Shown one piece after another: positions 1 to 64,000 of a stretch of 64,000 nucleotides of DNA. Positions within the stretch are counted from its first letter, which is position 1. Every line of letters starts with the position of its first letter. The notes beneath the pieces were generated by a model. That model did no database searches. It worked only from the letters and a program-made list of their open reading frames with translations, and was not told the DNA's origin. A program made the translations under genes and the position numbers. The stretch comes from Minisyncoccota bacterium. GTDB taxonomy: Bacteria > Patescibacteriota > Minisyncoccia > Phycocordibacterales > UBA918. Location: contig JAWKSQ010000003.1 of NCBI GenBank assembly GCA_041389045.1, positions 105,598-169,597 on the forward strand. The letters are read 5' to 3'.

Positions 1-237
1 ATGGCAGCCCTGCCCATCTTCCTCCTCAGATCAAAACTCAAAGACGATACTGACCTTTCCCCTAGACATAAAAAGCTATTAGCTGAGGCTGAGGCAATAG
101 AGCAACAAGTATTTCATCACTTTAATCGAGATAAAGAAAACCAACTGATTATGTTCAGGTTGGGATATGCCAAACCGATTAAAGTTGGCACCCTAAGAAG
201 ACCTTTAAGTTCATTTATTAAGGATAATAATAATTAA
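1..237 (+). CDS. C-terminal fragment of a nitroreductase-family protein (5' end outside window)
   Basis: The frame is open from the window edge. Its tail FRLGYAKPIKVGTLRRP parallels the tail FRMGYNNEKSRRAFRYEP of the next ORF, suggesting tandem paralogs. Confidence 0.4.
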   Translation: MAALPIFLLRSKLKDDTDLSPRHKKLLAEAEAIEQQVFHHFNRDKENQLIMFRLGYAKPIKVGTLRRPLSSFIKDNNN

Positions 238-248
238 GTAACAAAACC

Positions 249-1316
249 ATGGAAAAGAACGAACTTCAAAAAGACATTTCGAAAATTATCTATGACGGCA
301 TTCAAGCCCCTTCTGGAGAAAATTCCCAACCATGGCAATTTATTGTCGACAAAAATGTTATTCATGTCCTCAATATCGAAAATCGTGATTCAACTTTGTA
401 CAATAGTGGTCAACACGGTTCATTTGTTGCCCATGGTGCCCTGATAGAAAACATGGTGATTAGTGCCAGTCATTATGGCTACAGGGTAGAAATAACCACC
501 TTTCCCAGCGGTGACTCTGGCGTAATCGCCAAACTGGTACTCCACGAAGAGCCGATAGCGGAGGACCCACTCTACGCTAGTATCCACCATCGCCAAACCA
601 ACCGACATAAATACAATAAGATACCTATCTCCAAAGCCAACCAAGCGTTGCTAGTGGACGCTTGTGCCGAGTTTGAAGGAAATGTTTTTAAGATTGTGGA
701 CGATCCAGACAAGTTAGACATCTTAGCCAACGCTAGCGCTACCGTGGAAAGACTGATGTTTAGAAATAAGGCTTTTCATCGCTTCTTTTTCAAGCACTTC
801 TTTGAAAAGCAGTACGATGAGCACGAACCATCTGGCCTGTATATAGACACACTAGGCATGAGTGCGTTTGAAAAATTTGGTATTAAGTTAATTAAAAATT
901 GGCCGATTGCTTATCTGTTTAATTTGCTTGGCATCGCCCGCATCAATTCTAGAATGCGCGCTCAGCATTACCGACAAAGTGCGGCTTTTGGTGTGGTGGT
1001 GACCTATGGTGACCAACCTCACGATTACTTAGAAGCGGGTCGAGCAATGGAAAGAGTCTGGCTTAAGAGTACTGAGCTGGGTATTAGTCTACAACCATGC
1101 GTTGGTGTCCTTTATCTTTGGGAAGGGCTAATGAAAAATGCGGAATCAGTTTTTTCTGAATCAGACAAAAATCTAGTCGAGACCGCCCGTAACCAAATCC
1201 TTGAAGTCTTTGAAGTACAAGGTAAGACTATTCCGATGTTTTTCCGAATGGGGTACAACAACGAAAAAAGCCGCCGGGCCTTCCGCTACGAACCACGTAT
1301 TGATTACATCTCTTAG
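249..1316 (+). CDS. Nitroreductase-family FMN oxidoreductase (two-lobed, Acg-like length)
   Basis: 355-aa ORF. The N-terminal motif GIQAPSGENSQPWQF is typical of the nitroreductase fold. Confidence 0.6.
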   Translation: MEKNELQKDISKIIYDGIQAPSGENSQPWQFIVDKNVIHVLNIENRDSTLYNSGQHGSFVAHGALIENMVISASHYGYRVEITTFPSGDSGVIAKLVLHEEPIAEDPLYASIHHRQTNRHKYNKIPISKANQALLVDACAEFEGNVFKIVDDPDKLDILANASATVERLMFRNKAFHRFFFKHFFEKQYDEHEPSGLYIDTLGMSAFEKFGIKLIKNWPIAYLFNLLGIARINSRMRAQHYRQSAAFGVVVTYGDQPHDYLEAGRAMERVWLKSTELGISLQPCVGVLYLWEGLMKNAESVFSESDKNLVETARNQILEVFEVQGKTIPMFFRMGYNNEKSRRAFRYEPRIDYIS

Positions 1317-1368
1317 TAAATCTTCTTAATTATAAAGTGGTAATAATTACAATTTATAGAAACTGACC

Positions 1369-1959
1369 ATGAAATATTACCTCCCTACTTTTACTTTCGT
1401 ATTATTGTTATCATTTTTTGGTTTTTTTAACTACGCATCCGCACTCCCTGCACCGTCTGAACGCTTTGAAAATTTTGATTGCATCAAAAAACCTCAAGTG
1501 GAGTCAAGTGAACCAGCCTTTGTTTATGATGAGTTTTGTAACGAAAGTGAATATTTTGACTTAGGACCTAGTCGAAGAGAGAGATTCTTGACCTATTATA
1601 AAACATTAGAAATTAACGATACCCAACTTAATCAATGCGCTGAACTCATGAGTCAAGCAAACCTGCAATACTACACACTGGATTGTGACACAACCCTAAA
1701 AACTTACATCGAAGATTGGCGCAACTCAGAAATGACTACACGTCAAAAGTTTGAAAAGTATGCTGTTTATGTTCTCATCCCCTTAAATGCTTATATTCTT
1801 CCATTCTTACTTTTGGTTTCAATAATTATTACACCGACCGGTTTAATACTAAGTCTATTTAAAAAGAGAAGACCTCTAGGTAAAAAGTTAGCTCTGTACG
1901 GGACAGTAATCTTAGCTTCAATCTTAATCTTTTGGATGATTTTGAATATTTATTATTAG
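1369..1959 (+). CDS. Hypothetical secreted/membrane protein
   Basis: 196-aa ORF with an N-terminal hydrophobic signal-like segment and two C-terminal hydrophobic helices. No recognisable family. Confidence 0.4.
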   Translation: MKYYLPTFTFVLLLSFFGFFNYASALPAPSERFENFDCIKKPQVESSEPAFVYDEFCNESEYFDLGPSRRERFLTYYKTLEINDTQLNQCAELMSQANLQYYTLDCDTTLKTYIEDWRNSEMTTRQKFEKYAVYVLIPLNAYILPFLLLVSIIITPTGLILSLFKKRRPLGKKLALYGTVILASILIFWMILNIYY

Positions 1960-2067
1960 CCACTAATAATGCACACAACGATATAAAAAATGTAGAAAAA
2001 TATAGAGAATAGGAGAAGTTAAAAGATATGAACAATTGTTGTCACCACATCAATCAAAAGTCCTAAC

Positions 2068-2763
2068 TTACTTACCTATCAACTTTATTATCACCTCCTC
2101 TACTACCGGCATTAGATACTGGTCGACGACTTTGCCATAACCAACCTGGTTGAGATGAATACCGTCGGATAATTTGTTGGCATTATCTAAGAAAATTTCG
2201 GCAGTTAAAAACGGTACTAAAAGGATGTTGTGTTTTTCGGCCAACTCTTCGTAAATACTATCAAACTCATTTTTGTAGCCTAAACCAGCATTGAGTGGCG
2301 CTTGCATCTGGAGCAAAATTACGACTGGTGGATTGACACCACCTTTTAAAATACCAATTGTTTCGTCAATATTCTTTCGTGTTTCCGATATCGGAAGTAA
2401 ACGTAATGCATCATTACCTCCAATACCCAAGAGGACAATATCCGGGTTTTGTGAGCGAATAAAGCTGGCTCGCTCCAAGTTACCCTTGGTTGTCTCGCCA
2501 CTAACACCAGAATTAATGACGGTCACCGCTAATTGTTTAGCTGTGAGCGCTGTCTCGAGTTGTGCCGGATAACTATCACTGATTGGTAAACCGAGTCCGG
2601 CCGTTAAACTATCGCCAAAGGCAACTATCTTAACCTTATCTTCCATGCTAGCTTTTGGCTTGATATCAGAGATAACTTTATCGTTACTTAGCCCAGACAG
2701 TAGATAGAAGGCTCCGGCCAAGAGTATAACAACTAAAATTATGATTTTATTGATTGGTTTCAT
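2068..2763 (-). CDS. SGNH/GDSL hydrolase (TesA-like lipase/arylesterase)
   Basis: Has the VAFGDSLTAG block I, GGNDALR block III and a DGIHLN C-terminal block. An N-terminal membrane anchor is present. Confidence 0.8.
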   Translation of the reverse strand: MKPINKIIILVVILLAGAFYLLSGLSNDKVISDIKPKASMEDKVKIVAFGDSLTAGLGLPISDSYPAQLETALTAKQLAVTVINSGVSGETTKGNLERASFIRSQNPDIVLLGIGGNDALRLLPISETRKNIDETIGILKGGVNPPVVILLQMQAPLNAGLGYKNEFDSIYEELAEKHNILLVPFLTAEIFLDNANKLSDGIHLNQVGYGKVVDQYLMPVVEEVIIKLIGK

Positions 2764-5236
2764 ATGACATTAGTTCTCTTAAAGGCATTGTATCAGTTTT
2801 GAACAAGTAAAGACCAATCAGACCCACAAAGACGCCGATGATTGATAGTCCGAATATTAATTGCGAGTTAAATAAAATTACCTGGTCGAGCTTCAAGAAA
2901 TACTCACTAACTAACCAAGTAACCACAATACTCAGTAGATAGGCACTGACAGCTGCCAGCAAAGTTAGAGAAACTGTTTCGGCTAAATACAGCTTCAGCA
3001 CTGAAACCTTAGTGCCTCCGATAGCCCTTATCCTCGCCCCCTCTCTCCGTCTCGAAGCATAAGAAGACACTACCAAGGTAGCGATAAGTAACGTCGCAAT
3101 TAACAAAGGTGGGAAAGTCACCACCAGAATCATCACCAGTAAGGTACTGACGATTTGCACCACCAGTGAGCCGATGTTTTGCGTTTCAATCACTGAAACA
3201 TTTGGCATGTTAGTGGCTAAAAACTTCCCTAGTTCCTTTTGTCTTGTAGGCTCATAATCAGCGTAACCAAAATAGACTCCAGGAAAATTAGCTAAGTCTT
3301 CCGGTGAAAAAATGAAATAGAAATACGGTAAACCAGAGCGGGTGTCTGTACTACGCAAACTAGTGACTGTACCACTTACTTCAAAGCCTTGGACGGTAAA
3401 AACTAGAGTGGAGCCGATATCAATGTTAGCCCTTTCAGCAAAACTTTCTTCCACCGAAATCTCCCCCGCTCTGCCTCTACCCCACACCCCCTTGGTCACT
3501 TGATCACTGTTAGGGATTTCGGTGTCAGAAGTAATATTGAACTCCCGACCAAGCTCTCTGTCGACTTCAGGATTACGGACAGCTAACTCAGCCTGTACTT
3601 GTAAGTCATCAATACTGACAATCCGAGCGGGAATATTGGCAAACAGATTTAGGTCTGGGAAAGCTTCCGTGACCGCATCCTTTTGTGATGGCTGTATATC
3701 TAAAACGTAAGTCGTGGGGATGGTACTAGATAAGTCATTTTCTAAATAGCTTTGTAAAGAAATTTGTAGCAAAGATAATGTAGACAAAGCCGTCAGAGCC
3801 ACAAAGAGTGAGGTGAAAGACACCACGCCAAACAGCCCATCCGCTTTCTTTTGACTAATGATACTTCGTAGCGGTGAGGAAAATAGCTGTCTCTTCTTAT
3901 AGACATAAGATAACAACCAAGCAAATACACCTGAGACCAGTACATACACCAAAATAATCGCTACCATCACTAGTAGACCATCGATCAGACTACCTAGTAG
4001 AAAAGTTGCCAGAGCCACTAACGGCAACAAAGTAAAGAAGGTAATAGTGAGCACTGTCCGCAGTGGAATTTTTTGTTTAACATCTCCCCCGCCAATAAGT
4101 ATCTGCCTTGGATTTAAGGCTAGACTTTGTCTGGTAGCCGGTACAAAAGAAGCCACCGCAATAGCGATAATTAGACCACTACAGATCAGTGCGTACAAAA
4201 CATAATCTGGAGTTGGTAGATCAATTAAGTAAGCTTGTCCAATATAATTAGCTAATTCAGAAAAGACCAGAGCGCCCAATAGTATCCCGATCAGACAAGC
4301 AAAAATAACCACATAGAGTAAGGCTGAGCCGAGAATACCCACCAAAGTGCGTTTGTTTATACCGAGGGCTAGTAAAACCGCCAGACTTTTTCTCTCCACT
4401 GTCACCAAGTACAAAGTACTAGAATAAATATTTACCGCTGCCAAAACAGAAGTAATCAAAACTGCAACCACCAGAAAGTCCGTCACCGTCTGCAGGCCGA
4501 ACCGCAAACCACGACCTTCTTGTCCAGCTATATCGACATCAATTTTCGGCACATAACTTTTCTCTACTTCTCTTATTACTTCCTTTTCTCGCAGTGATAA
4601 GGGGTCGAACTTACCAGCCACACTGTATTCGGCTCGCAGTAACTGTGGATCTACATTGGCTGAAATAAATCCCTCAGTACTGATAAAGGCTTTTGGTAAA
4701 AATCTAAAGCCACCAAAAAGTGAGGTGGGTTCAGATACCACGATCCCCGACACAGTGAAAGTCTGTTCACCAAAGGTAACTGCGTCTCCAACGGTCACAG
4801 ACAGACGCTCAACACCAGTCTGATCCAATAAAATCTGTTGATCATTAACACCAACATACTCACCTTCTGCCAACACAAACTCCCCGTAAAGCGGGTAAGC
4901 GCTATCAATTACTTCTAGTGAAAAAGGGGATGTTTCGGATAAGCTTTGTAGAGTACCAGAAAAAGAAATCTTACTAGTCACCTCCTTTGGACTGATACCG
5001 GTTGCCTGCCAAAAAGCGTCAGCCTCTATAGGACTAGTACTCTCTAAGACGACATCCCCTCCCTGTAGGTCCTTAGCCTGTTCTTCAAGCAGTAAGGCAC
5101 TGGAGCTTGTCAAAAGCAAGACCAAGCTCATAACAATAGCTGTAATGACGAGCGACAAAAACGGCAAAACAAACCTGCGCCACTCACGTTTGACTAGCCG
5201 GTAACTGTAACTAGCAGTCAAACTAAGCACGTTCAT
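2747..5236 (-). CDS. ABC transporter permease, FtsX/MacB-type (YbbP-like, duplicated FtsX domains)
   Basis: 829 aa with many TM helices and large periplasmic loops. It overlaps the upstream ATPase gene by 14 nt. Confidence 0.75.
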   Translation of the reverse strand: MNVLSLTASYSYRLVKREWRRFVLPFLSLVITAIVMSLVLLLTSSSALLLEEQAKDLQGGDVVLESTSPIEADAFWQATGISPKEVTSKISFSGTLQSLSETSPFSLEVIDSAYPLYGEFVLAEGEYVGVNDQQILLDQTGVERLSVTVGDAVTFGEQTFTVSGIVVSEPTSLFGGFRFLPKAFISTEGFISANVDPQLLRAEYSVAGKFDPLSLREKEVIREVEKSYVPKIDVDIAGQEGRGLRFGLQTVTDFLVVAVLITSVLAAVNIYSSTLYLVTVERKSLAVLLALGINKRTLVGILGSALLYVVIFACLIGILLGALVFSELANYIGQAYLIDLPTPDYVLYALICSGLIIAIAVASFVPATRQSLALNPRQILIGGGDVKQKIPLRTVLTITFFTLLPLVALATFLLGSLIDGLLVMVAIILVYVLVSGVFAWLLSYVYKKRQLFSSPLRSIISQKKADGLFGVVSFTSLFVALTALSTLSLLQISLQSYLENDLSSTIPTTYVLDIQPSQKDAVTEAFPDLNLFANIPARIVSIDDLQVQAELAVRNPEVDRELGREFNITSDTEIPNSDQVTKGVWGRGRAGEISVEESFAERANIDIGSTLVFTVQGFEVSGTVTSLRSTDTRSGLPYFYFIFSPEDLANFPGVYFGYADYEPTRQKELGKFLATNMPNVSVIETQNIGSLVVQIVSTLLVMILVVTFPPLLIATLLIATLVVSSYASRRREGARIRAIGGTKVSVLKLYLAETVSLTLLAAVSAYLLSIVVTWLVSEYFLKLDQVILFNSQLIFGLSIIGVFVGLIGLYLFKTDTMPLRELMSYETNQ

Positions 5237-5921
5237 GAAGATTTTTATCTCTTAACTCAAATACTCTATCCATTTTACCAGCCACCCCTTCATCATGAGT
5301 AATTATAATCAAAGTCGTATCCTGACTATCTACCGCCTCAAGGAGCATCGACAAGACTTTTTCACCAGTCACTCTATCCAGACTACCAGTAGGTTCATCA
5401 GCTAGTATCAACGCTGGTTTCCTGACTAAAGCCCGAGCAATAGCTACTCGTTGCTTTTCACCACCAGAGAGAGTGTGAGGCATTGCTTCACTACGCTCAC
5501 TAAGACCGATAGAGGTGATCAGGTTCTGCGCCTCACTGACATCAGTCGCCAAAAGTGACCCACCAATCTCTAGTGGAGCCATGACGTTTTCGGTTACATT
5601 AAATGGTGAAATTAGCTCGAATGACTGAAAGATGAAGCCAATTTTTTCGTTACGAAACTTTGCCTGCCTTGCCTCACTTAGTTCATTTACTATTTCTCCG
5701 TCTACAGTAATGGTGCCAGTCGTTGGAGTATCTAAGAGACCGATGAGTGAAAGCAGGGTTGACTTACCAGAGCCAGACGGACCTACTATAGCCACCTTTT
5801 CTCCTTTATTAACTACAAAGTTAACCTGATCAAGAATAGTAATATCTCCCTGGCTGGTGGAAAAAGTTTTACTGACATTCGCTACTTCTAAAATAGGTTT
5901 GGTTTTTGTATCCATGATCAT
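5223..5921 (-). CDS. ABC transporter ATP-binding protein (YbbA/LolD-like)
   Basis: Walker [10 protein letters not shown], signature LSGGEKQR and Walker B ILADEPT are present. Confidence 0.9.
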
Positions 5922-5962
5922 GAGTATAACATGATCATATTTTATCGCTTAATTGAGCTTCT

Positions 5963-7258
5963 TTAAATGCTTTTTGCCGTCCAAGTACGGTCTTGACGCA
6001 CTAGTAGCTCACCGGCTCTTTCTGGTTCCTGCATAACTTCTTCGACTACCCTCTCTGCCCTGACACCTTGTGACCCTTTAACCAAAACCACATCACCTGG
6101 CTTCAAGAAATTTTGTAGTTCCTTACCCGCTCTCTCAACTTCATCGTATTGAAATATTTGTGCTTCGTCTAAACCATGACTCAGAGCCGACTGTGCGGTA
6201 CGCTGAGAGCGAATACCTAGTGTAAATAGGACGTCAACGCACTGAGAAGCTAACTCACCTACCCTTTCGTGTTCTCGAGCGGAAAACCGACCAAGTTCAA
6301 GCATGTCACCTAAAATGGCAATCTTGCGCTTCGCGTAACGGATTTCCTTCATAGTCATCAGAGCTTGCTCAACCGCTATTGGTGAAGAATTGTAAGTATC
6401 GTCAATGATGGTAGTACCCTTTAAACCTTTAATGATTCTCATTCTCCCTGGTGGCGGCAAATGTTCCTCTAGGGCGGTAGCGGCATCCTGCATGGAAATA
6501 CCGCACTGCATCGCTACCGCAATGGCTCCAGTATAAGTGTAGACTAGTTGTGTACCAATGGCCCCGCTCGCTTTTACTGCTTGAGATTGACCTAAATGAC
6601 TCACAGTAAAACTCACCCCGACCGGTGCGTCATCATGATAATAAATTTCATCCTTACTCGCAGTGAACTGCGTTGCTAAGTAACGACTATAACCGATAGT
6701 TTGTTGGCGAATGTTAGCTAGCTGTGACTGAATGATTTGGTCGTCATGATTATAAATCACCACCCCCTCTGGCTTCAGCGCTTCTACCAAAACCATCTTT
6801 TCCTCTATCACCGCCTCTGGTCCACTAAAGAATTCGACATGTACCGGCACATCAGGAAACCGCGTCAACACCACCATGTCTGGCTTAATCCAGCTAGCTA
6901 GCTTCTTCATATCACCCGGTCTATCGACACCAGTTTCTAATATCAAGTAAGCTGGGTACTCTTTAGATAAAAATGCTAAGTAAAAACCATCGAAGATGTT
7001 TTTAAGCCAAATAAATGGATTACTCCAACCATTAGGTAAACCGAGAACGGTCAGCGGTACACCGATATCGGAGTTAAAACTTTTTTCACTTTTACGAGCA
7101 GAGACATGGCGCTTGAGTACGCTATAAATAGCATCTTTCATTGAAGTTTTACCGACATTACCAGTGACCGCAATAATAATTGGCTTGTGACGTTTTAGTA
7201 GAACCTGGGCTTCAAAAGTTATTATAGAAACTACGATTTTTTTGAATAAGTCTTTCAT
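5963..7258 (-). CDS. murF: UDP-N-acetylmuramoyl-tripeptide--D-alanyl-D-alanine ligase
   Basis: Mur ligase P-loop VTGNVGKTS and the IDDTYNSSP motif are present. It sits downstream of ftsI in the dcw cluster. Confidence 0.85.
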   Translation of the reverse strand: MKDLFKKIVVSIITFEAQVLLKRHKPIIIAVTGNVGKTSMKDAIYSVLKRHVSARKSEKSFNSDIGVPLTVLGLPNGWSNPFIWLKNIFDGFYLAFLSKEYPAYLILETGVDRPGDMKKLASWIKPDMVVLTRFPDVPVHVEFFSGPEAVIEEKMVLVEALKPEGVVIYNHDDQIIQSQLANIRQQTIGYSRYLATQFTASKDEIYYHDDAPVGVSFTVSHLGQSQAVKASGAIGTQLVYTYTGAIAVAMQCGISMQDAATALEEHLPPPGRMRIIKGLKGTTIIDDTYNSSPIAVEQALMTMKEIRYAKRKIAILGDMLELGRFSAREHERVGELASQCVDVLFTLGIRSQRTAQSALSHGLDEAQIFQYDEVERAGKELQNFLKPGDVVLVKGSQGVRAERVVEEVMQEPERAGELLVRQDRTWTAKSI

Positions 7259-7295
7259 AATATTTATCTATCTGGTGGTATGTCGTAATAATTAA

Positions 7296-8981
7296 TCAAA
7301 ACTTGGCAATATTCATAAAGGGCTCAGTCAGAGTTTCTGAGGCATATTGTACCCCCTTTGGCTCTACAGTATACATGAATACTAAGAATTCTGGGTCAAA
7401 AGCTGGAAAATAGCCAATAAATGAGTGCAAAAACTTGTCTTCATAATAACCACCATTTTTGGTGTCTGCTATCTGTGCCGTACCAGTCTTGGCACCAATA
7501 GTATGGTTCGGCATCGAGAAAACTCCTCCGCGGAGGGCATTATCTACCACTGTCACCATCATGCTGGAAATTTCCTCACTAGTTGCCTCAGTCAAGACTT
7601 GCTGTCCCTTAGGAAAGAGGATCTCTCTTTCTGTACCATCTTCGTAAACAATTTTTGAAACCAAATGCGGTGTTACTAAGTAGCCACCGTTACCCAAAGT
7701 AGCAAAAGCTCTCGCCGCTGCAATCGGTGTCATAGCAATCCCTTGACCGAATGAAGCCGTAGCATACTCCACATCACGTGGTGATCTTAAGTTATCGACT
7801 AGTCCGAAAGCTTCGTTAGGTAGATCAATACCAGTTTCACTTCCCAATTTATAATTCATGAAATACTCCCGGAATTTTTCTTTACCCATTTTTTGCACTA
7901 TGTGCGATACACCGGTATTTAAAGATTGATTGAGTATTTCCTGCATCGCTACAGTTCCTCTTCCTTTACCGTCATAATTTTTAATAGTAAAGCCATCCAA
8001 CTTAACAAAGCCAGCGTCATAATAGGTTGAATTACGAACAATCGCTCCACTATCCAAACCAGCCGCCACTGTAAGAGCCTTAATCGTAGACCCAAACTCA
8101 TAAACCGTCTCTACCAGCGGATTTCTAAATACATCAATCGATGAACTACCGCGATTATTCAAATCAAAGTTCGGTACAGCACTTAAAGCATAAATAGCGC
8201 CAGTTTTTGGATTCATGATGATGGCACCAGTCAGAGTACTATTATATTTTTGCTGTGTTTCATCTAAAACCGTTTCTAGCATTCTCGCGACGGTCGGTTC
8301 GATAGTGGTTACTATATCCCCTCTGAGTGACTCATCCTTTTTATAGACCACGTCCCCAAGGTTACTAAAGATTTCAGCGAAAATATTTACTGAACGTACA
8401 TCCTGCGTCTTTAAGAGAACGTTATCGTACTGTCGTTCCAAACCATATTTTCCAAACAACTCTGTATCTGACTTATCGGTATAACCAACAAAACCAATAC
8501 TTCTTGCTACCAGAGAACCGCCGGGATAGTAACGCCACTGATTTTTATATAGCTGAACACCTGACAGATCTAAGGTGCGAATTTTATCAGCATCTTCTCT
8601 AGACACTTCTCTAAGTATCTCTACATAGGTACGATTAGGTAAAGTTGCCTGCTCAACACACTTTTCTTTATCTAAATCTACTAGCTGAGTCAACTTCTCA
8701 CACGAAGCTTCCGCCTCCTTTATTAGTTGCGGATTAAAAGCCAACAGATAACCAGACCGAACGGACGCTGCGGCCACATACTTACCATCTCTAGCTGTGA
8801 AATAGATAGTACCCCGTGAATAGAGATCCTGCTTTGTTTGTACGTACTGCTTATCTGCCTTTTCGGTGTAAATAGCACCATGAGCAATTTGAATATAATA
8901 TAATCGCGCCACTAATATTAAAGACAGGAGTAAAATACACCCAGTAATGATACGAATTCTGAGTATCATGTTCCTTCTCAT
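7296..8981 (-). CDS. ftsI: Class B penicillin-binding protein / division transpeptidase
   Basis: N-terminal TM anchor and transpeptidase motifs STIK and KTGTA. Located in the dcw cluster. Confidence 0.85.
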   Translation of the reverse strand: MRRNMILRIRIITGCILLLSLILVARLYYIQIAHGAIYTEKADKQYVQTKQDLYSRGTIYFTARDGKYVAAASVRSGYLLAFNPQLIKEAEASCEKLTQLVDLDKEKCVEQATLPNRTYVEILREVSREDADKIRTLDLSGVQLYKNQWRYYPGGSLVARSIGFVGYTDKSDTELFGKYGLERQYDNVLLKTQDVRSVNIFAEIFSNLGDVVYKKDESLRGDIVTTIEPTVARMLETVLDETQQKYNSTLTGAIIMNPKTGAIYALSAVPNFDLNNRGSSSIDVFRNPLVETVYEFGSTIKALTVAAGLDSGAIVRNSTYYDAGFVKLDGFTIKNYDGKGRGTVAMQEILNQSLNTGVSHIVQKMGKEKFREYFMNYKLGSETGIDLPNEAFGLVDNLRSPRDVEYATASFGQGIAMTPIAAARAFATLGNGGYLVTPHLVSKIVYEDGTEREILFPKGQQVLTEATSEEISSMMVTVVDNALRGGVFSMPNHTIGAKTGTAQIADTKNGGYYEDKFLHSFIGYFPAFDPEFLVFMYTVEPKGVQYASETLTEPFMNIAKF

Positions 8982-8987
8982 AGTGAA

Positions 8988-9305
8988 CTATTCGTTAGCG
9001 TTACGTAATACCAAGCCTTTGTCCCCGGTCGTTATATCTATAAAAATTTTATTCTCTACAGTATTAAAACCCTGTAAAGTAGCTACTTTAGAACTAATAG
9101 TATGATTGGCTTCAATATAGGCTGTTTCCAAATAGGCAATCTCAGACCGTAATTGCCCCATAGATTGGAGCACTTCGTTACGCATGACGACATGCACTAC
9201 AGATAAACTTAAAAAATACATATACGCTACTACCCCAGCTAGCAGTAAAGTGAGGCAACCAGCAGTGATTAAACGATTTGAATTGTACTTTTTCGCGACT
9301 TTCAT
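8988..9305 (-). CDS. FtsL-like small bitopic division protein
   Basis: 105 aa with a single TM helix, lying between rsmH and ftsI. Assigned by position and topology only. Confidence 0.4.
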   Translation of the reverse strand: MKVAKKYNSNRLITAGCLTLLLAGVVAYMYFLSLSVVHVVMRNEVLQSMGQLRSEIAYLETAYIEANHTISSKVATLQGFNTVENKIFIDITTGDKGLVLRNANE

Positions 9306-9310
9306 GGTAT

Positions 9311-10207
9311 TTAAAATAAGTTTTTTTGTATTACCCTAAGTTTTGCACTACGTGCTCGTCCATTTGATAAAATTTCTTCTCGACTGGGAACTATTGGCTT
9401 CTTGGTTAAAAGAGTGTAGTCATCAGTTTTTGCTAACTCTCGAAAAGCGAGCTTCACTACCCTGTCTTCTAAACTGTGAAAAGTTATAATCGCTAGGATC
9501 CCGTTTGGAGATAGAACTTGTACTGCTTCAGCAATAAAATTCTCAACAACTTTCAGTTCATCATTAACGGCGATTCTAAGCGCTTGGAAGGTCTTGGTGG
9601 CTGGATTGGTTTTACCGTTGCGATATGAGGCCGGTACGGCACTACTTATCACTTCAGCTAAAGCTTTAGCGGTTTTGATTTTATCCGCCTTGCGCGCCGT
9701 GACTATGGCTTTAGCAATCCGTCTAGAGTATCTCTCCTCACCGTACCCGTAGATGACATTGGCAATATCTTCTTCCGCCCATGAGTTGACTATGTCATCG
9801 GCGACAAAAAGATAATCTCCTGCTTCACCGTAAGTCATGTAGAGTGGATCCTCACTGGAGAAGGAAAAACCTTTTCCACCGTCAGTAAACTGATCGGAGC
9901 GCCAACCTAGGTCAGCTAGAATTCCGTCTACTCTGTTTATATGTAAAGAACTAACTATTTCTTTTATGTTGACGAAATTATCGTTAACTAGATGATGCTT
10001 TGGACCGCCTTGTAAATCGTTTAGGAACGAATCTACAAACGCAGTTTTATCTGCATCAATGCCAACGTATATCCCATCTTCCCCTAGCTGTGAGCAGATT
10101 GCTCTGCCATGACCTCCAGCTCCGTAAGTAGCATCTATAACGACGCTATCTTTCTTGAGCGAAAGCATTTTCACTGCTTCATCCTTTAAGACTGTGATGT
10201 GATTCAT
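9311..10207 (-). CDS. rsmH: 16S rRNA (cytosine1402-N4)-methyltransferase
   Basis: MNHITVLKDEAV start region and the DATYGAGGH SAM motif. The ATG at 10207 avoids overlap with mraZ; the longest ORF would start at 10240. Confidence 0.9.
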   Translation of the reverse strand: MNHITVLKDEAVKMLSLKKDSVVIDATYGAGGHGRAICSQLGEDGIYVGIDADKTAFVDSFLNDLQGGPKHHLVNDNFVNIKEIVSSLHINRVDGILADLGWRSDQFTDGGKGFSFSSEDPLYMTYGEAGDYLFVADDIVNSWAEEDIANVIYGYGEERYSRRIAKAIVTARKADKIKTAKALAEVISSAVPASYRNGKTNPATKTFQALRIAVNDELKVVENFIAEAVQVLSPNGILAIITFHSLEDRVVKLAFRELAKTDDYTLLTKKPIVPSREEILSNGRARSAKLRVIQKNLF

Positions 10208-10217
10208 GGTAGAAGAG

Positions 10218-10652
10218 TTATAGGACGCCAATCTCACCAAGCTTTTCTGCTAGCGCATCAGCTTGAGTTTCGATCTTACGTTTATACTCAGACCACTTTC
10301 CCTCATCCCAAATTTCGATACGATTGTGAATGCCAGCTAGAACTACATTAGTTGCTAACACTGCAAAATCTTTCAAAAAGTCTGGAACGAGAATACGTCC
10401 AACTGAATCTACCTCCACTTCAACAGCCCCTGATAAGAAGAATCGATTGAAACTTCTTGTATCCGCCTGACCGAGCGGGAGTTGACCAATTTTTTCAGTG
10501 ATCTTCTCCCACTCTCGGAGCGGATATACAAAGAGACAGTTATCAAGACCCCTGGTGATTACAAGCTTTCTCCCAAGTTCCTTGCGCCACTTGGACGGCA
10601 AGGACAGCCGTTTCTTAGGATCCAACGTATGTTTGTATTCACCAATTAACAT
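10218..10652 (-). CDS. mraZ: Transcriptional regulator MraZ
   Basis: 144 aa with MLIGEYKHTLDPKKRLSLP and a second SpoVT/AbrB-like repeat. It is the first gene of the dcw cluster. Confidence 0.9.
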   Translation of the reverse strand: MLIGEYKHTLDPKKRLSLPSKWRKELGRKLVITRGLDNCLFVYPLREWEKITEKIGQLPLGQADTRSFNRFFLSGAVEVEVDSVGRILVPDFLKDFAVLATNVVLAGIHNRIEIWDEGKWSEYKRKIETQADALAEKLGEIGVL

Positions 10653-10686
10653 GTCTTGACTAGTCTATACGACTTTCGCCGTATGT

Positions 10687-10765
10687 TCCACTATCTCCCA
10701 CCACTCCTACATTGTATACCACTTCACCCCACCAGCAACCACAGTTATACACAACTAACCCCACC
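10687..10765 (-). promoter_or_regulatory. Array of GTGG(G/T) boxes upstream of mraZ (candidate MraZ operator)
   Basis: On the mraZ strand the boxes are GTGGA 10691-10687, GTGGTGGG 10704-10697, GTGGT 10722-10718, GGTGGGG 10733-10727, GTGGTT 10742-10737 and GGTGGGG 10765-10759. Spacing is roughly 10 or 21 bp. Confidence 0.45.
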
Positions 10766-11077
10766 AAGAAAAGTTTGAATTACGTACAACAAAAAGTAAA
10801 AGACTATTCTTATAATCCTCGCTCATGTAATTTTCGCTGCGGAGGTAACAAATAGTCTTTAACTTTCTTTTAAATAATAAATACTTACAAAAAAATTACT
10901 TGTAGGTATTTCACAAGATTAAAAAACTTCTCACGATAAAAATCGTATCTCGGAATTACAAAAAAACTGCGGGATTAATTTTGTGAACCGCAGTGAAAAT
11001 TCTCTGAACGAGGACGGGTAGAAAATAAATACCAGTGTTTTTGTTTTAAAATTATTATATAATTCTAAATATAGAAT

Positions 11078-11431
11078 ATGGAGTTAGAAATAAAACACGT
11101 CCCAAAGAAAGATTTCCAAAACAAAATTTTACAGAAAAATAATAGGACTCCAGCATCTGTATCCTTTTTATATCTATCCTTAGCTGCATTATTAACCATT
11201 ATTGGCAGTATTATGATAGCCTTAAGTTTTTTCTTGGGGAAGTATACCCTTTATGCCTTACCTTTTTCTTTTATTGGAACATTTTTTTCAATACAAAGTT
11301 ATTCATCTATGCGCATAAATTGGACACAACCATTGAAGTCTATGGCAGTTCTCTTATTAACTATTTCTATCACCTTATTCAGCATAATGACTAGCATAGC
11401 AAGCTTTTCATCAATTTTTGTTTCTTATTGA
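11078..11431 (+). CDS. Hypothetical small membrane protein
   Basis: 117-aa ORF with three hydrophobic helices. No family recognised. Confidence 0.35.
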   Translation: MELEIKHVPKKDFQNKILQKNNRTPASVSFLYLSLAALLTIIGSIMIALSFFLGKYTLYALPFSFIGTFFSIQSYSSMRINWTQPLKSMAVLLLTISITLFSIMTSIASFSSIFVSY

Positions 11432-11470
11432 CTTACGCAAGACTAGAAAAGTAAACCAAATTTTAATAGT

Positions 11471-12928
11471 TTAGTCTCTTGGCTTCACCAGTGGAAATAG
11501 CTGAGTATCTCTGATTGGTTTATCTTCGAGAATGGCAAATAGTCTTTCACCAAAACCAAAACCACAAGCTGGTGGCATGCCGTGTTCTAACATTTCGACA
11601 AATTCAAAATCAGGCATCATGGCCTCTGCATCACCTCTGTCGATAAGCTGTTGTTGGAGATCAAAGCGTGCTTGCTGTTCTAGTGGATCATTGAGTTCAG
11701 AGTAACCGTTCCCTACTTCAGTACCAGCGATAATTGGCTGAAAACGCTGAGTTACATCTTCCCTACCATCCACTGCTTTAGCTAGTGGTGAAACTAACTT
11801 TGGGTGGTTAATAAGGAAAGCTGGACCAGCAATATTCTTGCGACAGTACTTCCAGAGCGTGTCGGTTAGTCTTTCCTTGTTATCACCTTCATACTTAACA
11901 CTAAGCTCACTTAACTTGGCTTTCATTTCATCTTCCGTAGCTGAATTTACATCAATACCAGTTTGGTTTGTTATCTCTTCTACGTAATCAACTCGTCGCC
12001 ACTGCCCTGCTAAATCAAAAGTATGTTCACCGCGGGTGAAAGTGGTGGTGCCATAAACTTCTTTGGCAATTGTCTGATATAAACGTTCAACCAAAGCCAT
12101 ACCATCTTCATAGTTGGCAAACGCCTGATAGAATTCCATGTTAGTAAACTCCTGTAAGTGATTTGGACTAGTGCCCTCGTTACGATAAGCTCGACCGATT
12201 TCAAAAGTCTTCTCAAAACCAGATGCCATCAGTCGCTTCTGCCAAAGTTCGCCAATAGAGATACGCAAGAACACGTCAATATCAAAATCGTTGTGATGGG
12301 TTGAGAAAGGTCTCGCTTCTGCTCCACCAGTCGTCAGCTCTAGAGTCGGCGTCTCGACCTCGAGGAAACCTTCTGCTTTCATGAAGTTACGGGTGGCGTC
12401 CCAAAACTTTTCTTTACGCTTAAACATCTCTCTAAGGTCGTCATGTCCAAGCAAGTCCAGATAGCGCTTACGTAGTCGCTCCTCTTCATCTTTTAGGCCA
12501 TGATATTTATCTGGTAGTGGCAAAAGACTTTTTGAGACCATTTTCCACCCCTTCACTAAAAGTGACTTTTCTCCCCTTTGGGTCGTAAATAAACTACCGT
12601 TGACTGAAATAAAATCTCCCGCATCAATCGTGTCTTTAAACAGAGTAAAAAATTCTCCGTCAATTTCATCTTCCTTAAAGACAGCCTGAATAGTGCCAGT
12701 ACCATCTTTCAGTACCAAAAACATGATAGCTCCCTGCCCTCGCACCACCATCACGCGACCCAGTAGCGAAAGTTCCTCTTCTCTGGAAGCCAGGGCATCG
12801 AAAGACTCCAGGGCCTCTGCGACAGTATGAGTCCGCTCCACTTTAGCTGGATAAGGATTGATTCCTCTGTCTTTCAGTATTTGTAATTTCTTTAGGCGCT
12901 CAGCGCGCACTTCTTCTAGTCCTGACAT
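11471..12928 (-). CDS. lysS: Lysine--tRNA ligase (class II)
   Basis: Full-length class II LysRS-like sequence (RAERLKKLQILKDRGINPYP, FEIGRAYRNEG, GFGFGERL). The ATG at 12928 fits the family N-terminus; the longest ORF uses a GTG at 12985. Confidence 0.9.
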   Translation of the reverse strand: MSGLEEVRAERLKKLQILKDRGINPYPAKVERTHTVAEALESFDALASREEELSLLGRVMVVRGQGAIMFLVLKDGTGTIQAVFKEDEIDGEFFTLFKDTIDAGDFISVNGSLFTTQRGEKSLLVKGWKMVSKSLLPLPDKYHGLKDEEERLRKRYLDLLGHDDLREMFKRKEKFWDATRNFMKAEGFLEVETPTLELTTGGAEARPFSTHHNDFDIDVFLRISIGELWQKRLMASGFEKTFEIGRAYRNEGTSPNHLQEFTNMEFYQAFANYEDGMALVERLYQTIAKEVYGTTTFTRGEHTFDLAGQWRRVDYVEEITNQTGIDVNSATEDEMKAKLSELSVKYEGDNKERLTDTLWKYCRKNIAGPAFLINHPKLVSPLAKAVDGREDVTQRFQPIIAGTEVGNGYSELNDPLEQQARFDLQQQLIDRGDAEAMMPDFEFVEMLEHGMPPACGFGFGERLFAILEDKPIRDTQLFPLVKPRD

Positions 12929-12935
12929 AGCTTGT

Positions 12936-12964
12936 ATAGTAGCGTTTATCGCAGATAAACGCAA
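12936..12964 (-). promoter_or_regulatory. Candidate lysS promoter TTGCGT-17-TACTAT, near-leaderless
   Basis: On the minus strand the -35 is at 12964-12959 and the -10 at 12941-12936. The ATG at 12928 follows 7 nt after the -10. Confidence 0.35.
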
Positions 12965-12987
12965 AAAAACATTCTGCACAGGCACTG

Positions 12988-13069
12988 AAACCCGCTAGTG
13001 AAGATTTTTAATATCCGCAACGACAATACCTGGAGTGAGGACCTATTCAAAATCTTCACTAGCGGGTTT
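12988..13069. other. Perfect 21-bp inverted repeat with a 40-nt loop (structured element of unknown role)
   Basis: aaacccgctagtgaagatttt (12988-13008) is the exact reverse complement of 13049-13069. Confidence 0.6.
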
Positions 13070-13096
13070 ACCAATTAGACTTACATACAGACACAG

Positions 13097-13130
13097 AAGA
13101 CCGGCACCTATAGGTGCCGGTCTTTATTTT
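13097..13130. terminator. Hairpin terminator just downstream of greA
   Basis: Palindrome aagaccggcaccta/taggtgccggtctt at 13097-13124. A T-run (tatttt) follows on the plus strand, and the hairpin lies 11 nt past the greA stop. Confidence 0.6.
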
Positions 13131-13135
13131 CCCTA

Positions 13136-13606
13136 CTACTCTACTTTAAGTACCTTATACTTCTGCTTCCCAGTCGGTGTTTCGAAAATAAACTCATCCC
13201 CCTTTGACTTGCCAATGATAGCTTCTCCGAGCGGAGAAAGATATGACAACTTTCTTTCGTGAATGTTTGCCTCATCTGAACCAACAATAGTGTAAGTCCG
13301 ACTATCCTTTTCTTTTTCCTTTTGGATAGTAACGACTGAGCCCAAACTGATCACTCCACCCTTCTTTTCATGAGCCACAATCTTGGCTTCCTTGATAACT
13401 TTCTCTAAGTAACCAATACGTTCCTCGATAGCTGACTGCATGTCACGTGCCTCCTGGTACTCGGCATTTTCTGATAAGTCTCCCAAACTACGAGCATACT
13501 CCAGTGACTCGGCCACCTCCTTACGCCTGACAGTTTTTAAATGGTCTAGTTCCTTTTTTAGTTCTTCAAACTTTTCAGCGGTCAAAAATGCTTGTGTATC
13601 ATTCAT
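13136..13606 (-). CDS. greA: Transcription elongation factor GreA
   Basis: 156 aa with an N-terminal coiled coil and a C-terminal KISYLSPLGEAIIGK motif. Confidence 0.9.
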   Translation of the reverse strand: MNDTQAFLTAEKFEELKKELDHLKTVRRKEVAESLEYARSLGDLSENAEYQEARDMQSAIEERIGYLEKVIKEAKIVAHEKKGGVISLGSVVTIQKEKEKDSRTYTIVGSDEANIHERKLSYLSPLGEAIIGKSKGDEFIFETPTGKQKYKVLKVE

Positions 13607-13675
13607 ATCGAAATTAAGATTTACCCAATTATACGCACATAACTCACCTGGTCAACTTTTTCTATTTCTTATGAT

Positions 13676-15367
13676 TTATTCTGTGGTAATACCTAAATAT
13701 TCTGGACGGTGTTTTGACATCCATTCAACGACATCACCCATTATTTTGGTAGCACCTAGAGCATTACTTCTTGGTGCCTTATCCATCATCAAAATGAAAG
13801 CAAATTCAGGCTCTTCATAAGGAAAAAATCCCGCTGCCCAAGAATTGACGTAGGCATTACCGACCCCAACCTCAGCCGTTCCAGATTTGGCCGCGATAGC
13901 CACATCGTTCCGTTCCAACGCCCTTGCCGTACCACCCGGGAAGTTCACCGTCTTACGCATCCCTTCATGGACGACCTTGAGGTGTTTAGGATCCAAATTA
14001 ATCGACTGCTTCTCACCTTGCTCACCTTTGATGACATGCGGAGTTACTAGTGTACCGCCATTAGCTAAAGCACCATACGCCCGAAGCATCTGGATAGGAG
14101 TAGACAAAAAACCAAACTGACCAATGGCGGTAAAGTAAGTGTCCCCTAAGCGCCAATCGTCGTGAAAGACTTCTTGCTTCCAGGCTGGATCCGGTACCAC
14201 CCCAGCCTGCTCTTGAGCAATGATGATACCAGTAGTAGAACCAAGTCCGAATAAGCGAAAATATTCAGCCATCTTGGTAATACCTAAACCTTTCTGATCA
14301 CCATAGCCACCTCCGATGGTATAGAAGTAAACGTTTGAAGAAAAAGCGATCGCTTCCCTCATAGACATAACTCCCTGGGCTCGCCAGTCTCTAAAGTAAG
14401 ATGGGTTTGCTGGGTTGTAAGGATTGGGAATAACTATTTCTTTGGTACCAACGATAGTTTTGTTTGGATCAATAATGTCCTCAGCCAGCGCTCCATAAGC
14501 CACGAAGGGCTTGACGATTGAGCCGGGTGTATATACACCACTGACCACCTTATTTAGAAATGGCAATCGATCATCATTATTATACTTTTCTATAGTGTCG
14601 ATATCGTAACCATCTGACATCACTTCTGGGTCATAACTAGGAAAACTAGTAAGAGCAATAATCTCACCAGTGTGAACATTCATAATAGCACCGGCACCAC
14701 TACGAAAGCCGGCCTGCGCACTAGAAGTGGATATGATTTGGTACATAGCTTCAGACAATTCAGCATCTAATGATAGATGGAGGGCTTGACCAGAGCGTCC
14801 AGAAGCAATAGCGTGTTCCCCTACCACCTTACCCAGAGCATCCGCTACCACAATCTTTGATCCATTTTCACCCTTCAAGACATCATCATAAGCTGCTTCC
14901 ACTCCATTGCGACCAATGTATTCAGTGCGATAGTAAAAACCTCGACTATCTTTTCGCGGATAACTCACATACCCAAGCACCTGACCTAAACCAAGTCTGT
15001 CAGTATAGGCACGAATAGGAAAATCATAAACGCTACGTTCGTCAAATTCATTCCAAGCCACCAACTCATCATTACGGTCATACACTACACCTCTTTCAGC
15101 AATAATGACTGCCTCGTCGACACTGTTATTGTCAGCAATGGACTTATAGCTAGCGCCTTCCGTCACTTGTAGGTGAAATATCTTGCCAAAAAAAACTACG
15201 GCGACTAAAAGAAAAACCACCCCCACAGACCTAATACTACTTACCGAAATTGGTAACTCACGCTTCCCCTCCATGCGAGCTTGGTTAAAAGACGGAATGT
15301 TGGTTGCATCAAGTAAAACCTCGTCCAATTCAACGAGTTTGCGGTTTTTCTTACGAAAAAGTTTCAT
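13676..15367 (-). CDS. mrdA: Penicillin-binding protein 2 (elongasome transpeptidase)
   Basis: Motifs SIVKP and KSGTAEV, and a position after mreBCD. Start taken at MKLFRKKNRK (15367); the longest ORF extends to 15427. Confidence 0.8.
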   Translation of the reverse strand: MKLFRKKNRKLVELDEVLLDATNIPSFNQARMEGKRELPISVSSIRSVGVVFLLVAVVFFGKIFHLQVTEGASYKSIADNNSVDEAVIIAERGVVYDRNDELVAWNEFDERSVYDFPIRAYTDRLGLGQVLGYVSYPRKDSRGFYYRTEYIGRNGVEAAYDDVLKGENGSKIVVADALGKVVGEHAIASGRSGQALHLSLDAELSEAMYQIISTSSAQAGFRSGAGAIMNVHTGEIIALTSFPSYDPEVMSDGYDIDTIEKYNNDDRLPFLNKVVSGVYTPGSIVKPFVAYGALAEDIIDPNKTIVGTKEIVIPNPYNPANPSYFRDWRAQGVMSMREAIAFSSNVYFYTIGGGYGDQKGLGITKMAEYFRLFGLGSTTGIIIAQEQAGVVPDPAWKQEVFHDDWRLGDTYFTAIGQFGFLSTPIQMLRAYGALANGGTLVTPHVIKGEQGEKQSINLDPKHLKVVHEGMRKTVNFPGGTARALERNDVAIAAKSGTAEVGVGNAYVNSWAAGFFPYEEPEFAFILMMDKAPRSNALGATKIMGDVVEWMSKHRPEYLGITTE

Positions 15368-15614
15368 TAGTATTAGTATACAACAAAAGCAATCTCTTGA
15401 TTGAATTAGCCAAAATCCAGCACACAAAACTAACTATAGTAAACAGTGGTAACGTCACAAATGCACCATAATAACCATCAATCAAAATACCAGCCACGAC
15501 TATTTCATAACCACTATACAAAACCAAATAAAATAAAAAGCTCAATCCAGCTAAGACAAAGAAGTGATTGATGAAGAAAAAAAGTATACTCAAAAATAAC
15601 AATGCTCGTAACAT
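15351..15614 (-). CDS. MreD-like small polytopic membrane protein
   Basis: 87 aa and very hydrophobic, lying between mreC and pbp2. Assigned by position only. Confidence 0.4.
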   Translation of the reverse strand: MLRALLFLSILFFFINHFFVLAGLSFLFYLVLYSGYEIVVAGILIDGYYGAFVTLPLFTIVSFVCWILANSIKRLLLLYTNTNETFS

Positions 15615-15619
15615 AGGAA

Positions 15620-16582
15620 TTACTCAGGACTACTACTTGAGGCGGTACTGGTCGGAGTACTGGTAGATAACAGTGACTCGATATCAAAGACGGGCACATT
15701 ATCTAACTTAAAATAGTTACGGCTAACCTCCCTCACTTCATTATTTATTTCCTCCACGGTACGAGGCGCAATATCATCCAAAGCCACCGACACGTATAAA
15801 ATACCTTGCAAAGAAACCGGTGGTGTCACATAACCATACTGCACCGGCTGAGTTGGCGGATTTTCGACACTAATTATTTCACCGTAAACACCACTATCAA
15901 TACTAGGAAGCAAAACTAAGTTACCTTCTTTGAGCGGTATACCTTGTGGCACCCTGACTCTTGCCACACCACCACCCACTCCTTCCAAAGTAGCAAAAAC
16001 GTTAGGGCCAACGACATAAGAAGTTGATTCAAAACCGGGAGTAGTAATTAATTCCACAAAAGAATAATTTGCTGTCGCGTGCACTACCACCCCAATGACT
16101 GTATCAAAACCAATAAACACTGGTGAACCGACTGTAATACCATCCACCAACCCTTTATCGATTTGGAGTAAATCATAAGCCAGACGACTGGGCTGAGCCA
16201 TCACACGCGCTGTCAGACGATTGGTAGTCGTACCAAAATTAGTAGCCGCTCGTAGTTGCATATTCTCCTCTAGCAAACGCCTAATCGACAGCTGTGTACC
16301 GTTTTCGTTGGCGATTTGTTTCTTTAGAGACTCAATCTCCTTTACCAAATCTGACTTTACTCTCAAGTATTTAGGCACACTAGACTCTGAGGTTTGATAC
16401 CACACAGACACGGCATGCACTGGATAAAGCACAACAAAAGATATCCCAGAAATAATCTTCGGAAAAAAGAAACCCACTAATAAAACCACTACTGTAAAGA
16501 CAATACCGAAACGCAGACGTTTACGTGATGTATGGCGAGAGTTCCCCCTCATTATCGATGAGTACTTCTTCATATTGTTCAA
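15620..16582 (-). CDS. mreC: Rod shape-determining protein MreC
   Basis: N-terminal TM helix, a coiled coil, beta-rich domains and a Ser/Thr-rich tail. The true start may be an internal Met (16573 or 16552). Confidence 0.8.
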   Translation of the reverse strand: MNNMKKYSSIMRGNSRHTSRKRLRFGIVFTVVVLLVGFFFPKIISGISFVVLYPVHAVSVWYQTSESSVPKYLRVKSDLVKEIESLKKQIANENGTQLSIRRLLEENMQLRAATNFGTTTNRLTARVMAQPSRLAYDLLQIDKGLVDGITVGSPVFIGFDTVIGVVVHATANYSFVELITTPGFESTSYVVGPNVFATLEGVGGGVARVRVPQGIPLKEGNLVLLPSIDSGVYGEIISVENPPTQPVQYGYVTPPVSLQGILYVSVALDDIAPRTVEEINNEVREVSRNYFKLDNVPVFDIESLLSTSTPTSTASSSSPE

Positions 16583-17594
16583 GATTTTCTATGACAATGC
16601 CTGCTCCCCTCACCACCGCCCGAAGAGGATCCGGCACTACTACCACCGGAACCAGCAATGTCTCCTCCAAAAAAGCCGACAATCCTGGTATAAGCGCTCC
16701 ACCACCGCAAAGATTGATACCTCTCTGCATTATATCAGCCAACACTTCTGGTGGGGTTTTTTCCAGCACTGCCTTGGTAGCTTCAACTATTGTTTCGACC
16801 TGAGTAGAGACAGCGTCTCGTACATCACTAGCAGTAATGATTACTTCTCTTGGCAACCCCGTCATCACATCCCTACCTCTGATAACCATTTCGTTCCCGG
16901 CATTATCACTTTGCACTGAAGCTAACGCTATCTTGGCTTCTTCAGCCGTTTTTTCACCGACATAAACTTTAAATTGATCACGTACATAGGCAGCAATTGC
17001 TACATTGAGATGATCACCGGCTACGCGTAAATTCTTAGCCACCACAATGCCACTAAGTGAAATCACGGCAATATCGGTAGTGCCACCACCGATATCGATT
17101 ATCATACTACCAATAGCTTTGCCGACCGGCAGTTTTGAGCCAATGGCCGCAGCCATTGGCTCTTCAATCAAAAACACTTCACGAGCACCAGCGTTCTTAG
17201 CAGCGTCTCGCGCCGCTCGCATCTCAACGTTCGTAATACCTGACGGCACACCAATGAGTACCCTAGGCGCAACGAGTGAACGCATTTCGCCATGAACTTT
17301 GTTTATCAAATAGCCCAACATCTCTTCAGTTACTTCAAAGTCAGAAATTACTCCATCCACCAAAGGCCTGACCACTTCGATATGTTGTGGTGTCCGCCCC
17401 TGCATAGTCTTAGCTTCATTACCAACGGCCACCAACTGACCAGTTTTTTTATTAATGGCTACAATGGTCGGCTCATTGAGTACAATCCCCTTACCTTTTA
17501 CATACACCAAAGTATTGGCTGTACCCAGGTCAATAGCCATATCGGTCGATACGGTAGACAGGATTCTATTAATTTGTCGGGAGAAAAAACTCAT
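16521..17594 (-). CDS. mreB: Rod shape-determining actin homolog MreB
   Basis: Motifs DLGTANTLVY, DIGGGTTDIA and LCGGGALIPGL. Confidence 0.95.
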   Translation of the reverse strand: MSFFSRQINRILSTVSTDMAIDLGTANTLVYVKGKGIVLNEPTIVAINKKTGQLVAVGNEAKTMQGRTPQHIEVVRPLVDGVISDFEVTEEMLGYLINKVHGEMRSLVAPRVLIGVPSGITNVEMRAARDAAKNAGAREVFLIEEPMAAAIGSKLPVGKAIGSMIIDIGGGTTDIAVISLSGIVVAKNLRVAGDHLNVAIAAYVRDQFKVYVGEKTAEEAKIALASVQSDNAGNEMVIRGRDVMTGLPREVIITASDVRDAVSTQVETIVEATKAVLEKTPPEVLADIMQRGINLCGGGALIPGLSAFLEETLLVPVVVVPDPLRAVVRGAGIVIENLEQYEEVLIDNEGELSPYIT

Positions 17595-17609
17595 CGGAGC
17601 TGAATTGTA

Positions 17610-18870
17610 CTATGTATCAGGATTAGCATCAAAGTCGTTGTACAATTCCTCCTCGGTCAACTGCCTAACTTCCCCGGTTGCCCTAGTTACCACTTCAAAC
17701 ACCCCAGCTTCTTTGGCTTTTTTACTCGCTACCACGCGGTATGGTAAGCCAATTAGATCACTATCGGCAAACTTTTCTCCAGCCCGAGCGTCACGGTCAT
17801 CGTAAAGTACACTCACACCACGTTCTTTTAGTGAGTTGTAGATACCATCCACCCAATCACGCATCGCTGTATCTTCAGTGTTTAACCCCACCAAATGTAC
17901 CTGGTACGGGGCCACACTAGCTGGCCAAACTATTCCTTTGTCATCGGCAAACTTTCCACCAGTACTCCCATCATTCGAGTAATACCAATACCATAGGAAC
18001 CCATCCAAACTGGAATCCTAGCCCCGGCTTCATCGGTGAAATATAGACCGACCTCTTCCGCTTTTTGTCGACCAAAATTGAAGATATTGCTCACCTCAGC
18101 GGTCTTAGTCGCAATCAGTTCCGCGCGGGTCACCCCTAGCTCCTTTAAGTCCGTTTTTTCAAGCACCTCCTCGTTGATAGCAATTCCCTTTTCTTTACAG
18201 ATATACGTAACGTCTTCACCCGCTTCGCAAACCGTTTGAAACTCGTGTGAAAACTCAGTAAAGGCACCACCAGCCGCATAATATAAAGTATCGGCACCAA
18301 CCCCTAATCTTTCAAACACTTTCGTATAGGCTACCTTACAAGCTTCATAAAATTCATTATGTTGTTCCTCGGTAGCTGAAAATGAATAAGCGTCTTTCAT
18401 AATAAACTCACGACCGCGCATCATGCCACTTTTGGCCCGCACTTCATTACGTAGTTTATTTTGAAATTGATAAATTGCTACTGGCAAATCCTTATGACTA
18501 GCGATATGATTTTTCATCATGTCAGCTAGAGGCTCTTCATGACTCCACGCCAAACCAATCTCTCCACCAGCCTTAAGTTCAGTCTTAAACCAAATGTCTA
18601 CTGTCTCATCGTCCCAACGATGAGTTCGTTCCCATAATTTCTTGCGTTGTAGGTTGGTAGCGATAAGCTCATTAGTACCAAGTTCTTTCATCTCTTCACG
18701 TACAATTTGCTTGATCTTTGCACCACCATTAGCCCGAGCGGAAGTAACTGATAGGCACCAGCCATCTCTTTATGAATATAACCAGCTCGAATGAGTAGCT
18801 GTGCGTTCTTGGCCACTTCGTCAGCTGGCGCTTCTTTTTGGGTCTTAGTAAACAGTTTTGATTGGCGCAT
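17610..18870 (-). pseudogene. proS: Proline--tRNA ligase split into three ORFs by two 1-nt losses (true decay or assembly error)
   Basis: ORFs 18870-18688, 18691-17930 and 18008-17610 tile one ProRS. The junctions lie at T/A runs 18717-18719 and 17953-17955, where adding one A restores VQKIKQIVREEM and VLVEKFADDKG. Confidence 0.8.
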
Positions 18871-18929
18871 AAAATTACCTCAAATTACCTCCAGTAATAA
18901 CTTCATTCTAACGGTAAACCTAGAAAGGG

Positions 18930-18961
18930 TCAAAGAAAACAGCCCCACAAACAGGGGCTGT
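18930..18961 (-). terminator. Rho-independent terminator after the 101-aa ORF
   Basis: 8-bp GC-rich stem (18939-18946 pairs with 18954-18961) followed on the minus strand by tttctttg. Confidence 0.6.
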
Positions 18962-18980
18962 ACTTGTGACCTGGTATATC

Positions 18981-19286
18981 TCACAGCAGATTGAAATCCT
19001 TGATTCGTACACCAAATTCTTCTCCTAACGGGGTATGCCACACAAATGAAATAGGTCTTTTGGGGTCAAAGACAATAACGCCAAAACCCTTATCGAAAGT
19101 AATGATCCCGGACGTCGCCACGGTTACCAAACCTTCTACATTGATTAGTTTACCGAACCTTAGTGGACCATGTACTTCCTCAGAGTTTTCACCTTGACCA
19201 AACATTACCAAGTGATCTTCACCAGGTTTTCTGTTGACATAGCAGGTTACGACAATTATGGATTCAGTCTCATTTGTCACCAACAT
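18981..19286 (-). CDS. Hypothetical protein
   Basis: 101-aa ORF with its own terminator. No family recognised. Confidence 0.4.
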   Translation of the reverse strand: MLVTNETESIIVVTCYVNRKPGEDHLVMFGQGENSEEVHGPLRFGKLINVEGLVTVATSGIITFDKGFGVIVFDPKRPISFVWHTPLGEEFGVRIKDFNLL

Positions 19287-19365
19287 AAGATTTCCTCCGT
19301 TTTAAAAACAGACTTCGCGCCAACCGCAAAGCTACTATTGGCATAGTAATGCAAACTTGATTTTT

Positions 19366-19404
19366 GTCCAGAATAATAGCGCCCAAGGCGCTATTATTCT
19401 GGAC
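19366..19404. terminator. 18-bp perfect hairpin downstream of rseP
   Basis: gtccagaataatagcgcc / ggcgctattattctggac with a 3-nt loop. The adjacent T-run lies on the plus-strand 5' side, so orientation is ambiguous. Confidence 0.4.
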
Positions 19405-19423
19405 ATTCATTTACTGGAAGAGA

Positions 19424-20510
19424 CTACAAAAGCCTAGCGATATCGTTCCAAGTCACAATCACCATTAAGGTCATCAATAGTACGAAGCCGATTAGATTTA
19501 CTCTACCTGTCCAAACCGGATCAATTGGCTTTCGGGTAATAGCTTCAATGGCCACGAAGACGAGTCTTCCCCCGTCGAGGGCTGGTATCGGGAGCATGTT
19601 AATAATGGCTAAGTTTAGTGAAATTATCGCAGTGAAAGTTAATAGCGACGTAATACCATAACTAGCCGCGTCTCCCACCAAACCAACGATTCCAATCGGT
19701 CCAGCTACTTGTGAGAAGTCAGCTGTACCCGTGACTGCGTCTGCTAGTAGGCTATAAAGGCCAACTGTAATACCGACCAGTCCGGACCAAGTGGCCTTAG
19801 ACGCTGAAACCAAAGCTGGGAAAAATGATTGCTTAGTGACTTCTACCAAAGCTAGAGAGACCCCAACTGCCACCTTATCGCTATCATCCTTAATCAACCC
19901 TGACTCAGGAACAGCTGAAGTAGTTTTTTCTTCCCCATCTTTAGTGTAGGTAATGATCAATTCCTCTCCTGGGTAGCTTTGTACAACTGAACTAAAGGTG
20001 GTGGGAGTAGGGTTTTCTAATACATCATTAGTACTGGCGATAGACACTATCTCTGAGCCAAGTGGCAGTGTTTCCGCTAGCGGACTCTCTGGCAGAACTC
20101 GGCCACATACAAAGCAGCGTTAGGACCAGCTGAAGCTTCCTCGACAGCGGTCGGTACCCCGATCATGTAGGTAGTGGCAAATAATAACCAAGCAAAAATA
20201 ACATTCATCGTCACACCAGCTACTAGCACTAAAGCCTGTGCCCAATACGGCCTAGCCGAAAATGACCTAGGCTCATCTTCAGTTGCTTCTACCGTGGCTG
20301 GATTTTCGCCAAAAATACGCACAAAACCACCGATTGGCAGTAAGTTTATAGTGTATTCGGTTTCACCTTTTTTAATTCCAAACAGTTTTGGCGGAAAACC
20401 AATAGCGAATTCGTCTACCCGCATACCGGTTTTTTGGCTACTATAAAATGCCCCCACTCATGTACCAAGATCAGTACAAACAAAACCCCTAGAAATAAAA
20501 TAATCGACAT
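19424..20510 (-). pseudogene. rseP: RseP-type M50 site-2 protease interrupted by two 1-nt losses
   Basis: The ATG at 20510 opens MSIILFLGVLFVLILVHEWGHF (HExxH). The frame breaks in the A6 run (plus-strand T-run 20430-20435) and again near 20098. The pieces 20457-20077 and 20047-19424 continue the same protein. Confidence 0.75.
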
Positions 20511-20513
20511 AAG

Positions 20514-21056
20514 CTACTGTTGTAGTTCCTTTTCTTTTTTAATAAACAAAACTTCTAATTTAGAGTTGGCTTCTTCCACACATTTTTGAATTTTGTCTTT
20601 CTGCGAAAACTTATCATCTTCACTGATTTCATTAGCCTTGAATTTCGCTTCCAAATCTTTCATAGCTTCATCGCGAACTGAACGAACCGACACTCTAGAT
20701 TCTTCTAATTTTGTTTTTGCTAACTTAAGTAGTTGTACTCGTCTTTCACTAGTGAGCTCAGGAAAAATAACTCTCAAGCCCGTTGAATCACTTACTACTG
20801 ACACCCCTAAGTCTGCTTCACGAATAGCCTTTTCAACCGTTGCAACCTGACTTGCATCCCAAAGCGAAACACGCAAAGTTCTGGCGTCTTCGATACTAAC
20901 TGAACCAACTTGTTGTAGGGCTACTCTAGTACCATATGATTCTACCCGCACACTATCCAGTAACCCGGGATTGGCTTGACCAGTTCTAATACCTGAATAC
21001 TCCTTTTGTAACCACTCTGATATGTCACTTAATTTTTTTGATATGTCAAAACTCAT
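20514..21056 (-). CDS. frr: Ribosome recycling factor
   Basis: 180 aa with typical RRF sequence (LDSVRVESYG, VSDSTGLRVIFPELTSERR). Confidence 0.9.
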   Translation of the reverse strand: MSFDISKKLSDISEWLQKEYSGIRTGQANPGLLDSVRVESYGTRVALQQVGSVSIEDARTLRVSLWDASQVATVEKAIREADLGVSVVSDSTGLRVIFPELTSERRVQLLKLAKTKLEESRVSVRSVRDEAMKDLEAKFKANEISEDDKFSQKDKIQKCVEEANSKLEVLFIKKEKELQQ

Positions 21057-21095
21057 GCTTAAACTTTAAATTGATTGATAGATTAAGTGTACCAT

Positions 21096-21734
21096 TTATG
21101 TGTTTTTCGCACTAATAGGTAGTGATAAAGCTAATTCTTCTAGCAGTAGCTTGTTGGAGGCACCACGCGTACCTAAACTTTCCAACACAAAATGACAAGC
21201 CTTCTTACGTTCTAAATTCAGTGATTCTTCAGCGTCCAAATAAGAAGCTAAACCGGTCTTAATACCCATAATCCATGCATTATCCTTACTACTGACATGG
21301 GTGGAAATATCTTTCAATCTGTCAGCGTATGACTGGTGATAAAAAATATTAAATATTTCCAATGTTTCATTACTCACCACTTCTCGCTCAGAGAGATCAA
21401 GAAACCGTGACATCAAAGTCGGAATCAGATTTACATCAGTTGGTACCACAAAAAGAAAACGCGTGGTAGCGGGTGGCTCCTCAAGTATCTTAAGCAGGGC
21501 TTGTTGGGCCTCATAGGTGATATTGGAAGCGGTGACCACTACTAAAGTACAGTCCCCGGTCACTGGCTTTAAACTGGCTTGATAGATAATGTCTCTGACC
21601 TCATCTATGCCGATAGTCGAAAAAGTAAGTCGGCTAACTTCCCCTTCACCACCAACGCCGTCATACATTAACAAAGCTTTATCTGTAGATAAAACCACCT
21701 GCCGAACCAAACAAGCGTGGTGATCGATTTTCAT
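21096..21734 (-). CDS. holB: DNA polymerase III delta-prime-like clamp-loader subunit (short)
   Basis: LLKILEEPP motif followed by RFLFV. The protein is only 212 aa. Confidence 0.55.
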   Translation of the reverse strand: MKIDHHACLVRQVVLSTDKALLMYDGVGGEGEVSRLTFSTIGIDEVRDIIYQASLKPVTGDCTLVVVTASNITYEAQQALLKILEEPPATTRFLFVVPTDVNLIPTLMSRFLDLSEREVVSNETLEIFNIFYHQSYADRLKDISTHVSSKDNAWIMGIKTGLASYLDAEESLNLERKKACHFVLESLGTRGASNKLLLEELALSLPISAKNT

Positions 21735-21746
21735 TACTCTATTATG

Positions 21747-23321
21747 CTACTTTCTACTCTTTTGTAAATCTAAAATATGCTTGATCACTCGCCTGAGGTA
21801 CTTTTCAAAAGTTTCACCTGGTGAGTAAATGATTCCCTGTTCATAGCGCCAACCATTCATATAGTCCGTCACACTCTGTCTAATCTCTTGGGTGGAACCT
21901 TCAAAACGGCCAGCTAACAAAAGCGGTACTTGCAAATCAGCAATCTTCTTAAAGAGTGGATGTTCTCTACCTTTTGGTCCAGTACCAAAAAGACCGCTCT
22001 TTTTAAATAGTGACCAATCAGCCAAAAGCTGTTCCAGACCATCATCAACTTCCTTAGTAAACAATGGATCACCATCTTCACTAGTCGCAAGCGAGGCTGG
22101 GTCAGGTAAATCCTGTGGGGTTAAAACCTTTTGTCCGGTACTGGCCAAAGAAGAATCCTCGAAACCACTTTTTTCTTCTACAAAAGTTTCGCGCGTCGCT
22201 TCTGTTGCAGCTTGCAGAGTCTCAGCTGGGTCAGGTTCACTGACATCATTAATTGGAATCGGTTGAGCTGGGAAAGTATGTAGTCGACTGTGGCTCTCTG
22301 GAACCGGCTCAGGGCTGGAGCTGACGTAGGCTGCAACTGGTCTTGTTGGTAGTGGTTCGGGTGTCGTCGGCGTTACTGGGGTGACGGGCGCAGTAACATT
22401 ATAGTTGTTAGCTGGCACTACAGGGACAGGCTGTACTGGGACGGTGTAGGTGCTGGTGTAGTTACTGGCATTGATTGGAGCAATGGTGATCGGGGCTGGA
22501 TTAGTGACTAAGGAGCTGTAGTTACCAGAAGCTTGGTGTGCTTGTATAGCCACTTCAACTTGAGCAAAAGAATTTTCCAAACGGGCCATCGCTGGTTCCA
22601 TTTCACTGACTGCACCACTACTTAACTTCTTCATCGCTTCGAGTAGTGCGTTCATATACTCGCCCAACCTCATTATTAATATCAACTAAGTTAACCGGGT
22701 TACCAACCTTACTGTTAACGGCTGTTTTAATTTGTCGAATTCTGTCGAGATAAGCATCTTCAGGTCTTGAAGCTACCGGCGCTGCGCTACTACTGGTTCA
22801 GGTGACTGAATTGGTGCAGCAGGAGCAGGTGTAGGTGACACAGGAGCTGGTGCTGGCGGAGTAACTGATTGAGGAGCTGGAGTCGGCTGTGACTGAGGTT
22901 GTACTGGCGGTTGTGGCGGGACAACGGGTGTCGGGGTAACTGCTGGCGGTACAGCTTGCGGAACTGGGTTTGTAACTGGAGCAGGTGCTGGCTGGGGAGC
23001 TGGAGCTGTGACTACAGGTGCAGTGGTCGGAGTCGGAGTTTAAAAGTTGGAGTTGGCCTGATAACTACCAAAAGCCAAAGCTGGGCCAGACTGTGCAGTA
23101 GACTGTTTGACTGAGACCGGTATGATTTGGTGAGCAGACAACTTTTGTTCTAAATCAACTTGACGGAAGTGTCACCACCATTAGTGTAGAAATACCAAGT
23201 CGCGGAGTTCATTTTTGTCGGAGGCAGAAATATTGCTGGCTCTGATCGAAGCCAGAACAGACATCACTCCACTTTGAGAGTTTAAATCAAACGCACCAAC
23301 TAAAGAACTGGTTTGAGACAT
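21747..23321 (-). pseudogene. Proline/threonine-rich hypothetical protein, multiply frameshifted
   Basis: The ATG at 23321 opens MSQTSSLVGAFDLNSQSG. Reading continues through shifted frames (PTPTTAPVVTAPAPQPAPAP, DAYLDRIRQIKTAVNSKVGNPV) into the 312-aa ORF 22685-21747. At least four frame changes are needed. Confidence 0.55.
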
Positions 23322-23390
23322 AACAACTTACATAATAACACCAAAGCGAAACTTAGTAAGAGGTACACCGAGACTTCCCTGTGTATTAAC

Positions 23391-23714
23391 CTACTCTTCA
23401 TCCTCATCTTCATCCTCATCATCAGGAATAATTTCTTTTATTTCCGATTGCAAAAGACCAATTTCATCTTTAAGAATTTTTTCAAAGTCCGAGTAAGTCG
23501 CGCAGAGGTCATCAATAAAAGACTCTTTAGCCACATTTTGTTCAACGTAATTTTCAAACTCGGTAGCGGTCGATTCATCTGCCTCAGCTAAATACTGCAT
23601 GAGAGCACTTTGAAAAACTAAAGTACCCATCTCTTCGGCAAAACTTTGTGTCTCATCATCCGTCACGCCATGAGTGTTAGCAGTATCGTTAGAATTAGTT
23701 GTTGTAGTTGTCAT
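23391..23714 (-). CDS. Hypothetical acidic protein
   Basis: 107 aa with the C-terminal tail PDDEDEDEDEE. Confidence 0.4.
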   Translation of the reverse strand: MTTTTTNSNDTANTHGVTDDETQSFAEEMGTLVFQSALMQYLAEADESTATEFENYVEQNVAKESFIDDLCATYSDFEKILKDEIGLLQSEIKEIIPDDEDEDEDEE

Positions 23715-23871
23715 AATGATTATCTTCTATTTTTGTAACACGCCATCAACCCGGACTGAATTTCTCACGAAATTCTTTTGGCACCTTCATCTAAATTTGC
23801 TTTAAAGAAATCAGAGCAAAGATTTCTTGCCACTCATATCCAATTGAGTAGTACCTGTTTTAAATTTATGC

Positions 23872-24285
23872 TCAACAATAGTCTGAGACATATGTCTCGA
23901 ACACATCAGCGAAAGTAGTCGTTTCTCCGAAAGGCACCTTATTATTTGTCACTATACCATCTACCACTTTAACCCAAACTTTTAGTGTCTCCGGCTTGAA
24001 ATTAGCGTTAGAAACTTTATCTTGTAGCATCCCCATGAGCTCTTGCTCATTTCCATCTGCTTTCATATGCATTAATAAAAGCTCTTTCATCGGTATACTA
24101 GACAATTCATCATAAGGACTCTTATAAGCGCCAGTTATTATTTCCCATTTCGTATAAGTACTTGCTTCAAAATCTGATACAGTTTTTTCAACCACCTTCT
24201 CCATCATTTCCGTCGTCAGGCCATTGGCTTTTAGATAGCTACTAAACTCTGGACTCCAAAAGTATTGACCATCAACTGGACTCAT
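23872..24285 (-). CDS. Hypothetical protein
   Basis: 137-aa ORF, co-directional with and downstream of the giant gene. Confidence 0.4.
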   Translation of the reverse strand: MSPVDGQYFWSPEFSSYLKANGLTTEMMEKVVEKTVSDFEASTYTKWEIITGAYKSPYDELSSIPMKELLLMHMKADGNEQELMGMLQDKVSNANFKPETLKVWVKVVDGIVTNNKVPFGETTTFADVFETYVSDYC

Positions 24286-24448
24286 AACTCGAGGAGCTTG
24301 CGATCCGTTGTAGGCAGCTCCGGCTGATAAGTAACTTTGGTATCAGTAAAGCTACCGTGTACACCTTACTCGAATAGGCATCTGATTCTACTGTCAGAGG
24401 TACTTCATGACGTTCTGTACTTGATACGACACTTTCATTGGTTGAGCC

Positions 24449-27400
24449 TCAGGAGTGACTTGGTGGATACTGTGGCTCCGTGACTGGCGGTACTTCAGCT
24501 TTAGGTAACTCTTCTCCGTCATAGCCAATATCAGAAGTGTCATAGTAAGGAGTCTGAGGCGGAATATCATTTACGTTTGGAATACCAAATTCATCAGGAC
24601 GAACCGGGGTATAATTAATCGGAACTACCCGCTCACCACTATCGGCAGTAATCGGTAACGCTCCCGTGCGTGGACGTACTGGAATGTCTGTACTTATTTT
24701 CACACCAGACTGTCCTGGCTTTACCTCAGGGTCGGCAAATTTCTCTAAGAGTTTTGCTACATCTATATTTTCTCCTGGTCTAATCAAAGCTGGGTTACCA
24801 CTCCCTACCCCTAGATCCTTCCACTCTTGTGGTGATAGTGTCCAATTAGGATTTTTTGCATCCGTCAATTCTGGGAACTTGCTATACATCATCTTACTCA
24901 ACTCACCTCGAGTCACTCCTTCTGGTAGTTTCAAATTCTTCAGATCAAACTGATCTACGAGATTTTTGTGGAAGATAGTCGAAACATTGTCACCCGGTTT
25001 CACTATATGCTCTATTTTAGTAACCTGCTCTACAGCACTGACCGATGGTCCTCCAGCAGGCTTTGATATGCTTTCAGTCGCAGTCCCACTACCACTCTCA
25101 ACTTCTGTCTTTACAACGCCAGGTACTGCTTCTGGATTAGGTATTTCACCCCCATTTCCTTTTATAGCATCACCCCAATAACCAGTAACCGAATCATGAT
25201 CGTAAGCACCTGTAGAAAAACCACCGGCCATTGCAGCGGCAACTGTTAGCCTCTTTTGTATCTTAATTCTATCTTGTTTCTCTGACTCAGCGGTAAGTAA
25301 CGCCTCTTCTAATGAATCAAGGTCATTAACGTCAAATTTATCTTGTATATCATCTTGTTTTTGTTCAATCTTCCGCTCCGCCGCGTTTACACCAATTTGT
25401 GTCAACTCATGCACAGACCGAGCAGCATATGTACCCACCACCATTCCTGCGAGCATTCTACCAATCTTAAGCCCACCAAACGCAAGTGCTGTAACGGCGC
25501 CACCTGTAGCGAAACCAAGAATACTAGAGGCAGCAACAGATCCAGCCCTAATTAAGTGCTTGTTTCTCGCTAAGGCTGGCATTATTTTTCGCATTAAAGA
25601 CTTTTGTTCTTCAGACAAAACATAATCTTCATGTAACTTAAGTTGTTCAGCATGCGGTCGTAAAACAAACTTTTGCCCAAAAGCCATTTTTGCTTTTGCA
25701 CTACCTGGCTTGTACCATGGCTCATTACCACCATCTTCAGTCCCACCCCGAACCCTAGCTCGAGCAGTAAGTGCTTGGTCTAACTTAACAGCGTATTCCT
25801 TACGTTTTTCTTTATAATCCTTTTCTAGTGCCACCAGCTCTGGCGGAAACTCTGATCTAATACCAAGCTTCTTGAATAGACCATCTACCGCTGACCCAAA
25901 TTTAGTTCTTTCTCCCAACTCTTTATAATGATTCTTTAGCGCTTCATCGTATGTTTTCTTTGCATTTCTGTACTCAGACTTAAAGAGCATACCTTCTGTC
26001 CCATCTTCATTTTTCTTGCGTAAACTAGATTTGGCTTCACTGTACTCAGACTCAAGATTACGATTCTCGACAGATGAGGTACTTTCATCAGGCGCCACTG
26101 CCTCAGAGTTAAAGTTTTTAAATTCAGAAATCAATACTGAATTATTAAACGTCTGATCGCCAACTTGTTTAAAGAGTAAAACCTTATCACCTTGAACACG
26201 CACGATTATCCAATCGTCTTCAATTTCTCCAGATTCACCCTTTGATTTAACTTTAGCCGCTTCTAGTAAGGCGTTTTGGAAAGCTCGTATTTTTTCTTGT
26301 TTTTCTTCAACAGATGAAGCTTGTTCTACATCAAAGTAAATAGATTCAGCCAATTGTCTTGCCTGTGCAAATGCAGATCCATGATTCAATCCCAGCAATG
26401 ACAGAGCTGACACTAAATCTGTATAGTACCTTGCCAATGAATCTACCTTTTTTTTAATTATTTCAAATTCATCATTTTTCTCTTTAGACTCCTGTTTATC
26501 AAAATCTTCTTTTCTAGCTTCTTCCGTATTTACTTTTGGCTTGTCTACTGTTGCATCAGGAGTTTTTTTCACTGAATTAACCACCTTCCTCAACTCCTCC
26601 ATCTTTACATTCAAATTTTTTAAATACTTTCTTTTTTTATTTAAGACAATATTAGGATCTGTTTCAGTAATATCATCAATAAGCTTCAAAGTCTTACCCA
26701 CTTCAACCAAAGCCGAATTGGAACCTTCGCCATGTTCTGTTAAGTATGTAACAGCGTCCTCGTACTCATGTTTAATTTCTTCAATGTTCGATAAAATTTC
26801 CTCGGATGTTTGTTCTTCCGACTTGATCTCTACTTTATCTAGAAGCACTGGATCAATTTCACGACCATGCAAAAGCTCTGACATTATTTTCAGTAATGCT
26901 TTTCTTTCCTCAAGTATAGACTCTAATTTTTTTGGGTCTTTTGTATCTCTATACTCTTTTCGTTTATCAGAGATCGAACGAAAGACAGGATTTATACGAG
27001 TCATATAATGACTTCTTCTTTCATCTTCGTTATAACCCGCTAAATACAAAATTGTACCCACATCCTTTCTTATATCCCCCAAAGCAAGCCATCTCTCTTC
27101 AAACATTGTTTCATCAGCATTTTTCCAACGCTCAAAATATTCCGCTAATCTAAGCTTTTCATTTTCATATTCGGTATTAGCTCCCTCACCTTCACTTTCA
27201 TTAGCAAAATCACCTAACTGCTCATAAAAACTTGGACCATTTAAGATATCTGAATCTAAAATCTCAACCCCACCAGCCCCATCAAAAACCTCATCCCCAC
27301 CAACCGCCGGAACTGAGTAATTTTCAAAAGAATGTGGTTTAACAAAAACTTTATTATCAATATTTACTTTACCTATTGTAGGTATAGTTGTTGTATTCGG

Positions 27401-29200
27401 TAAGTCCTGGGAATTATCTCTCTGCAAAGAATTTTGTACAAGATTAAACAGCTTATTTAATTCTTCCTGGACTCCCGCAGACAATTTTTCTCTTTTATTT
27501 TCATCATCTTCTAATACTGACTCACTAGTCAGTCTCTTAACTTCGTTAACTATATCTCCAACTTTTCTTAGAATCTCCTCCTTCTCTACACGGTCGATAT
27601 CTTGCTCTTCCACAACCAGTTTGACCTCATCAAATATTCTATCAATACCCTTATAGACAGGAGTCCCGTCAGAGTTAATAGTTTCAAAAACGGACCACTG
27701 GCCACCCCTATAAAGCTCAGTCAATTCTGAAACAGACAGAGTACCAGACTCCTGTTGTTCTTTAGGCTCCACCATAGCTTTATCCTCCGTTGAGGTGTGA
27801 GTACCCTCAACACTTTTAGCCACTAAAAAATTTGCCACTTCTGCCAACAACCTCTCATAGTAGGCACTTCTTTCATTCTTTAAATCTAGTTTATCTCCCC
27901 TATTATCATGAAAAGCCTTATTTACAGAGGAAATATCTGTACGAATGTCTCGCGCGATACTATTATTTAAAAATTCATTAATTTGTTCTTGTGTAAATCC
28001 TTCATGTCTAAGTATAAACCCGAGTTCATCCCAAACCTCGTCAATCTTTTTAAAAGGAGAACCATCATGACCAGGTGGTACTTTGAAAACTCTATTGTCT
28101 CTTTTCTTATACATTTCAGTCAATTGGACCACGTAGTTTCTATCTAATTCTTGTCTAGAGTCAAGATCATTTTCAGGTAAGGCAGAATTATCATCTGCAC
28201 CAGACTCTAATACTGAAACTTTAGTGACTTTATCCGGTGCAGGACTCGCCACGTCCACAGGCAACACAACTTTACTTACACCATCTTTTTTGATTTCATC
28301 AAGAAGCGTTTGACAAGAATTTATAAAATTAATATAGACCTCACTGAGTTTCTCTAAGGACTTCTCTAAGTTATCTTCATTAGAGATGTTCGATGTCTTT
28401 AGAATATCATTATATATAGATATTATTTTATCATATGCCACAGACTGTCTTTTCTGAGTTTTTTTAGACAATTCTTTATAGACTCGATTAAAATCATCAA
28501 ATCTTTTTGTAGCCTCTTCTCTAAATTCAACAATTTTATTTTTTAATGAATCAAAATTTTCACTATTTGACTCCAAGATAGTTGAACCCGTTACCGCTTC
28601 ATGATTTTGTTTTTCTGACATTTTATTACGATCAATTATATCATCTGGAGTGTGGTATTTGATATCTATTCCGCTATCTGGAGATTGTGATACCTTAGCA
28701 GAAAAATGCGCATTCAATATTCTAGCCGCCTCTTCAGGATCATCGATTCCAAAACCTGAATCAGAAACAGCATTTTTAGTTAAAGTAAGAATAATTTCTT
28801 GTCTTTTACTCTCTAAATTACTTTTAGACTTCTTAAGTAACTCTAGTTTCTTCTTAAACTCAACATTATCAGAATCACCATTTAAAATAATGGTATTAAT
28901 TTCTTCAATAACTTTATTTACTTCCTCCCATGAAATTGTAGCTTCAGTGAGTAAGTCCGCTACCATTAATAATTCATCGTTATTAATTTCATTAGCTATA
29001 GACTGAATTGTCTTGTACTCTTGTTCTGCCAAATCTTTGACTCTCTGTACTTCTGTAACATCTTCGTTCGATGGAGCATATTCATTTACACTAATATCCC
29101 CTTCTAAACTTTCTGAAGCATCGTGCAAAAAACGTTTATTTCTTTTAGAACCGGAGCCTCTGCTATTTTTAGTCAAATAGCCATCGCCTTCTATGTCCAT
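24449..29200 (-). CDS. Giant (1583 aa) membrane-anchored coiled-coil protein with a C-terminal LysM-like region
   Basis: An uninterrupted 4.75-kb ORF. The Glu/Lys-rich N-terminal part is about 1200 aa. Hydrophobic segments are encoded near 25425-25545 and 25203-25250. A LysM-like segment (HIVKPGDNVSTIF to LIRPGENIDV) lies at about 24757-25010, followed by a Pro-rich tail. Confidence 0.7.
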   Translation of the reverse strand: MDIEGDGYLTKNSRGSGSKRNKRFLHDASESLEGDISVNEYAPSNEDVTEVQRVKDLAEQEYKTIQSIANEINNDELLMVADLLTEATISWEEVNKVIEEINTIILNGDSDNVEFKKKLELLKKSKSNLESKRQEIILTLTKNAVSDSGFGIDDPEEAARILNAHFSAKVSQSPDSGIDIKYHTPDDIIDRNKMSEKQNHEAVTGSTILESNSENFDSLKNKIVEFREEATKRFDDFNRVYKELSKKTQKRQSVAYDKIISIYNDILKTSNISNEDNLEKSLEKLSEVYINFINSCQTLLDEIKKDGVSKVVLPVDVASPAPDKVTKVSVLESGADDNSALPENDLDSRQELDRNYVVQLTEMYKKRDNRVFKVPPGHDGSPFKKIDEVWDELGFILRHEGFTQEQINEFLNNSIARDIRTDISSVNKAFHDNRGDKLDLKNERSAYYERLLAEVANFLVAKSVEGTHTSTEDKAMVEPKEQQESGTLSVSELTELYRGGQWSVFETINSDGTPVYKGIDRIFDEVKLVVEEQDIDRVEKEEILRKVGDIVNEVKRLTSESVLEDDENKREKLSAGVQEELNKLFNLVQNSLQRDNSQDLPNTTTIPTIGKVNIDNKVFVKPHSFENYSVPAVGGDEVFDGAGGVEILDSDILNGPSFYEQLGDFANESEGEGANTEYENEKLRLAEYFERWKNADETMFEERWLALGDIRKDVGTILYLAGYNEDERRSHYMTRINPVFRSISDKRKEYRDTKDPKKLESILEERKALLKIMSELLHGREIDPVLLDKVEIKSEEQTSEEILSNIEEIKHEYEDAVTYLTEHGEGSNSALVEVGKTLKLIDDITETDPNIVLNKKRKYLKNLNVKMEELRKVVNSVKKTPDATVDKPKVNTEEARKEDFDKQESKEKNDEFEIIKKKVDSLARYYTDLVSALSLLGLNHGSAFAQARQLAESIYFDVEQASSVEEKQEKIRAFQNALLEAAKVKSKGESGEIEDDWIIVRVQGDKVLLFKQVGDQTFNNSVLISEFKNFNSEAVAPDESTSSVENRNLESEYSEAKSSLRKKNEDGTEGMLFKSEYRNAKKTYDEALKNHYKELGERTKFGSAVDGLFKKLGIRSEFPPELVALEKDYKEKRKEYAVKLDQALTARARVRGGTEDGGNEPWYKPGSAKAKMAFGQKFVLRPHAEQLKLHEDYVLSEEQKSLMRKIMPALARNKHLIRAGSVAASSILGFATGGAVTALAFGGLKIGRMLAGMVVGTYAARSVHELTQIGVNAAERKIEQKQDDIQDKFDVNDLDSLEEALLTAESEKQDRIKIQKRLTVAAAMAGGFSTGAYDHDSVTGYWGDAIKGNGGEIPNPEAVPGVVKTEVESGSGTATESISKPAGGPSVSAVEQVTKIEHIVKPGDNVSTIFHKNLVDQFDLKNLKLPEGVTRGELSKMMYSKFPELTDAKNPNWTLSPQEWKDLGVGSGNPALIRPGENIDVAKLLEKFADPEVKPGQSGVKISTDIPVRPRTGALPITADSGERVVPINYTPVRPDEFGIPNVNDIPPQTPYYDTSDIGYDGEELPKAEVPPVTEPQYPPSHS

Positions 29201-29216
29201 AGTTACCCTTCATAAG

Positions 29217-31982
29217 TTACACTATACCACCTCCGACTGGGGCTGGGGCCGGTTTTTTCTCATAGCGAGCGGATATCTCCGCTTCGACTTCAGCCCGTGG
29301 GCGACCATAGGCGCGCGCGCTCATTTCTATCATTGCCTTAACCCTACTTGGATCAGACGTAATCGGTGGACGCATCGCCACACTAAAAGGCTTGGTCGGT
29401 ACACCGTTGGCCAAAATACGTACTAGCGCATTGTAGTTTGGGGTATTCATAATATCTTTAGCCGTAAAGACGGGGGCAAACTGCTGTTCCAAGAACTGAG
29501 CGTCTTCAGAACCCACTCGGAAAGCTACTAGTGAACCAACGTTACCAAAGACAGCATCTCTGATGTCTTGATCCAGTTGCGCAATAAACTGATGGACCAC
29601 AGTTAGACTAAGCTTGTACTTTCTCGCCTCAGAGAGAATAGAAGCGATAGCCGGAGTTGAAACGTTCTGGAACTCGTCTATGTGTAGGTAGAAAGGTGGG
29701 AAGCTACGAGTCGGATCGTCCACGCGAGACAAAGCGGCCATTAAGATCTTGCCGACAAAAATCATACCGATCAGATTGGCGTTGATTTCACCCAAGCGAC
29801 CTTTAGATAGATTGACCAAAAGAATTTTTTTCTCATCCATCACTTGGCGGAAGTTAAAGGCAGACTTTTGTTGACCGATAATTGGTCGCATGTAGTCGTT
29901 AGCGGTAAAGACATCGAACTTAGACACGATATACGGCACGATATTTTCAAGTGACGCTTCGCCGCCGGCTTTGGTCGCAATCTCCGTCCAGAACTGAACC
30001 ACTACCGGATTTTTGGCCTTGGACAGTTTGTAGCGACGATACTGTGCATCGACCATCACTCTCGAAATATCCATCAAAGTATTGCCACTTTCTGGATCTT
30101 CCATTACAAGCATGGTGGCATTACGGAAATACTGTTCAAACATTGGTCCCATACTTTCGGGATTTGCGCCGTACAGTTTTTGGAAAATAGAGAAGAGTTC
30201 ATTAACCACGAAGGTTTTTTGCTCAGGCTTGTTGATATCGTACTCCAGCATATTAAGTCCAACCACATTATCCATCCGTGACGGGTCAAAATAAATCACA
30301 TCTTTGGCTCGTTCCGGTGGCATAGCACCAAGCACCTCCTCAATGTCGGTACCATGAGGATCGATCATACAAACACCATTACCCATTTGGATATCCTGAA
30401 TAATAGTATTAGTCATAAACTTGGACTTTCCAGTTCCTGTTTGACCAATAATGTAGAGATGCCTCATGCGATCGAGCTCGGTCATGTAGATAGTCTTTTC
30501 TGAACCACGGTGACGATTTTCACCCAGAATAGTTCCTTCTGTCGGCATATCGGTTGGGGCGGCCGCGGTAGCCGACTGAGACTGCTTAAATTGTGGTGAA
30601 CTGAGGATGCCGTTAGCTGGAAAATGAATGACCGTCGACAGTTCTTTTAGTGACATTGGGATAGTGGCGTTACTCAAAAACTCGCGAAAGGCAAAAGCTT
30701 TCTGCAGACGCAGGAGTGAACCCTTAGCACGCTTAAAAGTAATCGCGTTTCCTTCCACCAAATCAAACTGATTGAAGGTCGACTCTATCTCAGTCATGAT
30801 TTGTTCAGCGCGATTGGGACTTGAGGCCGACACGGCTAGACGAATATTCGTCTCCACAATGTCAGTTTCAATCTTGCGATTAAAAACTTCTATTTTGTCA
30901 CTATCTGGTGAAGTCGTGTCTTTAACTTCGTCTTTTTTGTTCTTGCTAGCAAAAAACAAATCTGTCACCGCTCCCATCAACTCTCCCCCAACCGTACTGC
31001 GAGAAATAGCATCACTAGCACTTTTACCTTTTTGAATTTCCTTAATTATATCTTCGTAGGTTTTGCGGTACTTTTTCTGGGGATGTCTAATCACAAACTG
31101 CACCGCCGCGCCACCACCTTCACGTTCAATCTTAGAAAAAGCATTAAGAATAACCGCTAGTGGGTCGGAAGAAAAACCGTCGGCAGTGCGTAGTGGGTAG
31201 ATAGGGTGCTTTTTTAGTGACGCTTCAGCCACAATATTAGTGCCACCTTCTACGAAGATGTTGTAGTCATGGGCCTTGATAGTCAGTTCTGCATGAGGAA
31301 AGAGTGACAGTGTCTGCTTTTCAAACAGAGTCACAAAGGCATTTGGTACCGCTACATAAAAAACAATGTCGTCACTATTATCAGCCACCGCTATCTCAAT
31401 AACAAAATGATTTTCCGACTGCTTAGAACCGATTGTTCTCAGTCCGGCAAAAAGTTGTTCCATCATGCCAACCAATTCGGTTATTTGGTATTCCCTACCA
31501 TCCGCCTCTTTGATTTCTGGCAAAGTGACTTCAAACAAAGTCATACTAAGCATTTGCCACGGCGGAACGTCTTCCTTCAGATCCTGCACCTTGGCACCAG
31601 AGCGAATTCGCTCCACCATCTGCCGATGCACCTCGTCCACTAAGTAAGCATTATCCATTTTCTCAAGGACTGACAGAGCATTGCGAATCCCCTTCTCTTC
31701 AGCCATTGCCATAATCTCTGCTACCGGGTCATGAGCTTGCGTCGCCAACTCCACAGAAGCCGCTAACTCATGATCATTTAAACCATGTTCCTTATCTAAG
31801 ATGAGTTTCGGTGTAAACTGCGCATATTCTTTTATTTCTTGCTTACCAACAGTCTCGATGTCAGTACGGTCAATTTCTGGCGAACGTGAAAGTAACTCTC
31901 GTTCACGGAGAGCCACTTTTTCACGCAAGTACTTAAGCTCTTCCTCCGGTGAGGAAAATTGTTGTGGGACACCTTCTGGCAT
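29217..31982 (-). CDS. VirD4/TraG/TrwB-like (type IV coupling protein family) P-loop ATPase with a long unknown N-terminal domain
   Basis: Walker A GQTGTGKS (about 30423-30446), Walker B FYLHIDEFQNV (about 29661-29693) and ARKYKLSLTVVHQF. No TM helix was seen. Confidence 0.65.
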   Translation of the reverse strand: MPEGVPQQFSSPEEELKYLREKVALRERELLSRSPEIDRTDIETVGKQEIKEYAQFTPKLILDKEHGLNDHELAASVELATQAHDPVAEIMAMAEEKGIRNALSVLEKMDNAYLVDEVHRQMVERIRSGAKVQDLKEDVPPWQMLSMTLFEVTLPEIKEADGREYQITELVGMMEQLFAGLRTIGSKQSENHFVIEIAVADNSDDIVFYVAVPNAFVTLFEKQTLSLFPHAELTIKAHDYNIFVEGGTNIVAEASLKKHPIYPLRTADGFSSDPLAVILNAFSKIEREGGGAAVQFVIRHPQKKYRKTYEDIIKEIQKGKSASDAISRSTVGGELMGAVTDLFFASKNKKDEVKDTTSPDSDKIEVFNRKIETDIVETNIRLAVSASSPNRAEQIMTEIESTFNQFDLVEGNAITFKRAKGSLLRLQKAFAFREFLSNATIPMSLKELSTVIHFPANGILSSPQFKQSQSATAAAPTDMPTEGTILGENRHRGSEKTIYMTELDRMRHLYIIGQTGTGKSKFMTNTIIQDIQMGNGVCMIDPHGTDIEEVLGAMPPERAKDVIYFDPSRMDNVVGLNMLEYDINKPEQKTFVVNELFSIFQKLYGANPESMGPMFEQYFRNATMLVMEDPESGNTLMDISRVMVDAQYRRYKLSKAKNPVVVQFWTEIATKAGGEASLENIVPYIVSKFDVFTANDYMRPIIGQQKSAFNFRQVMDEKKILLVNLSKGRLGEINANLIGMIFVGKILMAALSRVDDPTRSFPPFYLHIDEFQNVSTPAIASILSEARKYKLSLTVVHQFIAQLDQDIRDAVFGNVGSLVAFRVGSEDAQFLEQQFAPVFTAKDIMNTPNYNALVRILANGVPTKPFSVAMRPPITSDPSRVKAMIEMSARAYGRPRAEVEAEISARYEKKPAPAPVGGGIV

Positions 31983-32065
31983 ACCAATATTGTACAGTAA
32001 CTGTTTACATTTTTACTCGACCATATCCCCTCCCGTCTGGAGCGATATTAGAACTTATTATTCAC

Positions 32066-32540
32066 AAAATCACTTAATTAAAACTTGAAGATACATGAAT
32101 TTCTCAATCTCCTTATATGAATCATCAGCAAGATTGTATGCATTGAATCGATTTCCTTTCCTACTGTATCCACCATGTAGTGAAGGACCACCACCTCCGA
32201 CTTGCGCATCTCTACTGACAAAATATGTTTCTGAATGAAGTCGCGACCTAGAATTTTCAAAATGTTTAAGGTTGGTGACAAAGTCTGAAACGATCTGTCT
32301 TTCTATCCTTTCTTTTTATCAAATAAATCTTCGATGGCTTGATCTTTATTGATATTTTTATCCAGTCTTTAAGATTATATAATTGAAAAGAAAACATAGA
32401 TATAATCTCTTGCTCTCTATAGAAATTCCGTTTCTCTGAAATACGTTATTCTCAACCTCTTTTACTTTTTTATACCATCGTTTTCCGCTCCCATTGCTCA
32501 AGATAATCATCCCCTCGATATTTTGGTGTAAAACTTTCAT
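32066..32540 (-). pseudogene. Decayed P-loop NTPase/kinase-like gene
   Basis: The N-terminus MKVLHQNIEGMIILSNGSGKRWYKK looks like a P-loop. Reading then needs frame changes (NLKDWIKISIK, DKNINKDQAIEDLFDKKK, ERIERQIVSDFVTNLKHF). Confidence 0.35.
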
Positions 32541-32574
32541 TTTATTACTTTAGCGAATAGTCGTCCGGGACAAG

Positions 32575-33066
32575 CTTAGAACTTTTTTAACAGAAATTCT
32601 GAAAATCTTTAGGGGACGAAACGATAGAGATTGCTCGGACTAACTTTTATAGCACCTTCTATTCGTGGTCTTTCGCCTCGAGTGGAAACAATCCATAGAA
32701 GCTGAAGCTAAATTTCTCAATGCTTCTGGCGCCAATTCAGGCCTACTTTCATTACGATGTGTACCACCTTTTTTAAAAGCTGGAACGCGCATCGCACACT
32801 GAGTAATCAAGATAAATTACCAAGTCTGCGCTCCGTAAACGTTCTGCCATTTTTTCATCTATGTATCCTTCAATTACCCATTTCTCTCCTCGATCAGTGC
32901 TTCATGTTTTTTAGATACTCCTCTTCAGGTACCTCTTCCCAATTTCCTTCCAGAATAATTGGTCCATATGAAAAAGGAAGTTGTGTTTTTGATGCAACAA
33001 CTCTTGAAGTAAAACTTTTTCAGATGCACTTATTCCGAGAAGTGCAATTCTTTGTATTCTTCTCAT
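32575..33066 (-). pseudogene. Decayed topology-modulation/adenylate-kinase-like AAA ATPase
   Basis: The ATG at 33066 opens MRRIQRIALLGISASEKVLLQEL, a substituted P-loop. FHMDQLFWKE, EVPEEEYLKNM and WVIEGYIDEKMAERLRSADLVIYLD follow in shifted frames. The 3' end coordinate is approximate. Confidence 0.5.
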
Positions 33067-33125
33067 AGAATACCATCTTGCTGGCCGTCTGGTACAAAGT
33101 TGGAACTTTCTACAAAACCAATCTC

Positions 33126-33188
33126 TATACCCAATTCATGTACAGAGCCAGCTCTAGAGCTAGTTCTGTACTACCAACATCTTCTTAA
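33126..33188. repeat. Left copy of a roughly 60-bp direct repeat with a palindromic core
   Basis: tataccc..gtacag..agctctagagct..tgtactac..catcttc.ttaa recurs at 33750-33807. Confidence 0.7.
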
Positions 33189-33220
33189 GAACATGCAAAG
33201 AGGTACATAATTAACCACAT

Positions 33221-33640
33221 TTATTTAAGCCACCCTGGCAAAACTTCCTTAATCTTAATAGCTTCGTCAAATTCATGATAGTTATTTGTCAGTTCTTTGC
33301 CCACACCTATATCTCTATTGGCAACAAAAAATGGTTCCGGTGAGATATCTAAATCAACCCCTACTGACAGATTATAAGTTTCTCTGCATCATGATTTGTA
33401 TATAGGGCAGGATCGTTTTCCGGTGGAAGACATATTGATTAGTAGTAGACGATAAGTAGGCCACTTATCCAAATAGAGTCTTTTTCTTCCTGGCTTAAGT
33501 CTTGATAATCTGTGACTGATAGAGTTTTATCGTGACCTTCTATAAACTTCCAAACAATTTCCCCTTTAGTATTACTTGATCGGCAAAGACTCCTTTACCT
33601 TGGATATTTGACTCAGCGACCTTATTTTAACTAAATACAT
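33221..33640 (-). pseudogene. SET-domain (protein-lysine methyltransferase-like) gene, frameshifted
   Basis: Segments in different frames read NIQGKGVFADQVILKG, IVWKFIEGHDKTLSVTDYQDL, PALYTNHDAE and ANRDIGVGKELTNNYHEFDE. These match the SET N-terminal GxGVFA, NHS-like and GEELT.Y blocks. Confidence 0.5.
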
Positions 33641-33677
33641 AATGAGACTTTAGTATACCAAGATATTGACCTTTTAG

Positions 33678-33719
33678 ACCCTAAACACCCCAAATGTACT
33701 GGTTTGGGGTGTTTAGGGT
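33678..33719 (+). terminator. 17-bp hairpin followed by a T-rich tract
   Basis: accctaaacaccccaaa / tttggggtgtttagggt with an 8-nt loop, then tgttattatt. Confidence 0.4.
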
Positions 33720-33749
33720 TGTTATTATTAGAGTTTTAAACTGGCCGAT

Positions 33750-33807
33750 TATACCCGTACAGAACTAGCTCTAGAGCTGGCTTGTACTACATCACATCTT
33801 CCTTAAT
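33750..33807. repeat. Right copy of the roughly 60-bp direct repeat
   Basis: See 33126-33188. The central palindrome arms are swapped relative to the left copy. Confidence 0.7.
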
Positions 33808-33847
33808 TTGATAGTGTTCGGTTAGCAAGATGCATCCGCCCGATAAA

Positions 33848-33876
33848 TTGACAAAAGATATATCTGTGATAAAATA
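33848..33876 (+). promoter_or_regulatory. Sigma70-like promoter TTGACA-16-TAAAAT
   Basis: TTGACA at 33848-33853 and taaaat at 33870-33875, preceded by tgtga. Confidence 0.5.
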
Positions 33877-33954
33877 CTAATATTATTAACCTAGGCCACT
33901 AGATTAGGCCAATGTGGCTAATGATAGTGCTCTTTGAATAAAAGGAGAAAGAAC

Positions 33955-34452
33955 ATGACACAGTTGTCACAAAAGGTCATACTCAATTACAGCATGTCGC
34001 TTGCTGACATGCTCACTGCATGTAACATGTCGGCGGTCGACCCTATCGCCTCTGAAGTGGTGACAGATGAATACTTCCCATCAAAGGCACGGGAGTGGTT
34101 GCAATGCCGTTCCTGGAAAGACTTGGGTGAAAAATGGCTCTATCGGGCAGATCGCGCTCGAAGTATTCTCATGGAAAAGGGTTTGCGTCCGGCAACTTTG
34201 CCGGAAATGCTCATGTTCATGGTGAACAACCCGGAAGAAGCCACTAACCATGCCATTGTCGCATTGAGTCCCGCGACCATCAGTCCCGTTGGGAGATTCA
34301 AGAACTGGTACATGGAATACCGACGTTCATTCGTCCCAACAATCATCAACCATACACGCTTCCACAACGGAGCACGGTTGGAGCGTGTTGGCAAACCGGA
34401 AATCTGGCTTGCACCCGAAATGATAGCTGGTTTCGCGGTAATACCAGTATGA
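33955..34452 (+). CDS. Hypothetical protein (165 aa) of cassette D
   Basis: AAGGAG lies 8 nt upstream of the ATG at 33955. The ORF is intact and a hairpin follows downstream. No family recognised. Confidence 0.55.
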   Translation: MTQLSQKVILNYSMSLADMLTACNMSAVDPIASEVVTDEYFPSKAREWLQCRSWKDLGEKWLYRADRARSILMEKGLRPATLPEMLMFMVNNPEEATNHAIVALSPATISPVGRFKNWYMEYRRSFVPTIINHTRFHNGARLERVGKPEIWLAPEMIAGFAVIPV

Positions 34453-34490
34453 ACTGGTGCTTTGCAGTGCTTCCGGAATGAAGTATTACA

Positions 34491-34536
34491 GCCAGATAGT
34501 AATATCTGGCTCACAAAAACACCTCGGGTGGCTTTT
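34491..34536 (+). terminator. Hairpins plus T-run ending cassette D
   Basis: gccagata-gtaa-tatctggc at 34491-34510, then cacc-tcg-ggtg followed by gctttt. Confidence 0.45.
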
Positions 34537-35223
34537 ATATAATTAAATAGTAAACTAATTAAACAAAGGATTAACCGTACTTTTTCTATATTCTTTTACT
34601 CTAGAAACAAATTCTAATTCTTCTCCATGGATTCATAAATTGTGGTAATCCATAACTATCACCTTCAAATCTTAACCCTTCTCCTAAATTAGGATAACCT
34701 TCATTTTTCCATCAATATAGCGACTTGCGTACTGGGATTGCTGATTCATTAAAACTCCTGGCTACATCAGAAAATGACACAACCCTTTCTCATCTACTTC
34801 GAATTTTTACCAGGTCTCTACTTTCAAAATTAATCATTCCAGAAATTATATCAATAATTTGTTATACATTTAAACAGTAACCAAAAGTTGCCTCTATCCG
34901 TTATACAAGTATATGAAATGGCATCCTTTTTAAATGCAACTTTGGCAGTCACATACATCAGCGCCCTTGTGCTGTTTATGCATTGTTAATCAATCCGTCA
35001 CGATACAAGACACCCTACTCGATGGTATCGGGGTCATATCTTTTGTCTTTTCAGCAGCGGTGATGGCTTTTCTATTTTCTACCAACCAGTACTCAAGCTT
35101 ATCGAAAACAAAAAGCCGAAGCTTTAGCGTATTTTTAAAAACCTTAGGTATATTCGGAGCCATCACGATAACCGTATTAACACTAGTCAGTCTGCGTAAG
35201 AAGCTAATGAAACTAGATAGGTA

Positions 35224-35367
35224 CCTACCGCTTCGCGAGTACAGCTTGTTTGTAGGCGTCGAGGTGTTCGAGGGCGATACCAGTTCCGGTCGCAACACAG
35301 AAGAGGGCTTCGGCTAATTGTGCCTTGACGCCGGTGTGACGCTTAACCAATTCCTGGAAATTACGGA
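35224..35367 (-). repeat. Diverged second copy of the last ~48 codons of mreB2
   Basis: It translates to LLRNFQELVKRHTGVKAQLAEALFCVATGTGIALEHLDAYKQAVLAKR* against QLRNFPELVKRRTGVKAQLANEALFCVATGTGIALEHLDAYKQAVLAKR* at 35908-36054. Confidence 0.85.
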
Positions 35368-35907
35368 GTAAAGAAAACTGCTCAATTTGATCGATTGATC
35401 TCTATGAATTAAGCAGCTGTCATCAAGACGACATCTAAACCAGTAAAGAACATCTACCCCATGTATCCTCGACGAACTCTTATACGCCCTGATACTGAAC
35501 CAAGCTCAGTTACAAGGTAACGGTCTGCGACTATAGGGAACCGGAAGTGACTCAATCGCTTAAGCTTGCGTCGAGCCAGTCTAAACGACGGTTAGCATCA
35601 TCTAATTCACCTCCAGTGCTCGAAATCGTGCCTCTCTACGGCTGTCAGCAGTCGCAAACCGTTCATCAAGCATCCGCACTACCTCCTCATTGTTAATTCA
35701 ACATAATTCACCTCTCATTTGAGTAGAGCGCCGTGGCACTATTTTACGTGTGCTGTCAACTCGCGACAGCACGCGACCCCTATGGAAGATGATAACTTCC
35801 ACTCCTCATGCTGACCAATCGCTTTGCAATACAGCAAAAAAACTAGTAAACACTAGTAACAATAATGCCTCACACTATCTAAACGTCAAACTTTTTTATT
35901 AAAATTA
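35368..35907 (-). mobile_element. Cassette G: 0.54-kb promoter-to-terminator module between the two mreB2 3'-end copies
   Basis: TTGACG at 35889-35884, then a 23-codon ORF MLDERFATADSRREARFRALEVN behind GAGGAGG, a repeated gaggtgaatta motif, and a terminator at 35371-35416. Confidence 0.35.
35371..35416 (-). terminator. Terminator of cassette G
   Basis: ctgctcaatt (35378-35387) pairs with aattaagcag (35407-35416). On the minus strand ttttctt follows. Confidence 0.45.
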
Positions 35908-35908
35908 C

Positions 35909-36914
35909 CTACCGTTTTGCCAATACAGCTTGTTTGTAGGCGTCGAGGTGTTCGAGGGCGATACCAGTTCCGGTCGCAACACAGAAGAGGGCTTCGTTGG
36001 CTAATTGTGCCTTGACGCCGGTGCGACGCTTCACCAGCTCGGGAAAATTACGCAGTTGTGAAGTTCCACCAGTCATAATCACACCACCATCAATAATGTC
36101 AGCCAACTCCGGTGGTGTATTTTGAAAAACGTCTTTAATAGCTTTAACCATCTCTCTAAGCTCCTTACTAATTGCTCGCACCACTTCATTGGTGCGAATC
36201 TCCGTCGTCCGTGGCAAACCAGACAGTACATCGCGTCCCTTGATGTCCATAGTCAACTCTTCTTCAGTGGTAAGGCTGAACCAACCGTAATTTTGATTTC
36301 CTCAGCGGTCTTATCGCCAATTGAAAGATTCCTGGTCTTTTTGACATAATCCACAATCGCGGTCAATTCTATTGCCGGCACACTTTACGGAGTTGGCCGC
36401 TACAATGCCACCGAGAGAAATGACTGCGACGTCTATAGTACCTCCACCCACATCGACAATCATGTCCTTGTGGTTCATAGATTGGTATACCAGCGCCGAT
36501 CGCTGCCAAAATCGGCTCCTTAACTACGTAAGCATTACGAGCACCGGCTTTAATCGTCGCCTCTACCACCGCCCGTCTTTCGGTCGAAGTTACTCCCGCT
36601 GGCACTGACACCATCACGTCTGGCTTAAAAATATTGAAACGTGGCAAGGCCTTACGTAAGAAATAGCGAAGCATCGTCTCAGTGACACGATAGTCAGCAA
36701 TGACTCCATCTTTCATCGGCCGGTAGGCTCTAATACTGTCTGGTGTTCGTCCAATCATCCGCTTTGCTTCGGCGCCGACTGCCAACACCTGATTATCTTC
36801 AGATATGGCCACCACTGAGGGTTCATTCAGCACTATCCCTTGTCCAGGTACAAATACAAGAATACTAGTGGTACCAAGATCGATACCAATCTTCGGAGTA
36901 AATTTATTAAACAT
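35909..36914 (-). pseudogene. Second MreB paralog, frameshifted
   Basis: The N-terminal ORF 36914-36369 (IGIDLGTTSILVF) loses frame after IYEPQG. The C-terminal ORF 36256-35909 carries VIMTGGTSQLRNF. Confidence 0.75.
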
Positions 36915-36960
36915 TTCTTATATAGTAGCTCTTTTCCCCAAATGTACCAAGTGGAAATTC

Positions 36961-36976
36961 ATAGCATATATGCTAT
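36961..36976. promoter_or_regulatory. Perfect 16-bp palindrome ATAGCATATATGCTAT in the mreB2 / HTH-murA divergent region
   Basis: Read directly from the sequence. It lies 12 nt upstream of the ATG at 36988. Confidence 0.5.
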
Positions 36977-36987
36977 TATCGAAACGT

Positions 36988-38487
36988 ATGAAAAATATTG
37001 GACAATCAATCTCTGACTTACGCGAAACCAAAGGCCTGACCCAAAGTGACCTAGCTAAGGCGCTCAAGACCACTCAGAGCGCCGTAGCCCGCATGGAGAG
37101 CGGTAAACAAAACATCAGCGCTGACATGCTTAGAAAAATCAGTAAAGCCCTGGGTAAAAACCTCATCACCCTCTCCCCTGGCACCGTCAATATTCAAATA
37201 GAGGGTAATAAAAAACTGACTGGCACTATCGAAACTAACACTTCTAAAAATGGTGCGGTTGGTCTACTCTGTGCCAGTTTACTCAACCGTGGCACCACTA
37301 CCCTGCATCACATGCCTCGCATCGAAGAAGTCCACCGGATTATTGAAGTGCTGGAAAGTATTGGTGTTCGCGTGGAATGGAGTGGTAGTACCATCAAAAT
37401 CACTCCCCCCAAGAAGTTCGACCTAAAGAAAATCGACGTTGAAGCGGCTCACCGCACTCGCAGTATCGTCATGTTTATCGGACCCTTGATTCACCTGATG
37501 GAGAAATTCAAACTTCCCCAATCTGGCGGTTGCAAACTCGGTAGTCGTACCGTGAAGCCTCATTTCTACGCCCTAGAACACTTTGGTGTCACTATCAATA
37601 CTACTAGCGACGCCTATGAGGTAAGTAAAGTCCCGGCCTCCCCTTCAGAAATTATTCTCTATGAGTCTGGTGACACCGTCACCGAAAACGCTCTTTTTGC
37701 GGCCGCTAAGACGCCTGGTACCACAACTATCAAATACACTACGTCCAACTACATGGTGCAAGAAGTTTGTACGTTTCTAACTCTACTAGGTGTGAAAATT
37801 GAAGGTTTTGGCACTACTACTCTCAAAGTAACTGGAATCGAAGAAATTAACCAAAATATTGAATATACCCTGTCTGAAGATCCAACTGACTCAATGTTCT
37901 TTATTGCCGCCGCTATCGTCACCAACTCCACTATCACTATCACCCGCTGTCCGATTGAATTCTTGGAGCTAGAACTCCTTAAGCTTGAGAAAATGGGCTT
38001 CGAATACAAGAAATCCAAACCCTATCTTAGTCACAATGGAGTCACAAAACTAGTTGATATTACTACCAAAGCGTCAAAGCTCACCGCGTTACATGAAAAA
38101 GTTTACGGTCGCCCTTACCCTGGCCTCAACATCGATAACCTCCCTTTCTTTGCCGTCATAGCCACTCAAGCTGAAGGACAGACTCTTATCCATGACTGGG
38201 TTTATGAAAAGCGAGCCATCTACTTTACCGAACTAGACAAACTCGGCGCCGAGACGGTTCTAGCCGACCCACATCGTATCTACATCACCGGACCAACGCC
38301 ACTGCGCGCTGCCGAACTCATTTGTCCACCAGCCCTTCGTCCGGCTACTATCCTGCTGATTGCCATGCTCGGTGCCAAAGGTACTTCAATCCTACGTAAC
38401 ATCTACAGCATCAACCGTGGCTACGAAAAGTTGATCGAAAGACTTGGGTCCCTCGGCGCCCACGTCTCATACCTAGACGAGTTTTAA
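36988..38487 (+). CDS. murA: XRE-type HTH domain fused to UDP-N-acetylglucosamine 1-carboxyvinyltransferase
   Basis: The N-terminus IGQSISDLRETKGLTQSDLAKALKTTQSAVARMESGKQN is an HTH_3-like domain. The MurA/EPT fold follows, including LPQSGGCKLGSRTVKPH with the catalytic Cys. An alternative ATG lies at 36970. The track ORF start at 36805 is antisense to mreB2. Confidence 0.8.
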   Translation: MKNIGQSISDLRETKGLTQSDLAKALKTTQSAVARMESGKQNISADMLRKISKALGKNLITLSPGTVNIQIEGNKKLTGTIETNTSKNGAVGLLCASLLNRGTTTLHHMPRIEEVHRIIEVLESIGVRVEWSGSTIKITPPKKFDLKKIDVEAAHRTRSIVMFIGPLIHLMEKFKLPQSGGCKLGSRTVKPHFYALEHFGVTINTTSDAYEVSKVPASPSEIILYESGDTVTENALFAAAKTPGTTTIKYTTSNYMVQEVCTFLTLLGVKIEGFGTTTLKVTGIEEINQNIEYTLSEDPTDSMFFIAAAIVTNSTITITRCPIEFLELELLKLEKMGFEYKKSKPYLSHNGVTKLVDITTKASKLTALHEKVYGRPYPGLNIDNLPFFAVIATQAEGQTLIHDWVYEKRAIYFTELDKLGAETVLADPHRIYITGPTPLRAAELICPPALRPATILLIAMLGAKGTSILRNIYSINRGYEKLIERLGSLGAHVSYLDEF

Positions 38488-38511
38488 AAAGGCCCTGGTT
38501 TCCCAAGACCC

Positions 38512-38871
38512 TTATGCGGCATGCCGCTCACTCTTCTTTTCCTCTACAGAACGCTGCCTCTCCATATCATCTTGTATCCTTCGATACTCATCCTCAGTTG
38601 GACCGTAACACTGAGGAAGATGATAACGTTCGTAGCGAAAATAAGACTTTTCTCCATCCTCCGTTTGATAACTACGGACAAAACGTTCACGTCTGTATTC
38701 ATCACCCGGCACAATTGGATTTATACACCGACAACATTTATACGTGTACATGGCAAAATGAACATTCTTACCACCTAGATATCGAGGCTGAGCACGATTA
38801 TATTGTTGGCGACGCTGTTTCTTCTCTTTATCTCGAACTTCTCTAAAGGAAGCCAAGTCGGTAACACTCAT
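38512..38871 (-). CDS. Hypothetical basic Cys-containing protein
   Basis: 119 aa, Arg/Glu-rich, with CCRC and PQC motifs. No family recognised. Confidence 0.4.
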   Translation of the reverse strand: MSVTDLASFREVRDKEKKQRRQQYNRAQPRYLGGKNVHFAMYTYKCCRCINPIVPGDEYRRERFVRSYQTEDGEKSYFRYERYHLPQCYGPTEDEYRRIQDDMERQRSVEEKKSERHAA

Positions 38872-38976
38872 GGTAGCTCCTTACAAAGTTGAACGGGATT
38901 TCTATTTTTAGTCTACTACAAAATTGGAAAGAATAAAATCTGACCAAAACGGGCGCTTCTGTTACAATACCGCCAC

Positions 38977-40872
38977 ATGTTCGTGATTGAAGTCATTCCG
39001 CTCATCCGCGGCACCAAAATCAATACTCTGTCATACTTTAGTGGCACTAGTTATGCTGTGGGAACATTCCTCACGGTGCGTATTCGTGGTAAAGAGCAAA
39101 AGGCCATTGTCACCGAAGTCCACACTGTCACAGACGAAAAAAGTAACCTCCGCAGTGCCGCTTTTACCCTCCAAAAGCTACCGATACAAAAAAGTTTTTT
39201 TTCAGTGCCCGAGAATGTGCGAAAAACTGCTGAGACCTTAACCAAAATCTATCCTAGTTCGGTCGGAGCTATCTTGTTTCAACTACTGCCACCCGAAGTC
39301 AGAAATGGCAAGTACGAATACCCTACTGTCTCCACCTTTGTACATGCTGAAGAAACTACCCCACGCATCATTACCGCCCCTGCCAAGGACCGCTTTGTTT
39401 CATACCGCAGTCACATCAGAAGCGTCTTAGCTAGACGAGGATCAGTGATGTTTGTTGCTCCCACTAGTACCGAAGTGGACTTCGCCTACGAGGCCTTGTC
39501 ACCCGGTATCGAAGACCGAATGGTGGTTTTTTCACCTAGTCAAAGTGAACGTGAGCGAAGTAGTGCTTATGAAGCCTTTGAAGATACTAGTATAGCTAAA
39601 GTTATTCTCACTACTCCTAGTCACGCCTACCTTGATCGGGTCGATCTTTTATCGATTGTGATCGAGGGTGAAGCTAGCGACTACTTTGCTTCGCGCACCA
39701 GACCTTATCTCGACCACCGTACTGCGCTTATTAATCACGCCAAAACTACTGGTCGGAGTATTATGCTGGGCGACATCCTACCGCGCTCTGAGATGGAGGC
39801 CAAAAGACGTGAGGAAATATACACTACCGAGGGTGAAGAAATAAAGCGAATTGCTTTTTCATCTCCCTTGTCCATTGTTGTTCAACATGACAAACCAAAG
39901 CCCGACGTACCGTTCTCTTTATTTTCCACTGACTTAAAACATCGGATTGAAGAAACTGTCTCTGGACGTGGTCGTGTCTTCTTGTTTGGTGCTAGGCGTG
40001 GTATTTCTCCCGTCGTGACCTGTATTGATTGTGGACACATTTTCCGTTGCCCAGACTCTGGTACTCCTTATTCCCTGATGCGCACCACTACCAAAAGCGG
40101 TAAAGAGGAGAGGTGGTTTGTTTCTACCACCTCAGGTAAAAGAATCCGAGCTGCGGACACTTGCCCAGACTGCGGTTCATGGCGTTTGCGTGAGCGTGGG
40201 ATTGGCATCCAGTCTGTTTACGATGAATGTGTCGACTTATTTCCTGATAAAAAAATAATCCTGTTTGATCACCTAACCGCCTCCACCAAAAAGCGCGCCA
40301 CTGCTCTAATCAAGTCATATTATGACGATAGAGGAACGATTCTTATCGGTACACAAATGGCTCTACCCTATTTATTTAAAAACGGTGTCGATTTTAGTGC
40401 TGTGATTTCGCTAGACGCTACCAGGGCTAATCCCACCTGGAAAACTGATGAGAATGTACTCAGGCTCCTACTTCAGTTACGTGAGTTCTCACAAAAGGAA
40501 GTCTTGGTGCAAACCCGAATACCAGCTGACCACGTTTTAAGTTGTGCTACTTCCGGCACTATTGAGAGCTTCTATGACGAAGAATTATCGCTCAGACAAG
40601 CCCTCAACTACCCTCCGTTCGCGACATTTATTTTACTCAGTTGGCAAGGCAGTCCAGTCGCTGTCGAAAAGGTTGAAACAGAAGTAAAAAGTCGGCTAAA
40701 AGATTTTGCTGGCACTTACTACAGTAATCCATTGTCGACGGAGTCAAAAATCCTCCGTCATGTGCTCTTTAGACTACCAGCCAAAGACCCAAAAACGCTA
40801 GAAATAATTAATATTATCCGCACTTTCCCACCGTACCTAAAAGTTGAAATAGACCCAAATCGAATTGTATAA
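38977..40872 (+). CDS. priA: PriA-like primosomal protein N' with degenerate helicase motifs
   Basis: It has a Cys4 zinc ribbon (CIDCGHIFRCP and CPDCGS), PriA-like length and priA-def-fmt synteny. No GxGKT Walker A was found, and DEEH is replaced by IEGE. Confidence 0.65.
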   Translation: MFVIEVIPLIRGTKINTLSYFSGTSYAVGTFLTVRIRGKEQKAIVTEVHTVTDEKSNLRSAAFTLQKLPIQKSFFSVPENVRKTAETLTKIYPSSVGAILFQLLPPEVRNGKYEYPTVSTFVHAEETTPRIITAPAKDRFVSYRSHIRSVLARRGSVMFVAPTSTEVDFAYEALSPGIEDRMVVFSPSQSERERSSAYEAFEDTSIAKVILTTPSHAYLDRVDLLSIVIEGEASDYFASRTRPYLDHRTALINHAKTTGRSIMLGDILPRSEMEAKRREEIYTTEGEEIKRIAFSSPLSIVVQHDKPKPDVPFSLFSTDLKHRIEETVSGRGRVFLFGARRGISPVVTCIDCGHIFRCPDSGTPYSLMRTTTKSGKEERWFVSTTSGKRIRAADTCPDCGSWRLRERGIGIQSVYDECVDLFPDKKIILFDHLTASTKKRATALIKSYYDDRGTILIGTQMALPYLFKNGVDFSAVISLDATRANPTWKTDENVLRLLLQLREFSQKEVLVQTRIPADHVLSCATSGTIESFYDEELSLRQALNYPPFATFILLSWQGSPVAVEKVETEVKSRLKDFAGTYYSNPLSTESKILRHVLFRLPAKDPKTLEIINIIRTFPPYLKVEIDPNRIV

Positions 40873-40915
40873 TTAGCTCAGCTGTGTTAATTTTCAATTA
40901 ACAAACACAACAAAT

Positions 40916-41449
40916 ATGGCTAAATTAGTACCAGAAAACCACCCAGTTTTACACGCTATCGCCGAGGAGGTAACTCCGGAGGAATTTGCTGACGGTACGG
41001 TAAAAAAGATTGTCAAAGACCTACGCTCGGCTATCAAAACCTACAAAGTCGACGGTTTTACAGCAGTAGCGATTGCGGCTCCACAGATTGGCGTTGGTAA
41101 ACGAGTTTTTATCATTGAAGATCAAAGTGCCGACGCTGACCGACTCCCAACAGTCATCGCCGTTAACCCGCGCTTTACCAAAATGTCCAAGAAAACACAC
41201 GTGGTCGGCGAAGGCTGTTTGTCTATACCAGAGCAATACGGATTAGTTCGCCGTTCGACTAACGTCACTATCGAAGCCAAAGACGAGAACGGTGTCCCAT
41301 TCACCCGTGGAGCTGGCGGTCTCCTGGCCCAAATCATGCAACACGAATACAATCATCTCGACGGAATTCTCTTTACCGACATTGCCGAAAAAGTCTGGAG
41401 TAAAGATGACTTAGACCGAGGCAAAGTTACCGAAGCACCTCTGACATGA
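40916..41449 (+). CDS. def: Peptide deformylase
   Basis: Motifs EGCLSIP and HEYNHLDG. Confidence 0.9.
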   Translation: MAKLVPENHPVLHAIAEEVTPEEFADGTVKKIVKDLRSAIKTYKVDGFTAVAIAAPQIGVGKRVFIIEDQSADADRLPTVIAVNPRFTKMSKKTHVVGEGCLSIPEQYGLVRRSTNVTIEAKDENGVPFTRGAGGLLAQIMQHEYNHLDGILFTDIAEKVWSKDDLDRGKVTEAPLT

Positions 41450-42297
41450 AAATAGCTTTTTTTGGTACCCCAGAATTAGCCGTTAATGCTCTGAGCGAAA
41501 TGGAGAGTTTTGGTGTGGTGCCAAATCTAATTGTCACCACCCCAGACGTTCCGGTCGGCAGAAAGCAACTCATTACTCCACCACCCACCAAAGTCTGGGC
41601 CACCGAGCGATCTATACCCGTGTTTCAACCCACGACTTTAAAGAACCCCGAAGACCTGAAAGTTTTGACTGAAGAGACTTGGGATTTTTTTGTGGTCTTT
41701 GCCTACGGGAAAATTATGCCGACCTGGCTAATAGACCTACCAAAGTACGGCACCATCAATGCTCACCCTTCACTACTACCAAAGTTGCGTGGTGCCAGCC
41801 CGATTCGTAGCACCTTACTACACGACTTAAGTGCCTCTGGAGTCACCATTATTAAAATGGATAATGAAGTAGACCACGGACCGATTTTATACCAACTACC
41901 TGTACCACTCGAAAAGCCTATACCGGGCCGAGAGCTAGACAAAACCCTCAGTCTGATCTGTGGCGACTTACTAGTACAAGTGATTAAAGACATGACAGAA
42001 GGTACTATCGCTCCCCAAGCGCAAAAACATGACGAAGCCACTTTTTGCACCAAGATCACCAAAGAAATGTCCGAGCTAAGCCTTGATCCCTATCACCCTT
42101 TATCTGGACAAGAAGCTTATGATACTTACCGGAAGATCTGCGCTTTTGATGGCTGGCCGGAGACATTTTTTATCTACCAGGGTAAAAGAATTAAAATAAA
42201 GTCTGCCACGCTAGATAATGATGGTAATCTCCAAATTCTCCGCATCGTACCCGAAGGCAAAAACGAAACTGACTTCGATAGGTATTTCCCCACATAA
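41446..42297 (+). CDS. fmt: Methionyl-tRNA formyltransferase
   Basis: Motifs INAHPSLLPKLRGASPI and MKIAFFGTP. It overlaps the def stop. Confidence 0.9.
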   Translation: MKIAFFGTPELAVNALSEMESFGVVPNLIVTTPDVPVGRKQLITPPPTKVWATERSIPVFQPTTLKNPEDLKVLTEETWDFFVVFAYGKIMPTWLIDLPKYGTINAHPSLLPKLRGASPIRSTLLHDLSASGVTIIKMDNEVDHGPILYQLPVPLEKPIPGRELDKTLSLICGDLLVQVIKDMTEGTIAPQAQKHDEATFCTKITKEMSELSLDPYHPLSGQEAYDTYRKICAFDGWPETFFIYQGKRIKIKSATLDNDGNLQILRIVPEGKNETDFDRYFPT

Positions 42298-42310
42298 CAT
42301 CCAAAGCATG

Positions 42311-42346
42311 AAAAGCTGGGCCGACCTCCGGTCGCCCCGCTTTTCT
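42311..42346. terminator. Bidirectional terminator between convergent fmt and the pilin-like gene
   Basis: The hairpin gctgggccgacc-tcc-ggtcgccccgc is flanked by aaaa and ttttct. Confidence 0.55.
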
Positions 42347-42352
42347 AATTAC

Positions 42353-43054
42353 TTACTGGCAATACATACCTACCGGCGGCTGTTCTAGGTACTTAGATCT
42401 CCCAGTACCATCTATACACCAATATCCATTAGAGGGTAGATAGCTATACACTACATACTCCTTATCATTGTCTCGACAGCTAACTTCTTTATTATTTATT
42501 TCCTTTTCTGCACACAATAAACCTTGATTTAAAGGTATCATATCACCCTGACGAACCGCACTTAATAAATCTAAAACTTTATCCGTACTACAAACACCAC
42601 CATAAGAAAAATCATTTGTAATATAATGCAACTCCGCCTGTGATCGAATAGAATTTAACGATTGCCTAATCGAAGCATCTGGACTAGAATTTCTTGCATT
42701 ATTTGGTAGAACAAGTGCCGAGACAATAACATACAGCCAGACAAAGACTATTGAGAACACCAACCCCTCAACCAATAACCGCACTCCACCAATACCAGAT
42801 GACTTTCGATCTAAAACATAGTAAGTAACAACGCAAACCAGTCCGACTGAAGTTAAAATGAGAAAACTAAACCCTGCTAAATTAGCCAACCATTTTATCA
42901 TTCCATCAAAAAAACCTAATATTGCTGGCCAAAATTTATAACCATTCGTGCATGAGAACAGTATTGAATTTAAAGAAAAAAGAGCGTGCGGAAGAATCAG
43001 GAAAAGTAACCCAATTAGTAGCAAACTCTTTTTTCTATCTTTAAGCATAATCAA
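42353..43054 (-). CDS. Polytopic membrane protein with a C-terminal type IV pilin-like globular domain
   Basis: Four or five N-terminal TM helices. The C-terminal region ARNSSPDASIRQSLNSIRSQAELHYITNDFSYGGVC plus paired cysteines resembles a pilin head. Confidence 0.45.
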   Translation of the reverse strand: MIMLKDRKKSLLLIGLLFLILPHALFSLNSILFSCTNGYKFWPAILGFFDGMIKWLANLAGFSFLILTSVGLVCVVTYYVLDRKSSGIGGVRLLVEGLVFSIVFVWLYVIVSALVLPNNARNSSPDASIRQSLNSIRSQAELHYITNDFSYGGVCSTDKVLDLLSAVRQGDMIPLNQGLLCAEKEINNKEVSCRDNDKEYVVYSYLPSNGYWCIDGTGRSKYLEQPPVGMYCQ

Positions 43055-43063
43055 GCTCTCCTT

Positions 43064-43429
43064 CTACTTCCCAAACCTCATCATGTCCTTAATCATTCTG
43101 CCTCCTTTGCGAATGAGGCTGTGCTTCTTCTTGTGGGCTTTCTTCATTTCTTGGTCAAGCTCAGACTTAACCACATCTACCGCGGCCTCATAACTTTCTT
43201 CAGTGGTACTCGCTCGATACAGTGTTCCAGCTACCCAGAGATTGACTTCCACTCGACAAATTGGTCCAGACTTGTGAGACGCTTCTTTCTCAAACTCTAC
43301 CTCAACCCTCACTTCCTCGTCAGGCGAAACGTACTTTTCTAGAGTAGCCAACTTCTGACTAACTAAATCATGGATGCGACTATCAGTTTCGGTATTTGTG
43401 TGCTTGAAAGTAATATTTTGAAATATCAT
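43064..43429 (-). CDS. hpf: Ribosome hibernation promoting factor (short HPF/RaiA)
   Basis: 121 aa with the segments ITFKHTNTE, VEVEFEKE and CRVEVNL. Confidence 0.8.
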   Translation of the reverse strand: MIFQNITFKHTNTETDSRIHDLVSQKLATLEKYVSPDEEVRVEVEFEKEASHKSGPICRVEVNLWVAGTLYRASTTEESYEAAVDVVKSELDQEMKKAHKKKHSLIRKGGRMIKDMMRFGK

Positions 43430-43450
43430 ATTTGTTTATCTTAGCTGATA

Positions 43451-43675
43451 TTAATCACTATCGACAGAAATTATTTTTCTTGGTGAATGGTGCCCGGAAA
43501 TCAACCTGGTCTTTGCTACTGGCACGCGGTAATGTTCAGCTATCACCTCCCTAATTCGCTGATTGGCTAAATTTCTTTCTGCTGGCTCTTTGACGTAAAT
43601 TTCAAACCGATTCTTACCAACCAAACTGATTTTCTCTTTCTTTGCTTTTGCGTAGACCTCAACCCTAACGTACAT
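43451..43675 (-). CDS. DUF167/YggU-family protein
   Basis: 74 aa with the EPAERNLANQRI and GHHSPRKII pattern. Confidence 0.55.
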   Translation of the reverse strand: MYVRVEVYAKAKKEKISLVGKNRFEIYVKEPAERNLANQRIREVIAEHYRVPVAKTRLISGHHSPRKIISVDSD

Positions 43676-43677
43676 GA

Positions 43678-43977
43678 CTACCCTTCACAGGACACACAGG
43701 CATTATCACTGATATGCATCCGTACCCGAGGAACAGTACTGACCACTCCGTAGTTTTTTTGTAAGTGAGAGACAATGTCATCAGACTCAAACATTGAAAC
43801 GCCAAGCTTTTCATCCACCAAAAATGGTACTTGATGCTTACCGGCTATCGCTTCTAATTCTGCTCGCACTTCCGCTTCAGTTGTGTCTTGCAAATTTACC
43901 TCTAAATGTAATCTATCAATAACGGCTCATACTCTCCGGCAAAAAGCACAACTAGGCTGCTAGTACAATGTAAGCAT
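43678..43977 (-). pseudogene. Glutaredoxin-like thioredoxin-fold protein with two in-frame stop codons
   Basis: A single frame reads MLTLY-TAG-QPSCAFCRRV-TGA-AVIDRLHLEVNLQDTTEAEV...VPFLVDE. The TAG is at 43962-43960 and the TGA at 43929-43927. No frameshift is needed. Confidence 0.65.
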
Positions 43978-44051
43978 AAGAAACATTTAACTTTGTCATG
44001 CTTTCATTATACTACGATTCTTGGAACAACGTATCCACACCCCTAAGACAG

Positions 44052-44079
44052 TTGAATATTCATGGTTTTTCTGTACAAT
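44052..44079 (+). promoter_or_regulatory. Candidate tRNA-Asn promoter TTGAAT-16-TACAAT
   Basis: The -35 is at 44052-44057 and the -10 at 44074-44079, about 48 nt upstream of the tRNA. Confidence 0.45.
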
Positions 44080-44127
44080 ACACAGCACTTACTAGGAAAT
44101 TGTTGAAATAGTGAGTAAATACTACCT

Positions 44128-44199
44128 TCCGCGGTAGCTCAGTGGTAGAGCAGGTCGCTGTTAACGACTTGGTCGTAGGTTCGAATCCTACCCGCGGAG
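44128..44199 (+). tRNA. tRNA-Asn (anticodon GTT)
   Basis: Manual cloverleaf: acceptor tccgcgg/ccgcgga, D arm gctc-agtggta-gagc, anticodon arm ggtcg-ctGTTaa-cgact, T arm gtagg-ttcgaat-cctac. CCA is not encoded. Confidence 0.9.
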
Positions 44200-44243
44200 C
44201 AATATAAAAGTCCCCTTTTGGGGATTTTTATATTGCTCCGCGG
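44192..44243. terminator. 24-bp inverted repeat that includes the tRNA 3' acceptor strand (bidirectional-terminator-like)
   Basis: ccgcggagcaatataaaagtcccc-tttt-ggggatttttatattgctccgcgg. Confidence 0.6.
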
Positions 44244-44368
44244 AACAAGCAAACAATTTTGCTTGTGTGTAGGATTCGAAAAGATGGAGTATATCGCACG
44301 AGCGAAGCGAAGTACGATACGACATCTGTACAGCCCATGTAATGGGAGAAACTCCTACCCGCGGAGCC
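44197..44368 (+). repeat. Repeat E1: ~170-nt element ending in a split copy of the tRNA-Asn T arm and acceptor
   Basis: It is about 93% identical by eye to 45546-45712. It contains gtagg-attcgaa, then an insert of ~73 nt, then cctac-ccgcgga-gcc. Confidence 0.8.
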
Positions 44369-44372
44369 AACA

Positions 44373-44401
44373 TTGACATAGCACACTTTGTGTGCTATTG
44401 T
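44373..44401 (+). promoter_or_regulatory. Promoter TTGACA-17-TATTGT with an embedded palindrome ATAGCACAC-TTT-GTGTGCTAT
   Basis: The -35 is at 44373-44378, the -10 at 44396-44401 and the palindrome at 44378-44398. Confidence 0.6.
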
Positions 44402-44448
44402 CTTTTTAGTAAAACGTCGATCCTTTCCATAACTCTACGAGGCACCTC

Positions 44449-44919
44449 ATGACCAAAATCATTTGTGCCTTCGCAGGCACAGGTAAGACAACAGCTTCCC
44501 AGAGCACTCTGTGGCACGTACGAGATAGCGACAGTGATGAATTTCGGTTCATTAACGCACGTCTCAATCGAAAACCAGAAGGTCAAAACCCGCTCTGGCC
44601 ACAAAACTACATCGACCACGCCGTCACGGAATATGCCAAGGGTGACTTTGATGCAATCCTGATGTCCGCGTACGTCGAACTTCTGCCCAGGATTGCAGAG
44701 CGTATTCCACTCACCTACGTCTATCCATCACTGGATATGAAAGATGAGTTCGAGATGCTTTATCGCAATCGTGGCAATCCCAACTGGCTGGTAAGTCTGC
44801 TCATTAACCACTACGATGAATGGATCACGGCACTGATGGCAATGGATGGGCATCACGTCGTTTTGAAACCTGACCAGTACCTGACTGATGTTCTGCCTGA
44901 AATATTGGCAGGAACCTAG
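44449..44919 (+). CDS. Small P-loop NTPase (156 aa) of cassette A
   Basis: Walker A FAGTGKTT at residues 8-15. GAGG lies 8 nt upstream of the ATG. The ORF is intact and has its own terminator. Confidence 0.6.
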   Translation: MTKIICAFAGTGKTTASQSTLWHVRDSDSDEFRFINARLNRKPEGQNPLWPQNYIDHAVTEYAKGDFDAILMSAYVELLPRIAERIPLTYVYPSLDMKDEFEMLYRNRGNPNWLVSLLINHYDEWITALMAMDGHHVVLKPDQYLTDVLPEILAGT

Positions 44920-44962
44920 CTCGCCGATGGAAAGCTTTCCATCTTGGCGAGCTTTTCATTTT
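44919..44962 (+). terminator. Rho-independent terminator
   Basis: gctcgcc-gatggaaag/ctttccatc-ggcgagc followed by cttttcatttt. Confidence 0.7.
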
Positions 44963-44990
44963 GTTAGAGCTAGAAGATGATTAGCACCTA

Positions 44991-45019
44991 TTGATTCTTT
45001 ATTACTTGTACCATATAGT
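44991..45019 (+). promoter_or_regulatory. Promoter TTGATT-17-TATAGT
   Basis: The -35 is at 44991-44996 and the -10 at 45014-45019. GGAGA and the ATG at 45072 lie downstream. Confidence 0.5.
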
Positions 45020-45071
45020 TACAAATGCCAAGTAACGTGCTTGGTTGTACCCTTAACTTTTGGAGATATCC

Positions 45072-45443
45072 ATGAAAACTGCCTTGTCTTTGCCGATGGG
45101 TACCACCAAGGTCGCGCACCTCCCACTTTCGACATGCACCGTGTGGAAGCGTCACTGTTGACCAACCACAAGTTGTTCGACGGCATTGCTCTCTCCGAGC
45201 AAGCGGTTAAGGAAGCGTCACTCAGATCGCGCCTTTCTCCAGCGACACAAAGAAGCTGGTATGCCGACTGATTTCGGAACTTCTCAAGATCGTCGATCGT
45301 GTGTGGCACACGCACATGTGCGAAACTCGCCAATGCCGCAGACTGGAGGTTCGTACTTCGGCCAGATGTTCCATCACTCGAACGACACCTGTGACATGAA
45401 GCTGCTCCGCAGGAGTAAGGTAGGGCAGAACCTTCGCCCCTGA
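45072..45443 (+). other. Second transcription unit of cassette A; coding frame unresolved
   Basis: The frame from the ATG at 45072 runs 124 codons to the TGA at 45441, but with an in-frame TGA at 45159-45161. Other frames and the opposite strand are also open. Confidence 0.3.
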
Positions 45444-45448
45444 ACTAG

Positions 45449-45500
45449 CCCGCACGAAACACCCGCCAACCTTTGGCAAGTTTCGTCCGGGTTTTTCTTT
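45449..45500 (+). terminator. Rho-independent terminator
   Basis: cccgcacgaaac (45449-45460) pairs with gtttcgtccggg (45480-45491) at 11 of 12 positions, then tttttctttt. Confidence 0.65.
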
Positions 45501-45545
45501 TACCTCAATCCCAAACCGTAGCGTTCGAACATCATTCACCCAGCG

Positions 45546-45712
45546 GAGCAATATAAAAGTCCCTTTGGGATTTTTTTATATTGCTCCTGGAACAAGCAAA
45601 CAATTTTGCTTGTGTGTAGGGTCAAAAGATGGAGTATATCGCACGAGCGAAGCGAAGTACGATACGACATCTGTAAGCCCATGTAATGGGAGAAATTCCT
45701 ACCCACGAAGAA
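45546..45712 (+). repeat. Repeat E2 (second copy of E1, tRNA-like parts more decayed)
   Basis: It aligns with 44197-44368. The differences concentrate in gtagggtcaaaag and cctacccacgaag. Confidence 0.8.
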
Positions 45713-45715
45713 ATA

Positions 45716-45752
45716 TTGACAAGGCCATTATACATTGTATAATGGCCTTGTC
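45716..45752 (+). promoter_or_regulatory. Consensus promoter TTGACA-16-TATAAT inside a perfect 15-bp-arm palindrome
   Basis: gacaaggccattata-cattg-tataatggccttgtc at 45718-45752. Confidence 0.65.
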
Positions 45753-46476
45753 TGTTCAAGATTAACGTTCTTTGGAGGAAGAGAATGATTGATACACCGG
45801 AAAAGATCAGGAATACCTCTTTGTTACCGAACCGGCCAAACCCGAAGAACCGAAAGAGGTTCGCATCCACCCTCTGTCTGTAGTTGCTACAAGCACGAGA
45901 AGTTGATTTTGGTCTTTGAGAGGGCTAGAAAGGAGCTTCCCTGCTTGGAAGCACAGTGGAGCAACTCGAATGCTGTGCTGTTACTGCAATGCTCACTCAT
46001 CGTCCTGAAGTTGTAGCTTGCTACAAACAGCAGGACATGGCCGAGCAGAAGCTGGCCCAGATCAAGGCTCATACCCCGTTCATTGCAAAGGCTTGCCACT
46101 ACATTCGCGCTTTCGAGTGATGAATGACCTATCTACAACTGAAAGAGTAACCTATGGACAAAACACCTGGGTCGTACCTGGACAGTATCCGACCAAACCT
46201 TCTTGGAGGCCATAAAGCTGGAAAGGAGGGACCGAGGAAGCCCATGCTTCACTCTAAAGAAAGGTTACTTTACTCCACCCCGCTCGACCATGGAACCTAG
46301 GTTTTCAAAGACAGAGGTATGGGAAGGGTGATTTACGCCATTCTCGATAAGTTCGGTGATTTGATCGTAGAGGCACGTCGAGAAGTTGCCGCATATCGTT
46401 TGCGGTAAACGACTATAAGGGGCTTTAGCTTCAAGAGCAAGCTAACACAGACCGTCACACCAAGTGGAAGAAAGGA

Positions 46477-46520
46477 CCGTCGTCCCCACTTCCCCCACTT
46501 CGGTGCGGCGGTTTTCTTTT
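46477..46520 (+). terminator. Terminator of cassette B
   Basis: ccgtcg pairs with cggcgg (one G-U pair), then ttttcttttt. Confidence 0.45.
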
Positions 46521-46561
46521 TATATACTCACACAAGTTCGAACATCCTTAACCTATCGGAG

Positions 46562-46929
46562 TAAATATTGACAAAGCCAGTATGTATGACAAACTGTCTT
46601 TGTTCTGTTCACACCTAAAGGGAGATTATCTTGAGTACCTTAGAAAAAACTTTGAAGTGCACTTCATATGCGGATGGGAGGGTCGACGAGTCATCGAGAC
46701 CCTGAAGCCAAAATCCGATAAAAAGCATTCTTACACTTGGTAGGAACCCGGCCTGCAGGGATCAAAATGCCCCAATGCCAATCTGATACGACACCCAGCA
46801 CCAAGCAATTGGTGTCGTGACAACCACCGCCACACTACTAGTGAGACGAGAAAGCTAACGCTTCGTCTCACGGGGTGGCGGCTTTTTCATTTACATAAAA
46901 AGTTCGAACATCATCAAAAGTCCAGAGCA
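46562..46929 (+). mobile_element. Cassette C (shortest unit) ending at junction R3
   Basis: aaatattgacaaagcc at 46563-46578, GGGAG plus the TTG at 46631, a terminator at 46827-46890 and R3 gttcgaacatcatcaaaagtccagagca at 46902-46929. Confidence 0.35.
46827..46890 (+). terminator. Nested-hairpin terminator
   Basis: gtgagacga (46841-46849) pairs with tcgtctcac (46863-46871). This is enclosed by ccgcc/ggcgg, then ctttttcattt. Confidence 0.6.
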
Positions 46930-46975
46930 TCCAACATAAAAAGCACCCTTTAGGGTGTTTTTCTATGTTGATGCT
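46926..46975. terminator. Hairpin analogous in shape to 44192-44243 but with a different sequence
   Basis: agcatccaacataaaaagcaccc-ttta-gggtgtttttctatgttgatgct. Confidence 0.5.
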
Positions 46976-47107
46976 TTGCAGGAGAAAGAAACGGCATTGC
47001 TTTCGTTAGGATTAGACTCATCTGATATCCTCTCAGAGGATATTTTCTTAAGCGGATTTATAATTTATCCATCTCGGTACGCTACCGATTTAGTTAAAAT
47101 TTTAAAT

Positions 47108-47827
47108 ATGAATAATACTTTAAACAAGTTTAGGAAACATGCAATTCTAACGGGTATTTTTTTTCTCATTACTGACGTAATAGCCATTGTCGGACTACTT
47201 TTATATCAACCATTGCTAAACAACCCAAAATTCATTACTACTTTAGATGTTAATGCCACTCAAATCCTGATTGGTACTTTTGTCTGGAGATAATTCTAGC
47301 AATTGGTATTGTCGGTACGGCACTTGCTCTATATCCAATTTTGAAAAAACAAAATCAATCACTAGCACTTGGGTACGTGATATTTAGGGCTATGGAAGCC
47401 ACAATAATTCTAATCGGGGTAGTGTGTATTCTCTCGACACTTTCACTTTCGTCTAGACTTAGCAATAGGTGGTGATGCCTCTGTTTATGAAACAATCGGT
47501 ACAGCACTAATAGCGCTCCAGAAATGGACATTCTTGTTCGGACCAAATATTATCTTGCCAATAAACGCAACGATTCTAGGATACATACTATATAAATCAA
47601 GATTAGTCCCTCGACTAATTTCTGCTCTTTATTTATTTGATGTCCCAATCCTGCTTATCTCTAGTGTATTTATACTATTTGGATTTTATGAACAGACTGC
47701 GCCATTTGCAATAATCATTGCCATGCCAGCACTAGCTTTTGAGGTTTCATTTTCTCTTTGGCTCATAATTAAAGGCTTTGACACGCAAGCTCTGACATCA
47801 CTAGAAAATAAACGTGGTTTGTATTAG
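47108..47827 (+). pseudogene. DUF4386-like membrane protein, two frame changes
   Basis: The pieces MNNTLNKFRKHAILTGIFFL, LEIILAIGIVGTALALYPILKK and the ORF 47534-47827 (FEVSFSLWLIIKGF) tile one protein. Confidence 0.55.
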
Positions 47828-48477
47828 TTATTACTAATATCTCTCATAAGGCTAAAGAACCAGAGAATCTGACTAATAACAAAAATTCCGATTCCGATGT
47901 CTGTTAGATATGGTAGTGCAGAGATAGTTCCTCCAATAAAAACTAATGCGCCTAGTATGTTTGTGACCATTGAGCTAAATCGTGCTTTATACATCGCCAG
48001 ACTCAAGAGTCCAGTAAAGACACCTCCCATCAGCTCATTGCCGCCACCAAGAGCATTGCTAATGATATCAATGGCTTGCCAAGCAAAGACTAGCTCACTA
48101 GCAGCAGTTCCGTTCATGAGAAGAGTAGTAAGTCCCATAGATATGAATCCACTAGCAATCAAAATAGTTGCCCAGATAACGCCAGTAATCAGACTTAGCA
48201 ATCCAAGAATTGGTTGTTTTTCCTTTAGTCTCAGATACAAGTATGTTGCAAGCAGAATAATTCCAAATGAAAATATAATGTATATGTGTAAAGTAGTAAT
48301 GTGGACCAGGACTGGGTTATTACCAATAATATCTATTTGTTCGCTAGCTGAAGTCGCGCTGTCGTACTGTAATAATTGTAGGTATACAAATATTCCAGCG
48401 ATGTAAGAAAAACCACCATATGCAGCACTTATAGTGGCTATTTTTTTGAAAAACAACATACAAAAAGCATACCACAT
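47824..48477 (-). CDS. Hypothetical polytopic membrane protein
   Basis: 217 aa with about six TM helices. Confidence 0.45.
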   Translation of the reverse strand: MWYAFCMLFFKKIATISAAYGGFSYIAGIFVYLQLLQYDSATSASEQIDIIGNNPVLVHITTLHIYIIFSFGIILLATYLYLRLKEKQPILGLLSLITGVIWATILIASGFISMGLTTLLMNGTAASELVFAWQAIDIISNALGGGNELMGGVFTGLLSLAMYKARFSSMVTNILGALVFIGGTISALPYLTDIGIGIFVISQILWFFSLMRDISNN

Positions 48478-48568
48478 TGATTATTGATCAATCTAGTTCG
48501 TATTGAATATTTTTCTAGTTAACATTTCTTAACTAATCTGGCATAGAGTTATTTGTTATACTGTTTTA

Positions 48569-48757
48569 ATGAATTTTTTAAAAAGATTTTACACCTGGGA
48601 AAAGAAACAAATGAAAAATCCAGAAACTGTACTCAGTGTTTGGATCACTTTCGGTGTTTTACTAGGTATAGGAATTGATAATGTTGGTGCGGGTATAGCT
48701 ATAGGTGTTGCTATCGGAATTGCCCTGTATACAAATGTTAAAAACAATAATAAGTAA
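48569..48757 (+). CDS. Small membrane protein
   Basis: 62 aa with one Gly/Ile-rich hydrophobic stretch. Confidence 0.3.
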   Translation: MNFLKRFYTWEKKQMKNPETVLSVWITFGVLLGIGIDNVGAGIAIGVAIGIALYTNVKNNNK

Positions 48758-48763
48758 TAAATC

Positions 48764-49667
48764 ATGAAAGCAGTTATTGCCAACGGTTATGGTGCCCCAG
48801 AAGTTTTAAGTGTCAAAGAAGTTGACAGACCAAAACCTAAAAGTAACGAAATATTAATTAAAGTGACGGCGTCTTCACTCAACTCCGGTGATGTCCGCAT
48901 GCGCGCACTAGATGGAGGTGACGGTATTAAAGGTTTTATAGCCAAGATTGTCATCCGCTTGTTAGTAGGTATAACAAAACCAAAACGTATTCCCGGGAGT
49001 GTTTTAGCAGGAGATTGTCGAGGTTGGTGAGAGTGTAACTCGCTTTAAAGTTGGTGATGAAGTCTATGCCATGGCCGGCTTTAAGTTTGGTGCTTTTGCA
49101 GAATACTGCGTGTTACCCGAGACTGGCACAATTGCCCTAAAACCTAAGACCGCAAGCTTTGAGGAAGCGAGCACTCTGCCGTTTGGTGGCACCACCGCAC
49201 TTTATTTTTTACGGAAAGCTGGCACGAAACCTGGTAAGAAGGTGCTTATCTATGGATCGACTGGTGCCGTTGGTACTTCAGCCGTACAAGTTGCCAAGTA
49301 TCTTGGTGCAGAAGTAATCGCTGTCAGTGGTCCAGATGGCATCAAACTAACAACCAGATTGGGCGCTTCAAAAGTCTACAACTACAAAGAAACTACTCTG
49401 GAAAATATTACAGAAACATTTGATGTTATCTTTGATGCGGTGGGTAAAATATCTAAGAACGAAGCAATCCACTTACTAGCTGACAATGGTCAATATGTGA
49501 CAGTGGCCGGCTTAGATGTAGCCAAGGAAGGATCAGAGGGTCTGGAAGAACTGGCTCGTATGTATGATGAAGGCAAGTTAGTGGCCGTCATTGATAAAAC
49601 TTTCCCCTTGGACCAAATTGTTGAAGCAAATCACTATGTCGATTCGGGTCGAAAAAAGGTAGCGTAG
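48764..49667 (+). pseudogene. Zinc-type alcohol dehydrogenase / quinone oxidoreductase family (MDR), one frame change
   Basis: ORF 48764-49030 and ORF 49071-49667 join near 49008-49013 (LAG / EIVEVGESVTRFKVGDEV). The Rossmann motif YGSTGAVG is present. Confidence 0.7.
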
Positions 49668-49775
49668 TCATCAGCATTTAGTTTTAATAGTTTAATATTT
49701 GATATCGACTATTTCCTTGTCTTAACATTGAGTCGAGGCCATTCTTTTCAAGATTTATATAGAGAAATGAATGTT

Positions 49776-50250
49776 TTAATTTAGGTAACTATCAAAATAA
49801 ATAGCGTGACAGGTATAGCCACCAGGGTGTTTTTCTAGATAATCCTGATGATAATCTTCTGCTGGCCAAAACCTTTCAAAAGGCTCCAGTGTCGTTACCA
49901 CCCTATCTTCCCATCGTCCTGACTCGTCAACGATCTCAATCATTTCTTCAGCCACAGCTTTTTCCTGCTTCATCTTGGAAAAATATTGCCGAACGATAAG
50001 AAGTACCCTTATCATTACCTGCTGATTTAAAGTGGTGGGGTTATGAATTTGAAAGAAGAAATCGAGAATATGCTTATAGTCAATTACGTCCGTCTCATAC
50101 CAATCTCAGTGCCTCGGCGTGACCCGAATGATTTTCGTAAGTAGGATTATCATTCTTTCCTCCGGTATACCCAGCCTCAGTCGTAACTAATCGGGCAAAT
50201 TTCTAAACAAATCTTCCAAACCCCAAAACATCCACCGGCTAAATAAGCTT
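49776..50250 (-). pseudogene. msrA: Peptide-methionine (S)-S-oxide reductase, several frame changes
   Basis: The ATG at 50250 opens MTKKAYLAGGCF. Shifted frames give WGLEDLF, EAGYTGGKNDNPTYENHSGHAEALRLV, YETDVIDYKHILDFFFQIHNPTTLNQQ and the ORF 50015-49776 (FWPAEDYHQDYL). Confidence 0.75.
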
Positions 50251-50289
50251 TCTTTGTCATATGGTATTACTATAGCAAATGTTTAAATC

Positions 50290-51235
50290 TGGTTGAAAAT
50301 AATCTTTTCTCCATAAGAATTAATCACTATTGAGAAATCTTTATAGTATGATTTGATTCTCTGGCCTCAAAGACGCAGGTTTGTTCCCCACAACTACCCA
50401 GGAAAATCATGTCCCAACAGAAAAAGGCCCGCGGGGCCGACTGACTTTCAGCTTCGTAACCAGATCCGTATATGACGCCCTTTTGGTCATGCAGACTCAC
50501 GGCCACCACCGCACTGGCTTTGGCGGTCGACAGCGACGTTACATTCACTTTTCCAAGACTGGCGATGGCGAGATCAGTATTTGCCGTTCCGACGGACCAC
50601 ACATTTGGAACTACGATCGGAACGCCTTTATCAACAAGGCCGTCAGGTGCTACCTGGAATTGATCGCACGGTCACGGTGGAACCTGGCGCCGGACTCGAC
50701 TACATCCCTGCTTACGAGCAGATGATGACGAAACTGAACAATCCCAGATTTGCCCTCAAGACGTTGGAAAACCTGGGTCATTTCCTGCGCCGACAAAGGT
50801 TTATCAGTTGAACGCGCTGGCCGAAATGGCCAAGGACGATCGACCGGAAACGCCGGCGACAATCATCGAGCTGTGCGCTCCTGAGCAGAATCTGCTATTG
50901 GGCAAAACGGATGAGTCTCCTGGTGAACTTCATTCAGAAGATGTCTCAAAGCGACCGCTACTCCAAACCATCGACACTGTCAGGTCTTCTGGAGGCGCTG
51001 TTCATGAGCGGCTAGCGATTCCGATGAAGACGGCTTCGACGCATTCGGAAGCTTTGCAGACATGCTTCGTCAACAGACTAAGCGATCGGATCGGCCCTGG
51101 CCACATGACCAACGGCGTCGTGAAGGCGCACGTCTTCTGATAAACCCTTTGACGGCGTTAGATAACGCCGCAAACCCACCGCAAATGTGTGTGAGAATTA
51201 CTCGACTAGCATAGTGGTAGGTTTTTCTTTATATA
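50290..51235 (+). mobile_element. Cassette F: GC-rich insert between msrA and pspC
   Basis: Hand counts give 63% GC for 50641-50700 and 47% for 50881-50940. The plus-strand reading from the ATG at 50409 to the TGA at 51140 needs frame changes. The tail gtggtaggtttttctttatatat overlaps the pspC stop codon. Confidence 0.35.
51175..51230 (+). terminator. Candidate terminator of cassette F
   Basis: cccaccgc (51175-51182) pairs imperfectly with gtggtagg (51214-51221), then tttttcttt. Confidence 0.3.
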
Positions 51236-52348
51236 TTAAAACTCTAAAGACAATGAATTTGAGTGTTTATCCATATTTTCAATTTGATGGATAAAAGTCG
51301 GAGCATATAGGGCACCGAAGGCTCCGGCTAGACTGAGAGCAGTTACCCAAATAATTGTTAAGGTTAAGGCTTTAGCCAGAGTGAAGAGATTTTTACGAAC
51401 CAAAAGACTAGCTCCAGCCATAACCATAGCCACTAATGGGATAAAGATACTTACTAATAGAGCCAGAATAAATACGTACCCAGTCGTGTCCGACAAAGCA
51501 GTATCAACTACGTTTTGAAATCGTTGGTCAATTAGGTCGCTGTCCGCCACCCATAAAACACTTGAAGCGGTAACTAATCCAGCTATTCCGATTGAGGCTA
51601 CTGCAATGAACACCACACCGAAAATGACTCTAAAAACTTTTAGTACCCAATTGGTCAAAAGCCCGATGAAAGAAAAGAATTTGGAAAGAAATGACCTAAC
51701 TTTACCCCAGCTACTTTTGGCATTATCGGTTAATTCTGCGGTATCAACTTCATTTAACTTTTTTTTTACTCGATCAGTTATTTGTGAGAGCGTTACTTTT
51801 TCACCACGCATGGCGAATTTTTGATCGGTTGTTTCTGCTACCGGTACCACTAGCCAAAGAATTAAGTACGCCAGAAGACCAAGACCGTTAAAGAAAAAGG
51901 CAATAACAAATATAAGTCGTATAACTACTGGATCCATTTCAAAATACTGTGCCAAGCCAGAAGCTACACCAGCTAGAATAGAAGCGTCTTTATCACGATA
52001 CAAACGCTTTTTAGAGACACTCGCATCATCAGTAGAGGTTGCTTGGGTTGTTTCTGTAGCTGAAGCAGTAGACGCAGTTTCACTCACGTCACCGAAATCA
52101 GCTGGATTACCCATATCCTTAATAACTGTTTCCACATCACTAACCGTCACCGCCTTTTTTAGACCGCGATTACGAGCAGTAAATTTTTCGGCAATGGCTC
52201 TCTCAATATCTTCCATCACCTCTATATAATCTTCTGTCTCAGTCAAGTGAGCCTTGATGGATTCTAGGTATAGATGCAATGCGGTATAAGCATCTTCTTC
52301 TATCCCAAACACCACATCGCCGAGAGTGACACTAATTACTTTTTTCAT
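51236..52348 (-). CDS. PspC-domain membrane protein
   Basis: LYRDKDASILAGVASGLAQYFEMDPVVIRLIFV is a PspC domain. Multiple C-terminal TM helices follow. Confidence 0.75.
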   Translation of the reverse strand: MKKVISVTLGDVVFGIEEDAYTALHLYLESIKAHLTETEDYIEVMEDIERAIAEKFTARNRGLKKAVTVSDVETVIKDMGNPADFGDVSETASTASATETTQATSTDDASVSKKRLYRDKDASILAGVASGLAQYFEMDPVVIRLIFVIAFFFNGLGLLAYLILWLVVPVAETTDQKFAMRGEKVTLSQITDRVKKKLNEVDTAELTDNAKSSWGKVRSFLSKFFSFIGLLTNWVLKVFRVIFGVVFIAVASIGIAGLVTASSVLWVADSDLIDQRFQNVVDTALSDTTGYVFILALLVSIFIPLVAMVMAGASLLVRKNLFTLAKALTLTIIWVTALSLAGAFGALYAPTFIHQIENMDKHSNSLSLEF

Positions 52349-52697
52349 AATGTTTTATTAACGTAGTAACAGATAAATCGAGAGCTTGCCATGACTTATA
52401 GAGCGCTGACAAGACCGTCTGTCCTTCTTTGGTGATTTTATAATATTTACGGGGCGGGCCGGATTTACTCTCCTTCCAATCGTACTCAACCAGTCCATAC
52501 CTTTTGAGACGAGAGAGTAGTGGATAAAGAGTCCCTTCTACTACCAGCAGGTTTACTTTTTTTAATTGTTTCAAGATATCCGACGCATAGGCCGGTTCTG
52601 CCCCTATAATAAGTAAGACCGGAAACTCAAGAAAACCTTTTCGCATTTGCGATTCAGTGTTTTCGATATTAAACTTTCCTCTCTGTTTATCCTGCAT
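52332..52697 (-). CDS. PadR-family transcriptional regulator
   Basis: Contains GTLYPLLSRLKRYGLVEYDWKES..PPRKYYKITKEG. It overlaps the pspC-domain gene. Confidence 0.8.
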   Translation of the reverse strand: MQDKQRGKFNIENTESQMRKGFLEFPVLLIIGAEPAYASDILKQLKKVNLLVVEGTLYPLLSRLKRYGLVEYDWKESKSGPPRKYYKITKEGQTVLSALYKSWQALDLSVTTLIKHYEKSN

Positions 52698-52789
52698 ATC
52701 TATAATTTAGCATAGAGTACTATGTTATGCAAGGTACCTTATCTAAATTACTTTAAATATTCGTTGGTTAAATTTGTTATACTCAAAGA

Positions 52790-53185
52790 ATGCAAACATA
52801 TAATTGGTATCAAACATTAATCAAGCCTGAGTGGGCCCCACCAGCTTGGTTGTTTGGACCTGTCTGGAGCGTCCTTTACACCATAATCGCAGTTTCTTTT
52901 GGCTATGTATTTTACCAGTACTATAAAGGTAACCTTCCATTCTTAGTGACACTACCTTTTATTCTTAACTTGGTATTTAATTTCGCCTTCACTCCCCTAC
53001 AGTTTGGTTTACAAAATAATCTACTGGCTGCGATAGACATTATCCTGGTCCTGGGAACTTTAGTTTGGGCGATGTACGCTATCTACAATTTTTTCCCTTG
53101 GGTGGTTTTTGTTAATATTCCTTACCTACTCTGGGTGTCTTTTGCCACAATTCTACAACTAACTATCACTTACTTAAATTTTTAA
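52790..53185 (+). CDS. tspO: TspO/MBR-family tryptophan-rich sensory protein (short)
   Basis: Contains WYQTLIKPEWAPPAWLFGPVWSVLY and has five TM helices. Confidence 0.75.
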   Translation: MQTYNWYQTLIKPEWAPPAWLFGPVWSVLYTIIAVSFGYVFYQYYKGNLPFLVTLPFILNLVFNFAFTPLQFGLQNNLLAAIDIILVLGTLVWAMYAIYNFFPWVVFVNIPYLLWVSFATILQLTITYLNF

Positions 53186-53186
53186 T

Positions 53187-53594
53187 ATGACACTCATACA
53201 ATATGTATATCTCTACCTACTAACCATACCAATCTTTGCTTTATTTGATATCGCATGGCTTGGTTTCATTGCCAGGGACTTTTACCAGGACCGCTTAGCG
53301 CATTTACTAGGTCCAGTGCATTGGCCAGCAGCGATTATCTTTTATCTTATATTTATTGCCGGTATTTTGATTTTTGCCGTGGCACCAGCTTTAGACTCCA
53401 ACTCACTTAGTAAAGCAATTGTCCTGGGAGTACTATTTGGCTTCTTTACTTACGCTACTTATGATTTGACTAACTTAGCCACCTTAAAAGATTGGCCGGT
53501 TTTAGTTGTAATTGTCGATATTATGTGGGGTGCGTTTATTTCTGGTAGTGTAGCTACTATCAGTTACTTAATCGGTAAAGCACTTTTTCTCTAA
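53187..53594 (+). CDS. DUF2177-like membrane protein
   Basis: 135 aa with four TM helices and a DIAWLGFIARDFYQ N-terminal motif. Confidence 0.45.
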   Translation: MTLIQYVYLYLLTIPIFALFDIAWLGFIARDFYQDRLAHLLGPVHWPAAIIFYLIFIAGILIFAVAPALDSNSLSKAIVLGVLFGFFTYATYDLTNLATLKDWPVLVVIVDIMWGAFISGSVATISYLIGKALFL

Positions 53595-53612
53595 CCTTCT
53601 ACCTGCAATCAT

Positions 53613-54116
53613 ATGAAAAAGATTGTTGTAGAAAATAAAATGCAATCTGGTTACTCTTATGTTAGAACTGAAAAAGTCGGCCAAAACTTTGATCCTGAAT
53701 TCAAACCCCATCTTACTCCCAAGGAGATGCTCGAACTTGGCGTCTTTGGCGGACTTTACTTTAGCGATAAACCCAAAGAGTATCCAGCGAACTGGTTTAA
53801 ACGGGCCAAGTTATCGACAGACGGCAAAAGACATAAGGAATTAAACTTCTACGGCGTAAACGCTAGTCAACCGCTGTCAGTCTGGCAGACTAAAGGTTGG
53901 ATACACCAGGATGACCCGCGCGGCTGGTTTGAATGGTATTGCCGTTATTATCTTGGCCGTAGACATGAAGACGACGCTAGACAAATCAAACGTTGGAAAG
54001 CCATCACTCGTCATGCCTCCCAAATAAAACACAACTGCCGAGCCGGTGACCAGAATTGTCGCCCGAGGCAAAGACAGGCTGTCTTGCACTGGGCCTATGA
54101 CCCTAGAAACCTTTAA
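53613..54116 (+). CDS. Conserved hypothetical protein
   Basis: 167-aa Trp/Arg-rich ORF (GWFEWYCRYYLGRR). Family not recognised. Confidence 0.45.
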   Translation: MKKIVVENKMQSGYSYVRTEKVGQNFDPEFKPHLTPKEMLELGVFGGLYFSDKPKEYPANWFKRAKLSTDGKRHKELNFYGVNASQPLSVWQTKGWIHQDDPRGWFEWYCRYYLGRRHEDDARQIKRWKAITRHASQIKHNCRAGDQNCRPRQRQAVLHWAYDPRNL

Positions 54117-54117
54117 A

Positions 54118-54543
54118 CTATTTTCTTACCTTAAGATGCTGACTAATAATGACTTCGCCACTGCCGGTAGCCTGCATTGAGGTATAAAGATCGTTATTCT
54201 CGCCTTGAATGATTTGATAACCAGCTACATTTTTATCACTTTTAATTGACCAACCACCACCGCTAAGTGCTTCACGATACCAGTCGTTAATTTCCTTCAC
54301 ACTATCTGTAGACGCCAGTGTAATCGATACATCACGACTATCTTCCCCATCAGTGTCTCGTACACTACGGACTTCACTGTTTGGGTAAGTTGGAAAATCT
54401 GGTAAGTCCGTAGGTATACTAAGAACAACCGCCTCCTCCCCATTTTTAGCAATACTATTATCTTCCTTTGATCCTCCGAGCAAGGCCACGGTTAGTAACA
54501 AACCTCCAAATGCCACTGCTCCGATTAAAACAGATTTTTTCAT
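54118..54543 (-). CDS. Hypothetical membrane-anchored/secreted protein
   Basis: 141 aa with the N-terminal signal/anchor MKKSVLIGAVAFGGLLLTVALLGG. Confidence 0.45.
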   Translation of the reverse strand: MKKSVLIGAVAFGGLLLTVALLGGSKEDNSIAKNGEEAVVLSIPTDLPDFPTYPNSEVRSVRDTDGEDSRDVSITLASTDSVKEINDWYREALSGGGWSIKSDKNVAGYQIIQGENNDLYTSMQATGSGEVIISQHLKVRK

Positions 54544-54601
54544 ATGAATTTATTATATAACGATAGTTTTTATCGGTCTAACTTTCTTCCTCTAAGAATA
54601 A

Positions 54602-55354
54602 TCAGGGACGTACAATCTCGGTAATTTTATCTTCAAGCGCATAGAAAGTTTTAGTGCGATGTTTGCGCGGACGAGCAAGTTTGTTTTCAATAATTTTCTC
54701 AATAGTGGCCGGACGTGGTGTAACGATAGCAATCCTATCTGCCATCTCAACCGCCTCAGAAACTAGATGGGTCACCAGGATAATGGTAATACCCTTCTCC
54801 TCCCAGATACGTAACAACTCCTTACGTAGTTCACTCGCAATGAACGAATCAAGGCCAGAAAAAGGTTCATCCATAAAGATGACTTTCGGGTCAGTCACTA
54901 AAGCTCTGGCAATACCCACTCTTTGTTTCATTCCTCCAGAAAGTTCCTTGGGATAGGAATCTAAAAATTTATCTAAGCCCAGTTCCTTTGCCTCTTTAAG
55001 GACTTTCTTTTTTATCACTGCCTCTGATTCGTTACGTGACAAAAGACCTAGAGCGATATTGTCGTAAACCGTTAGCCACGGGAAGAGAGCAAATTGCTGA
55101 AAGACAAAGCTCATATCGTCGGTCGTCAGTTCACTGTGCGTTTCCATGCTACCGGTATAACCTTTTTCAATCCCACTCATCACGCGTAAAAGTGTAGATT
55201 TACCCGAACCAGACGGTCCAAGGAAGACAAAAAATTCACCCTGCTTGATATCAACAGTGACTTGGTTGAGTACTTTTAGAGTTTGCCGACGAAAGTTTAG
55301 CTTGAACTCAAGACTGCATTTAGTTAATTTTATATAGGAAGTTTTCTTCGTCAT
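54602..55354 (-). CDS. ABC transporter ATP-binding protein (nitrate/sulfonate/taurine type)
   Basis: Motifs [19 protein letters not shown] and IFMDEPFSGLD. Confidence 0.85.
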   Translation of the reverse strand: MTKKTSYIKLTKCSLEFKLNFRRQTLKVLNQVTVDIKQGEFFVFLGPSGSGKSTLLRVMSGIEKGYTGSMETHSELTTDDMSFVFQQFALFPWLTVYDNIALGLLSRNESEAVIKKKVLKEAKELGLDKFLDSYPKELSGGMKQRVGIARALVTDPKVIFMDEPFSGLDSFIASELRKELLRIWEEKGITIILVTHLVSEAVEMADRIAIVTPRPATIEKIIENKLARPRKHRTKTFYALEDKITEIVRP

Positions 55355-55362
55355 ATTTATAT

Positions 55363-56085
55363 TTATTCTTGCATCCGGTCATAAACTCTGGCCAAGACCG
55401 GTGTCCAAATAAGCCTGTTAATACTAAAGATCATTAACATTAAGAGGATGATTCCCAAAGCTGTATAGAGCCCCTCAGTAGAATTACGTTCAAAGAAACT
55501 ACCAAGACCAACTTCTGTCTTCATGATGATTTCGGTGGCCACTAGTGCTTCCCATCCTTCCCCTAAGCCAATAATAGACCCAGTGACAATACCTGGAATA
55601 CTAGCTGGAAGTAGAAAATACCTCAGTCTCTTCCAACCTTTTAGTCCATATATTTCGGCCACTTCCCAATACTCCTTTTTAACTAGCTTTAAAGCATTAA
55701 CTGTCGAAAATAGCAGTGGCCAAATAACTGTAATAACCAAAAAGAAAATCACTGTGGTATTACTAGCCCCAAAGGTCAGTACGGCCAGTGGTACCAAAGC
55801 AAAGGTGGGAAAGCTTTGCATCACATCAAAGAGTGGTAAAGCGACGTTCGATCGTCGACCAGTTGAAAAAGCCAGGGCCAGCACCCAAGCGAGAATGACT
55901 GCAATACCATAGGCTGTCAAAAGCCTCATGATGGAATAGGAGAAGTCGACAAGTAGGGTCTCAACCGTTAGTGAAGTTAGACCAGCAAATAAAAAGAGAC
56001 ACAGCACCGGTGCAACAATGAACGAAAAAGTTATCAGGAGTTGTAATCTAGAGTGATAAATATGCGAGTGTCTCCGCAAAGTCAT
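55363..56085 (-). CDS. ABC transporter permease (binding-protein-dependent type)
   Basis: 240 aa with six TM helices, immediately upstream of the ATPase gene. Confidence 0.7.
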   Translation of the reverse strand: MTLRRHSHIYHSRLQLLITFSFIVAPVLCLFLFAGLTSLTVETLLVDFSYSIMRLLTAYGIAVILAWVLALAFSTGRRSNVALPLFDVMQSFPTFALVPLAVLTFGASNTTVIFFLVITVIWPLLFSTVNALKLVKKEYWEVAEIYGLKGWKRLRYFLLPASIPGIVTGSIIGLGEGWEALVATEIIMKTEVGLGSFFERNSTEGLYTALGIILLMLMIFSINRLIWTPVLARVYDRMQE

Positions 56086-56143
56086 AATCGAAATTATAGC
56101 ACTCAGAGACTGACTAAACGCACAAGCGTCCTAGGATAAATCA

Positions 56144-56353
56144 CTAAAAACCAGTCAAGCCAGAAGTGTAACTAGAAAAAGATCTAATTAGGGCTGGTAC
56201 CACCAAAAGCATCGCCAGCAGTGGCAGGGCCACCATTATCACAGATGACCACATGATGATAAGTAAATACTTTCTAGTCTTTTCTACAGAAGTGTAGATA
56301 GCATCAATTTTCTCATCTTGCACAGCAAACTGATTCTTTATTATTTCATCCAT
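56144..56353 (-). CDS. Small membrane protein
   Basis: 69 aa with one long hydrophobic segment. Confidence 0.3.
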   Translation of the reverse strand: MDEIIKNQFAVQDEKIDAIYTSVEKTRKYLLIIMWSSVIMVALPLLAMLLVVPALIRSFSSYTSGLTGF

Positions 56354-56372
56354 AAAATATAATAACTAAACC

Positions 56373-58397
56373 TTACTTAATAACTACCGTACCTGCACCA
56401 CCATCGATCACTACTGTCTTACCTAACATTATGTCTACTTTATCATTGGTTACCACAACTGGTAAATGTGACTCTCTGGCCATAATGGCCAAGTGAGACA
56501 ACAAGCCACCCTCTTTAGAAATAATTCCGTTCACTTGAGGAAAGTATTGCACCAAATCTGGAGACAACACGTCTACCAATAATATTTTTGACTCAACCGT
56601 GTCACTCATATTATTTAGACTAACTACAGTACCTTCAGTCACTCCACCAGATACACCGACCGACTTTACTCTGTCTTGTTTACTTTTAACAAAGCTAGCC
56701 AGATACGACGGTGTCTCAATACCTTTATGGATTGCAAAACTTAATTTTCTTTCTTGGCAAATGTCACGAACCAACTTGTCCTCCAAAATTTCATTCAAAC
56801 AAGCAAAATAAATTAATTCTTCTTCATCACCAAACACTCGCTTACCTACCTGTAAAACCTGCGTTCTCAATAAATTAACCATTAAAACAGACAGATATCT
56901 GGCCTGTTCACGTAAACCAGAGTATTTACGAGCTTTATCGATATAGGTCTTTAGTCCACGCTGTTTCCAATTAGGTAATTTTTGCCACCAGCTTTCTTCT
57001 TGAAAATTATCACTGTAGTCGCCTGAAGTTTCAAACGAAACAAAGTCTGAAGTGTCATCCAGGTTAAAAGAATTACCAATTAATCCTTTTTCATTTCCGT
57101 CTTGGTTTACACTATCACTTTTAAATAATTGGGCTATAAAGACTTTATCCTGGCCTAGATTTAGCTCTAAATTAGCTACCACTTGGGTAGCGAAAATATT
57201 GATTAGAAAGACTAATTCGTAGTATTTGTCGATAATTTGAGTGGCTTCAGATACTGAAGAAACTTTGATTGGTAAATTTGCAACAACCTTTTCAAGCTCG
57301 ATTTTTAAACTTTCGTAGTGTTTTGAGTGCGAAACTGAGTTCAAAGCAATGAAATTCCTGATGGTCGTAAAGAGACCGCCATTTAAGACAAACTTTGGTG
57401 AGGTAGTTTTGTGTTTGAGATAACTAAAGGCTGGATAAATACTTTTAATCTCTTGTTCTTTATCTACATAGAGTTCGTTAGCCAGTAGCCTGAGATTATT
57501 GGTAGAGACATAGCGTACACCAATTCTTTGATAGGCTTTCGCTACTGGTCCACCGTCTTTGTATAAGTGAGTTAATAGTGAAAAAGCAAGCGGTGTTGGA
57601 GATGAAAAGGTTTCACTAAGAGCAGTTTTTTCGTAGAAAAAACTGCTCTGCTCTTTTTGCAGCTCCTTCTCTACCAACTGCATACCTTGCCACATCTCTC
57701 CACTGAGACTAGTAATTGGACGCGTTTGCAATAAGTACACTACTCCGTCTTTTGCCAACCACTCAATATCCTGAGGAAAATTAAATTTAACTTCAAGCTC
57801 TTTAGCTTTTTTGGCTAGTTCTTTTACAAAACCCAACTCACCAGAATAAGTCTTCGTCACAGGATAAAGGAAATCCAGACGTTCTACTTTCTCACCACCC
57901 ACCACCTTATCACCCAAACCTTTTCTATATTCAAGCACCATTTCTCGACCTGCCAGTGGACTACGGGTATAGATAACACCAGCATAGTCAGGTAGGACAT
58001 ATTGCTGAATAATCACAGAGAAATTATTGTTGATGGAACCCAATTTACGGTAAGCATCTAGTACCACTTCGCGTATAGCCATTGAAAGATCCTCAGGGGT
58101 CACTTCAAGAATGGTTTTGAACTGTCCAGCATAGGAATTATTTTTACCATCTTCTACGACAGCTGCTGAACGCACAGCGTAAAGTGGCTGAGAAAACTTT
58201 TCAATAACGTAACTAGCTAAATCAGTCAACTTTTCAGTAGAAAAGTTACCTTCCCGGTCAATCAATATATTGATTTCGCTGGCCGTCAGACAGACAAAAT
58301 CCGGCACTTGGTAACCAGACTGCTTCAGTTCCAACAAATGTCTGGCCTTGCTACCTAAAACGGTATTTAATCTTATTTCGGAAATATTATTTATCAT
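56373..58397 (-). CDS. PEP/pyruvate-binding plus PEP-utilising mobile-domain enzyme (PpsA/phosphotransferase-like)
   Basis: The N-terminus has GSKARHLLELKQSGYQVPDF. The C-terminus has GGLLSHLAIMARESHLPVV, a phosphohistidine motif. The ATG at 58397 lies 1 nt after the reconstructed upstream stop; the longest ORF starts at 58448. Confidence 0.75.
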   Translation of the reverse strand: MINNISEIRLNTVLGSKARHLLELKQSGYQVPDFVCLTASEINILIDREGNFSTEKLTDLASYVIEKFSQPLYAVRSAAVVEDGKNNSYAGQFKTILEVTPEDLSMAIREVVLDAYRKLGSINNNFSVIIQQYVLPDYAGVIYTRSPLAGREMVLEYRKGLGDKVVGGEKVERLDFLYPVTKTYSGELGFVKELAKKAKELEVKFNFPQDIEWLAKDGVVYLLQTRPITSLSGEMWQGMQLVEKELQKEQSSFFYEKTALSETFSSPTPLAFSLLTHLYKDGGPVAKAYQRIGVRYVSTNNLRLLANELYVDKEQEIKSIYPAFSYLKHKTTSPKFVLNGGLFTTIRNFIALNSVSHSKHYESLKIELEKVVANLPIKVSSVSEATQIIDKYYELVFLINIFATQVVANLELNLGQDKVFIAQLFKSDSVNQDGNEKGLIGNSFNLDDTSDFVSFETSGDYSDNFQEESWWQKLPNWKQRGLKTYIDKARKYSGLREQARYLSVLMVNLLRTQVLQVGKRVFGDEEELIYFACLNEILEDKLVRDICQERKLSFAIHKGIETPSYLASFVKSKQDRVKSVGVSGGVTEGTVVSLNNMSDTVESKILLVDVLSPDLVQYFPQVNGIISKEGGLLSHLAIMARESHLPVVVTNDKVDIMLGKTVVIDGGAGTVVIK

Positions 58398-58398
58398 A

Positions 58399-59666
58399 TT
58401 ACTTAATAATTTGTACTGACCCACTAATTTTTCTTTCACCACTATCATCAGTTATTGTGCCAGACACTATCGCCCGATATCTTTTCTGAACACTATCAGA
58501 TGTCAGATATCTAACTGTCTGTAAATTAATAGTAGCCTGACCGAACTCCGGAGCAGTAATCACCCAAGCCTGTTCCGCATCATCTACTACCGAGTTTACT
58601 TTTAAGTTGGCGATAAAACTTTTTTAGTTAGCCCAGTTTCATGACTTTTCATTAGAAGCCAAGTGTGTGATTTGTACTTTGGTGAATTTGTATACACTTC
58701 AGATTGATCTATTAGGTAAAAATTATTAGCTTCATCCCATAAAGCAAATTGATAGGTGTCCGCCTTAATCTGTGTACTACCATTAAAGAATATCGACTCA
58801 CTAAAATCATTGGAATGGATACCTTCAACCATAGCCTGAACAACATATTCTTTCTCGCCATAGGCTACTACCGCCTGACCCACACTCTGGTATCTCGTGT
58901 AATCTGGTGTATTTTTAGTAATAAAGTCGCCTATTAGATCAGTCACCTTAAATGAAACTTCCACATCTTCTACCGTGACAGTGCCGAGATATTCTTCTCT
59001 AGTAGACAGATCACTAAACCTTAACTTATCCATTTGCTTAATATAAGCGCCGACTTGAGGGATACTACTTGAACTTTGACTGGACTGATAGCCACTCACC
59101 TCCTGCCCACTCACCGTTCCTTCGATAAAGTAATAGTGTAAGTAATCACCATTAGCTGTTTGCTTTCGATTCATGTCAATCTCTAAATAAAAGGGGTCGT
59201 TTTCTACTTCACCAAACAACAAAATGGTGTCGCTTCTGAATAATTTTTGATCAGTCATATCTGACCAGGCTTCCTGACTAGTAGTGGCCACAGCCTCAAT
59301 ACTTTGATACTCACTAAGCTGATTTCTGATGACTTTATCAATTCTATTATCTAAAATTTCCAGGTAATTAAGATAATTTCTATCGTTATCAATTTGTGCG
59401 TTATGGTACACACTACTAATAAGTAGCCCAAGTAAAAAAGCTAGAGTAGGCCAAATATATTTACTATACGGAGCTAAAGTTGTTAGTTTATTTCTGACCA
59501 AATAAACTAAACCACCAAACATACCAACAAAGAATAGCGAGATGAAAGCAAAAAACTGTCCCACCTGAGCCCCAACACTAACAATTAAATCTGGTGGTAA
59601 AACCGCCATAGCCGGTTTTGGTAAAGTGATAAGAATTAACAGAATAATTAAGTAAACGGTCTGCAT
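58399..59666 (-). pseudogene. Hypothetical membrane-anchored protein; frame change in an A6 run truncates about 70 C-terminal codons
   Basis: ORF 59666-58602 ends just after the run at 58620-58625. An alternative frame continues FIANLKVNSVVDDAEQAWVITAPEFGQ to the TAA at 58401-58399. Confidence 0.5.
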
Positions 59667-59737
59667 ACTTAAATAATACCAGAGTCTAAATTTAACCCTA
59701 GTTAAATTGGTGTACTGCTACCTTTTCACACCATACA

Positions 59738-59767
59738 AGCACCAAAGCCCGAAGGGCTTGGGTGCTT
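59738..59767 (-). terminator. Hairpin terminator after the repeat-protein gene
   Basis: aagcacc-aagccc-gaa-gggctt-ggtgctt with flanking A and T runs. Confidence 0.5.
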
Positions 59768-59782
59768 TTATGGTTCCCCTAA

Positions 59783-60340
59783 CTACTTCTTACTAATAGC
59801 TGATTCAATCACTTCTCTCGGAATAGCTGCACTAGCAATCAGTGCCTCACGTACAGCTGACCCAGCATCACTGCCGATCTCGTCGGCGGCATGGACCGCT
59901 CCGAGGACAGCATGTTCAGCTGCCTGACCGACATCTGTTCCAATATCCTCAGCGGCCTTAATCGCCCCTTCGACTGCTGCCACCGCTGCTCCAGCTACGT
60001 CCCCTCCAACTTCGGCGGTTCCTTTAACGACACCTGAGACCGCATCTTTTGTAGCCATACCAACATCCCCACCAACCTCTGAAACACTCTTTACTGCTGA
60101 GCTGACAATGTCAGACGCAGCTTCCACTGCGGTGCTACCAACACTTACTACTCCAGTAATAGCACCTTTAGTAACACTAGAAACTGCGCCAATAGTTGCC
60201 CCAGCCACTTGGTCTACGTCGTTCACTGTCCCAACAATGACGTCTTTAACAGTAGTACGAAGCGCATTTACTACATCACCAGTTCCCTTGATAGCTGCTA
60301 CTACTCCATCTTTAGCTTCATTAATTATTTTATCGATCAT
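59783..60340 (-). CDS. Ala/Gly/Val-rich repeat protein
   Basis: 185 aa. The C-terminal half holds four tandem ~22-residue units: EVGGDVGMATKDAVSGVVKGTA, EVGGDVAGAAVAAVEGAIKAAE, DIGTDVGQAAEHAVLGAVHAAD and EIGSDAGSAVREALIASAAIPR. Confidence 0.55.
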   Translation of the reverse strand: MIDKIINEAKDGVVAAIKGTGDVVNALRTTVKDVIVGTVNDVDQVAGATIGAVSSVTKGAITGVVSVGSTAVEAASDIVSSAVKSVSEVGGDVGMATKDAVSGVVKGTAEVGGDVAGAAVAAVEGAIKAAEDIGTDVGQAAEHAVLGAVHAADEIGSDAGSAVREALIASAAIPREVIESAISKK

Positions 60341-60425
60341 AAGGTTATTTAGTTACTTCTAACCTACTAATACTAACATATTAGAAATACTGCTATAAAT
60401 ATAGCTTTTATGCTAGGATGGCGAA

Positions 60426-61685
60426 ATGAATACTCCGTTAAAGTCAGATAATAAATACGACGTTATTGTAATTGGTGGCGGTCCATCTGGCATGATGACG
60501 GCTGTTAGAGCGTCGACGCGTGGCGCTAGAGTACTGCTTTTAGAGAAAAATCCAGATGTCGGTAAAAAACTTCTCATCACTGGTGGCGGTAGATGTAATG
60601 TCACCAATGCCGAATTTGATAACCGTAAACTTTTAGCCAATTATAAGGATGCTAGCAAATTTCTCTTTTCTGCCTTTGCCCAGCACACGGTTGAGGATTC
60701 ACTAGATTTCTTCCACTCACGAAACATGGAGACCAAGATTGAAGACAACAAACGTGTGTTCCCAGTCTCTAACTCTGCCCGGTCTGTCTATGACACTTTG
60801 AAAAATTATTTAAAAGAAAATAAAGTAACCGTCTTAAATAATGCTGAGGTAAACGAAATACTTTTCATCAAAGGTAGTATCACAGGATTATTACTTAAAA
60901 ATGGAGAAACTCTCACTGCCACTTCATACGTCCTATCTACTGGCGGTAAATCGCGTCCAGACACCGGCTCCACTGGTGACGGCTTTCGTTGGCTTCAGAC
61001 ACTGGGTCATAAAGTCATTGAACCAGATGCTTCACTAGTACCGATAGCCCTTAACGATAACTGGGTTAGTAAAGTAACTGGCACCACCTTAACTGACATA
61101 AAAATATCGATTTACCAAAATGAGAAAAAAGTGCTTACCCAAACTGGGAAGATTCTCTTCACCCATGTTGGTGTCAGTGGACCAACTATCCTAAATCTCA
61201 GTAAAACTATCGGGGAATTACTGGACTACGGATCAGCTACTATTAAACTTGATTTGTTTCCAACATTAGATGAGGCTACTCTAGATGATCAACTGATAGA
61301 ACTATTTCAAACCAGTAATAAAAAATTCAAGAATTCCCTCTCCCCACTACTACCGACCGCCTTGGCGAGCGCCTTAGTTACCTTGAGTCACATCTCACCA
61401 GAACTAGAAGCCAACAGTATTAAGAAAGACGACCGCAAAAAGTTAGTCAAACTTTTTAAAGCCTTACCATTACATGTCAAAGGCCTATTAGGAACAGACA
61501 AAGCTATCGTCACTTCAGGTGGCGTAGACCTAAAAGAAGTGAATTTTAAAACCATGCAATCACGTCTTTACCCTAATTTATATTTGGTGGGAGACGTACT
61601 GAATATCGATAGACCATCTGGCGGTTATAGTCTGCAACTCTGTTGGACCACTGGTTTCGTGGCCGGGAACTCTGTACCATTCTAG
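60426..61685 (+). CDS. HI0933/YhiN-family FAD-dependent oxidoreductase
   Basis: Contains YDVIVIGGGPSGMMTA and GKKLLITGGGRCNVTN. Confidence 0.8.
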   Translation: MNTPLKSDNKYDVIVIGGGPSGMMTAVRASTRGARVLLLEKNPDVGKKLLITGGGRCNVTNAEFDNRKLLANYKDASKFLFSAFAQHTVEDSLDFFHSRNMETKIEDNKRVFPVSNSARSVYDTLKNYLKENKVTVLNNAEVNEILFIKGSITGLLLKNGETLTATSYVLSTGGKSRPDTGSTGDGFRWLQTLGHKVIEPDASLVPIALNDNWVSKVTGTTLTDIKISIYQNEKKVLTQTGKILFTHVGVSGPTILNLSKTIGELLDYGSATIKLDLFPTLDEATLDDQLIELFQTSNKKFKNSLSPLLPTALASALVTLSHISPELEANSIKKDDRKKLVKLFKALPLHVKGLLGTDKAIVTSGGVDLKEVNFKTMQSRLYPNLYLVGDVLNIDRPSGGYSLQLCWTTGFVAGNSVPF

Positions 61686-61689
61686 TCTT

Positions 61690-61713
61690 TATAGTACGGT
61701 TAACCGTACTATA
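61690..61713. terminator. Perfect 24-nt palindrome between convergent genes
   Basis: tatagtacggtt/aaccgtactata. Confidence 0.5.
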
Positions 61714-61714
61714 A

Positions 61715-61936
61715 CTAATCTTCTAAGTACTGCTCAAACTCCGCCAAAGCTTCTTCAACTAACTCCGCTTCTTTAGGATCAATCAGTGACTTGGCGAGCT
61801 TTTGGAGTACAGTAGCAATTTCAACTCCGCTATAACCTTTATCTCTAAACTTTTCCGCCTGGGTTAAAACTTCATTATCAAAATCCGTGCTTTTTTTAAT
61901 AGCATTATAAAAAATCTTTTCAAACGGGTGAGCCAT
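61715..61936 (-). CDS. Hypothetical small protein
   Basis: 73-aa helical, acidic ORF. Confidence 0.35.
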   Translation of the reverse strand: MAHPFEKIFYNAIKKSTDFDNEVLTQAEKFRDKGYSGVEIATVLQKLAKSLIDPKEAELVEEALAEFEQYLED

Positions 61937-61950
61937 AAAAAACCAAATAC

Positions 61951-63180
61951 TTAATTCATATCAACCACTAGGGCGCCCCAGGTAAAATCCTCCGCTCCTA
62001 AACCTTCTCCAGTAACTGGATGATAATGCTCTCTAAAGCCAGACTTGGCAAGTAGAGTAAGAGTTTTCTCTTTAATAAGTTCAGCCTCAGCCTTGAACCC
62101 ATATCTCTGAAGTCCTTTATAAATAAACCAATGTGGAGCCAGCCAAATCGGTCCACGCCAAAAACCACTTTCCGGGTCGTATGACGGTTCAGTCTTAGCA
62201 GTGGAAACAATGCCAAACTCACTCAGAAATAATTTTTCATTCAGGAGATAATTATTGACCAAATCTTTGGCGTCCTGATGACTAAGGAGTCCGCCGTAAA
62301 GTGGCATAAAAATATCCCAGGTTAAAACTTCAATCGGCTTTTTGTTTTTGTGGTCATAAGATAGATAGACATCGCCAAACTTAAGTTGTTCTTTTATCTC
62401 CTTCTGCACTTGCTTAGCTCGTTTCTCAAATCGATCTGAGTCAACTCTATTATTTAAGACATAAGCTAACTCAGATAAAGCCAGCAAATCCTCGGCATAC
62501 AAAACATTAAAGGAGACATCAGCCACCCCAAAATGATGTCTCATACAAGTTTTAGCTTTAAAGTCACACACAGCATTCTTCTTCATTAAGTCTATGCGCC
62601 GATCCAGACTCTGATCAGCCGTCTGTAAGAAAGAAAGACCTAGTAGCTCATCGAAACGTGGTGAGTTGTCTTCCCCAGATTCGTCAGGATTAATTATATA
62701 AACTAGCGCATCATTATTAAAAGTCCGGTCATGATGTAGGTATTCAAAATGCCTTTTCAGCGCTTCGTAAGTATCTAAAGCAAACTGCTCATCTCCGTCT
62801 GCCTCATAAAGCCTAAGGACTGTTTGCGCTACCACCGGTGGCTGAGTCAATGAGCTTGAGCCGGGAGTTTGCCATGAAGAGTTGATAGTGTCGCCTCTAC
62901 TCTCTCTACCCCAATTTGGCACCAAATCACCTTCTCTGGTCCAATAAATCATATGTGGGAGCATCCCGGACGGTAGTGGTCTGGCGAGCACGGCCCTCAT
63001 CTCTTCCTTGGCCAATCCAATATCGAAATGGGCAAGCACAATGGCATGAAAACAAGAATCCCACAGCCACTGAAAAGGATAAAGTCCACCAGACGGAACG
63101 GTGAATTGACTTGTGTCTGTCATACGACGGTTTTTCTCCATTAACAGTCTGACAGAATCAGTGGTGATTTGGCTATCCAT
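61951..63180 (-). CDS. GH63-like (alpha/alpha)6 glycoside hydrolase (mannosyl/glucosylglycerate-hydrolase-like)
   Basis: Contains PFQWLWDSCFHAI and GPIWLAPHWF, and has the expected length. Confidence 0.6.
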   Translation of the reverse strand: MDSQITTDSVRLLMEKNRRMTDTSQFTVPSGGLYPFQWLWDSCFHAIVLAHFDIGLAKEEMRAVLARPLPSGMLPHMIYWTREGDLVPNWGRESRGDTINSSWQTPGSSSLTQPPVVAQTVLRLYEADGDEQFALDTYEALKRHFEYLHHDRTFNNDALVYIINPDESGEDNSPRFDELLGLSFLQTADQSLDRRIDLMKKNAVCDFKAKTCMRHHFGVADVSFNVLYAEDLLALSELAYVLNNRVDSDRFEKRAKQVQKEIKEQLKFGDVYLSYDHKNKKPIEVLTWDIFMPLYGGLLSHQDAKDLVNNYLLNEKLFLSEFGIVSTAKTEPSYDPESGFWRGPIWLAPHWFIYKGLQRYGFKAEAELIKEKTLTLLAKSGFREHYHPVTGEGLGAEDFTWGALVVDMN

Positions 63181-63248
63181 ACAGGCTATAACCTAATTTT
63201 AACAAACTGGGACTGAGATACTAGGTAAGGAGGTGCGTTACTTGAGAT

Positions 63249-63276
63249 TTGTCAGCGCTAAAATGTTGAGTAGAAT
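63249..63276 (+). promoter_or_regulatory. Promoter TTGTCA-16-TAGAAT placed for a leaderless mutM transcript
   Basis: The -10 ends at 63276 and the ATG is at 63283. Confidence 0.45.
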
Positions 63277-63282
63277 AGACCC

Positions 63283-64000
63283 ATGCCCGAACTACCAGAA
63301 GTCGAAACTGTTAGACTCCAACTCCTTCACAAGATTAAAGGAAAGGTTATTGATAAAGTACAAGTACTAAACACCAAATCAACTGGCAGTAACCGAAAAT
63401 TCGCCAGTCACCTGAAGGGTAAGAAAATGGCCCATATTGACCGGATCGGAAAATTGATGATTTTTAGTTTTGCTAAAGAACCAAACTTTTTCCTCCTGGC
63501 CCACCTCAAGATGACCGGGCAATTCTTTTTCGTCGATAAAAGGAAAGTTAGTGGTGGCGGACATACAACTACCAAAGCCGATACGACGAACCTGCCAAAT
63601 AAACATACAAGAATTGCTTTTTATTTTATTGATGGATCAACTCTCTTCTTCAATGACATGCGTAAGTTTGGTTACGTGAAAATTGCAAATGCCAAAGAAG
63701 TTGAACTAGCAAAAGCTAGGTTTGGTCAAGAACCAATTAGTGATGACTTTGATATAAAAACTTTTACCGCTAGTCTGAAACGACGCAAAACACCAATCAA
63801 AGCCGTTCTACTAGACCAATCATTTGTGGCTGGCCTAGGTAACATTTATGTCGATGAAGCACTCTACCTTGCAAAAGTTCGCCCAGACAGACACGCCGAC
63901 ACCATTACCGCCAAAGAAGCTAAAGCTATTGCCAAATATAGCGGTGAAATAATGAAAAAATCAATCTCTGTTGGCGGTACCACCTTTCAACACTTTGCCG
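63283..64000 (+). CDS. mutM: Formamidopyrimidine-DNA glycosylase (3' end outside window)
   Basis: It is not in the ORF track because no stop falls in the window. It translates MPELPEVETVRLQL, with FNDMRKFG and GLGNIYVDEALY. Confidence 0.85.
   Translation, partial: MPELPEVETVRLQLLHKIKGKVIDKVQVLNTKSTGSNRKFASHLKGKKMAHIDRIGKLMIFSFAKEPNFFLLAHLKMTGQFFFVDKRKVSGGGHTTTKADTTNLPNKHTRIAFYFIDGSTLFFNDMRKFGYVKIANAKEVELAKARFGQEPISDDFDIKTFTASLKRRKTPIKAVLLDQSFVAGLGNIYVDEALYLAKVRPDRHADTITAKEAKAIAKYSGEIMKKSISVGGTTFQHFA

Follow-up and report, generated by a model that had tools for sequence, protein, structure and literature searches.

A GC-rich single-gene module inserted between mreB2 and a T4CP-like gene of a Minisyncoccota bacterium, and its probable relationship to tRNA-associated cassette arrays

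Structure and composition of cassette D

The window (the entire 64-kb stretch of DNA analyzed in this study) carries an intact ORF of 165 amino acids on the plus strand (ORF D; 33955-34452, with ATG at 33955). Its product has the same sequence as an NCBI hypothetical protein and belongs to a domain family without annotation. This ORF was preceded by a sigma-70-type promoter at 33848..33875 (TTGACA-16 nt-TAAAAT, with TG one base 5' of the -10 element) and a conserved 5' leader at 33876..33954, which carries GGCCAatGTGGCTAATGATAGTGCTCTTTGAAT and the ribosome-binding site AAAGGAG (33941-33947), and was followed by two hairpins and a T-rich tail at 34490..34544 (a 9-bp stem at 34490-34511, a 4-bp stem at 34520-34530, and the tail GGTGGCTTTTATATAATT at 34527-34544), all on the plus strand. 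A previous sequence-only reading had proposed this promoter, an AAGGAG ribosome-binding site, an intact 165-aa ORF of approximately 50% GC, and hairpins with a tail at the end of the unit, and all of these were found at the positions given here.

The promoter matched the consensus at 11 of 12 positions and has the extended -10 TG. Match quality alone was not rare: four sites with at least 11/12 matches were found in the window versus 1.2 ± 1.2 in shuffled sequences, and approximately one per window is expected by chance. The promoter is credible because it is conserved across homologous cassettes, both the -35 and -10 elements being retained in six of six aligned D-family cassettes, and not because of its match quality. 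In an alignment, the leader (~80 nt) was near-identical in three D-family loci (L001, L010, and L013); it folded weakly better than shuffled sequences (z = -1.9) and had no Rfam match. The 3' hairpins and tail probably function as an intrinsic terminator, albeit a rather weak one, with a 4-bp stem before the T run, whereas homologs have a stronger GC stem and T run at the same place. The BLASTN homology of D to the L010 cassette began at 33851, within the promoter, and since DNA homology with other D cassettes starts there, the 40 nt at 33808-33847 lie outside the module.

The composition of ORF D was foreign to its surroundings. GC profiling, one of the checks proposed with the sequence-only reading, gave a GC content of 0.502 and GC3 of 0.560, both at the top of the 51 window ORFs scored (z = 3.5 for GC3), and the local GC content stepped to 0.50-0.54 versus 0.28-0.38 in the flanks. 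The source is a metagenome-assembled genome (MAG), in which the higher-GC segment might represent an assembly or binning chimera, and the frameshifts in mreB2 and several cassettes (see below) could be sequencing errors. This explanation is scarcely credible: against it, the GC-rich ORF lies between a low-GC promoter and terminator, for both of which D cassettes in at least five independent low-GC assemblies carry homologous sequences, and the long genes on either side are intact. D is probably a horizontally acquired and self-contained expression module consisting of a promoter, a leader of ~80 nt with a ribosome-binding site, a 165-aa ORF, and a hairpin/T-run terminator; being intact, it is presumably expressed from its own promoter.

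Insertion hotspot between mreB2 and the T4CP-like gene

Eighty syntenic loci of related Paceibacteria were fetched via MurA, and the gene order of a T4CP-like gene, a second mreB (mreB2), and murA was conserved. The distance from the T4CP-like gene start to the mreB2 stop was measured in the 66 related loci holding both genes: its median was ~96 nt, and 41 of the 66 gaps were shorter than 300 nt. The corresponding gap in the window was 3929 nt, the second largest, and the whole of it (31983..35911) is referred to as the island; the T4CP-like gene encodes a 921-aa coupling-protein-like protein of a type IV secretion system (T4SS). Since the larger gaps in relatives were filled by unrelated genes, the mreB2/T4CP-like gap is an insertion hotspot. 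No homolog of D was present in any of the 80 related loci, and the comparison of the locus across relatives, also proposed with the sequence-only reading, identified D as inserted DNA.

The 3' end of mreB2 was duplicated. The in-gene copy (approximately 36055-35906, minus strand) and a displaced second copy (35222..35374, minus strand) were separated by a GC-rich insert of ~530 nt with its own promoter-like site (35375..35905, minus strand), and the displaced copy forms the proximal edge of the ~3.2-kb block containing D. An in-frame 3-nt indel distinguished the two copies, and only synonymous differences were present in their last six codons; an analogous duplicate of the mreB2 3' end was found in the relative L073. 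The next part, at 34900..35221 (plus strand), was a remnant of a small membrane-protein gene detected by tblastx. The corresponding gene of L001, L191, and L215 is located past the last copy of J, a conserved repeat of ~32 nt (AAAAGTTCYAACATCGTCCCAGACNGCCAGC) that delimits arrays, at the far end of a tRNA-Gln array.

Read from mreB2 along the minus strand, the 530-nt insert, second mreB2 3' copy, membrane-gene remnant, and D were followed by a SET-domain cassette, J (33112), a P-loop-kinase-like cassette, J (32588), a frameshifted cassette, and J (32060). D was antiparallel in this island, as in its homologs, and was the only intact gene of the ~3.2-kb block, the three neighboring cassettes all being frameshifted. 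The SET-domain cassette (33140..33787, minus strand), between the D promoter and J (33112), contained no minus-strand ORF of at least 50 aa. Its DNA was 71% identical to that of a cassette bounded by J in L149, and Pfam assigned this intact L149 homolog to SET. A 32-nt repeat containing a palindrome lay on each side of the cassette in the window (33140-33171 and 33757-33787) and was found in none of the 215 loci. The P-loop-kinase-like cassette between J (33112) and J (32588) was named by reading its broken translation. The cassette between J (32588) and J (32060) had an intact homolog without J in the same gap of the relative L085, so that part of the island may predate the rest or have entered in a different way. 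No tRNA remnant was detected between 31900 and 36100 at an Rfam E-value of 1 or less, and the same threshold gave nothing relevant for the island and the tRNA-Asn region of the window.

J repeats in the window

A position weight matrix (PWM) of J, built solely from copies in other genomes (shuffle maximum, 10.3 bits), revealed three copies in the window; each was on the minus strand within the island, at intervals of 524 and 528 nt. The first (TAGAAAGTTCCAACTTTGTACCAGACGGCCAGCA; 33079..33112) scored 33.5 bits and was also detected by nhmmer with an HMM of 123 metagenomic J sequences (33110-33078; E = 3e-5); it closes the neighboring SET-domain cassette. The second (32555..32588) was degenerate, with 20.8 bits and a partial nhmmer match. 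The last (32027..32060) scored 18.2 bits and matched the HMM at model positions 3-28 only (32058-32033; E = 0.007): it followed the consensus up to ...CCAGACGG and was then fused to native DNA upstream of the T4CP-like gene (GAGGGGAT...), in which a motif seen in relatives (GGGGAT..TACAAT..ATG) resumed at approximately 32035. This junction has the appearance of a half-site of site-specific recombination joined to a secondary target.

Neither the PWM nor nhmmer detected J at the edges of D itself, and the mobility of D as an individual unit at this locus is, therefore, conjectural; in terms of a J array, D had no closing J at its edges and no tRNA-Gln upstream on the same strand. It is conceivable, although unlikely, that J played no part in the arrival of the block containing D, which would instead have entered through homologous or illegitimate recombination following DNA uptake, or been carried in by the separate element that targets the mreB2 3' end, and that the J copies are inert passengers from a former tRNA-Gln array. 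The duplication of the mreB2 3' end here and in L073 shows that a distinct insertion process operates at the hotspot, unrelated inserts without J occupied the same gap in 25 of the 66 relatives, the order of the parts was not collinear with that in L001 (the membrane-gene remnant being proximal here), and the J copies of D itself were missing. On the other hand, the far-end J of the block adhered to the consensus to ...GACGG before an abrupt switch to native sequence, which has the look of a site-specific junction.

Boundary similarities of cassette D

The sequence-only reading had also drawn a parallel between the stretch from 33816 and R2 (a tRNA-Asn-type junction of the window) plus promoter C. 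This parallel was weak: 22 of 42 ungapped positions were identical, nearly all within GTTCG and ATTGACAAA, and the 27 nt between these two elements matched at the chance level (~8/27 by our own count from the two printed sequences). GTTCG at -32 was found at two of 20 TTGACA sites in the window (p ~0.06), and the HMM from 123 independent J junctions detected nothing at the edges of D. By these sequence comparisons, the 'gttcgg...' stretch is not a recognizable junction repeat. The relatives of D are located in arrays of the tRNA-Gln type (see below), and not at junctions of the tRNA-Asn type (R2) as found in the window.

Two other candidate boundary structures were considered and rejected. A degenerate inverted J at the left edge of D, suggested by AGCAAGATG, which is common to the sequence after J (33112), consisted of a 9-nt match with flanks at the chance level. 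A MITE/IS-type structure was based on an inverted match of 11 nt with two mismatches (33816-26/34576-87), which we estimated to be at the chance level. No duplicated flanking bases indicative of a target-site duplication were found at the edges of D.

At the 3' side, the resemblance among the tails of D and two other units of the window (B and F) was real: the pattern GGYRG.TTT..TATATA occurred exactly three times in the window (34527, 46507, and 51216, all on the plus strand) versus 0.02 expected, the pattern having been fitted post hoc to these three sites. However, the tail was not a boundary element of its own. In other arrays, a terminator with a TATA/A-run tail ("GC stem, T run, TATA, A run") is located immediately 5' of J, and the resemblance, thus, reflects a terminator and its junction context.

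The broader conclusion drawn from these boundaries, namely, one family of inserted modules at unlinked sites, was supported, but by evidence other than the boundaries used, which are not a family signature: the insertion hotspot, the absence of D from 80 related loci, homologs in repeat-delimited tRNA-Gln arrays, and three J copies beside D. The marginal GTTCG match (p ~0.06), the post hoc tail pattern, and the chance frequency of comparable promoters (approximately one per window) are all what would be expected if D were an ordinary lineage-specific orphan gene and the shared 'grammar' generic bacterial punctuation with no cassette family. This reading appears highly improbable and was already largely refuted by the synteny gap, the absence from 80 relatives, the GC3 outlier (z = 3.5), the homologs in J arrays, and J beside D.

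Homologs of D in other loci

A homology search with the 165-aa protein, as proposed in the sequence-only reading, yielded six close homologs (53-64% identity) among 5.8 billion clusters, all in other low-GC contigs. Loci were fetched for four of the six, and the homolog was a GC outlier in each (0.51-0.56), with differing contexts. Three of them (P0004, P0005, and P0006; 53-57% identity to D) were located between J repeats, P0004 and P0006 downstream of tRNA-Gln. By locus, the D homolog was bounded by J on both sides in L001, L010, and L013, and the arrays of L001 and L010 were downstream of tRNA-Gln, D running in the opposite direction to the tRNA. Two (L001 and L010) or three of the six homologs are located in tRNA-Gln arrays. 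The promoter, leader of ~80 nt, and terminator moved together with the D gene in the homologs. In the L005 group and L009, D homologs were found in arrays or contexts without J, which counts against the J-array reading. The D gene is, by sequence homology, related to the cargo of J arrays elsewhere.

Properties of protein D

The dN/dS value of D against its homologs was 0.17-0.24, which is approximate because dS was saturated, but indicates a real coding gene. The sequence-only reading had recognized no family for the protein; no match was found in Pfam, NCBIfam, PHROGs, or PADLOC, and a PDB profile search was likewise empty. An exhaustive HMMER search retrieved 266 distant representatives (clusters at 50% identity), for which cluster look-ups returned no names. 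The shared domain comprises ~105 residues (..GLRPATLxELLAFGAxxPExQR..PIVALGS..RFLAVRK) and occurs in two or three copies in some relatives, one of which, by eye, has a hydrophobic, signal-peptide-like N-terminus. Pfam scans of ten distant relatives and all 121 members of the alignment gave nothing consistent, and there was no PDB sequence match.

For the proposed structure search, AlphaFold with seven sequences gave an unusable model (pLDDT 37), while that with 121 sequences gave a pLDDT of 78 and pTM of 0.75; however, the Foldseek matches of this model were not significant. The best matches in PDB and BFVD were all C-type-lectin or Link-module folds (E ≥ 0.3, TM 0.3-0.49). The predicted fold of protein D may, thus, resemble C-type-lectin-like binding domains, a weak lead toward a binding role; the likeness is in the fold class of these best matches, whereas the sequence profiles of D lend it no support.

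J arrays and their association with tRNA genes and serine recombinases

By exact-pattern scanning, at least 120 metagenome stretches contained J, and viral contigs contained none. The flanks of J were unrelated between metagenome loci. Judging from this distribution, the J system is widespread in environmental Paceibacteria-like DNA. Among the tRNAs in J loci, 27 of 28 were tRNA-Gln, always on the same strand as and upstream of J. The 3' part of J matched the T-stem and acceptor 3' strand of tRNA-Gln at 13 of 16 positions (by eye) with a 5-nt insert, and J was more conserved than the tRNAs themselves.

When the ORFs in J loci were clustered, a single type of recombinase recurred, in eight loci: a large serine recombinase carrying the domains Resolvase, Recombinase, and Zn_ribbon_recom. 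It was located between the tRNA and J, and convergent with them, in five of five informative loci; in L146 and L096, it abutted or overlapped the 3' end of tRNA-Gln, convergent with the tRNA. Related serine recombinases were likewise found at tRNA-Asn in the relatives L026, L067, and L016, the tRNA-Asn of which was syntenic with that of the window (fmt, HPF, then the tRNA), and another three relatives (L045, L055, and L058) carried an Asn-type junction, GTTCGAACATCCTCTACCCAGCGGAGC. Junctions of both the Gln and Asn types contain AAAGTTCNAACATC and then a sequence imitating the 3' strand of the local tRNA. On the basis of sequence and position, the Gln-type and Asn-type junctions are related and are both associated with large serine recombinases. 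We infer from this positional association in five to eight loci that the recombinase acts on J.

The only tRNA gene in the 64-kb window was tRNA-Asn at 44128, and there was no tRNA-Gln. No recombinase was detected in the window by tblastx/tblastn or by Pfam scans of 40 window ORFs, and no intI was found among the window ORFs scanned.

Comparison with known systems

SCC islands of staphylococci carry the large serine recombinases CcrAB or CcrC and are inserted at the 3' end of rlmH/orfX. J arrays are similar in the association of a large serine recombinase with arrays, insertion at the 3' end of a conserved gene (here tRNA-Gln, tRNA-Asn, and mreB2), and tandem units, many without a recombinase, each ending in a short direct repeat similar to the 3' end of the target. 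They differ in that J arrays target tRNA genes and mostly consist of single-gene units of 0.2-3 kb with their own promoter and terminator, that J is conserved across many genomes, and that J arrays are known from sequence alone. No large serine recombinase, as would be carried by an SCC-like element, was found within or next to the D element in the window.

The attC sites of integron cassettes are imperfect palindromes with R''/L''...L'/R' boxes (RYYYAAC...GTTRRRY), which are conserved in structure, not in sequence. J arrays resemble integron cassettes and CALIN in that mostly single-gene cassettes of unknown function are located between repeats resembling recombination sites, arrays may occur without a recombinase, and cassette content varies among relatives. 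On the other hand, J arrays lack an attC-type folded imperfect palindrome, IntI, and a common Pc, and their cassettes each have their own promoter and terminator, in either orientation. The identity of J units as integron cassettes was rejected because J junctions are sequence-conserved 32-mers without a paired inverse core and D is served by a conserved promoter of its own. Reading of L001 revealed no partner of GTTAGAAC upstream.

Islands of the Islander/TIGER type and the tycheposons of Prochlorococcus share with J arrays an intact tRNA at one end, unit ends marked by repeats resembling the tRNA 3' end, which in J arrays may be displaced tRNA fragments, cargo-only remnants, and contents that are hypervariable between relatives. 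They typically use tyrosine integrases and have units of kb to tens of kb, whereas J arrays are associated with a serine recombinase; furthermore, the non-tRNA insert of J (ACATC) is common to the Gln and Asn types, and the D locus is without a tRNA. Islands built by tyrosine integrases classically show tandem accretion and direct repeats that resemble tRNA 3' ends (Islander, PMC4383910; tycheposons, bioRxiv 10.1101/2020.12.28.424599), and J arrays might similarly have been built by a tyrosine recombinase, either with integron-like folded attC sites or as tycheposon/Islander-type tRNA islands, the serine recombinases being coincidental neighbors. We regard this as improbable: the only recurrent recombinase among the ORFs of J loci was of the large serine type (eight loci) and was located between the tRNA and J wherever informative (5/5), J is conserved in sequence, unlike a variable imperfect palindrome, and each cassette brings its own promoter, which integron cassettes do not. 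Among known systems, the closest analogs of J arrays are SCC-type composite islands and tandem tRNA islands; J arrays also resemble integrons in function.

A literature search for integrons, serine recombinases, and tRNA islands in Patescibacteria/Parcubacteria gave only a general survey of genomic islands (PMC12455944), in the text of which the words tRNA, integrase, recombinase, and cassette were absent. We found no description of an arrangement such as the J arrays in the searchable literature on these bacteria.

Proposed origin of cassette D

These results suggest a scheme in which single-gene cargo cassettes accumulate head-to-tail downstream of tRNA genes in Paceibacteria, each unit being closed by a J of ~32 nt, a mimic of the 3' end of the tRNA. 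The large serine recombinase, encoded in some arrays by the gene immediately behind the tRNA, may mediate site-specific integration repeatedly at one site, such that older units would be pushed outward and the recombinase lost. D would be the tRNA-proximal member of a block of ~3.2 kb with four cassettes (D, SET-domain, P-loop-kinase-like, and one other), which may have landed ectopically, by a route that we can only infer, between mreB2 and the T4CP-like gene without a tRNA, its far end being a J half-site joined directly to native DNA. The block appears to be decaying, as three neighbors are frameshifted and the J copies flanking D would have been lost. We consider this cassette-array origin to be the probable explanation for D.

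A more far-reaching model is tentative and, in our view, rather doubtful as a whole: Paceibacteria, and perhaps other Patescibacteria, may possess an integron-like gene-capture platform that is based on a large serine recombinase and not a tyrosine integrase, in which one-gene cassettes with their own promoter, terminator, and pseudo-tRNA repeat of ~32 nt are inserted serially behind tRNA-Gln or tRNA-Asn, and blocks jump to secondary sites such as the mreB2/T4CP-like gap. D would then be live cargo from a large, undescribed family of binding domains.

Patescibacteria have tiny genomes and few recognized routes of gene exchange. A pattern that had been perceived by eye is now a testable model with its real boundaries corrected, and J provides a simple sequence handle for cataloging the accessory pool, including the unannotated domain family to which protein D belongs, with its 266 clusters (50% identity). 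J arrays would point to dedicated and widespread sampling of accessory genes in Patescibacteria.

Repeats and leader at cassette D

In the D family, including cassette D (165-aa ORF at 33955-34452, plus strand) and its homologues in the fetched loci L001, L010, and L013, the 5' leader was near-identical between genomes, though the proteins differed by about 45%. The leader, GGCCAnnTGGCTAATGATAGTGCTCTTTRAAT, was located at 33895-33935 in the window and at 7470-7510 in L001, and was also found in L010 and L013. It may represent a regulatory RNA or protein-binding site; its fold z-score was only about -2. Next to cassette D, a direct repeat with a 32-nt palindrome inside was found at 33133-33190 and 33750-33808. 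The outer flanks of this repeat kept the direct orientation in both copies, while the imperfect interior of the palindrome in one copy was the exact reverse complement of that in the other, and the palindrome core was absent from all of the fetched loci searched (215/215). A broken ORF (32911-33066, minus strand; starting MRRIQRIALLGISASEKV) was located between J(33112) and J(32588), two minus-strand copies of the ~32-nt junction repeat J, and reads like a putative P-loop kinase N-terminus, a label taken solely from its translation. Elsewhere, the bin 22001-23000 (GC skew, +0.17; GC, 0.50) was the only 1-kb bin with a positive skew in the first 48 kb of the window, and no Pfam match was obtained for the 312-aa ORF overlapping it.

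Elements behind tRNA-Asn

A long hairpin 3' of tRNA-Asn (44128) paired with the 3' end of the same tRNA, and was followed by a unit of ~170 nt with two copies in the window. These features were located at 44195-44375 and 45535-45715 in the window, 2340-2215 in L010, and 9440-9290 in L001; a search of the tRNA-Asn region against Rfam (E <= 1) gave no match for the hairpin or the unit. The ~170-nt unit resembles a tRNA acceptor/T-arm minihelix whose T-loop carries an insert of ~80 nt. The segment CCCATGTAATGGGAGAAA and the T-stem 3' strand were common to the window and the tRNA-Gln array of L010, and a second insert type was common to L001 and L010. The Asn-type junction repeat GTTCGAACATC, also found in relatives, occurred at 45523, 46536, and 46902. 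Further higher-GC cassettes were located at 44449-44919, 45000-46900, and 50380-51140. A 156-aa P-loop protein from the tRNA-Asn cassettes matched PHROG 4182 (function unknown; E = 3e-30), and most of the remaining high-GC stretches were pseudogenised, being split into short ORFs.

Second mreB gene and insertion at its 3' end

Among relatives, the largest insert at the hotspot between mreB2 (the second mreB) and the T4CP-like gene was that of L073, with ORFs at 1355-1891 and 2864-3841 (mreB-orientation positions); judging from their sequences, these are candidate SMI1/KNR4 (SUKH) immunity-type proteins. In the window, frameshifts cut mreB2 into three ORF pieces (35909-36914, minus strand); the gene was unbroken in relatives, e.g., L085, and a distinct intact mreB-mreC pair was located at 15620-17594. 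The broken copy reflects either genuine decay beside the insertion hotspot or sequencing error. The 3' end of mreB2 was doubled over ~150 nt (35222-35374 and 35906-36055), with exclusively synonymous differences in the last codons, and the two copies bracketed a GC-rich insert of 530 nt. L073 also carried an 80-nt duplicate of the mreB2 3' end (98.8% identity). These duplications suggest a second insertion system, with the 3' end of this gene as its target.

Follow-up and report, generated by a model that had tools for sequence, protein, structure and literature searches.

Probable foreign DNA at gene 3′ ends

In the tiny genomes of Patescibacteria few mobile elements have been recognised, and the route by which these bacteria gain accessory DNA is poorly understood. 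Homology-facilitated illegitimate recombination during natural transformation is known from Acinetobacter and Streptococcus pneumoniae, and in the mitochondria of Allomyces a mobile insertion in atp6 carries a foreign C-terminal coding segment along with an endonuclease ORF. In Escherichia coli, integration of the prophage e14 leaves a displaced 3′ fragment of icd, icdC (PMC13626634). Recombinase-less remnants flanked by att sites (CIMEs) are an established outcome as well, and they often adjoin other decayed elements (PMC5704250). An example of such CIME and tandem accretion is provided by the ICESt1-related elements at fda of Streptococcus thermophilus.

The locus described here, at the 3′ end of mreB2 in a 64-kb stretch of DNA (the window), is most readily compared with e14 and phage 21, both of which integrate at the icd 3′ end, in that the last ~50 codons of the gene would have been supplied by the inserted DNA and a C-terminal fragment lies at the far end. 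We measured the icd/icdC repeat of e14 at 165 nt with 12 differences, affecting 9 synonymous and 2 non-synonymous codons, which is close to the window repeat (148 nt, 12 substitutions, 8 and 2 codons), and in both repeats the homology ends at the stop codon (3 nt past it in the window). The two nevertheless differ in several respects. Between its repeats e14 has 15 kb including IntE and XisE, whereas the inter-repeat stretch of the window is a gene-free 536 nt; the mismatches of e14 occur throughout its repeat, whereas those in the window lie at both ends of a 97-nt identical core; and excision of e14 has been proven by experiment, whereas the window unit is known here from sequence alone.

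The other systems each share part of this layout. CIMEs are recognised through their kinship with an autonomous element that shares their att sites; none was found for the window unit, and in comparison with CIMEs its inter-repeat sequence is unusually short and free of recognisable remnant genes. Illegitimate recombination likewise places foreign DNA beside a conserved anchor gene with no recombinase, one arbitrary junction and unrelated cargo, but in its classical form it yields a replacement or insertion with no direct repeat of the anchor, and by itself it gives no identical core with diverged arms. In the Allomyces atp6 insertion a foreign C-terminus is similarly fused in frame and the original 3′ end is left as an untranslated remnant; that insertion is mitochondrial and encodes an endonuclease, whereas no nuclease is seen at the window locus.

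The mreB2 3′ end is present in two diverged copies

The last 48 codons of mreB2 occur twice on the minus strand as direct copies 684 nt apart, at 35222-35369 (copy A) and 35906-36056 (copy B), bracketing 536 nt, so that the locus reads as the full gene, the insert and then a 3′ fragment ending at a stop codon. The copies (148 and 151 nt) are ~90% identical with one 3-nt indel and align as two direct-repeat blocks (35222-35312/35906-35996 and 35312-35369/35999-36056); the window has only one other family of long repeats. Copy B, in the position of an attL, is the 3′ end of the gene itself, comprising its last 48 codons, the TAG stop (35909-35911) and 3 nt more; its codons (35912-36055) encode LRNFPELVKRRTGVKAQLANEALF...AVLAKR* and match the C-termini of orthologues, including the consensus residues P5, R11 and N20. 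Copy A is an orphan fragment of 47 codons with its stop codon and 3 nt, has no mreB sequence upstream and encodes LRNFQELVKRHTGVKAQLA-EALF...AVLAKR* (codons 35228-35368); it would take the attR role, or could be a displaced or foreign 3′ end. Both copies close with ...CGG TAG GTA, and in each the homology stops 3 nt past the stop codon. The tail of copy A runs directly into CCTATCTAG in the left flank, while the insert has TTTTCTTTA where it abuts the head of copy A and ATTTTAAT at its edge beyond the tail of copy B. The initial annotation, made from the sequence before this analysis, had described a duplication of about 48 codons with mostly synonymous differences, terminal codons gta ttg gca aaa cgg against gta ctc gcg aag cgg, and one in-frame 3-nt indel (a missing N codon in copy A), all of which we find as described.

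Between the two copies there are 12 substitutions in addition to the indel of one codon. Of the differing codons, eight are synonymous (9 nt), two are non-synonymous (3 nt; P->Q and R->H) and one is missing (N); 12 substitutions placed at random in the same codons would rarely leave so few non-synonymous codons (at most two; P=5e-5). None of the substitutions falls outside the outer 45 of the 141 aligned nucleotides (P=1e-6), and the central 97 nt (73 nt plus 24 nt flanking the 3-nt indel; 35240..35335 in copy A, 35924-36022 in copy B) are identical. Together, the synonymous bias and the clustering of the substitutions indicate, on sequence grounds, that copies A and B are two mreB2 alleles joined by recombination and not a drifted local duplication. 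The initial annotation had likewise favoured different alleles over a recent local duplication, and the 22-27% divergence of the repeat head and tail, which is at the level seen between species, agrees with it. The identical core would then be a crossover or gene-conversion tract; over this stretch the best orthologue matches at only 76 of 93 positions.

The differences are also distributed unevenly between head and tail. The four in the tail are all synonymous, and the non-synonymous changes and indel of copy A all fall upstream of the 73-nt core. The R->H change of copy A hits a residue that is invariant in 78 of 78 orthologues, and its P5Q, H11 and loss of N20 are each seen in none of the 78. 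The earlier suggestion that both alleles are kept under selection is borne out in part: they look to have diverged under protein-coding selection, but copy A, with its R->H, its P->Q and its lost codon, is not maintained by it. Comparison of the heads and tails with 81 orthologues does not resolve which copy is native because synonymous sites are saturated, as they also are in the copies at a second mreB2 locus (L043, below). Since the damage in this region consists of indels only, possibly through consensus error, the 3-nt indel of copy A is itself uncertain and may be such an error.

The 536-nt insert

The orphan insert between the repeats (35370..35905, minus strand) is single-copy in the window and contains no ORF longer than 50 aa. 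It had been described as a compact, GC-rich transcription unit. Its GC content (43.7%) does not support that description, as it is near that of the window (42.0%), below that of mreB2 (48%) and above only that of the DNA to its left (36%). Promoter-like hexamers, TTGACG-16-CATTAT, are present at 35889-35862 on the minus strand, as had been noted for TTGACG, but they match only 9 of 12 positions, and the region has no excess of such sites (7 observed, 5.0 expected). A 23-codon ORF (35673-35602, minus strand) is preceded by AGGAGG and has no homologue. The motif GAGGTGAATTA, recorded previously as repeated, occurs exactly twice in the window, both times on the minus strand of the insert (35714-35704 and 35613-35603; 0.02 expected), and the reported GC-rich hairpin (35775-35747, minus strand) folds at -16.3 kcal/mol. 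At the proposed terminator (~35416-35371, minus strand), a hairpin of -16 kcal/mol followed by the U-tract UUUUCUUU is present, but a terminator scanner made no call there. A distance of 17 nt separates the hexamers from one repeat, and the terminator-like hairpin directly adjoins the other. The full-length insert folds with z=-3.7 on the mreB strand, and a sliding-window scan (270-nt windows) revealed no exceptional structure.

We considered whether the insert could be a transposon or MITE and rejected this, as its ends carry no terminal inverted repeats, the repeat is 148 nt long and diverged, and the insert is single-copy. An arm-type repeat, TTTACTRGTTT, near both insert ends was discarded as statistically unconvincing.

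Searches for relatives of the insert were uniformly negative. BLAST against 80 related loci found none, nor did searches of phage and plasmid collections; six wobble-tolerant probes across the insert had no match in IMG/VR or the JGI metagenomes; and the frames of both strands have no protein-database homologue. Rfam 15 gave no match at the gathering score in the window, and at E<=5 over 32000-36100 nothing but one chance miRNA match. The pattern of two GAGGTGAATTA motifs matched only coding tandem repeats in two viral contigs, and the mreB2 core sequence is absent from IMG/VR. Taken together, the searches of the window, 98 related loci, IMG/VR, JGI metagenomes, plasmids, phages, Rfam and the protein database yielded neither a second copy nor a relative, and the insert is absent downstream of mreB2 in 84 other loci. 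Because it has no relative anywhere searched, including the metagenomes, where the initial annotation had proposed to look for it in other contexts, mobility of the 0.54-kb piece by itself is undemonstrated. An exact-protein look-up of MurA, P0001 and the neighbouring 119-aa and 177-aa proteins found no strain of the same species on record.

The mreB2 neighbourhood is an insertion hot spot

The mreB2 gene (MreB_Mbl family; 35909..36914, minus strand), previously taken to be intact, is interrupted in the assembly by frameshifting deletions of 2, 2 and 1 nt at ~36465, ~36362 and ~36265 and by an in-frame deletion of 3 nt at ~36103. Its orthologues are intact in 80 GTDB and 4 JGI loci. At 170 conserved residues the window gene itself deviates nowhere, whereas relatives deviate at 1.1 of them on average.

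Downstream of mreB2, 47 related genomes have a VirD4/TraG-like gene as the conserved neighbour, which in the window encodes a 921-aa ATPase (29217..31982, minus strand). The spacer between the two genes is 49-680 nt in 38 of 43 GTDB relatives and ~60 nt in the four JGI loci; in the other five, unrelated accessory genes fill 1.4-3.1 kb after mreB2, with no integrases or repeats. Accessory DNA in this clade therefore has a hot spot just past the mreB2 stop codon. A comparison with uninterrupted downstream regions, which the initial annotation had proposed, shows that DNA is inserted here relative to the 47 genomes: the gap in the window is 3.9 kb (the repeat unit plus 3.2 kb), and the real insertion is therefore much larger than the 0.54-kb piece. 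Its left edge is marked by the native spacer and promoter region of the VirD4/TraG-like gene (31983..32039, minus strand), in which GGGGAT...TACAAT is common to relatives (nine spacers compared).

The 3.2 kb adjoining copy A (32040..35221) is absent from relatives, AT-rich and ORF-poor. It includes a conserved hypothetical gene of 172 aa (33934-34452, plus strand) that has homologues in unrelated contexts and three 1-nt gaps relative to them; the remainder of the island has no protein-database matches. A decayed AAA-type ATPase gene at 32.5-33.1 kb was considered and rejected (Pfam E=0.11; nothing in the protein database). None of the 47 relatives carries a second mreB end of comparable length, and the left island edge has no third copy of the mreB tail. 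Pfam searches of the 20 window ORFs identified no recombinase or integrase, there is none between the repeats, and in 84 mreB2 loci no mreB2 3′ fragment lies beside an integrase. The proposal of a tiny element with no recombinase thus holds for the recombinase but not for the size, since the DNA missing from relatives amounts to ~3.9 kb.

Recurrence at other loci

We scanned 3,263 ORFs for C-terminal codons that recur downstream with synonymous-only differences and obtained only three natural cases, namely the window mreB2, a second mreB2 from a different species (locus L043) and a dprA (locus L075). At L043, 9-10 codons are repeated (30 nt, with 6 mismatches, all synonymous); at L075, the repeat covers 12 codons and begins with 16 identical nt, after which come 5 synonymous differences. 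Both patterns are seen in independent short-read assemblies, and both inserts are tiny, lack a recombinase and are unrelated to that of the window; Pfam gives no match for a 153-aa ORF within the L075 insert. As the inserts are unrelated and the repeat lengths differ (48, 9-10 and 12 codons), the three cases define no single element family, and they fit a general recombination process as well as they fit dedicated elements. No larger element flanked by C-terminal repeats was found in ~1.4 Mb of related loci. A further look-alike, at L033, was rejected as a scaffolding artefact in which a run of N stands between two identical copies.

The L043 insert consists of one member of a strongly covarying family of structured modules, whose members are also flanked by 14-20-nt copies of tRNA 3′ ends. 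For this family we built a P1/P2/P3 covariance model, R1, on which true members reach 25-104 bits. The best R1 hit in 31900-36200, obtained with filters off, has 7.3 bits (E=0.37) and lies outside the insert; the module pattern matched seven IMG/VR contigs, none of which matched the covariance model. A tRNA-Asn repeat that had been a candidate for a similar insertion scar proved to be the conserved structured module instead. This family, adjoining tRNA genes, is previously undescribed and may merit separate study.

Origin of the duplicated 3′ end

The explanation that we favour, while giving it slightly less than an even chance, is that the locus is the scar of a recombination that replaced the 3′ end of the gene and that now has no recombinase. 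Foreign DNA that brought along the mreB2 3′ end of another Paceibacteria lineage would have undergone a single crossover with the resident gene inside the present identical core. The live mreB2 would thereby consist of the host head and the incoming tail, and copy A of the incoming head and the displaced host tail, with the incoming DNA between them. Under this crossover model, damage to copy A is confined upstream of the 73-nt core because that is the only segment never translated. As the 0.54 kb is now devoid of a recombinase, it could be a deletion remnant or a CIME-like unit that needs a recombinase supplied in trans; the adjacent 3.2 kb would be separate accessory DNA. Gene conversion after the event could alternatively have produced the identical core.

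The locus shares several features with integrative elements. Repeats of 148 and 151 nt flank the insert, the live copy encodes the consensus C-terminus, and relatives have an unoccupied site, although their gap is shorter by 3.9 kb and not by 0.68 kb; no recombinase gene lies inside. As in a CIME, the putative att sites are kept while integration and transfer genes are lost, but no related autonomous element with the same attachment site was found. Several observations run against the scar model: no recombinase was found among the 20 ORFs scanned, no larger element with such repeats in ~1.4 Mb of related loci and no relative of the insert in any collection searched; the inserts and repeat lengths differ among the three cases; diverged arms around a long identical core are untypical of evolved attP sites; and the extra 3.2 kb is left unexplained. 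The initial annotation's view of an element that replaces a gene 3′ end finds support in the layout, the e14-like statistics and the recurrence at L043 and L075, whereas a discrete mobile element of 0.54 kb is unsupported.

Homology-facilitated illegitimate recombination after DNA uptake is an unlikely alternative, but the strongest of those we weighed. The 0.54 kb would here be resident DNA downstream of mreB2. A donor fragment starting arbitrarily at codon -48 and running through the donor's 3.2-kb accessory region would have been joined illegitimately at its left end and by homology in or near the VirD4-like gene at its right end, and later gene conversion would have homogenised the centre of both copies. 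Such a process works with no recombinase and would suit the hot spot after mreB2, where five relatives carry 1.4-3.1 kb of accessory genes, and it would explain why copy A continues straight into 3.2 kb of unique accessory DNA. The mostly synonymous differences are accounted for, since the donor allele would have been functional. The arbitrary repeat lengths (48, 12 and 9-10 codons) and unrelated inserts of the three cases are also in keeping with it, and the L043 repeat, at 30 nt with 6 mismatches, is too short and diverged for homologous recombination. Against this, the identical 97-nt core calls for an extra gene conversion between poorly matched repeats (22-27% diverged), there is no reason why non-synonymous and indel damage should be confined to the head of copy A, the 16-nt identical head at L075 followed by evenly spaced synonymous changes resembles a crossover core, and the 0.54 kb is found downstream of mreB2 in 0 of 84 other loci.

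We regard it as improbable that the 684-nt unit, an RNA gene with an mreB2-like site, is a complete and active miniature cassette, lacking its own recombinase, moved by an enzyme acting in trans and belonging to a wider Patescibacteria class. Its neat bounds, with promoter-like hexamers near one repeat and a terminator-like hairpin at the other, and its full-length fold (z=-3.7 on the mreB strand) would agree with such a unit, as would the fact that the three independent inserts are all tiny, lack a recombinase and come with a replacement 3′ end, no large one having been found, and the membership of the L043 insert in a covarying module family flanked by tRNA 3′-end copies. However, the unit is single-copy with no relative in any collection searched, the structured module is absent from the insert (best 7 bits), the folds of 270-nt windows are unexceptional, the promoter match is at chance level and no candidate helper recombinase is seen. 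The corresponding general proposition, which we consider equally doubtful, is that Patescibacteria harbour recombinase-less cassettes of 0.1-0.7 kb, mostly structured-RNA units and including the 684-nt unit of the window, that enter gene 3′ ends with their own replacement end and are moved in trans by an enzyme or by an RNA- or ssDNA-guided mechanism. The targets of such a class may include mreB2 (twice), dprA and perhaps tRNA-Asn/Trp.

An assembly artefact, in which two strain variants were strung into one contig or the local consensus is unreliable, appears slightly less probable still. Across ~33.9-36.5 kb the conserved genes carry only small deletions, while the flanking genes are intact: mreB2 is missing 2, 2, 1 and 3 nt yet has no deviation at 170 conserved residues, and the 172-aa gene has three 1-nt gaps. 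Such damage resembles consensus error in a strain-variable stretch, and the L033 look-alike, with its identical copies and run of N, is a plain scaffolding artefact. Strain variants, however, are expected to be near-identical throughout, whereas the repeat head and tail differ by 22-27% with a synonymous bias. The insert end and mreB codon -48 have no sequence in common, so an assembler would have had no basis for joining them. In addition, long reads easily span the 684-nt unit, even short reads exceed the 73-nt core in length, and at L043 and L075 the pattern is seen in assemblies made independently from short reads.

Finally, the idea that the mreB2 3′ end was duplicated locally and that the unused copy then drifted neutrally has very little to recommend it beyond the closeness (684 nt apart) and direct orientation of the copies, as a tandem event would have repeated the 0.54 kb, which is unrepeated, and drift predicts ~7 non-synonymous against 2 synonymous codons (observed, 2 against 8; P=5e-5) and an even spread of changes, which instead all lie at the two ends (P=1e-6).

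Implications for accessory-DNA gain in Patescibacteria

At this locus foreign DNA most likely came in exactly where a conserved cell-shape gene ends, and the reading frame was preserved. If a recombinase-independent or trans-acting route proved to be true, it would give ultra-small genomes a new means of exchanging small RNA genes. Should the locus be only a decayed scar, the junction between mreB2 and the VirD4-like gene is still an insertion hot spot, useful for comparative work.

Two diverged copies of the mreB2 3' end

The minus strand carries the 3' end of mreB twice, at 35222-35369 (copy A, 148 nt) and 35906-36056 (copy B, 151 nt), as direct copies with ~90% identity. Self-comparison and codon comparison both bear out the initial annotation on this arrangement, in which the copies bracket ~0.54 kb. 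Copy B forms the end of mreB2 itself (35909-36914, minus strand; Pfam MreB_Mbl); copy A is an orphan of 47 codons and a stop, preceded by no mreB sequence. Eight synonymous codons (9 nt) separate the two, as do two non-synonymous ones (P->Q and R->H, together 3 nt); copy A lacks one codon (N), and both terminate in CGG TAG GTA. Twelve substitutions placed at random in the affected codons would give a mean of 7.3 non-synonymous and 1.9 synonymous codon changes, and would leave two or fewer non-synonymous codons with P=5e-5. All 12 are confined to the outer 45 of the 141 aligned nucleotides, the central 97 nt being identical (P=1e-6). Divergence reaches 22% in the head and 27% in the tail, the level that separates this mreB2 from orthologues in other species, and over the identical core the closest orthologue matches just 76 of 93 positions.

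A tandem duplication can be rejected, as it would also have doubled the 0.54 kb, which is single. Together with the synonymous bias and the identical centre between divergent ends, this argues, as had been proposed, for two mreB alleles, which would have diverged while both encoded MreB and then been joined by a crossover or homogenised centrally.

The accompanying proposal that both copies were kept under selection did not hold. Every non-synonymous change, and the missing codon too, falls in the head of copy A, upstream of a 73-nt identical stretch, and the tail differences are all synonymous. The arginine replaced in copy A (R11H) is invariant in 78 of 78 orthologues, none of which has Q5 or the codon deletion; the orphan copy is degenerate. 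The mreB2 gene contains four small deletions (36103, 36265, 36362, 36465) yet shows no deviations at 170 conserved residues, where relatives average 1.1, and a neighbouring 172-aa gene has three single-base gaps (about 34070-34140), rendering the local sequence quality suspect. Conserved genes in 33.9-36.5 kb show small deletions only, with no unusual substitutions, and the flanking genes are intact. Such indel-only damage suggests either that the consensus is erroneous in a strain-variable stretch or that deletion-biased decay set in very recently; whichever applies, selection cannot be claimed for the present locus.

Extent and content of the insertion

We compared the locus with 80 species-level mreB2-orthologue loci from GTDB genomes and four from JGI metagenomes, in which the orthologues are all intact and share at most 94% amino-acid identity. 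In 47 of the 84, mreB2 is followed on the same strand by an orthologue of the 921-aa VirD4/TraG-like gene (29217-31982 in the window). The intervening spacer measures 49-680 nt in 38 of 43 GTDB relatives, 1.4-3.1 kb in the other five, which contain unrelated accessory genes and no integrase, and ~60 nt in all four JGI loci. In the window it measures 3.9 kb, and resemblance to the native promoter-bearing spacer is limited to the last ~57 nt (31983-32039), so the relatives lack more than the 0.54 kb that the initial annotation took as the inserted DNA. What they lack is the 0.54 kb, copy A and another 3.2 kb (32040-35221) that is AT-rich and ORF-poor, which puts the true insertion at 3.9 kb. A second mreB2 end of comparable length is absent from all 84 loci, as is any similarity to the 0.54-kb insert or the 3.2-kb stretch.

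The sole recognisable gene of the 3.2-kb stretch encodes a conserved hypothetical protein (33934-34452) whose homologues occur in quite different neighbourhoods. The genome is a Patescibacteria (Paceibacteria/Kaiserbacteria-like) MAG, and NCBI has the identical 172-aa protein from a 'Candidatus Paceibacterota' MAG. Compared with homologues in unrelated contexts (fetched loci L081-L092), this 172-aa gene has ~71-76% DNA versus 53-64% protein identity, and the conserved region reaches upstream into the 5' flank (gene with flank, 33851-34452 in the window). The same stretch contains two copies of a 32-nt near-palindrome (33140-33171 and 33757-33787), 617 nt apart and with 26-nt perfectly complementary arms, and between them a perfect 17-bp hairpin (33678-33719); such an arrangement might represent a small inverted-repeat element or a segment capable of inversion.

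The 0.54-kb insert (35370-35905, 536 nt) contains the 23-codon ORF (35673-35602, minus strand) with AGGAGG upstream, two occurrences of GAGGTGAATTA, and the gtgctgtc hairpin, all as initially annotated. The proposed promoter and terminator fared less well: a TTGACG site exists, but its match is at chance level (7 sites versus 5.0 expected), and a U-tract hairpin adjoins copy A but was not called by a terminator scanner. Nor is the insert GC-rich, its 43.7% being close to the 42.0% of the window. No Rfam family matches it, BLAST against phage and plasmid collections gave nothing, and protein searches with frames of both strands gave no homologue; six wobble-tolerant probes across it matched nothing in IMG/VR or JGI metagenomes. 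Terminal inverted repeats are absent, and, in line with the initial annotation, no recombinase was found, either in the insert or among 20 scanned ORFs of the window. On the mreB-sense strand the whole insert folds more stably than shuffled controls (z=-3.7); folded in 270-nt windows it is unexceptional.

Several features of the surroundings deserve mention. The 921-aa VirD4/TraG-like ATPase and a 1583-aa protein without a Pfam domain (together 24449-31982) form a block that is conserved immediately after mreB2 in dozens of species, which makes them core genes of the clade and no part of a conjugative island. Two relatives share a ~130-nt insertion in the mreB2/VirD4-like spacer (L002 7608-7792, L004 3464-3645), with inverted repeats at its bounds in L002, GGAGCTGAGAAA ... 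TTTCGCAGCTCC; it represents one more small insertion at the mreB2/VirD4-like hot spot. At 36988-38487, a MurA-type enzyme (EPSP_synthase fold) carries an N-terminal Cro/C1-type HTH domain, a full-length fusion that appears conserved across related loci. Only the C-terminal half of a zinc-dependent dehydrogenase gene is present at 49071-49667, followed by ORF-poor DNA (49700-51200), making this region one more accessory stretch that is either decayed or poorly assembled.

Recurrence in other genes

For 3,263 ORFs of at least 90 aa, from all fetched loci and the window, we sought the last eight residues and stop anywhere downstream. Four matches were obtained: the window and loci L033, L043 and L075. 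The L033 match (3330-3440) is a scaffolding artefact, its two 55-nt copies being identical and separated by a run of N, and is useful as a negative control for such scans. In L043 (5738-5898), the mreB2 of another species has YKRTILAKR* encoded twice (9-10 codons), with 101 nt between and six differences, all synonymous. In L075 (1741-2502), dprA has IEESLGEIRLI* encoded twice (12 codons), 690 nt apart, the first 16 nt being identical and followed by five synonymous differences. Neither insert contains a recombinase. That of L043 is a single copy of a ~100-nt structured module; that of L075 has, besides a promoter-like site and a terminator, a small hairpin RNA and, in antisense, an ORF of 153 aa that matches nothing in Pfam; and the inserts of the window, L043 and L075 are mutually unrelated. 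No large element flanked by C-terminal repeats was found in ~1.4 Mb. A weaker case is L018 5675-5880, a 28-nt repeat with 4 mismatches and TGA at the end of both copies.

A structured module at tRNA genes

The only other long repeat in the whole-window self-comparison lies at tRNA-Asn and consists of two units (44174-44378 and 45517-45721), each with a structured module of ~85-105 nt (44264-44366 and 45611-45710); it is not an instance of the same phenomenon as the mreB2 repeat. Between the units, a 156-aa ORF (44449-44919) matches part of the profile of phage family phrog_4182 (E=3e-30) and is a truncated phage-derived gene adjoining tRNA-Asn.

Searched with a covariance model constructed for this analysis, 99 sources gave 32 occurrences of the module, which is absent from the window's 0.54-kb insert (filters off, best 7 bits). 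The module matches no Rfam family and is so far undescribed; compensatory changes occur in 12 of 19 predicted pairs in the first alignment and in 19 of 27 for a second subtype (A3). Where a copy adjoins a tRNA gene, 14-20-nt repeats of the tRNA 3' end flank it; the remainder are tandem or intergenic, including the L043 insert between two mreB2 ends.

The tRNA-type module (L003 7197-7299, L006 3671-3776, L007 3240-3462, L008 1161-1264, L015 708-809, L022 1-95, L025 2541-2646, L038 2818-2913, L042 620-713, L087 2216-2320) lies downstream of tRNA-Asn, or of tRNA-Trp in L003, and in L087-L091 adjoins the homologue of the 172-aa gene. Its order is AGGATTCGAARA, P1, P2 hairpin, P1', TGTACNG, P3 hairpin (TGTAA loop), AGAAAY, and a copy of the tRNA T-stem and acceptor 3'-strand. 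The second subtype (L043 5773-5845, L026 11106-11174 and 19883-19951, L016 3532-3605, L018 5766-5853 and 19529-19624, L011 407-686, L014 1876-1962, L038 3125-3190) reads GTGAGAAAG, hairpin, CGCAAGAC, P1, P2, P1', TGGACAG, P3. It occupies intergenic spots and tandem arrays, lying in the mreB2/VirD4-like spacer in L026 and L043 and after tRNA 5'-half-like sequence in L011 and L038.

Origin of the mreB2 arrangement

The closest known parallel is the e14 prophage of E. coli K-12, which is established to provide the last icd codons and displace the native end (PMC13626634). The repeat shared by icd and the icdC pseudogene (165 nt, 12 differences, 9 synonymous and 2 non-synonymous codons, homology stopping at the stop codon) gives almost the same picture as the mreB2 copies. 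Unlike the window insert, e14 has intE and xisE between its repeats; its mismatches, moreover, are distributed all along the repeat, whereas those of mreB2 cluster at either end. Remnants retaining attL and attR after loss of the recombination genes are termed CIMEs (PMC5704250).

Of the mechanisms considered we favour, with somewhat less than even confidence, single-crossover integration that replaced the mreB2 3' end, based on the topology, the synonymous bias and the confinement of damage to the head of the orphan copy. Under this model, the head of copy A upstream of the 73-nt core would be the only segment never translated, and it is there that all non-synonymous and indel damage lies. 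The initial proposal of an element bringing a replacement 3' end is partly supported, in its topology and two alleles, but no element is demonstrated.

The main rival, though rather unlikely, is homology-facilitated illegitimate recombination at a hot spot for accessory DNA, which requires no unfound enzyme and accounts for the arbitrary repeat lengths, the unrelated inserts and the way copy A leads directly into 3.2 kb of unique DNA; the identical core, however, would demand a separate gene-conversion event. That the insert is a complete tiny cassette mobilised in trans, the literal form of the initial annotation, gains interest from the recurrence of tiny cases, but the window insert shows no sign of mobility and we consider this reading improbable. 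About as improbable is an assembly artefact, to which the suspect local quality and the indel-only damage in mreB2 and the 172-aa gene would point, but which is unlikely for the repeat itself, as the copies differ by substitutions at the between-species level.

We conclude that the locus is most likely a scar of a known kind, left by integration or recombination that replaced a 3' end; both the target gene and the clade are new. The few similar cases that recur might indicate something out of the ordinary.

Follow-up and report, generated by a model that had tools for sequence, protein, structure and literature searches.

The window, a 64,000-nucleotide stretch of DNA, carries about 2.8 kb of promoter-to-terminator units 3' of an intact tRNA-Asn, and the units are closed by three short junctions, R1 to R3 (Table 1). 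The tRNA, the sole one of the window, is recognized by both ARAGORN and Rfam, in agreement with the earlier note on this DNA. Ten orthologous metagenome loci share its conserved promoter motif, GTTGAATAT-N9-TTCTGTACAATACA, and core genes lie in the flanks (def, fmt, HPF, and a glutaredoxin-like gene). In G+C content the array (47.7%, versus 42.0% for the window as a whole) is the richest 2.5-kb block of the window. Only 0.3% of 2.56-kb windows are equally high, and therefore the difference is real but modest; the contrast of 52% to 37% drawn earlier was overstated.

Table 1. Features of the tRNA-Asn locus, in order along the window
Feature	Position	Strand	Evidence or remark
Promoter-like site of tRNA-Asn, TTGAAT-16-TACAAT	44052..44079	+	promoter scan
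Intact tRNA-Asn (GTT), no intron, no encoded CCA	44128..44200	+	ARAGORN; Rfam 72.7 bits
Hairpin, 24-nt arms, bidirectional terminator type	44192..44243	.	96% complementary; -45.5 kcal/mol, z -12
X1, structured non-coding element	44201..44369	+	covariance-model match 44235-44368, 101.8 bits
Promoter P1, TTGACA-17-TATTGT, extended-10 TG, 10/12	44373..44401	+	promoter scan
Cassette 1a gene, 156-aa P-loop protein	44449..44919	+	homologues, PHROG, AlphaFold2, Foldseek
Terminator of cassette 1a	44918..44962	+	z -4.6
Weak promoter-like site of sub-unit 1b, TTGATT-17-TATAGT, 9/12	44991..45019	+	promoter scan
Cassette 1b body	45020..45446	+	overlapping/fragmentary ORFs, all <=85 aa
Terminator of unit 1	45447..45501	+	z -5.1
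R1 junction, GTTCGAACATCATTCACCCAGCGGAGCA	45523..45550	+	tRNA-Asn T loop to 3' end relic, small insertions
X2, second X copy, after R1	45551..45712	+	covariance-model match 45583-45712, 70.3 bits
Promoter P2, TTGACA-16-TATAAT, 12/12	45716..45752	.	in perfect palindrome, 17-nt arms
Cassette 2 body	45785..46409	+	four short ORFs (29-54 aa), one frame, stop-separated
Terminator of unit 2, weakest of four	46475..46521	+	z -1.45
R2 junction, GTTCGAACATCCTTAACCTATCGGAGTA, abuts P3	46536..46563	+	repeat search, local alignment
Promoter P3, -35 TTGACA intact, -10 degenerate	46568..46596	+	homologous to P2, 73% over 41 nt
Cassette 3 body, short ORFs only	46600..46826	+	ORF listing
Terminator of unit 3	46827..46890	+	z -6.5
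R3 junction, GTTCGAACATCATCAAAAGTCCAGAGCA, most degenerate of three	46902..46929	+	repeat search, local alignment
Distal hairpin, stem starting in GAGCA	46923..46978	.	-30.9 kcal/mol, z -6.1

We confirmed the overall observation of the earlier note, a tRNA-Asn followed by units with tRNA-3'-end-like junctions, but its division into three plain modules does not hold. Unit 1 is a composite that contains another promoter-like site and a terminator of its own, and a structured element, X, separately precedes units 1 and 2, with none before unit 3. TTGACA occurs at 44373, 45716, and 46568, where three sigma-70 promoters had been proposed; P1 and P2 bear this out, but P3 retains only the -35 hexamer, and the promoter scan lists no plus-strand promoter there. 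Two promoters had been described with perfect palindromes, and both were found: P2 lies inside one, with a weaker mirror promoter on the minus strand, and P1 contains one (ATAGCACAC/GTGTGCTAT; a 9-bp perfect hairpin at 44378-44398). The three proposed terminators were likewise found as a hairpin with a T-run, along with a fourth, that of cassette 1a.

The cassette 1a gene has 26 homologues and matches PHROG 4182 (E 3e-30), with no Pfam or PADLOC match. Its product is 100% identical to a protein encoded on a Candidatus Paceibacterota MAG contig. Its AlphaFold2 model (pLDDT 92) matches Fap7/adenylate kinase, NRK1, shikimate kinase, and YorR in Foldseek (TM 0.55-0.6), and the P-loop protein is predicted to have a nucleoside/nucleotide-kinase-like fold and to belong to a phage-associated family. 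The P1 promoter and palindrome also precede the P-loop gene in relatives (L003, L007, L009, L056, and L057), but the cassette 1a terminator is unlike the one behind the gene there. The window copy is without its usual terminator and R junction and is fused to unit 1b, the most G+C-rich part of the array (50.8% over 44966-45522; up to 55% in 300-nt windows). No gene is recognizable in 1b or in the distal units: the 1b ORFs gave no Pfam, PHROG, or homologue match, the same searches found no recognizable protein in cassette 2, and a homologue search found none in cassette 3. The distal units and the downstream flank are rich in pseudogenes.

Element X is about 135-170 nt long (~165 nt in the window) and consists of inverted and direct copies of the local tRNA 3' end around three covarying hairpins. 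X1 begins with the terminator hairpin, whose stem takes in the 3' strand of the tRNA acceptor, followed by the inverted copy (44235-44281), which hairpin A interrupts, then by hairpins B and C, and last by a direct copy that terminates in CCA. Additional tRNA-3'-end copies lie immediately upstream of P1 and P2. In X2, hairpins A and B are 100% identical to those of X1, while all tRNA-derived segments are degraded. Across loci, X is found behind the tRNA itself and behind some junctions, and its structure is conserved but its sequence is not. It folds to an acceptor/T-like helix with strong covariation; mismatches are G-T in 14 cases and A-C in 14, and therefore neither strand is favored as RNA. 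X copies are more alike within one genome than between genomes (X1 and X2 of the window, L057, and the L003 subtypes), a pattern that is better accounted for by duplication in place or gene conversion than by separate arrivals.

The junctions share a sequence of their own, GTTCGAACATC, found exactly at 45523, 46536, and 46902 and nowhere else in the window, which heads a 28-nt form, R (GTTCGAACATC-N-CGGAGCA). The earlier note had remarked that the junctions are more like each other than like the tRNA, and this shared sequence shows that the relics form a lineage distinct from it, not a set of independently displaced tRNA ends. Their likeness to the tRNA 3' end was scored by local alignment against all 32-nt windows and is graded. 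R1, aligned to the T loop and 3' end as GTTCGA[AC]ATC[AT]TCACCC[A]GCGGAGCA, scored 27 and was the top match outside the tRNA and X. R2 was marginal (18, equalled by 97/31984 windows), and R3, at 14, was equalled by 672 windows and is not above chance on its own.

Some relatives carry a longer form, Y (130 nt), for which no consensus secondary structure was found. R and Y, which have the GTTC box and the ...GTCC...GGAGCNA end in common, are homologous, allelic junction forms. A motif between the terminator and the GTTC box is also conserved across junctions, and the motif behind the unit 2 terminator, TTTTCTTTTTATATACTCACACAA, is common to L003, L009, L056, and L057. Similarity extends into neighboring parts: R2 with P3 and the L056 junction with the P-loop promoter share 86.5% identity over 52 nt, and the unit 3 terminator is 82% identical to an L009 terminator ahead of a Y junction. 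All R and Y copies are oriented as the tRNA, even where a cargo gene lies on the opposite strand (L001), and junctions and X copies often finish in GAGCCA. The window, L047, and L056 have almost the same R (the latter two hold near-identical copies of R1), although the tRNA of L047 ends in CCTGCCCGGGGAGC. R stays as it is even beside a different local tRNA, and therefore it travels with the cassette.

We retrieved orthologous loci by the conserved tRNA promoter and compared them, and the array proved polymorphic rather than fixed core sequence. At least 12 independent metagenome contigs are empty, hold X alone, hold one cassette, or hold arrays of at least four different cassettes. In L051, an intron-less tRNA-Asn is followed by a plain terminator with no X and no cassette; L046, L050, and L053 have X only; and L007 and L057 have X and one cassette. 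The order in L003 is tRNA-X-X-gene-Y-APH-Y-X-gene-Y-X-P-loop-Y, and L009, L056, and L001 are further arrays with different cargo. As cargo, the relatives carry accessory genes of ordinary metabolism (APH-type kinase, glyoxalase, SOUL, NUDIX, and YkuD). The P-loop cassette was found in seven contexts with differing neighbors, and its left edge is sharp, with 4-5 nt from GAGC to ATTGACA (12 in L003). The difference between strains L047 and L049 breaks inside X, not at a junction; this and the fusion of the P-loop cassette to 1b indicate that non-site-specific events also shape the locus. With moderate confidence, we regard the array as a hypervariable islet of accessory genes, sited at the 3' end of tRNA-Asn on a Candidatus Paceibacterota (CPR) chromosome. 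The window itself comes from a MAG, in which ~95% identical 165-nt repeats could be mis-assembled, and the assemblies of L044, L045, and L054 break at the tRNA-Asn locus.

The earlier note saw no integrase, and our searches agree: tested window ORFs of at least 150 aa, a set that leaves out one 1583-aa ORF, gave no recombinase Pfam match (E<=1e-3). No recombinase was found in the gene tables of L001, L003, L007, and L009 or downstream in L052 and L053, and none of the ~20 units seen carries an integrase. Nor was any circular junction or excision product seen. At the DNA level, no phage or plasmid record resembles the array outside the tRNA, and the window array has no phage or satellite genes except one PHROG family of unknown function, which leaves the earlier wording "satellite-like" unsupported. 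In scans of viral contigs, neither R nor Y turned up on any element.

In its layout, the array behaves as if DNA had inserted time and again at the 3' end of tRNA-Asn, and the earlier interpretation is partly supported: serial integration agrees with the polymorphic loci, the P-loop cassette in seven contexts, the cassette-borne R, the single orientation, and the lack of a cis integrase, while the three-module detail does not hold. We give about an even chance to serial insertion of integrase-less, moron-like cassettes, each with its own attachment-site relic, mobilized in trans. Very small self-contained transcription units (promoter, cargo, and terminator; 0.35-1.2 kb) would insert successively, each bearing at its 3' end a relic that imitates the tRNA from T loop to CCA end. 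Recombination would fall on the mature 3' end of the tRNA, or beside it, and the tRNA would therefore stay intact. No unit encodes a recombinase, and therefore the enzyme would have to come in trans, most likely as a tyrosine recombinase from elsewhere in the genome or from a helper element. X may serve as the second arm of this attachment site or be a structured repeat in its own right. New units would enter beside the tRNA and push older ones outward, where these would decay. The window array shows such a gradient from the tRNA outward, in its junction scores (27 > 18 > 14), in X (intact, then with degraded tRNA-like parts, then absent), in the lost -10 of P3, and in the recognizable gene of the proximal cassette only; this gradient is peculiar to the window array and was not seen in L003. 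Since relatives have none, one, or many cassettes and no integrase nearby, the locus appears to be a gene-acquisition hotspot, one for tiny self-expressed gene cassettes in an uncultured CPR bacterium.

Tandem accretion at tRNA genes is known from other systems, such as the tycheposons of Prochlorococcus, which likewise lie at the 3' end of an intact tRNA gene and have empty sites in relatives. In tycheposon islands, partial tRNA copies lie between units, newer units push older ones inward, and degenerate partial tRNAs remain (bioRxiv 10.1101/2020.12.28.424599). The present units differ in their size of 0.35-1.2 kb, their single cargo, and the lack of an integrase in any of the ~20; their relics are a conserved, cassette-borne R/Y lineage rather than local tRNA copies, their own consensus promoter abuts the relic in each unit, and the host is a CPR bacterium. 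CIMEs (cis-mobilizable elements) are comparable integrase-less remnants at tRNA genes.

The main rival to serial insertion, which we regard as possible but rather unlikely, is modular shuffling without a recombinase. Junctions would serve as portable homology patches (the terminator T-tract, the TATACACTCAA motif, R or Y, and the promoter -35), and homologous or short-homology recombination would add, remove, and reorder cassettes, as with the PeSL motifs of T4-type phages. In a variant, DNA from natural transformation could recombine between tRNA-Asn with X and the next core gene. PeSL motifs mediate modular shuffling and form mini-circles in T4-type phages (PMC2839356; PMC4122927). There, as here, small ORFs lie between repeated sigma-70-like promoter and terminator stem-loop motifs, and the consensus sigma-70 promoter and stem-loop terminator at each junction match the published description (PMC2839356). 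Shuffling also agrees with composite junctions conserved over 50-90 nt between different cassettes and genomes, X copies homogenized within genomes, breakpoints inside X or inside a cassette, and the lack of a recombinase in cis. However, the PeSL likeness is one of architecture: the present array belongs to a bacterial chromosome rather than to a phage hyperplastic region, and its motif, anchored at a tRNA gene, includes a segment like a tRNA 3' end. Junction identity of just 70-87% over short stretches makes a poor RecA substrate, and shuffling leaves unexplained the tRNA-3'-end-like GGAGC(N)A ends fixed 4-5 nt from the next promoter, the tRNA-gene location, and the single direction of the arrays.

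A decayed prophage or large element integrated at tRNA-Asn, whose moron-like early units and intergenic repeats remain after deletion of the integrase and structural genes, is a good deal less probable. The morons of lambdoid prophages are reportedly autonomous promoter-gene-terminator units with a composition unlike their surroundings, and the present units are likewise autonomous for transcription and deviate in G+C; the PHROG 4182 match of the P-loop gene and the pseudogene-rich distal units and flank also fit. Here, however, the units form an array with repeated junctions and no surrounding prophage, and none of at least eight related arrays keeps an integrase or phage hallmark gene. The ordinary metabolic cargo of relatives and the lack of DNA similarity to phage or plasmid records beyond the tRNA also argue against this origin, and a single decaying element does not account for the differing cassette order and content.

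An integron-like platform, with the tRNA 3' end as attI, attC-like folded single-stranded sites, and an unrecognized integron-type integrase, is already disfavored, and we consider it very unlikely. Like integron arrays and CALINs, the locus has cassettes of one gene each, all oriented alike and each with a recombination site at its 3' end; CALINs also lack an adjacent integrase, and X resembles attC in its conservation of structure without sequence. But the tested window ORFs include no IntI-like gene, no attC-type hairpin is present (Y has no consensus secondary structure, and R is just 28 nt), and GTTCGAA departs from the GTTRRRY core. The cassettes bring promoters of their own and have a tRNA gene as anchor, and X is missing at some of them and present at loci without any.

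It is equally improbable that the junctions are RNA signals, tRNA-like 3' elements for RNase P, RNase Z, or CCA-adding processing of read-through transcripts. The frequent GAGCCA ends and the covarying acceptor/T-like helix of X would suit such a role, but R has no T-arm or acceptor pairing partner in its sequence and lies downstream of intrinsic terminators, no Rfam family matched, and the mismatches in X favor neither strand. Least probable of all is an assembly chimera of foreign, G+C-richer reads misjoined at a repeat, for the MAG source, the repeats, and the breaks of other assemblies at the locus are outweighed by the same architecture in independent JGI, ENA, NCBI, and Logan assemblies.

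At its far end, the array runs into the distal hairpin, which is built like the tRNA/X hairpin but differs from it in sequence. This hairpin is either the terminator that the tRNA originally had or an X copy cut short; comparable truncated X copies terminate the arrays in L052, L056, and L057.

The array, about 2.8 kb of promoter-to-terminator units, lies in an ordinary bacterial chromosome and is flanked by core genes. Its first unit begins straight after the end (...GCGGAGCA) of an intact tRNA-Asn(GTT), the sole tRNA of the window. Just upstream of this tRNA are genes for peptide deformylase, formyltransferase, a ribosome hibernation factor, and a glutaredoxin-like protein, and Pfam matches elsewhere in the window include cell-wall, MreB, aminoacyl-tRNA synthetase, and ABC transporter genes. 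The G+C content of the array is 47.7% against a window mean of 42.0%, a value reached by 0.3% of equal-length windows; the G+C shift described in the earlier note is real, but smaller than its hand counts suggested. Coordinates of all features are collected in the table.

Every unit starts with a TTGACA hexamer. Promoter P2 matches the consensus at 12 of 12 positions inside a perfect palindrome with 17-nt arms, and P1 matches at 10 of 12, with an extended -10 TG and a 9-bp hairpin within it. P3 has lost its -10, and a full consensus promoter is found in two units only. These promoters and the terminators, each a hairpin with a T-run, confirmed part of an initial description of three simple modules, but unit 1 proved to be composite, and both a fourth terminator and the structured non-coding element X had been missed. 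In unit 1, a P-loop gene and its own terminator (cassette 1a) are followed by a weak promoter-like site and then by the most G+C-rich stretch (cassette 1b), which holds no intact ORF. Between their -35 and -10 elements, the promoters of the P-loop cassette and of an unrelated cassette (137 aa) have a conserved palindrome, ATAGCACA-N3-TGTGCTAT, at which a common repressor may bind as its operator.

The P-loop protein (156 aa) has 26 homologues and is a member of PHROG 4182, a family of unknown function (E 3e-30). Its predicted fold (pLDDT 92) resembles small nucleoside and nucleotide kinases, with TM scores of 0.55-0.6 to Fap7/adenylate kinase, NRK1, shikimate kinase, and YorR, and a PDB sequence search with the family profile returned nothing significant. 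A scan of genome contigs with this family recovered only one close locus, the rest being thinly scattered over many phyla. Units 1b, 2, and 3 contain short or fragmentary ORFs only. Apart from the PHROG match of the P-loop gene, neither the short ORFs nor the cargo of other cassettes matched Pfam, PHROGs, or PADLOC, and the fragments from 1b, 2, and 3, joined into one 345-aa sequence, had no homologue among 5.8 billion proteins. Folding z-scores of the cassette bodies were only mildly negative and are not diagnostic of RNA genes.

We retrieved homologous loci of relatives (handles beginning with L) from the contexts of P-loop homologues and by scanning metagenomes with the conserved promoter of tRNA-Asn, which together gave more than a dozen independent loci. 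In this comparison across relatives, which the earlier note had suggested, the tRNA-Asn locus is an empty site or is followed by X only, by one cassette, or by four or more. Seven contexts contain the P-loop cassette, and its left edge invariably lies 4-5 nt (12 in L003) past a GAGC(N) end. Two public contigs carry artifacts: L048 ends inside X in Illumina adapter (AGATCGGAAGAGC...), and in L007 a duplicated X-promoter sequence flanks a run of N. Several other assemblies (L044, L045, and L054) stop at the tRNA or within ~130 nt of it. The HPF-neighbour contigs found were only ~1 kb long and ended ~100 bp past the glutaredoxin-like gene beside the tRNA.

The units are closed by short tRNA-3'-end-like junctions, R1 to R3. 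GTTCGAACATC is present exactly three times, once in each junction and nowhere else in the 64 kb, and is absent from the tRNA. The junctions' reported resemblance to the tRNA 3' end held only in part. When the tRNA from T loop to 3' end was aligned locally against every 32-nt window, R1 scored 27, the top score outside the tRNA and X, and is clearly tRNA-derived; R2 (score 18) is marginal, with 97 of 31984 windows as good, and R3 (score 14) is at chance level, with 672 windows as good.

Two junction forms were found. The R form is 28 nt (GAACATC-N10-13-CGGAGCA) and is present in the window, L001, L047, L052, and L056; the Y form is ~130 nt with two GTTCTGAA boxes, ends in ...CCCGTCC-N-GGGAGCCA, and is present in L003, L009, L056, and L057. 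R looks like Y with the inter-box segment removed. In different cassettes and genomes, the box is preceded by a post-terminator motif, TTTTCTTTTTATAYACTCA, and every junction is oriented like the tRNA. The R junctions of L047 and L056 are nearly identical to R1 of the window despite the different tRNA end of L047, and therefore the relic travels with the cassette. Scans of viral contigs for the Y core, X pattern, R core, and Y end gave zero or chance matches, and a DNA similarity search of phage and plasmid records returned the tRNA only.

X occupies 165 nt after the tRNA (X1) and is repeated after R1 (X2), with blocks of 52 and 32 nt that are 100% identical. It starts with a hairpin with 24-nt arms, the stem of which takes in the 3' strand of the tRNA acceptor. 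Next comes the tRNA 3' end in inverted copy (GCTCCGCGG ... GTAGGATTCGAA), interrupted by hairpin A; hairpins B and C follow, and X ends with a second, direct tRNA-end copy, CCTACCCGCGGAGCCA, abutting promoter 1. Ten X copies align as four hairpin helices within an acceptor-like and a T-like helix, and RNAalifold identified compensatory changes in 29 of 38 pairs. Over the complete 48-pair structure, pairing holds in 90.7% of cells; its covariation score of 0.451 compares with a maximum of 0.105 for slid controls, and 0 of 500 shuffles reached the observed score. In hairpin C, the stem covaries freely while the loop stays UGUAR. The covariance model matches only at these loci, including copies outside its training set (L057, L007, and L053), and Rfam has no family for X at E<0.1, the matches being tRNA and group I intron only. 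X is a new candidate structured element with strong covariation support.

In five sequence variants, the T-loop variant of L057 among them, the inverted tRNA-derived arm of X agrees with the local tRNA; templated correction of quasi-palindromes could keep such an arm matched to the tRNA without selection. A strand test for X as RNA favored neither strand, with 14 mismatches each of G-T and A-C, and the structure may matter either as DNA or as RNA of one strand. We rejected the inverted copy as a primer-binding site, as it is complementary to genomic ...GAGCAA and not to CCA. The A-B-C hairpin module is also present upstream of the tRNA, joined to a partial 5' tRNA copy (L003, L007, L052, and L047; 27-60 bits with the X model), and two inverted modules without tRNA-like arms lie in an unrelated intergenic region of L050, 9 kb from the tRNA. 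Thus, the module appears to be a dispersed structured repeat. The palindromic hexamer CCGCGG is found in the tRNA end and both X1 arms. None of the distal copies has it intact, and the changes cluster in the tRNA-like segments, sparing hairpins A and B of X2.

Serial insertion at the mature tRNA-Asn 3' end is the simplest account that covers what the relatives show. What inserts would be integrase-less, moron-like cassettes, each with its own tRNA-end-like site, and they would enter at the tRNA side. Entry at this side fits because the window shows a gradient of decay: R1 is better preserved than R2 and R2 than R3, X1 better than X2 with no X beyond, P3 is degenerate, and the proximal gene alone is intact. 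The earlier note had proposed serial integration at the tRNA; the feature is real and the reading is partly supported, although in detail unit 1 is composite and R3 is at chance level.

As in tRNA-targeting islands, the tRNA is intact with insertion at its 3' part, and relatives have an empty site or different content. Islands of the tyrosine-integrase type have an integrase inside or adjoining, whereas no recombinase domain was matched by Pfam in the tested window ORFs of at least 150 aa (a set that left out a 1583-aa ORF), as the initial reading had held for the 64 kb, and the relatives' loci, including L001, L003, L007, and L009, have no recognizable recombinase. In such islands, direct repeats of the 3' segment of the tRNA (att sites) flank each unit; of the junctions here, R1 is clearly tRNA-derived, R2 marginal, and R3 at chance level, and all three carry GTTCGAACATC, which the tRNA does not have. 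Tandem accretion is known at tRNA-linked islands, e.g., tycheposons and their remnants (bioRxiv 10.1101/2020.12.28.424599); the array follows the same logic and differs in unit size, cassette-borne relic lineage, built-in promoters, and host. Such tRNA-anchored additive islands are already known, and the array is a variant of them with a new structured element attached.

The leading alternative is shuffling without a recombinase, through the conserved junction of terminator, relic, and promoter, similar to that through the promoter and stem-loop (PeSL) motifs of T4-type phages (PMC2839356). Like PeSL regions, the array repeats a strong sigma-70-like promoter and a terminator stem-loop between small ORFs, with junctions conserved across cassettes and genomes, and shuffling explains both the homogenized X copies and the off-junction breakpoints (L047 versus L049). 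However, it leaves the tRNA mimicry, tRNA anchoring, and constant polarity unexplained, and PeSL motifs sit in hyperplastic regions of phages, whereas the array is among bacterial core genes and lacks a phage DNA match. A bolder reading, to which we give little credence, is an undescribed CPR/Paceibacterota gene-capture system with the 3' end of tRNA-Asn as its fixed entry site, self-expressed single-gene cassettes that each bear a short site mimicking the T loop to CCA, and a dedicated recombinase encoded elsewhere that would insert and excise them. The covarying X, whose acceptor/T-like helix tracks the local tRNA, would then serve as the site's second arm or as a cofactor folded from DNA or RNA, and the system would resemble integrons in function while relying on tRNA mimicry.

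An integron-type mechanism is disfavored. The attC sites of integrons and CALINs are imperfect hairpins with R''/L''-L'/R' boxes and a GTTRRRY core, whereas R is only 28 nt, GTTCGAA has C at position 4, and Y is unstructured (as an attC-like hairpin it was rejected, with 0 consensus pairs). Integrons have IntI, attI, and Pc adjoining, although CALINs do not require them, while the array is tRNA-anchored with no IntI found; integron cassettes are also mostly promoterless, in contrast to these promoter-bearing units. The 28-bp dif/pdif sites of XerC/XerD have two 11-bp arms and a 6-bp spacer, a layout that R, by eye, does not have. An assembly artifact is unlikely, as independent assemblies show the same architecture, although the exact copy number given for this array is provisional.

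How CPR bacteria, with their tiny genomes, acquire genes is poorly understood. Together with its relatives, this locus forms a recurrent, compact gene-acquisition hotspot, with units far smaller than ordinary integrative elements that carry their own promoter, terminator, and tRNA-like site and no enzyme. If insertion is site-specific, there is a new recombinase-site pair to be found, and the short site could be a useful tool; if it is not, the PeSL shuffling principle of phages would have its first counterpart in a cell.

Beyond the array is a fourth G+C-rich block (52.5%) with a promoter-like start, a terminator with the same TTTTTCTTTATATA tail, a broken reading frame, and no R junction; it had no DNA match in any fetched locus. 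Two genes of native G+C adjoining the array are also frameshifted: one for a membrane protein is spread across two frames, and an MsrA-like one (AYLAGGCF... and GYTGG..NPTYE motifs) across three. Because the long genes in the rest of the window are intact, we read this side of the array as either a zone of real decay (local pseudogenization) or a strain-variable region of poor consensus.

In many relatives, the orthologous tRNA-Asn has a group I intron in its anticodon loop (Rfam, 77-95 bits; by eye, likewise in L046, L048, L053, and L057), which is why ARAGORN misses it; the tRNA of the window has none. The intron encloses an HNH endonuclease ORF in L050 and L046, and a homologous HNH gene stands free just 3' of X in L052. 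The partial 5' tRNA copy (acceptor strand and D arm) upstream of the real tRNA in relatives is absent from the window. A conserved gene for a ~47-aa basic protein (MTRIIALSPKKN...) is the usual distal neighbor of the region in relatives, with no window copy by tblastn.

Positions of features in the window and in the loci of relatives, with the content of each tRNA-Asn locus
Feature	Sequence	Position	Strand	Remark
tRNA-Asn(GTT)	window	44128-44200
X1; X2	window	44201-44369; 45551-45712
TTGACA of P1; P2; P3	window	44373; 45716; 46568
P-loop gene	window	44449-44919	+	cassette 1a
Terminator of P-loop gene	window	44918-44962
Weak promoter-like site	window	44991
Other terminators	window	~45447-45501; 46475-46521; 46827-46890
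R1; R2; R3	window	45523; 46536; 46902
CCGCGG	window	44192-44197; 44238-44243; 44360-44365		tRNA end; X1 arms
CCGCGG, disrupted	window	45540-45546; 45585-45590; 45703-45709		R1; X2 arms
Promoter palindrome	window	44378-44398
Promoter palindrome	L003	~4430-4460; 5330-5350
Promoter palindrome	L009	4630-4655
Promoter palindrome	L057	~440-465
Membrane protein gene	window	47090-47830	+	frameshifted
MsrA-like gene	window	49700-50270	-	split
Fourth G+C-rich block	window	50340-51230
1583-aa ORF and coupling-protein homologue	window	24449-31982	-
EPSP-synthase-family fusion	window	36805-38487	+
Intron-bearing tRNA-Asn	L003	1153-1403
Intron-bearing tRNA-Asn	L007	2494-2776
Intron-bearing tRNA-Asn	L050	11578-11816
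Intron-bearing tRNA-Asn	L052	7658-7898	-
Partial 5' tRNA copy	L003	935-1120
Partial 5' tRNA copy	L007	2264-2403
Partial 5' tRNA copy	L052	7994-8115	-
Partial 5' tRNA copy	L047	60-240		oriented
Inverted A-B-C modules	L050	2270-2490
~47-aa basic protein gene	L001	2864-3007
~47-aa basic protein gene	L009	5300-5422
~47-aa basic protein gene	L046, L050, L053			downstream of X
Adapter at contig end	L048	556-605		oriented
Run of N	L007	3138-3256
Locus content	L051			empty site: intron-less tRNA-Asn ending CCA, plain terminator, then unrelated genes
Locus content	L046, L050, L053			X only
Locus content	L007			X and one cassette; syntenic with window (fmt-HPF-glutaredoxin)
Locus content	L057			X and one cassette
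Locus content	L003			tRNA-X-X-gene-Y-APH kinase-Y-X-gene-Y-X-P-loop-Y; four or more cassettes
Locus content	L009, L056			several units each
Locus content	L001			three R junctions; no tRNA within 8 kb

Two further genes of the window deserve mention. The 1583-aa ORF, ~12 kb from the array, adjoins a 921-aa VirD4/TraG-like coupling-protein homologue (HerA, T4SS-DNA_transf, and TraG-D_C domains), and the pair could be DNA-transfer or DNA-uptake machinery. Also in the window, an EPSP-synthase-family (MurA-type) enzyme is fused to an N-terminal HTH_3 DNA-binding domain, an unusual fusion.

Follow-up and report, generated by a model that had tools for sequence, protein, structure and literature searches.

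What is the element of roughly 170 nt that follows a tRNA-Asn gene in this 64,000-nt stretch of DNA (hereafter the window), and why does it fold into an outline resembling a tRNA? The preliminary description reported two near-identical copies of a repeat (44197-44368 and 45546-45712, hereafter E1 and E2, members of an element called E). It interpreted them as a copy of the tRNA T arm and acceptor split by a large insertion in the T loop, and proposed that the repeat was either an att-site relic or a transcribed tRNA-like RNA. The repeat exists as it was described. As to what it is, the description was right in part, since the link to an att site is supported by our data whereas the RNA reading is not. 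We propose that E belongs to a large and apparently undescribed family of hairpin-rich DNA modules, located just after tRNA genes in candidate-phyla-radiation (CPR) bacteria, which most likely act as recombination junctions of small gene-cassette arrays; we hold this reading to be only slightly more probable than not, and its mechanism is inferred rather than shown.

The tRNA gene was identified by ARAGORN and by the Rfam model RF00005 (72.7 bits), and two near-identical direct repeats start at 44191 and 45540. All the elements previously listed are present in the sequence, including an insert of about 72 nt that contains the stems agatg...catct (44282-44327) and ccca-tgtaa-tggg (44334-44346). 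The organisation of the locus is as follows.

44128-44200, plus strand: tRNA-Asn(GTT), the only tRNA found by ARAGORN in the window; its T-loop-to-3'-end segment (44180-44200, ttcgaatcctacccgcggagc) is the sequence copied in E.
44201-44234, no strand assigned: 34-nt hairpin hpA (aatataaaagtcccc-tttt-ggggatttttatatt) with A- and T-rich flanks, a bidirectional terminator-like hairpin and the centre of a long palindrome joining the tRNA 3' end to the inverted arm of E.
44235-44280, plus strand: left module of E1, with the inverted copy of the tRNA 3' end (gctccgcgg at 44235-44243, also the right end of a palindrome with 24-bp arms formed with the tRNA 3' end, and gtaggattcgaa at 44269-44280), interrupted by hairpin HP1 (44246-44265, caagcaaa/tttgcttg) and ending in the TTCGAA core.
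44281-44352, plus strand: right module of E1, with the bulged hairpin HP2 (44282-44327), the linker gtacag, the small hairpin HP3 (44334-44346, cccatgtaatggg), then agaaac.
44353-44367, plus strand: direct repeat of the tRNA 3' end (tcctacccgcggagc), repeating the last 15 bases of the tRNA (44186-44200; an exact 14-nt repeat), which pairs with the inverted arm to give the acceptor-like and T-stem-like helices.
44369-45522, plus strand: cassette 1, with a promoter-like TTGACA-17-TATTGT overlapping a palindrome (44373-44401), a 156-aa P-loop-like ORF (44449-44919), a terminator-like hairpin, then frame-shifted ORF remains.
45523-45549, plus strand: cassette-end site 1 (GTTCGAAC-atcattcaccca-GCGGAGC), a T-loop-like core plus a pseudo tRNA 3' end that is 5 nt longer than in the tRNA.
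45550-45582, no strand assigned: second copy of the hairpin (hpA').
45583-45710, plus strand: E2, with a degenerate core (gtagggtc-aa) and a degenerate direct repeat (tcctacccacgaag).
45711-46535, plus strand: cassette 2, starting with a perfect TTGACA-16-TATAAT promoter inside a palindrome (45716-45743) and holding only short ORFs.
46536-46562, plus strand: cassette-end site 2 (GTTCGAACATCcttaacctatCGGAGT), followed directly by cassette 3 with no E between.
46563-46901, plus strand: cassette 3, with a AAATATTGACA start, a short ORF and a terminator-like hairpin.
46902-46929, plus strand: cassette-end site 3 (GTTCGAACATCatcaaaagtccAGAGCA).
46933-47040, plus strand: hairpin hpB (46933-46971), followed by a possible truncated third E, with an HP1-like gaaagaaacggcattgctttc, then gttaggatt, then unrelated sequence; the evidence for it is weak (covariance model only 9.2 bits, E 0.38, at 46975-47040).

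Folding of both copies, one of the checks suggested at the outset, gave the structures that had been drawn, with -46.9 kcal/mol (z -4.4) for E1 and -36.8 kcal/mol (z -2.9) for E2. The closing stem of E2, for which 5 of 6 pairs had been said to remain possible, has one compensated pair (C-G to T-A), one deleted base and one broken pair, with five pairs remaining, which looks more like decay than selection. The origin of the tRNA-like outline requires a correction. The 5' part is not a copy of the 5' acceptor and 5' T-stem strands of the tRNA, but the reverse complement of the tRNA from the T loop to just past the discriminator, interrupted by HP1. This is visible in relatives whose T loops are not palindromic, for example in L086, where the tRNA has TTCGATT and the element AATCGAA (L numbers denote the loci or contigs of relatives). 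A degenerate tandem duplicate of the tRNA is rejected on the same grounds, since the complement also includes the discriminator. The 3' part is a direct copy that starts at tRNA position 57-60 in 45 of 51 cases and ends at position 74-79 in 33 of 51. In this view, because both arms derive from the 3' segment of the tRNA they can pair with each other, and this pairing (7 to 9 plus 6 to 9 bp) produces the tRNA-like outline. The possibility that the 5' pairing is only a by-product of the adjacent terminator palindrome had been raised beforehand as grounds for doubt, and when the tRNA end is included in a DNA-parameter fold (44180-44370) the inverted arm does pair through hpA with the tRNA end rather than with the 3' repeat of E itself (-60.1 kcal/mol, z -12.1). 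The terminator-like scan, which seeks a GC-rich stem followed by a T run, found nine sites against 2.8 expected; of hpA it reports only the core stem on the minus strand at 44224-44211, and it also reports the second copy on the plus strand at 45555-45575, and 46957-44944 on the minus strand.

Is E found elsewhere? The host is a Paceibacteria/Parcubacteria (CPR) bacterium, and the formyltransferase gene (fmt) upstream of the tRNA (41446-42297) has its best relatives in Paceibacteria/Parcubacteria genomes at 75% identity or less, in eleven of which a tRNA-Asn gene lies downstream of fmt. Elements with the same layout follow the tRNA-Asn in L004, L009, L021, L027, L015 and L026, and occur further into arrays in L013 and L018; their stems differ in sequence from genome to genome, whereas the outer arms always match the genome's own tRNA. 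A degenerate pattern built from the conserved positions matched at least 120 metagenome stretches. A covariance model built from 35 copies gave 17 hits in the genome loci, 151 in 100 sources and 43 in 32 further sources; it finds about 190 copies in 9 related genomes and about 120 metagenome contigs, and it scores E1 at 106.8 bits (44236-44365) and E2 at 70.8 bits (45583-45709). ARAGORN places a same-strand tRNA ending 34-360 nt upstream of 68 of 128 pattern hits, covering 16 anticodon types, of which Asn, several Arg, Tyr and two Lys types are the commonest; many of the remaining hits follow intron-containing tRNA-Asn genes, lie at contig ends, or are internal array copies. The Rfam search that had been recommended found no family matching E, either at gathering or at permissive thresholds: at E up to 10 over 44000-47100 only the true tRNA is reported, and the same holds in 10 other loci. 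The blastn searches of phage and plasmid collections, and scans of viral contigs with an exact E segment and with the degenerate pattern, likewise returned nothing. Viral scans with two cassette-end patterns gave 0 and 8 hits, the latter in unrelated, apparently coding sequence of high GC with no E or hairpin beside them, which we judge to be chance matches. Full-text literature searches found nothing describing the module.

The structure is supported by strong covariation, the very property whose absence from further homologues had been named as a reason to abandon it. Across 136 distinct aligned copies, 91.6% of cells form a standard pair against 67.3% in shuffles, 841 cells have a change on both sides against 255, and the covariation score is 0.545 against 0.04-0.11 with slid partners. 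HP1 is paired in 96% of cells, with compensatory changes in all 5 modelled pairs, the base of HP2 in 93% and HP3 in 98.5%, and the T-stem-like helix falls within the same range of 93-98.5%. This alignment is fitted to the model, so these figures lean towards the structure, although the seed alignment made by MAFFT already showed compensatory changes in 19 of 27 pairs. The mismatch classes indicate which molecule carries the structure. The helices of E, acceptor-like stem excluded, contain 48 G-T, 34 A-C and 75 other mismatches, and the 50 best copies 7, 4 and 14, whereas the acceptor and T stems of tRNAs in the same loci contain 56, 1 and 3. Many copies may be decaying, which would inflate A-C mismatches and weakens this wobble argument; folding HP2 on either strand also gives equal G-U counts (74 against 66). 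The helices thus tolerate G-T no better than A-C, which is what hairpins in DNA would show and argues for a DNA-level structure rather than an RNA.

The behaviour of E within arrays is consistent with a recombination junction. Within single contigs, the left module (inverted arm plus HP1, up to TCGAA) and the right module (HP2-HP3) reassort at the internal TTCGAA, the left against right module identities being 1.00/0.19 in L015, 0.98/0.11 in L141, 0.82/0.03 in L013, 0.48/0.97 in L121 and 0.24/0.79 in L167; in the window, E2 is 82% identical to E1 in the left module and 99% in the right. In L175 a two-gene cassette is joined directly to an E left module at the core. Contigs L105 and L175 are 93-97% identical, but L105 carries an additional 1.76-kb unit made of a pseudo tRNA 3' end, a hairpin, an E and a promoter-bearing cassette, lying between two copies of a 19-nt core (TTACTGACAAAGTTCTRAC) that is single in L175. 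No excised circle or empty site was observed for the window itself, where cassettes 1-3 each begin with AAYATTGACA plus a palindrome and each end with GTTCGAACATC-N10/11-(C)GGAGC, resembling the T loop to 3' end of the tRNA with 5 extra bases. Exact GTTCGAACATC occurs three times in the window, and the same kind of site occurs in L011, L013, L015, L026, L105, L121 and others. Tandem arrays occur in L013, L015, L105, L121, L171 and L175. The exact crossover position and the nature of the pseudo-3'-end sites are ambiguous, since two readings fit the 5-bp spacing difference, one placing the crossover at the extreme 3' end of the tRNA and the other inside TTCGAA; the indel and module-reassortment data favour TTCGAA.

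Which enzyme could act on these sites? Proteins of about 500 aa with Resolvase, Recombinase and zinc-ribbon domains, corresponding to large serine recombinases, are encoded on the opposite strand right after tRNA-Asn in L011, L019 and L022. By tblastn, genes or C-terminal fragments were found right after the tRNA in L006, L020 and L037, and C-terminal fragments start right after the direct repeat of E in L189, L191 and L201, so that genes or fragments lie next to the tRNA or the repeat in 9 or more loci. The direct repeat therefore serves in relatives as a second insertion point for recombinase elements, and the L011 element ends, 7.8 kb away, in a cassette-end site. In the window, by contrast, Pfam found no recombinase domain among the 30 ORFs tested, so that the adjacency of a large serine recombinase to the target gene, seen in relatives, is left undecided for this locus. 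No recombinase stood out among 106 ORFs within about 3 kb downstream of E copies, and no Phage_integrase was hit in the window ORFs tested or among the 25 most frequent of the 122 Pfam families matched by those 106 ORFs; genomes were not searched as a whole. All-against-all clustering of ORFs within 6 kb of 125 E loci recovered only host synteny families. Cassette 1 gave no Pfam, NCBIfam or PADLOC hit, annotation of the cassette cargo with NCBIfam and PADLOC gave no hit for the window ORFs, and an exact-protein look-up of the 156-aa cassette protein found nothing, while that of the neighbouring ribosome-hibernation-factor-like (Ribosomal_S30AE) protein returned only 1-kb contigs. Any enzyme must act in trans, and its identity is inferred.

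These features can be compared with known systems. The Dehalococcoides ssrA genomic islands, and SCCmec-type accretion by CcrB-like large serine recombinases (PMC3146451), also have a single-copy tRNA-like gene as target, insertion in mid T loop, a 20-bp repeat, tandem islands or cassettes bounded by direct repeats of the gene's 3' end, a recombinase on the reverse strand next to the gene (here in relatives L011, L019, L022 and L037) and cargo units without a recombinase, presumably mobilised in trans. Here, however, the units are tiny (0.17-1.8 kb), at least 16 tRNA types are involved, and many units carry or consist of a hairpin-rich module with an inverted copy of the target; a text search of that paper returned no occurrence of 'inverted repeat' or 'hairpin'. 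Integron attC sites are likewise structured sites between gene cassettes, with Watson-Crick DNA hairpins, a variable terminal structure, pairing conserved while sequence is free, and a recombinase that need not be adjacent, as in CALIN-like arrays. E differs in that its core is TTCGAA and its arms are copies of a tRNA segment, with no GTTRRRY R-box consensus seen in the alignments and no IntI found in the ORFs examined, in that the cassettes carry their own promoters and terminators, and in that the array is anchored at a tRNA gene rather than at attI. The folded attP of CTX-phage type, used by elements that rely on host Xer recombinases, shares an inverted and a direct copy of the target-like site separated by about 75-100 nt, which in single-stranded form rebuild a duplex copy of the target, as well as tandem integration and the lack of a recombinase of its own. 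In E the target is a tRNA 3' segment rather than dif, the spacer is itself a conserved two-hairpin domain, and there is no evidence of a single-stranded genome or of Xer use; no free forms were found in the viral, phage or plasmid collections, and Xer-dependent integration was not assayed. Compared with tRNA, tmRNA and tRNA-like RNAs (RF00005, clan CL00001), the acceptor-like and T-stem-like helices are identical in sequence to those of the neighbouring tRNA, but there is no D arm, anticodon arm or intact T loop.

We therefore interpret E as a DNA-level recombination module of small cassettes and mini-elements that insert into the T loop of tRNA genes in CPR bacteria and pile up as arrays downstream of the tRNA. 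Its left half comprises a terminator-type hairpin and the inverted tRNA segment split by HP1, and its right half HP2, HP3 and the direct copy, the two being joined at the T-loop-derived TTCGAA core. The analysis itself establishes the family, its linkage to tRNA genes and the matching of its arms to the neighbouring tRNA, hairpins maintained by compensatory change with Watson-Crick pairs only, the reassortment of the halves at the core, the gain or loss of units containing E between T-loop-like cores, and the use of the direct repeat as an insertion point by large-serine-recombinase elements. By inference only, we suggest that a recombinase supplied in trans crosses over at the TTCGAA cores, the leading candidate being a large serine recombinase of the kind found next to tRNA-Asn in relatives, that the hairpins work as folded single-stranded or cruciform DNA, as integron attC sites or the CTX-phage attP do, and that each E re-creates a tRNA-3'-end-like landing site, so that arrays can grow. 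Known large serine recombinases act on short duplex sites and need no hairpins, which leaves the role of HP1-HP3 unexplained under that enzyme. The hairpins suggest a folded-DNA step, which is a hypothesis. The orientation of E relative to GC skew, examined as a sign of a single-strand mechanism, showed no bias and was uninformative. It can further be hypothesised, although we consider it unlikely, that CPR bacteria carry a tRNA-anchored, integron-like cassette-capture system in which E acts as folded single-stranded DNA, the arms copied from the target tRNA supplying target matching and the conserved HP2/HP3 domain being the handle for a recombinase acting in trans; the same module could then serve any tRNA through the universal T-loop TTCGAA core.

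Other explanations account for part of the data, but each appears unlikely. A transcribed tRNA-like non-coding RNA, co-transcribed with the tRNA by read-through, cut by RNase P and RNase Z at the acceptor-like stem and acting through its HP2/HP3 domain, would fit the stable branched fold and the covariation, the purine-rich internal loops (GAG / CGAA), the conserved HP3 loop YGTAR, the greater plus-strand stability of HP2 under RNA parameters in 91 of 108 copies, and the copies that follow the tRNA at 34-37 nt with no terminator hairpin between. It is argued against by the wobble counts, by the absence of an Rfam match, by arms that always equal the neighbouring tRNA instead of drifting by covariation, by the reassortment of the halves at a fixed internal point, by the preference of the 5' arm for the tRNA end, and by the position of E, which in the window lies between a terminator-like hairpin and the promoter of the next cassette, with no room for a promoter of its own, and in many other copies between two terminator-like hairpins; transcription itself was not examined. 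Readings as a group I or other intron in the T loop, or as a tmRNA-like, Y-RNA-like, hammerhead-like or retroviral primer-binding-site-like element, were also dropped, because the motifs do not fit or Rfam did not match them.

An inert scar, consisting of a displaced tRNA 3' fragment (attR) left by old integrations plus an inverted copy made by template-switch extension of the terminator palindrome, is the least likely of these alternatives. The direct repeat does look like a classical displaced tRNA fragment, E2 and the possible third E are decaying, and many copies in the low-scoring tail of the covariance search are degenerate. However, about 190 copies beside 16 tRNA types have the same three-hairpin architecture, with the compensatory changes described above and conserved loop and junction nucleotides (TCGAAR, RYACNG, YGTAR), and a scar would not keep hairpins paired at 93-98%; E is thus more than a relic. 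A purely duplex role is slightly less improbable but still doubtful. In this view the direct repeat plus the following hairpin would be a spare attB, the TTCGAA-flanking arms ordinary half-sites for a large serine recombinase, and the hairpins coincidental palindromic binding sites or terminators insulating the cassettes. It is favoured by the recombinase genes or fragments abutting the repeat, by the mid-T-loop insertion of the ssrA islands, and by the 5-bp longer spacer between GTTCGAA and GCGGAGC in the cassette-end sites than in the tRNA, which is reportedly the difference between serine-integrase attP and attB half-sites (Rutherford et al, 2013), a correspondence not tested here. Protein-binding palindromes, however, conserve sequence, whereas HP1, HP2 and HP3 change sequence freely while keeping pairing; moreover, HP1 splits the supposed half-site by about 25 bp, and E occurs beside many tRNA types where no cassette or recombinase trace is seen.

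At the practical level, tRNA-like or RNA-like structures beside tRNA genes in metagenome-assembled genomes may be recombination sites, and contigs often break there, as in L003 and L005, which both end just after tRNA-Asn. If the module is a folded-DNA recombination site, it would be a third kind beside integron attC and CTX-type attP, with arms that follow the target sequence, and its small size (about 130 nt) and apparent retargeting to many tRNAs would make it directly testable in vitro with the co-occurring serine recombinases. CPR bacteria have tiny genomes, and little is known about how they gain genes; this locus shows a compact and modular route, in which small self-expressed cassettes stack downstream of tRNA genes, separated by a conserved and widespread hairpin module.

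Within the window, a direct repeat (96% and 86% identity) is found at 35222-35369 and again at 35906-36056, at a spacing of about 685 nt, and an ORF matching only the N-terminal half of MreB lies nearby (36369-36914, minus strand), in addition to a full mreB at 16521-17594, a configuration that looks like duplicated or decayed gene copies. The EPSP synthase gene at 36805-38487 encodes an N-terminal Cro/C1-type helix-turn-helix domain, which is an unusual fusion. In addition, a perfect 26-bp inverted repeat (33146-33171 and 33757-33782) flanks 585 nt, and it is possible that this corresponds to a small mobile or invertible segment. The stretch at 47000-50300, which lies between the cassette array and a GC-rich broken ORF, exhibits a lower GC content (36-42%) and contains genes that appear frame-shifted on visual inspection, namely a membrane protein at 46955-47827, a zinc-type oxidoreductase-like gene at 48764-49667 and an MsrA-like gene on the minus strand at 49776-50260. 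The GC-rich (47-50%) coding region that follows, at 50381-51140, is split over three overlapping frames (ORFs 50381-50725, 50581-50811 and 50808-51140) and gave no family hit; we hypothesise that it may be a decayed cassette gene detached from the array.

The tRNA-Asn genes of many relatives carry an insert in the anticodon loop, as observed in the loci designated L006, L007, L010, L015, L016, L018, L022, L027, L033 and L105 (for example at 598-1196 in L105 and at 12900-13040 in L027). The insert contains the group-I-intron-like motif GATGATATAGTCC, and these genes are missed by ARAGORN. In L105, a 599-nt segment is present at this position and is absent from L136 and L175, which are otherwise near-identical to it. 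The contigs of the two closest relatives, L003 (contig end 6097) and L005 (contig end 12414), end 50-110 nt after tRNA-Asn, suggesting that assemblies break at these repeat-rich arrays. Elements of the E type, the hairpin-rich module found downstream of tRNA genes, also occur head to tail with only a hairpin, or nothing, between them, in L190 (1793-2048), where two copies sit at a 128-nt period, in L084 (7203-7516) and in L105 (1279-1586), and these are arrays of E without any cassettes. Every cassette starts 1-8 nt after a tRNA-3'-end-like GGAGC, with AAYATTGACA followed by a cassette-specific palindrome that overlaps the -10 region, both in the window (44369-44404, 45711-45751 and 46563-46603) and in L005 (12364-12414), L013 (13049-13090) and L121 (5040-5080). 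This arrangement looks like an operator for a cassette-specific repressor, or like part of the attachment site.
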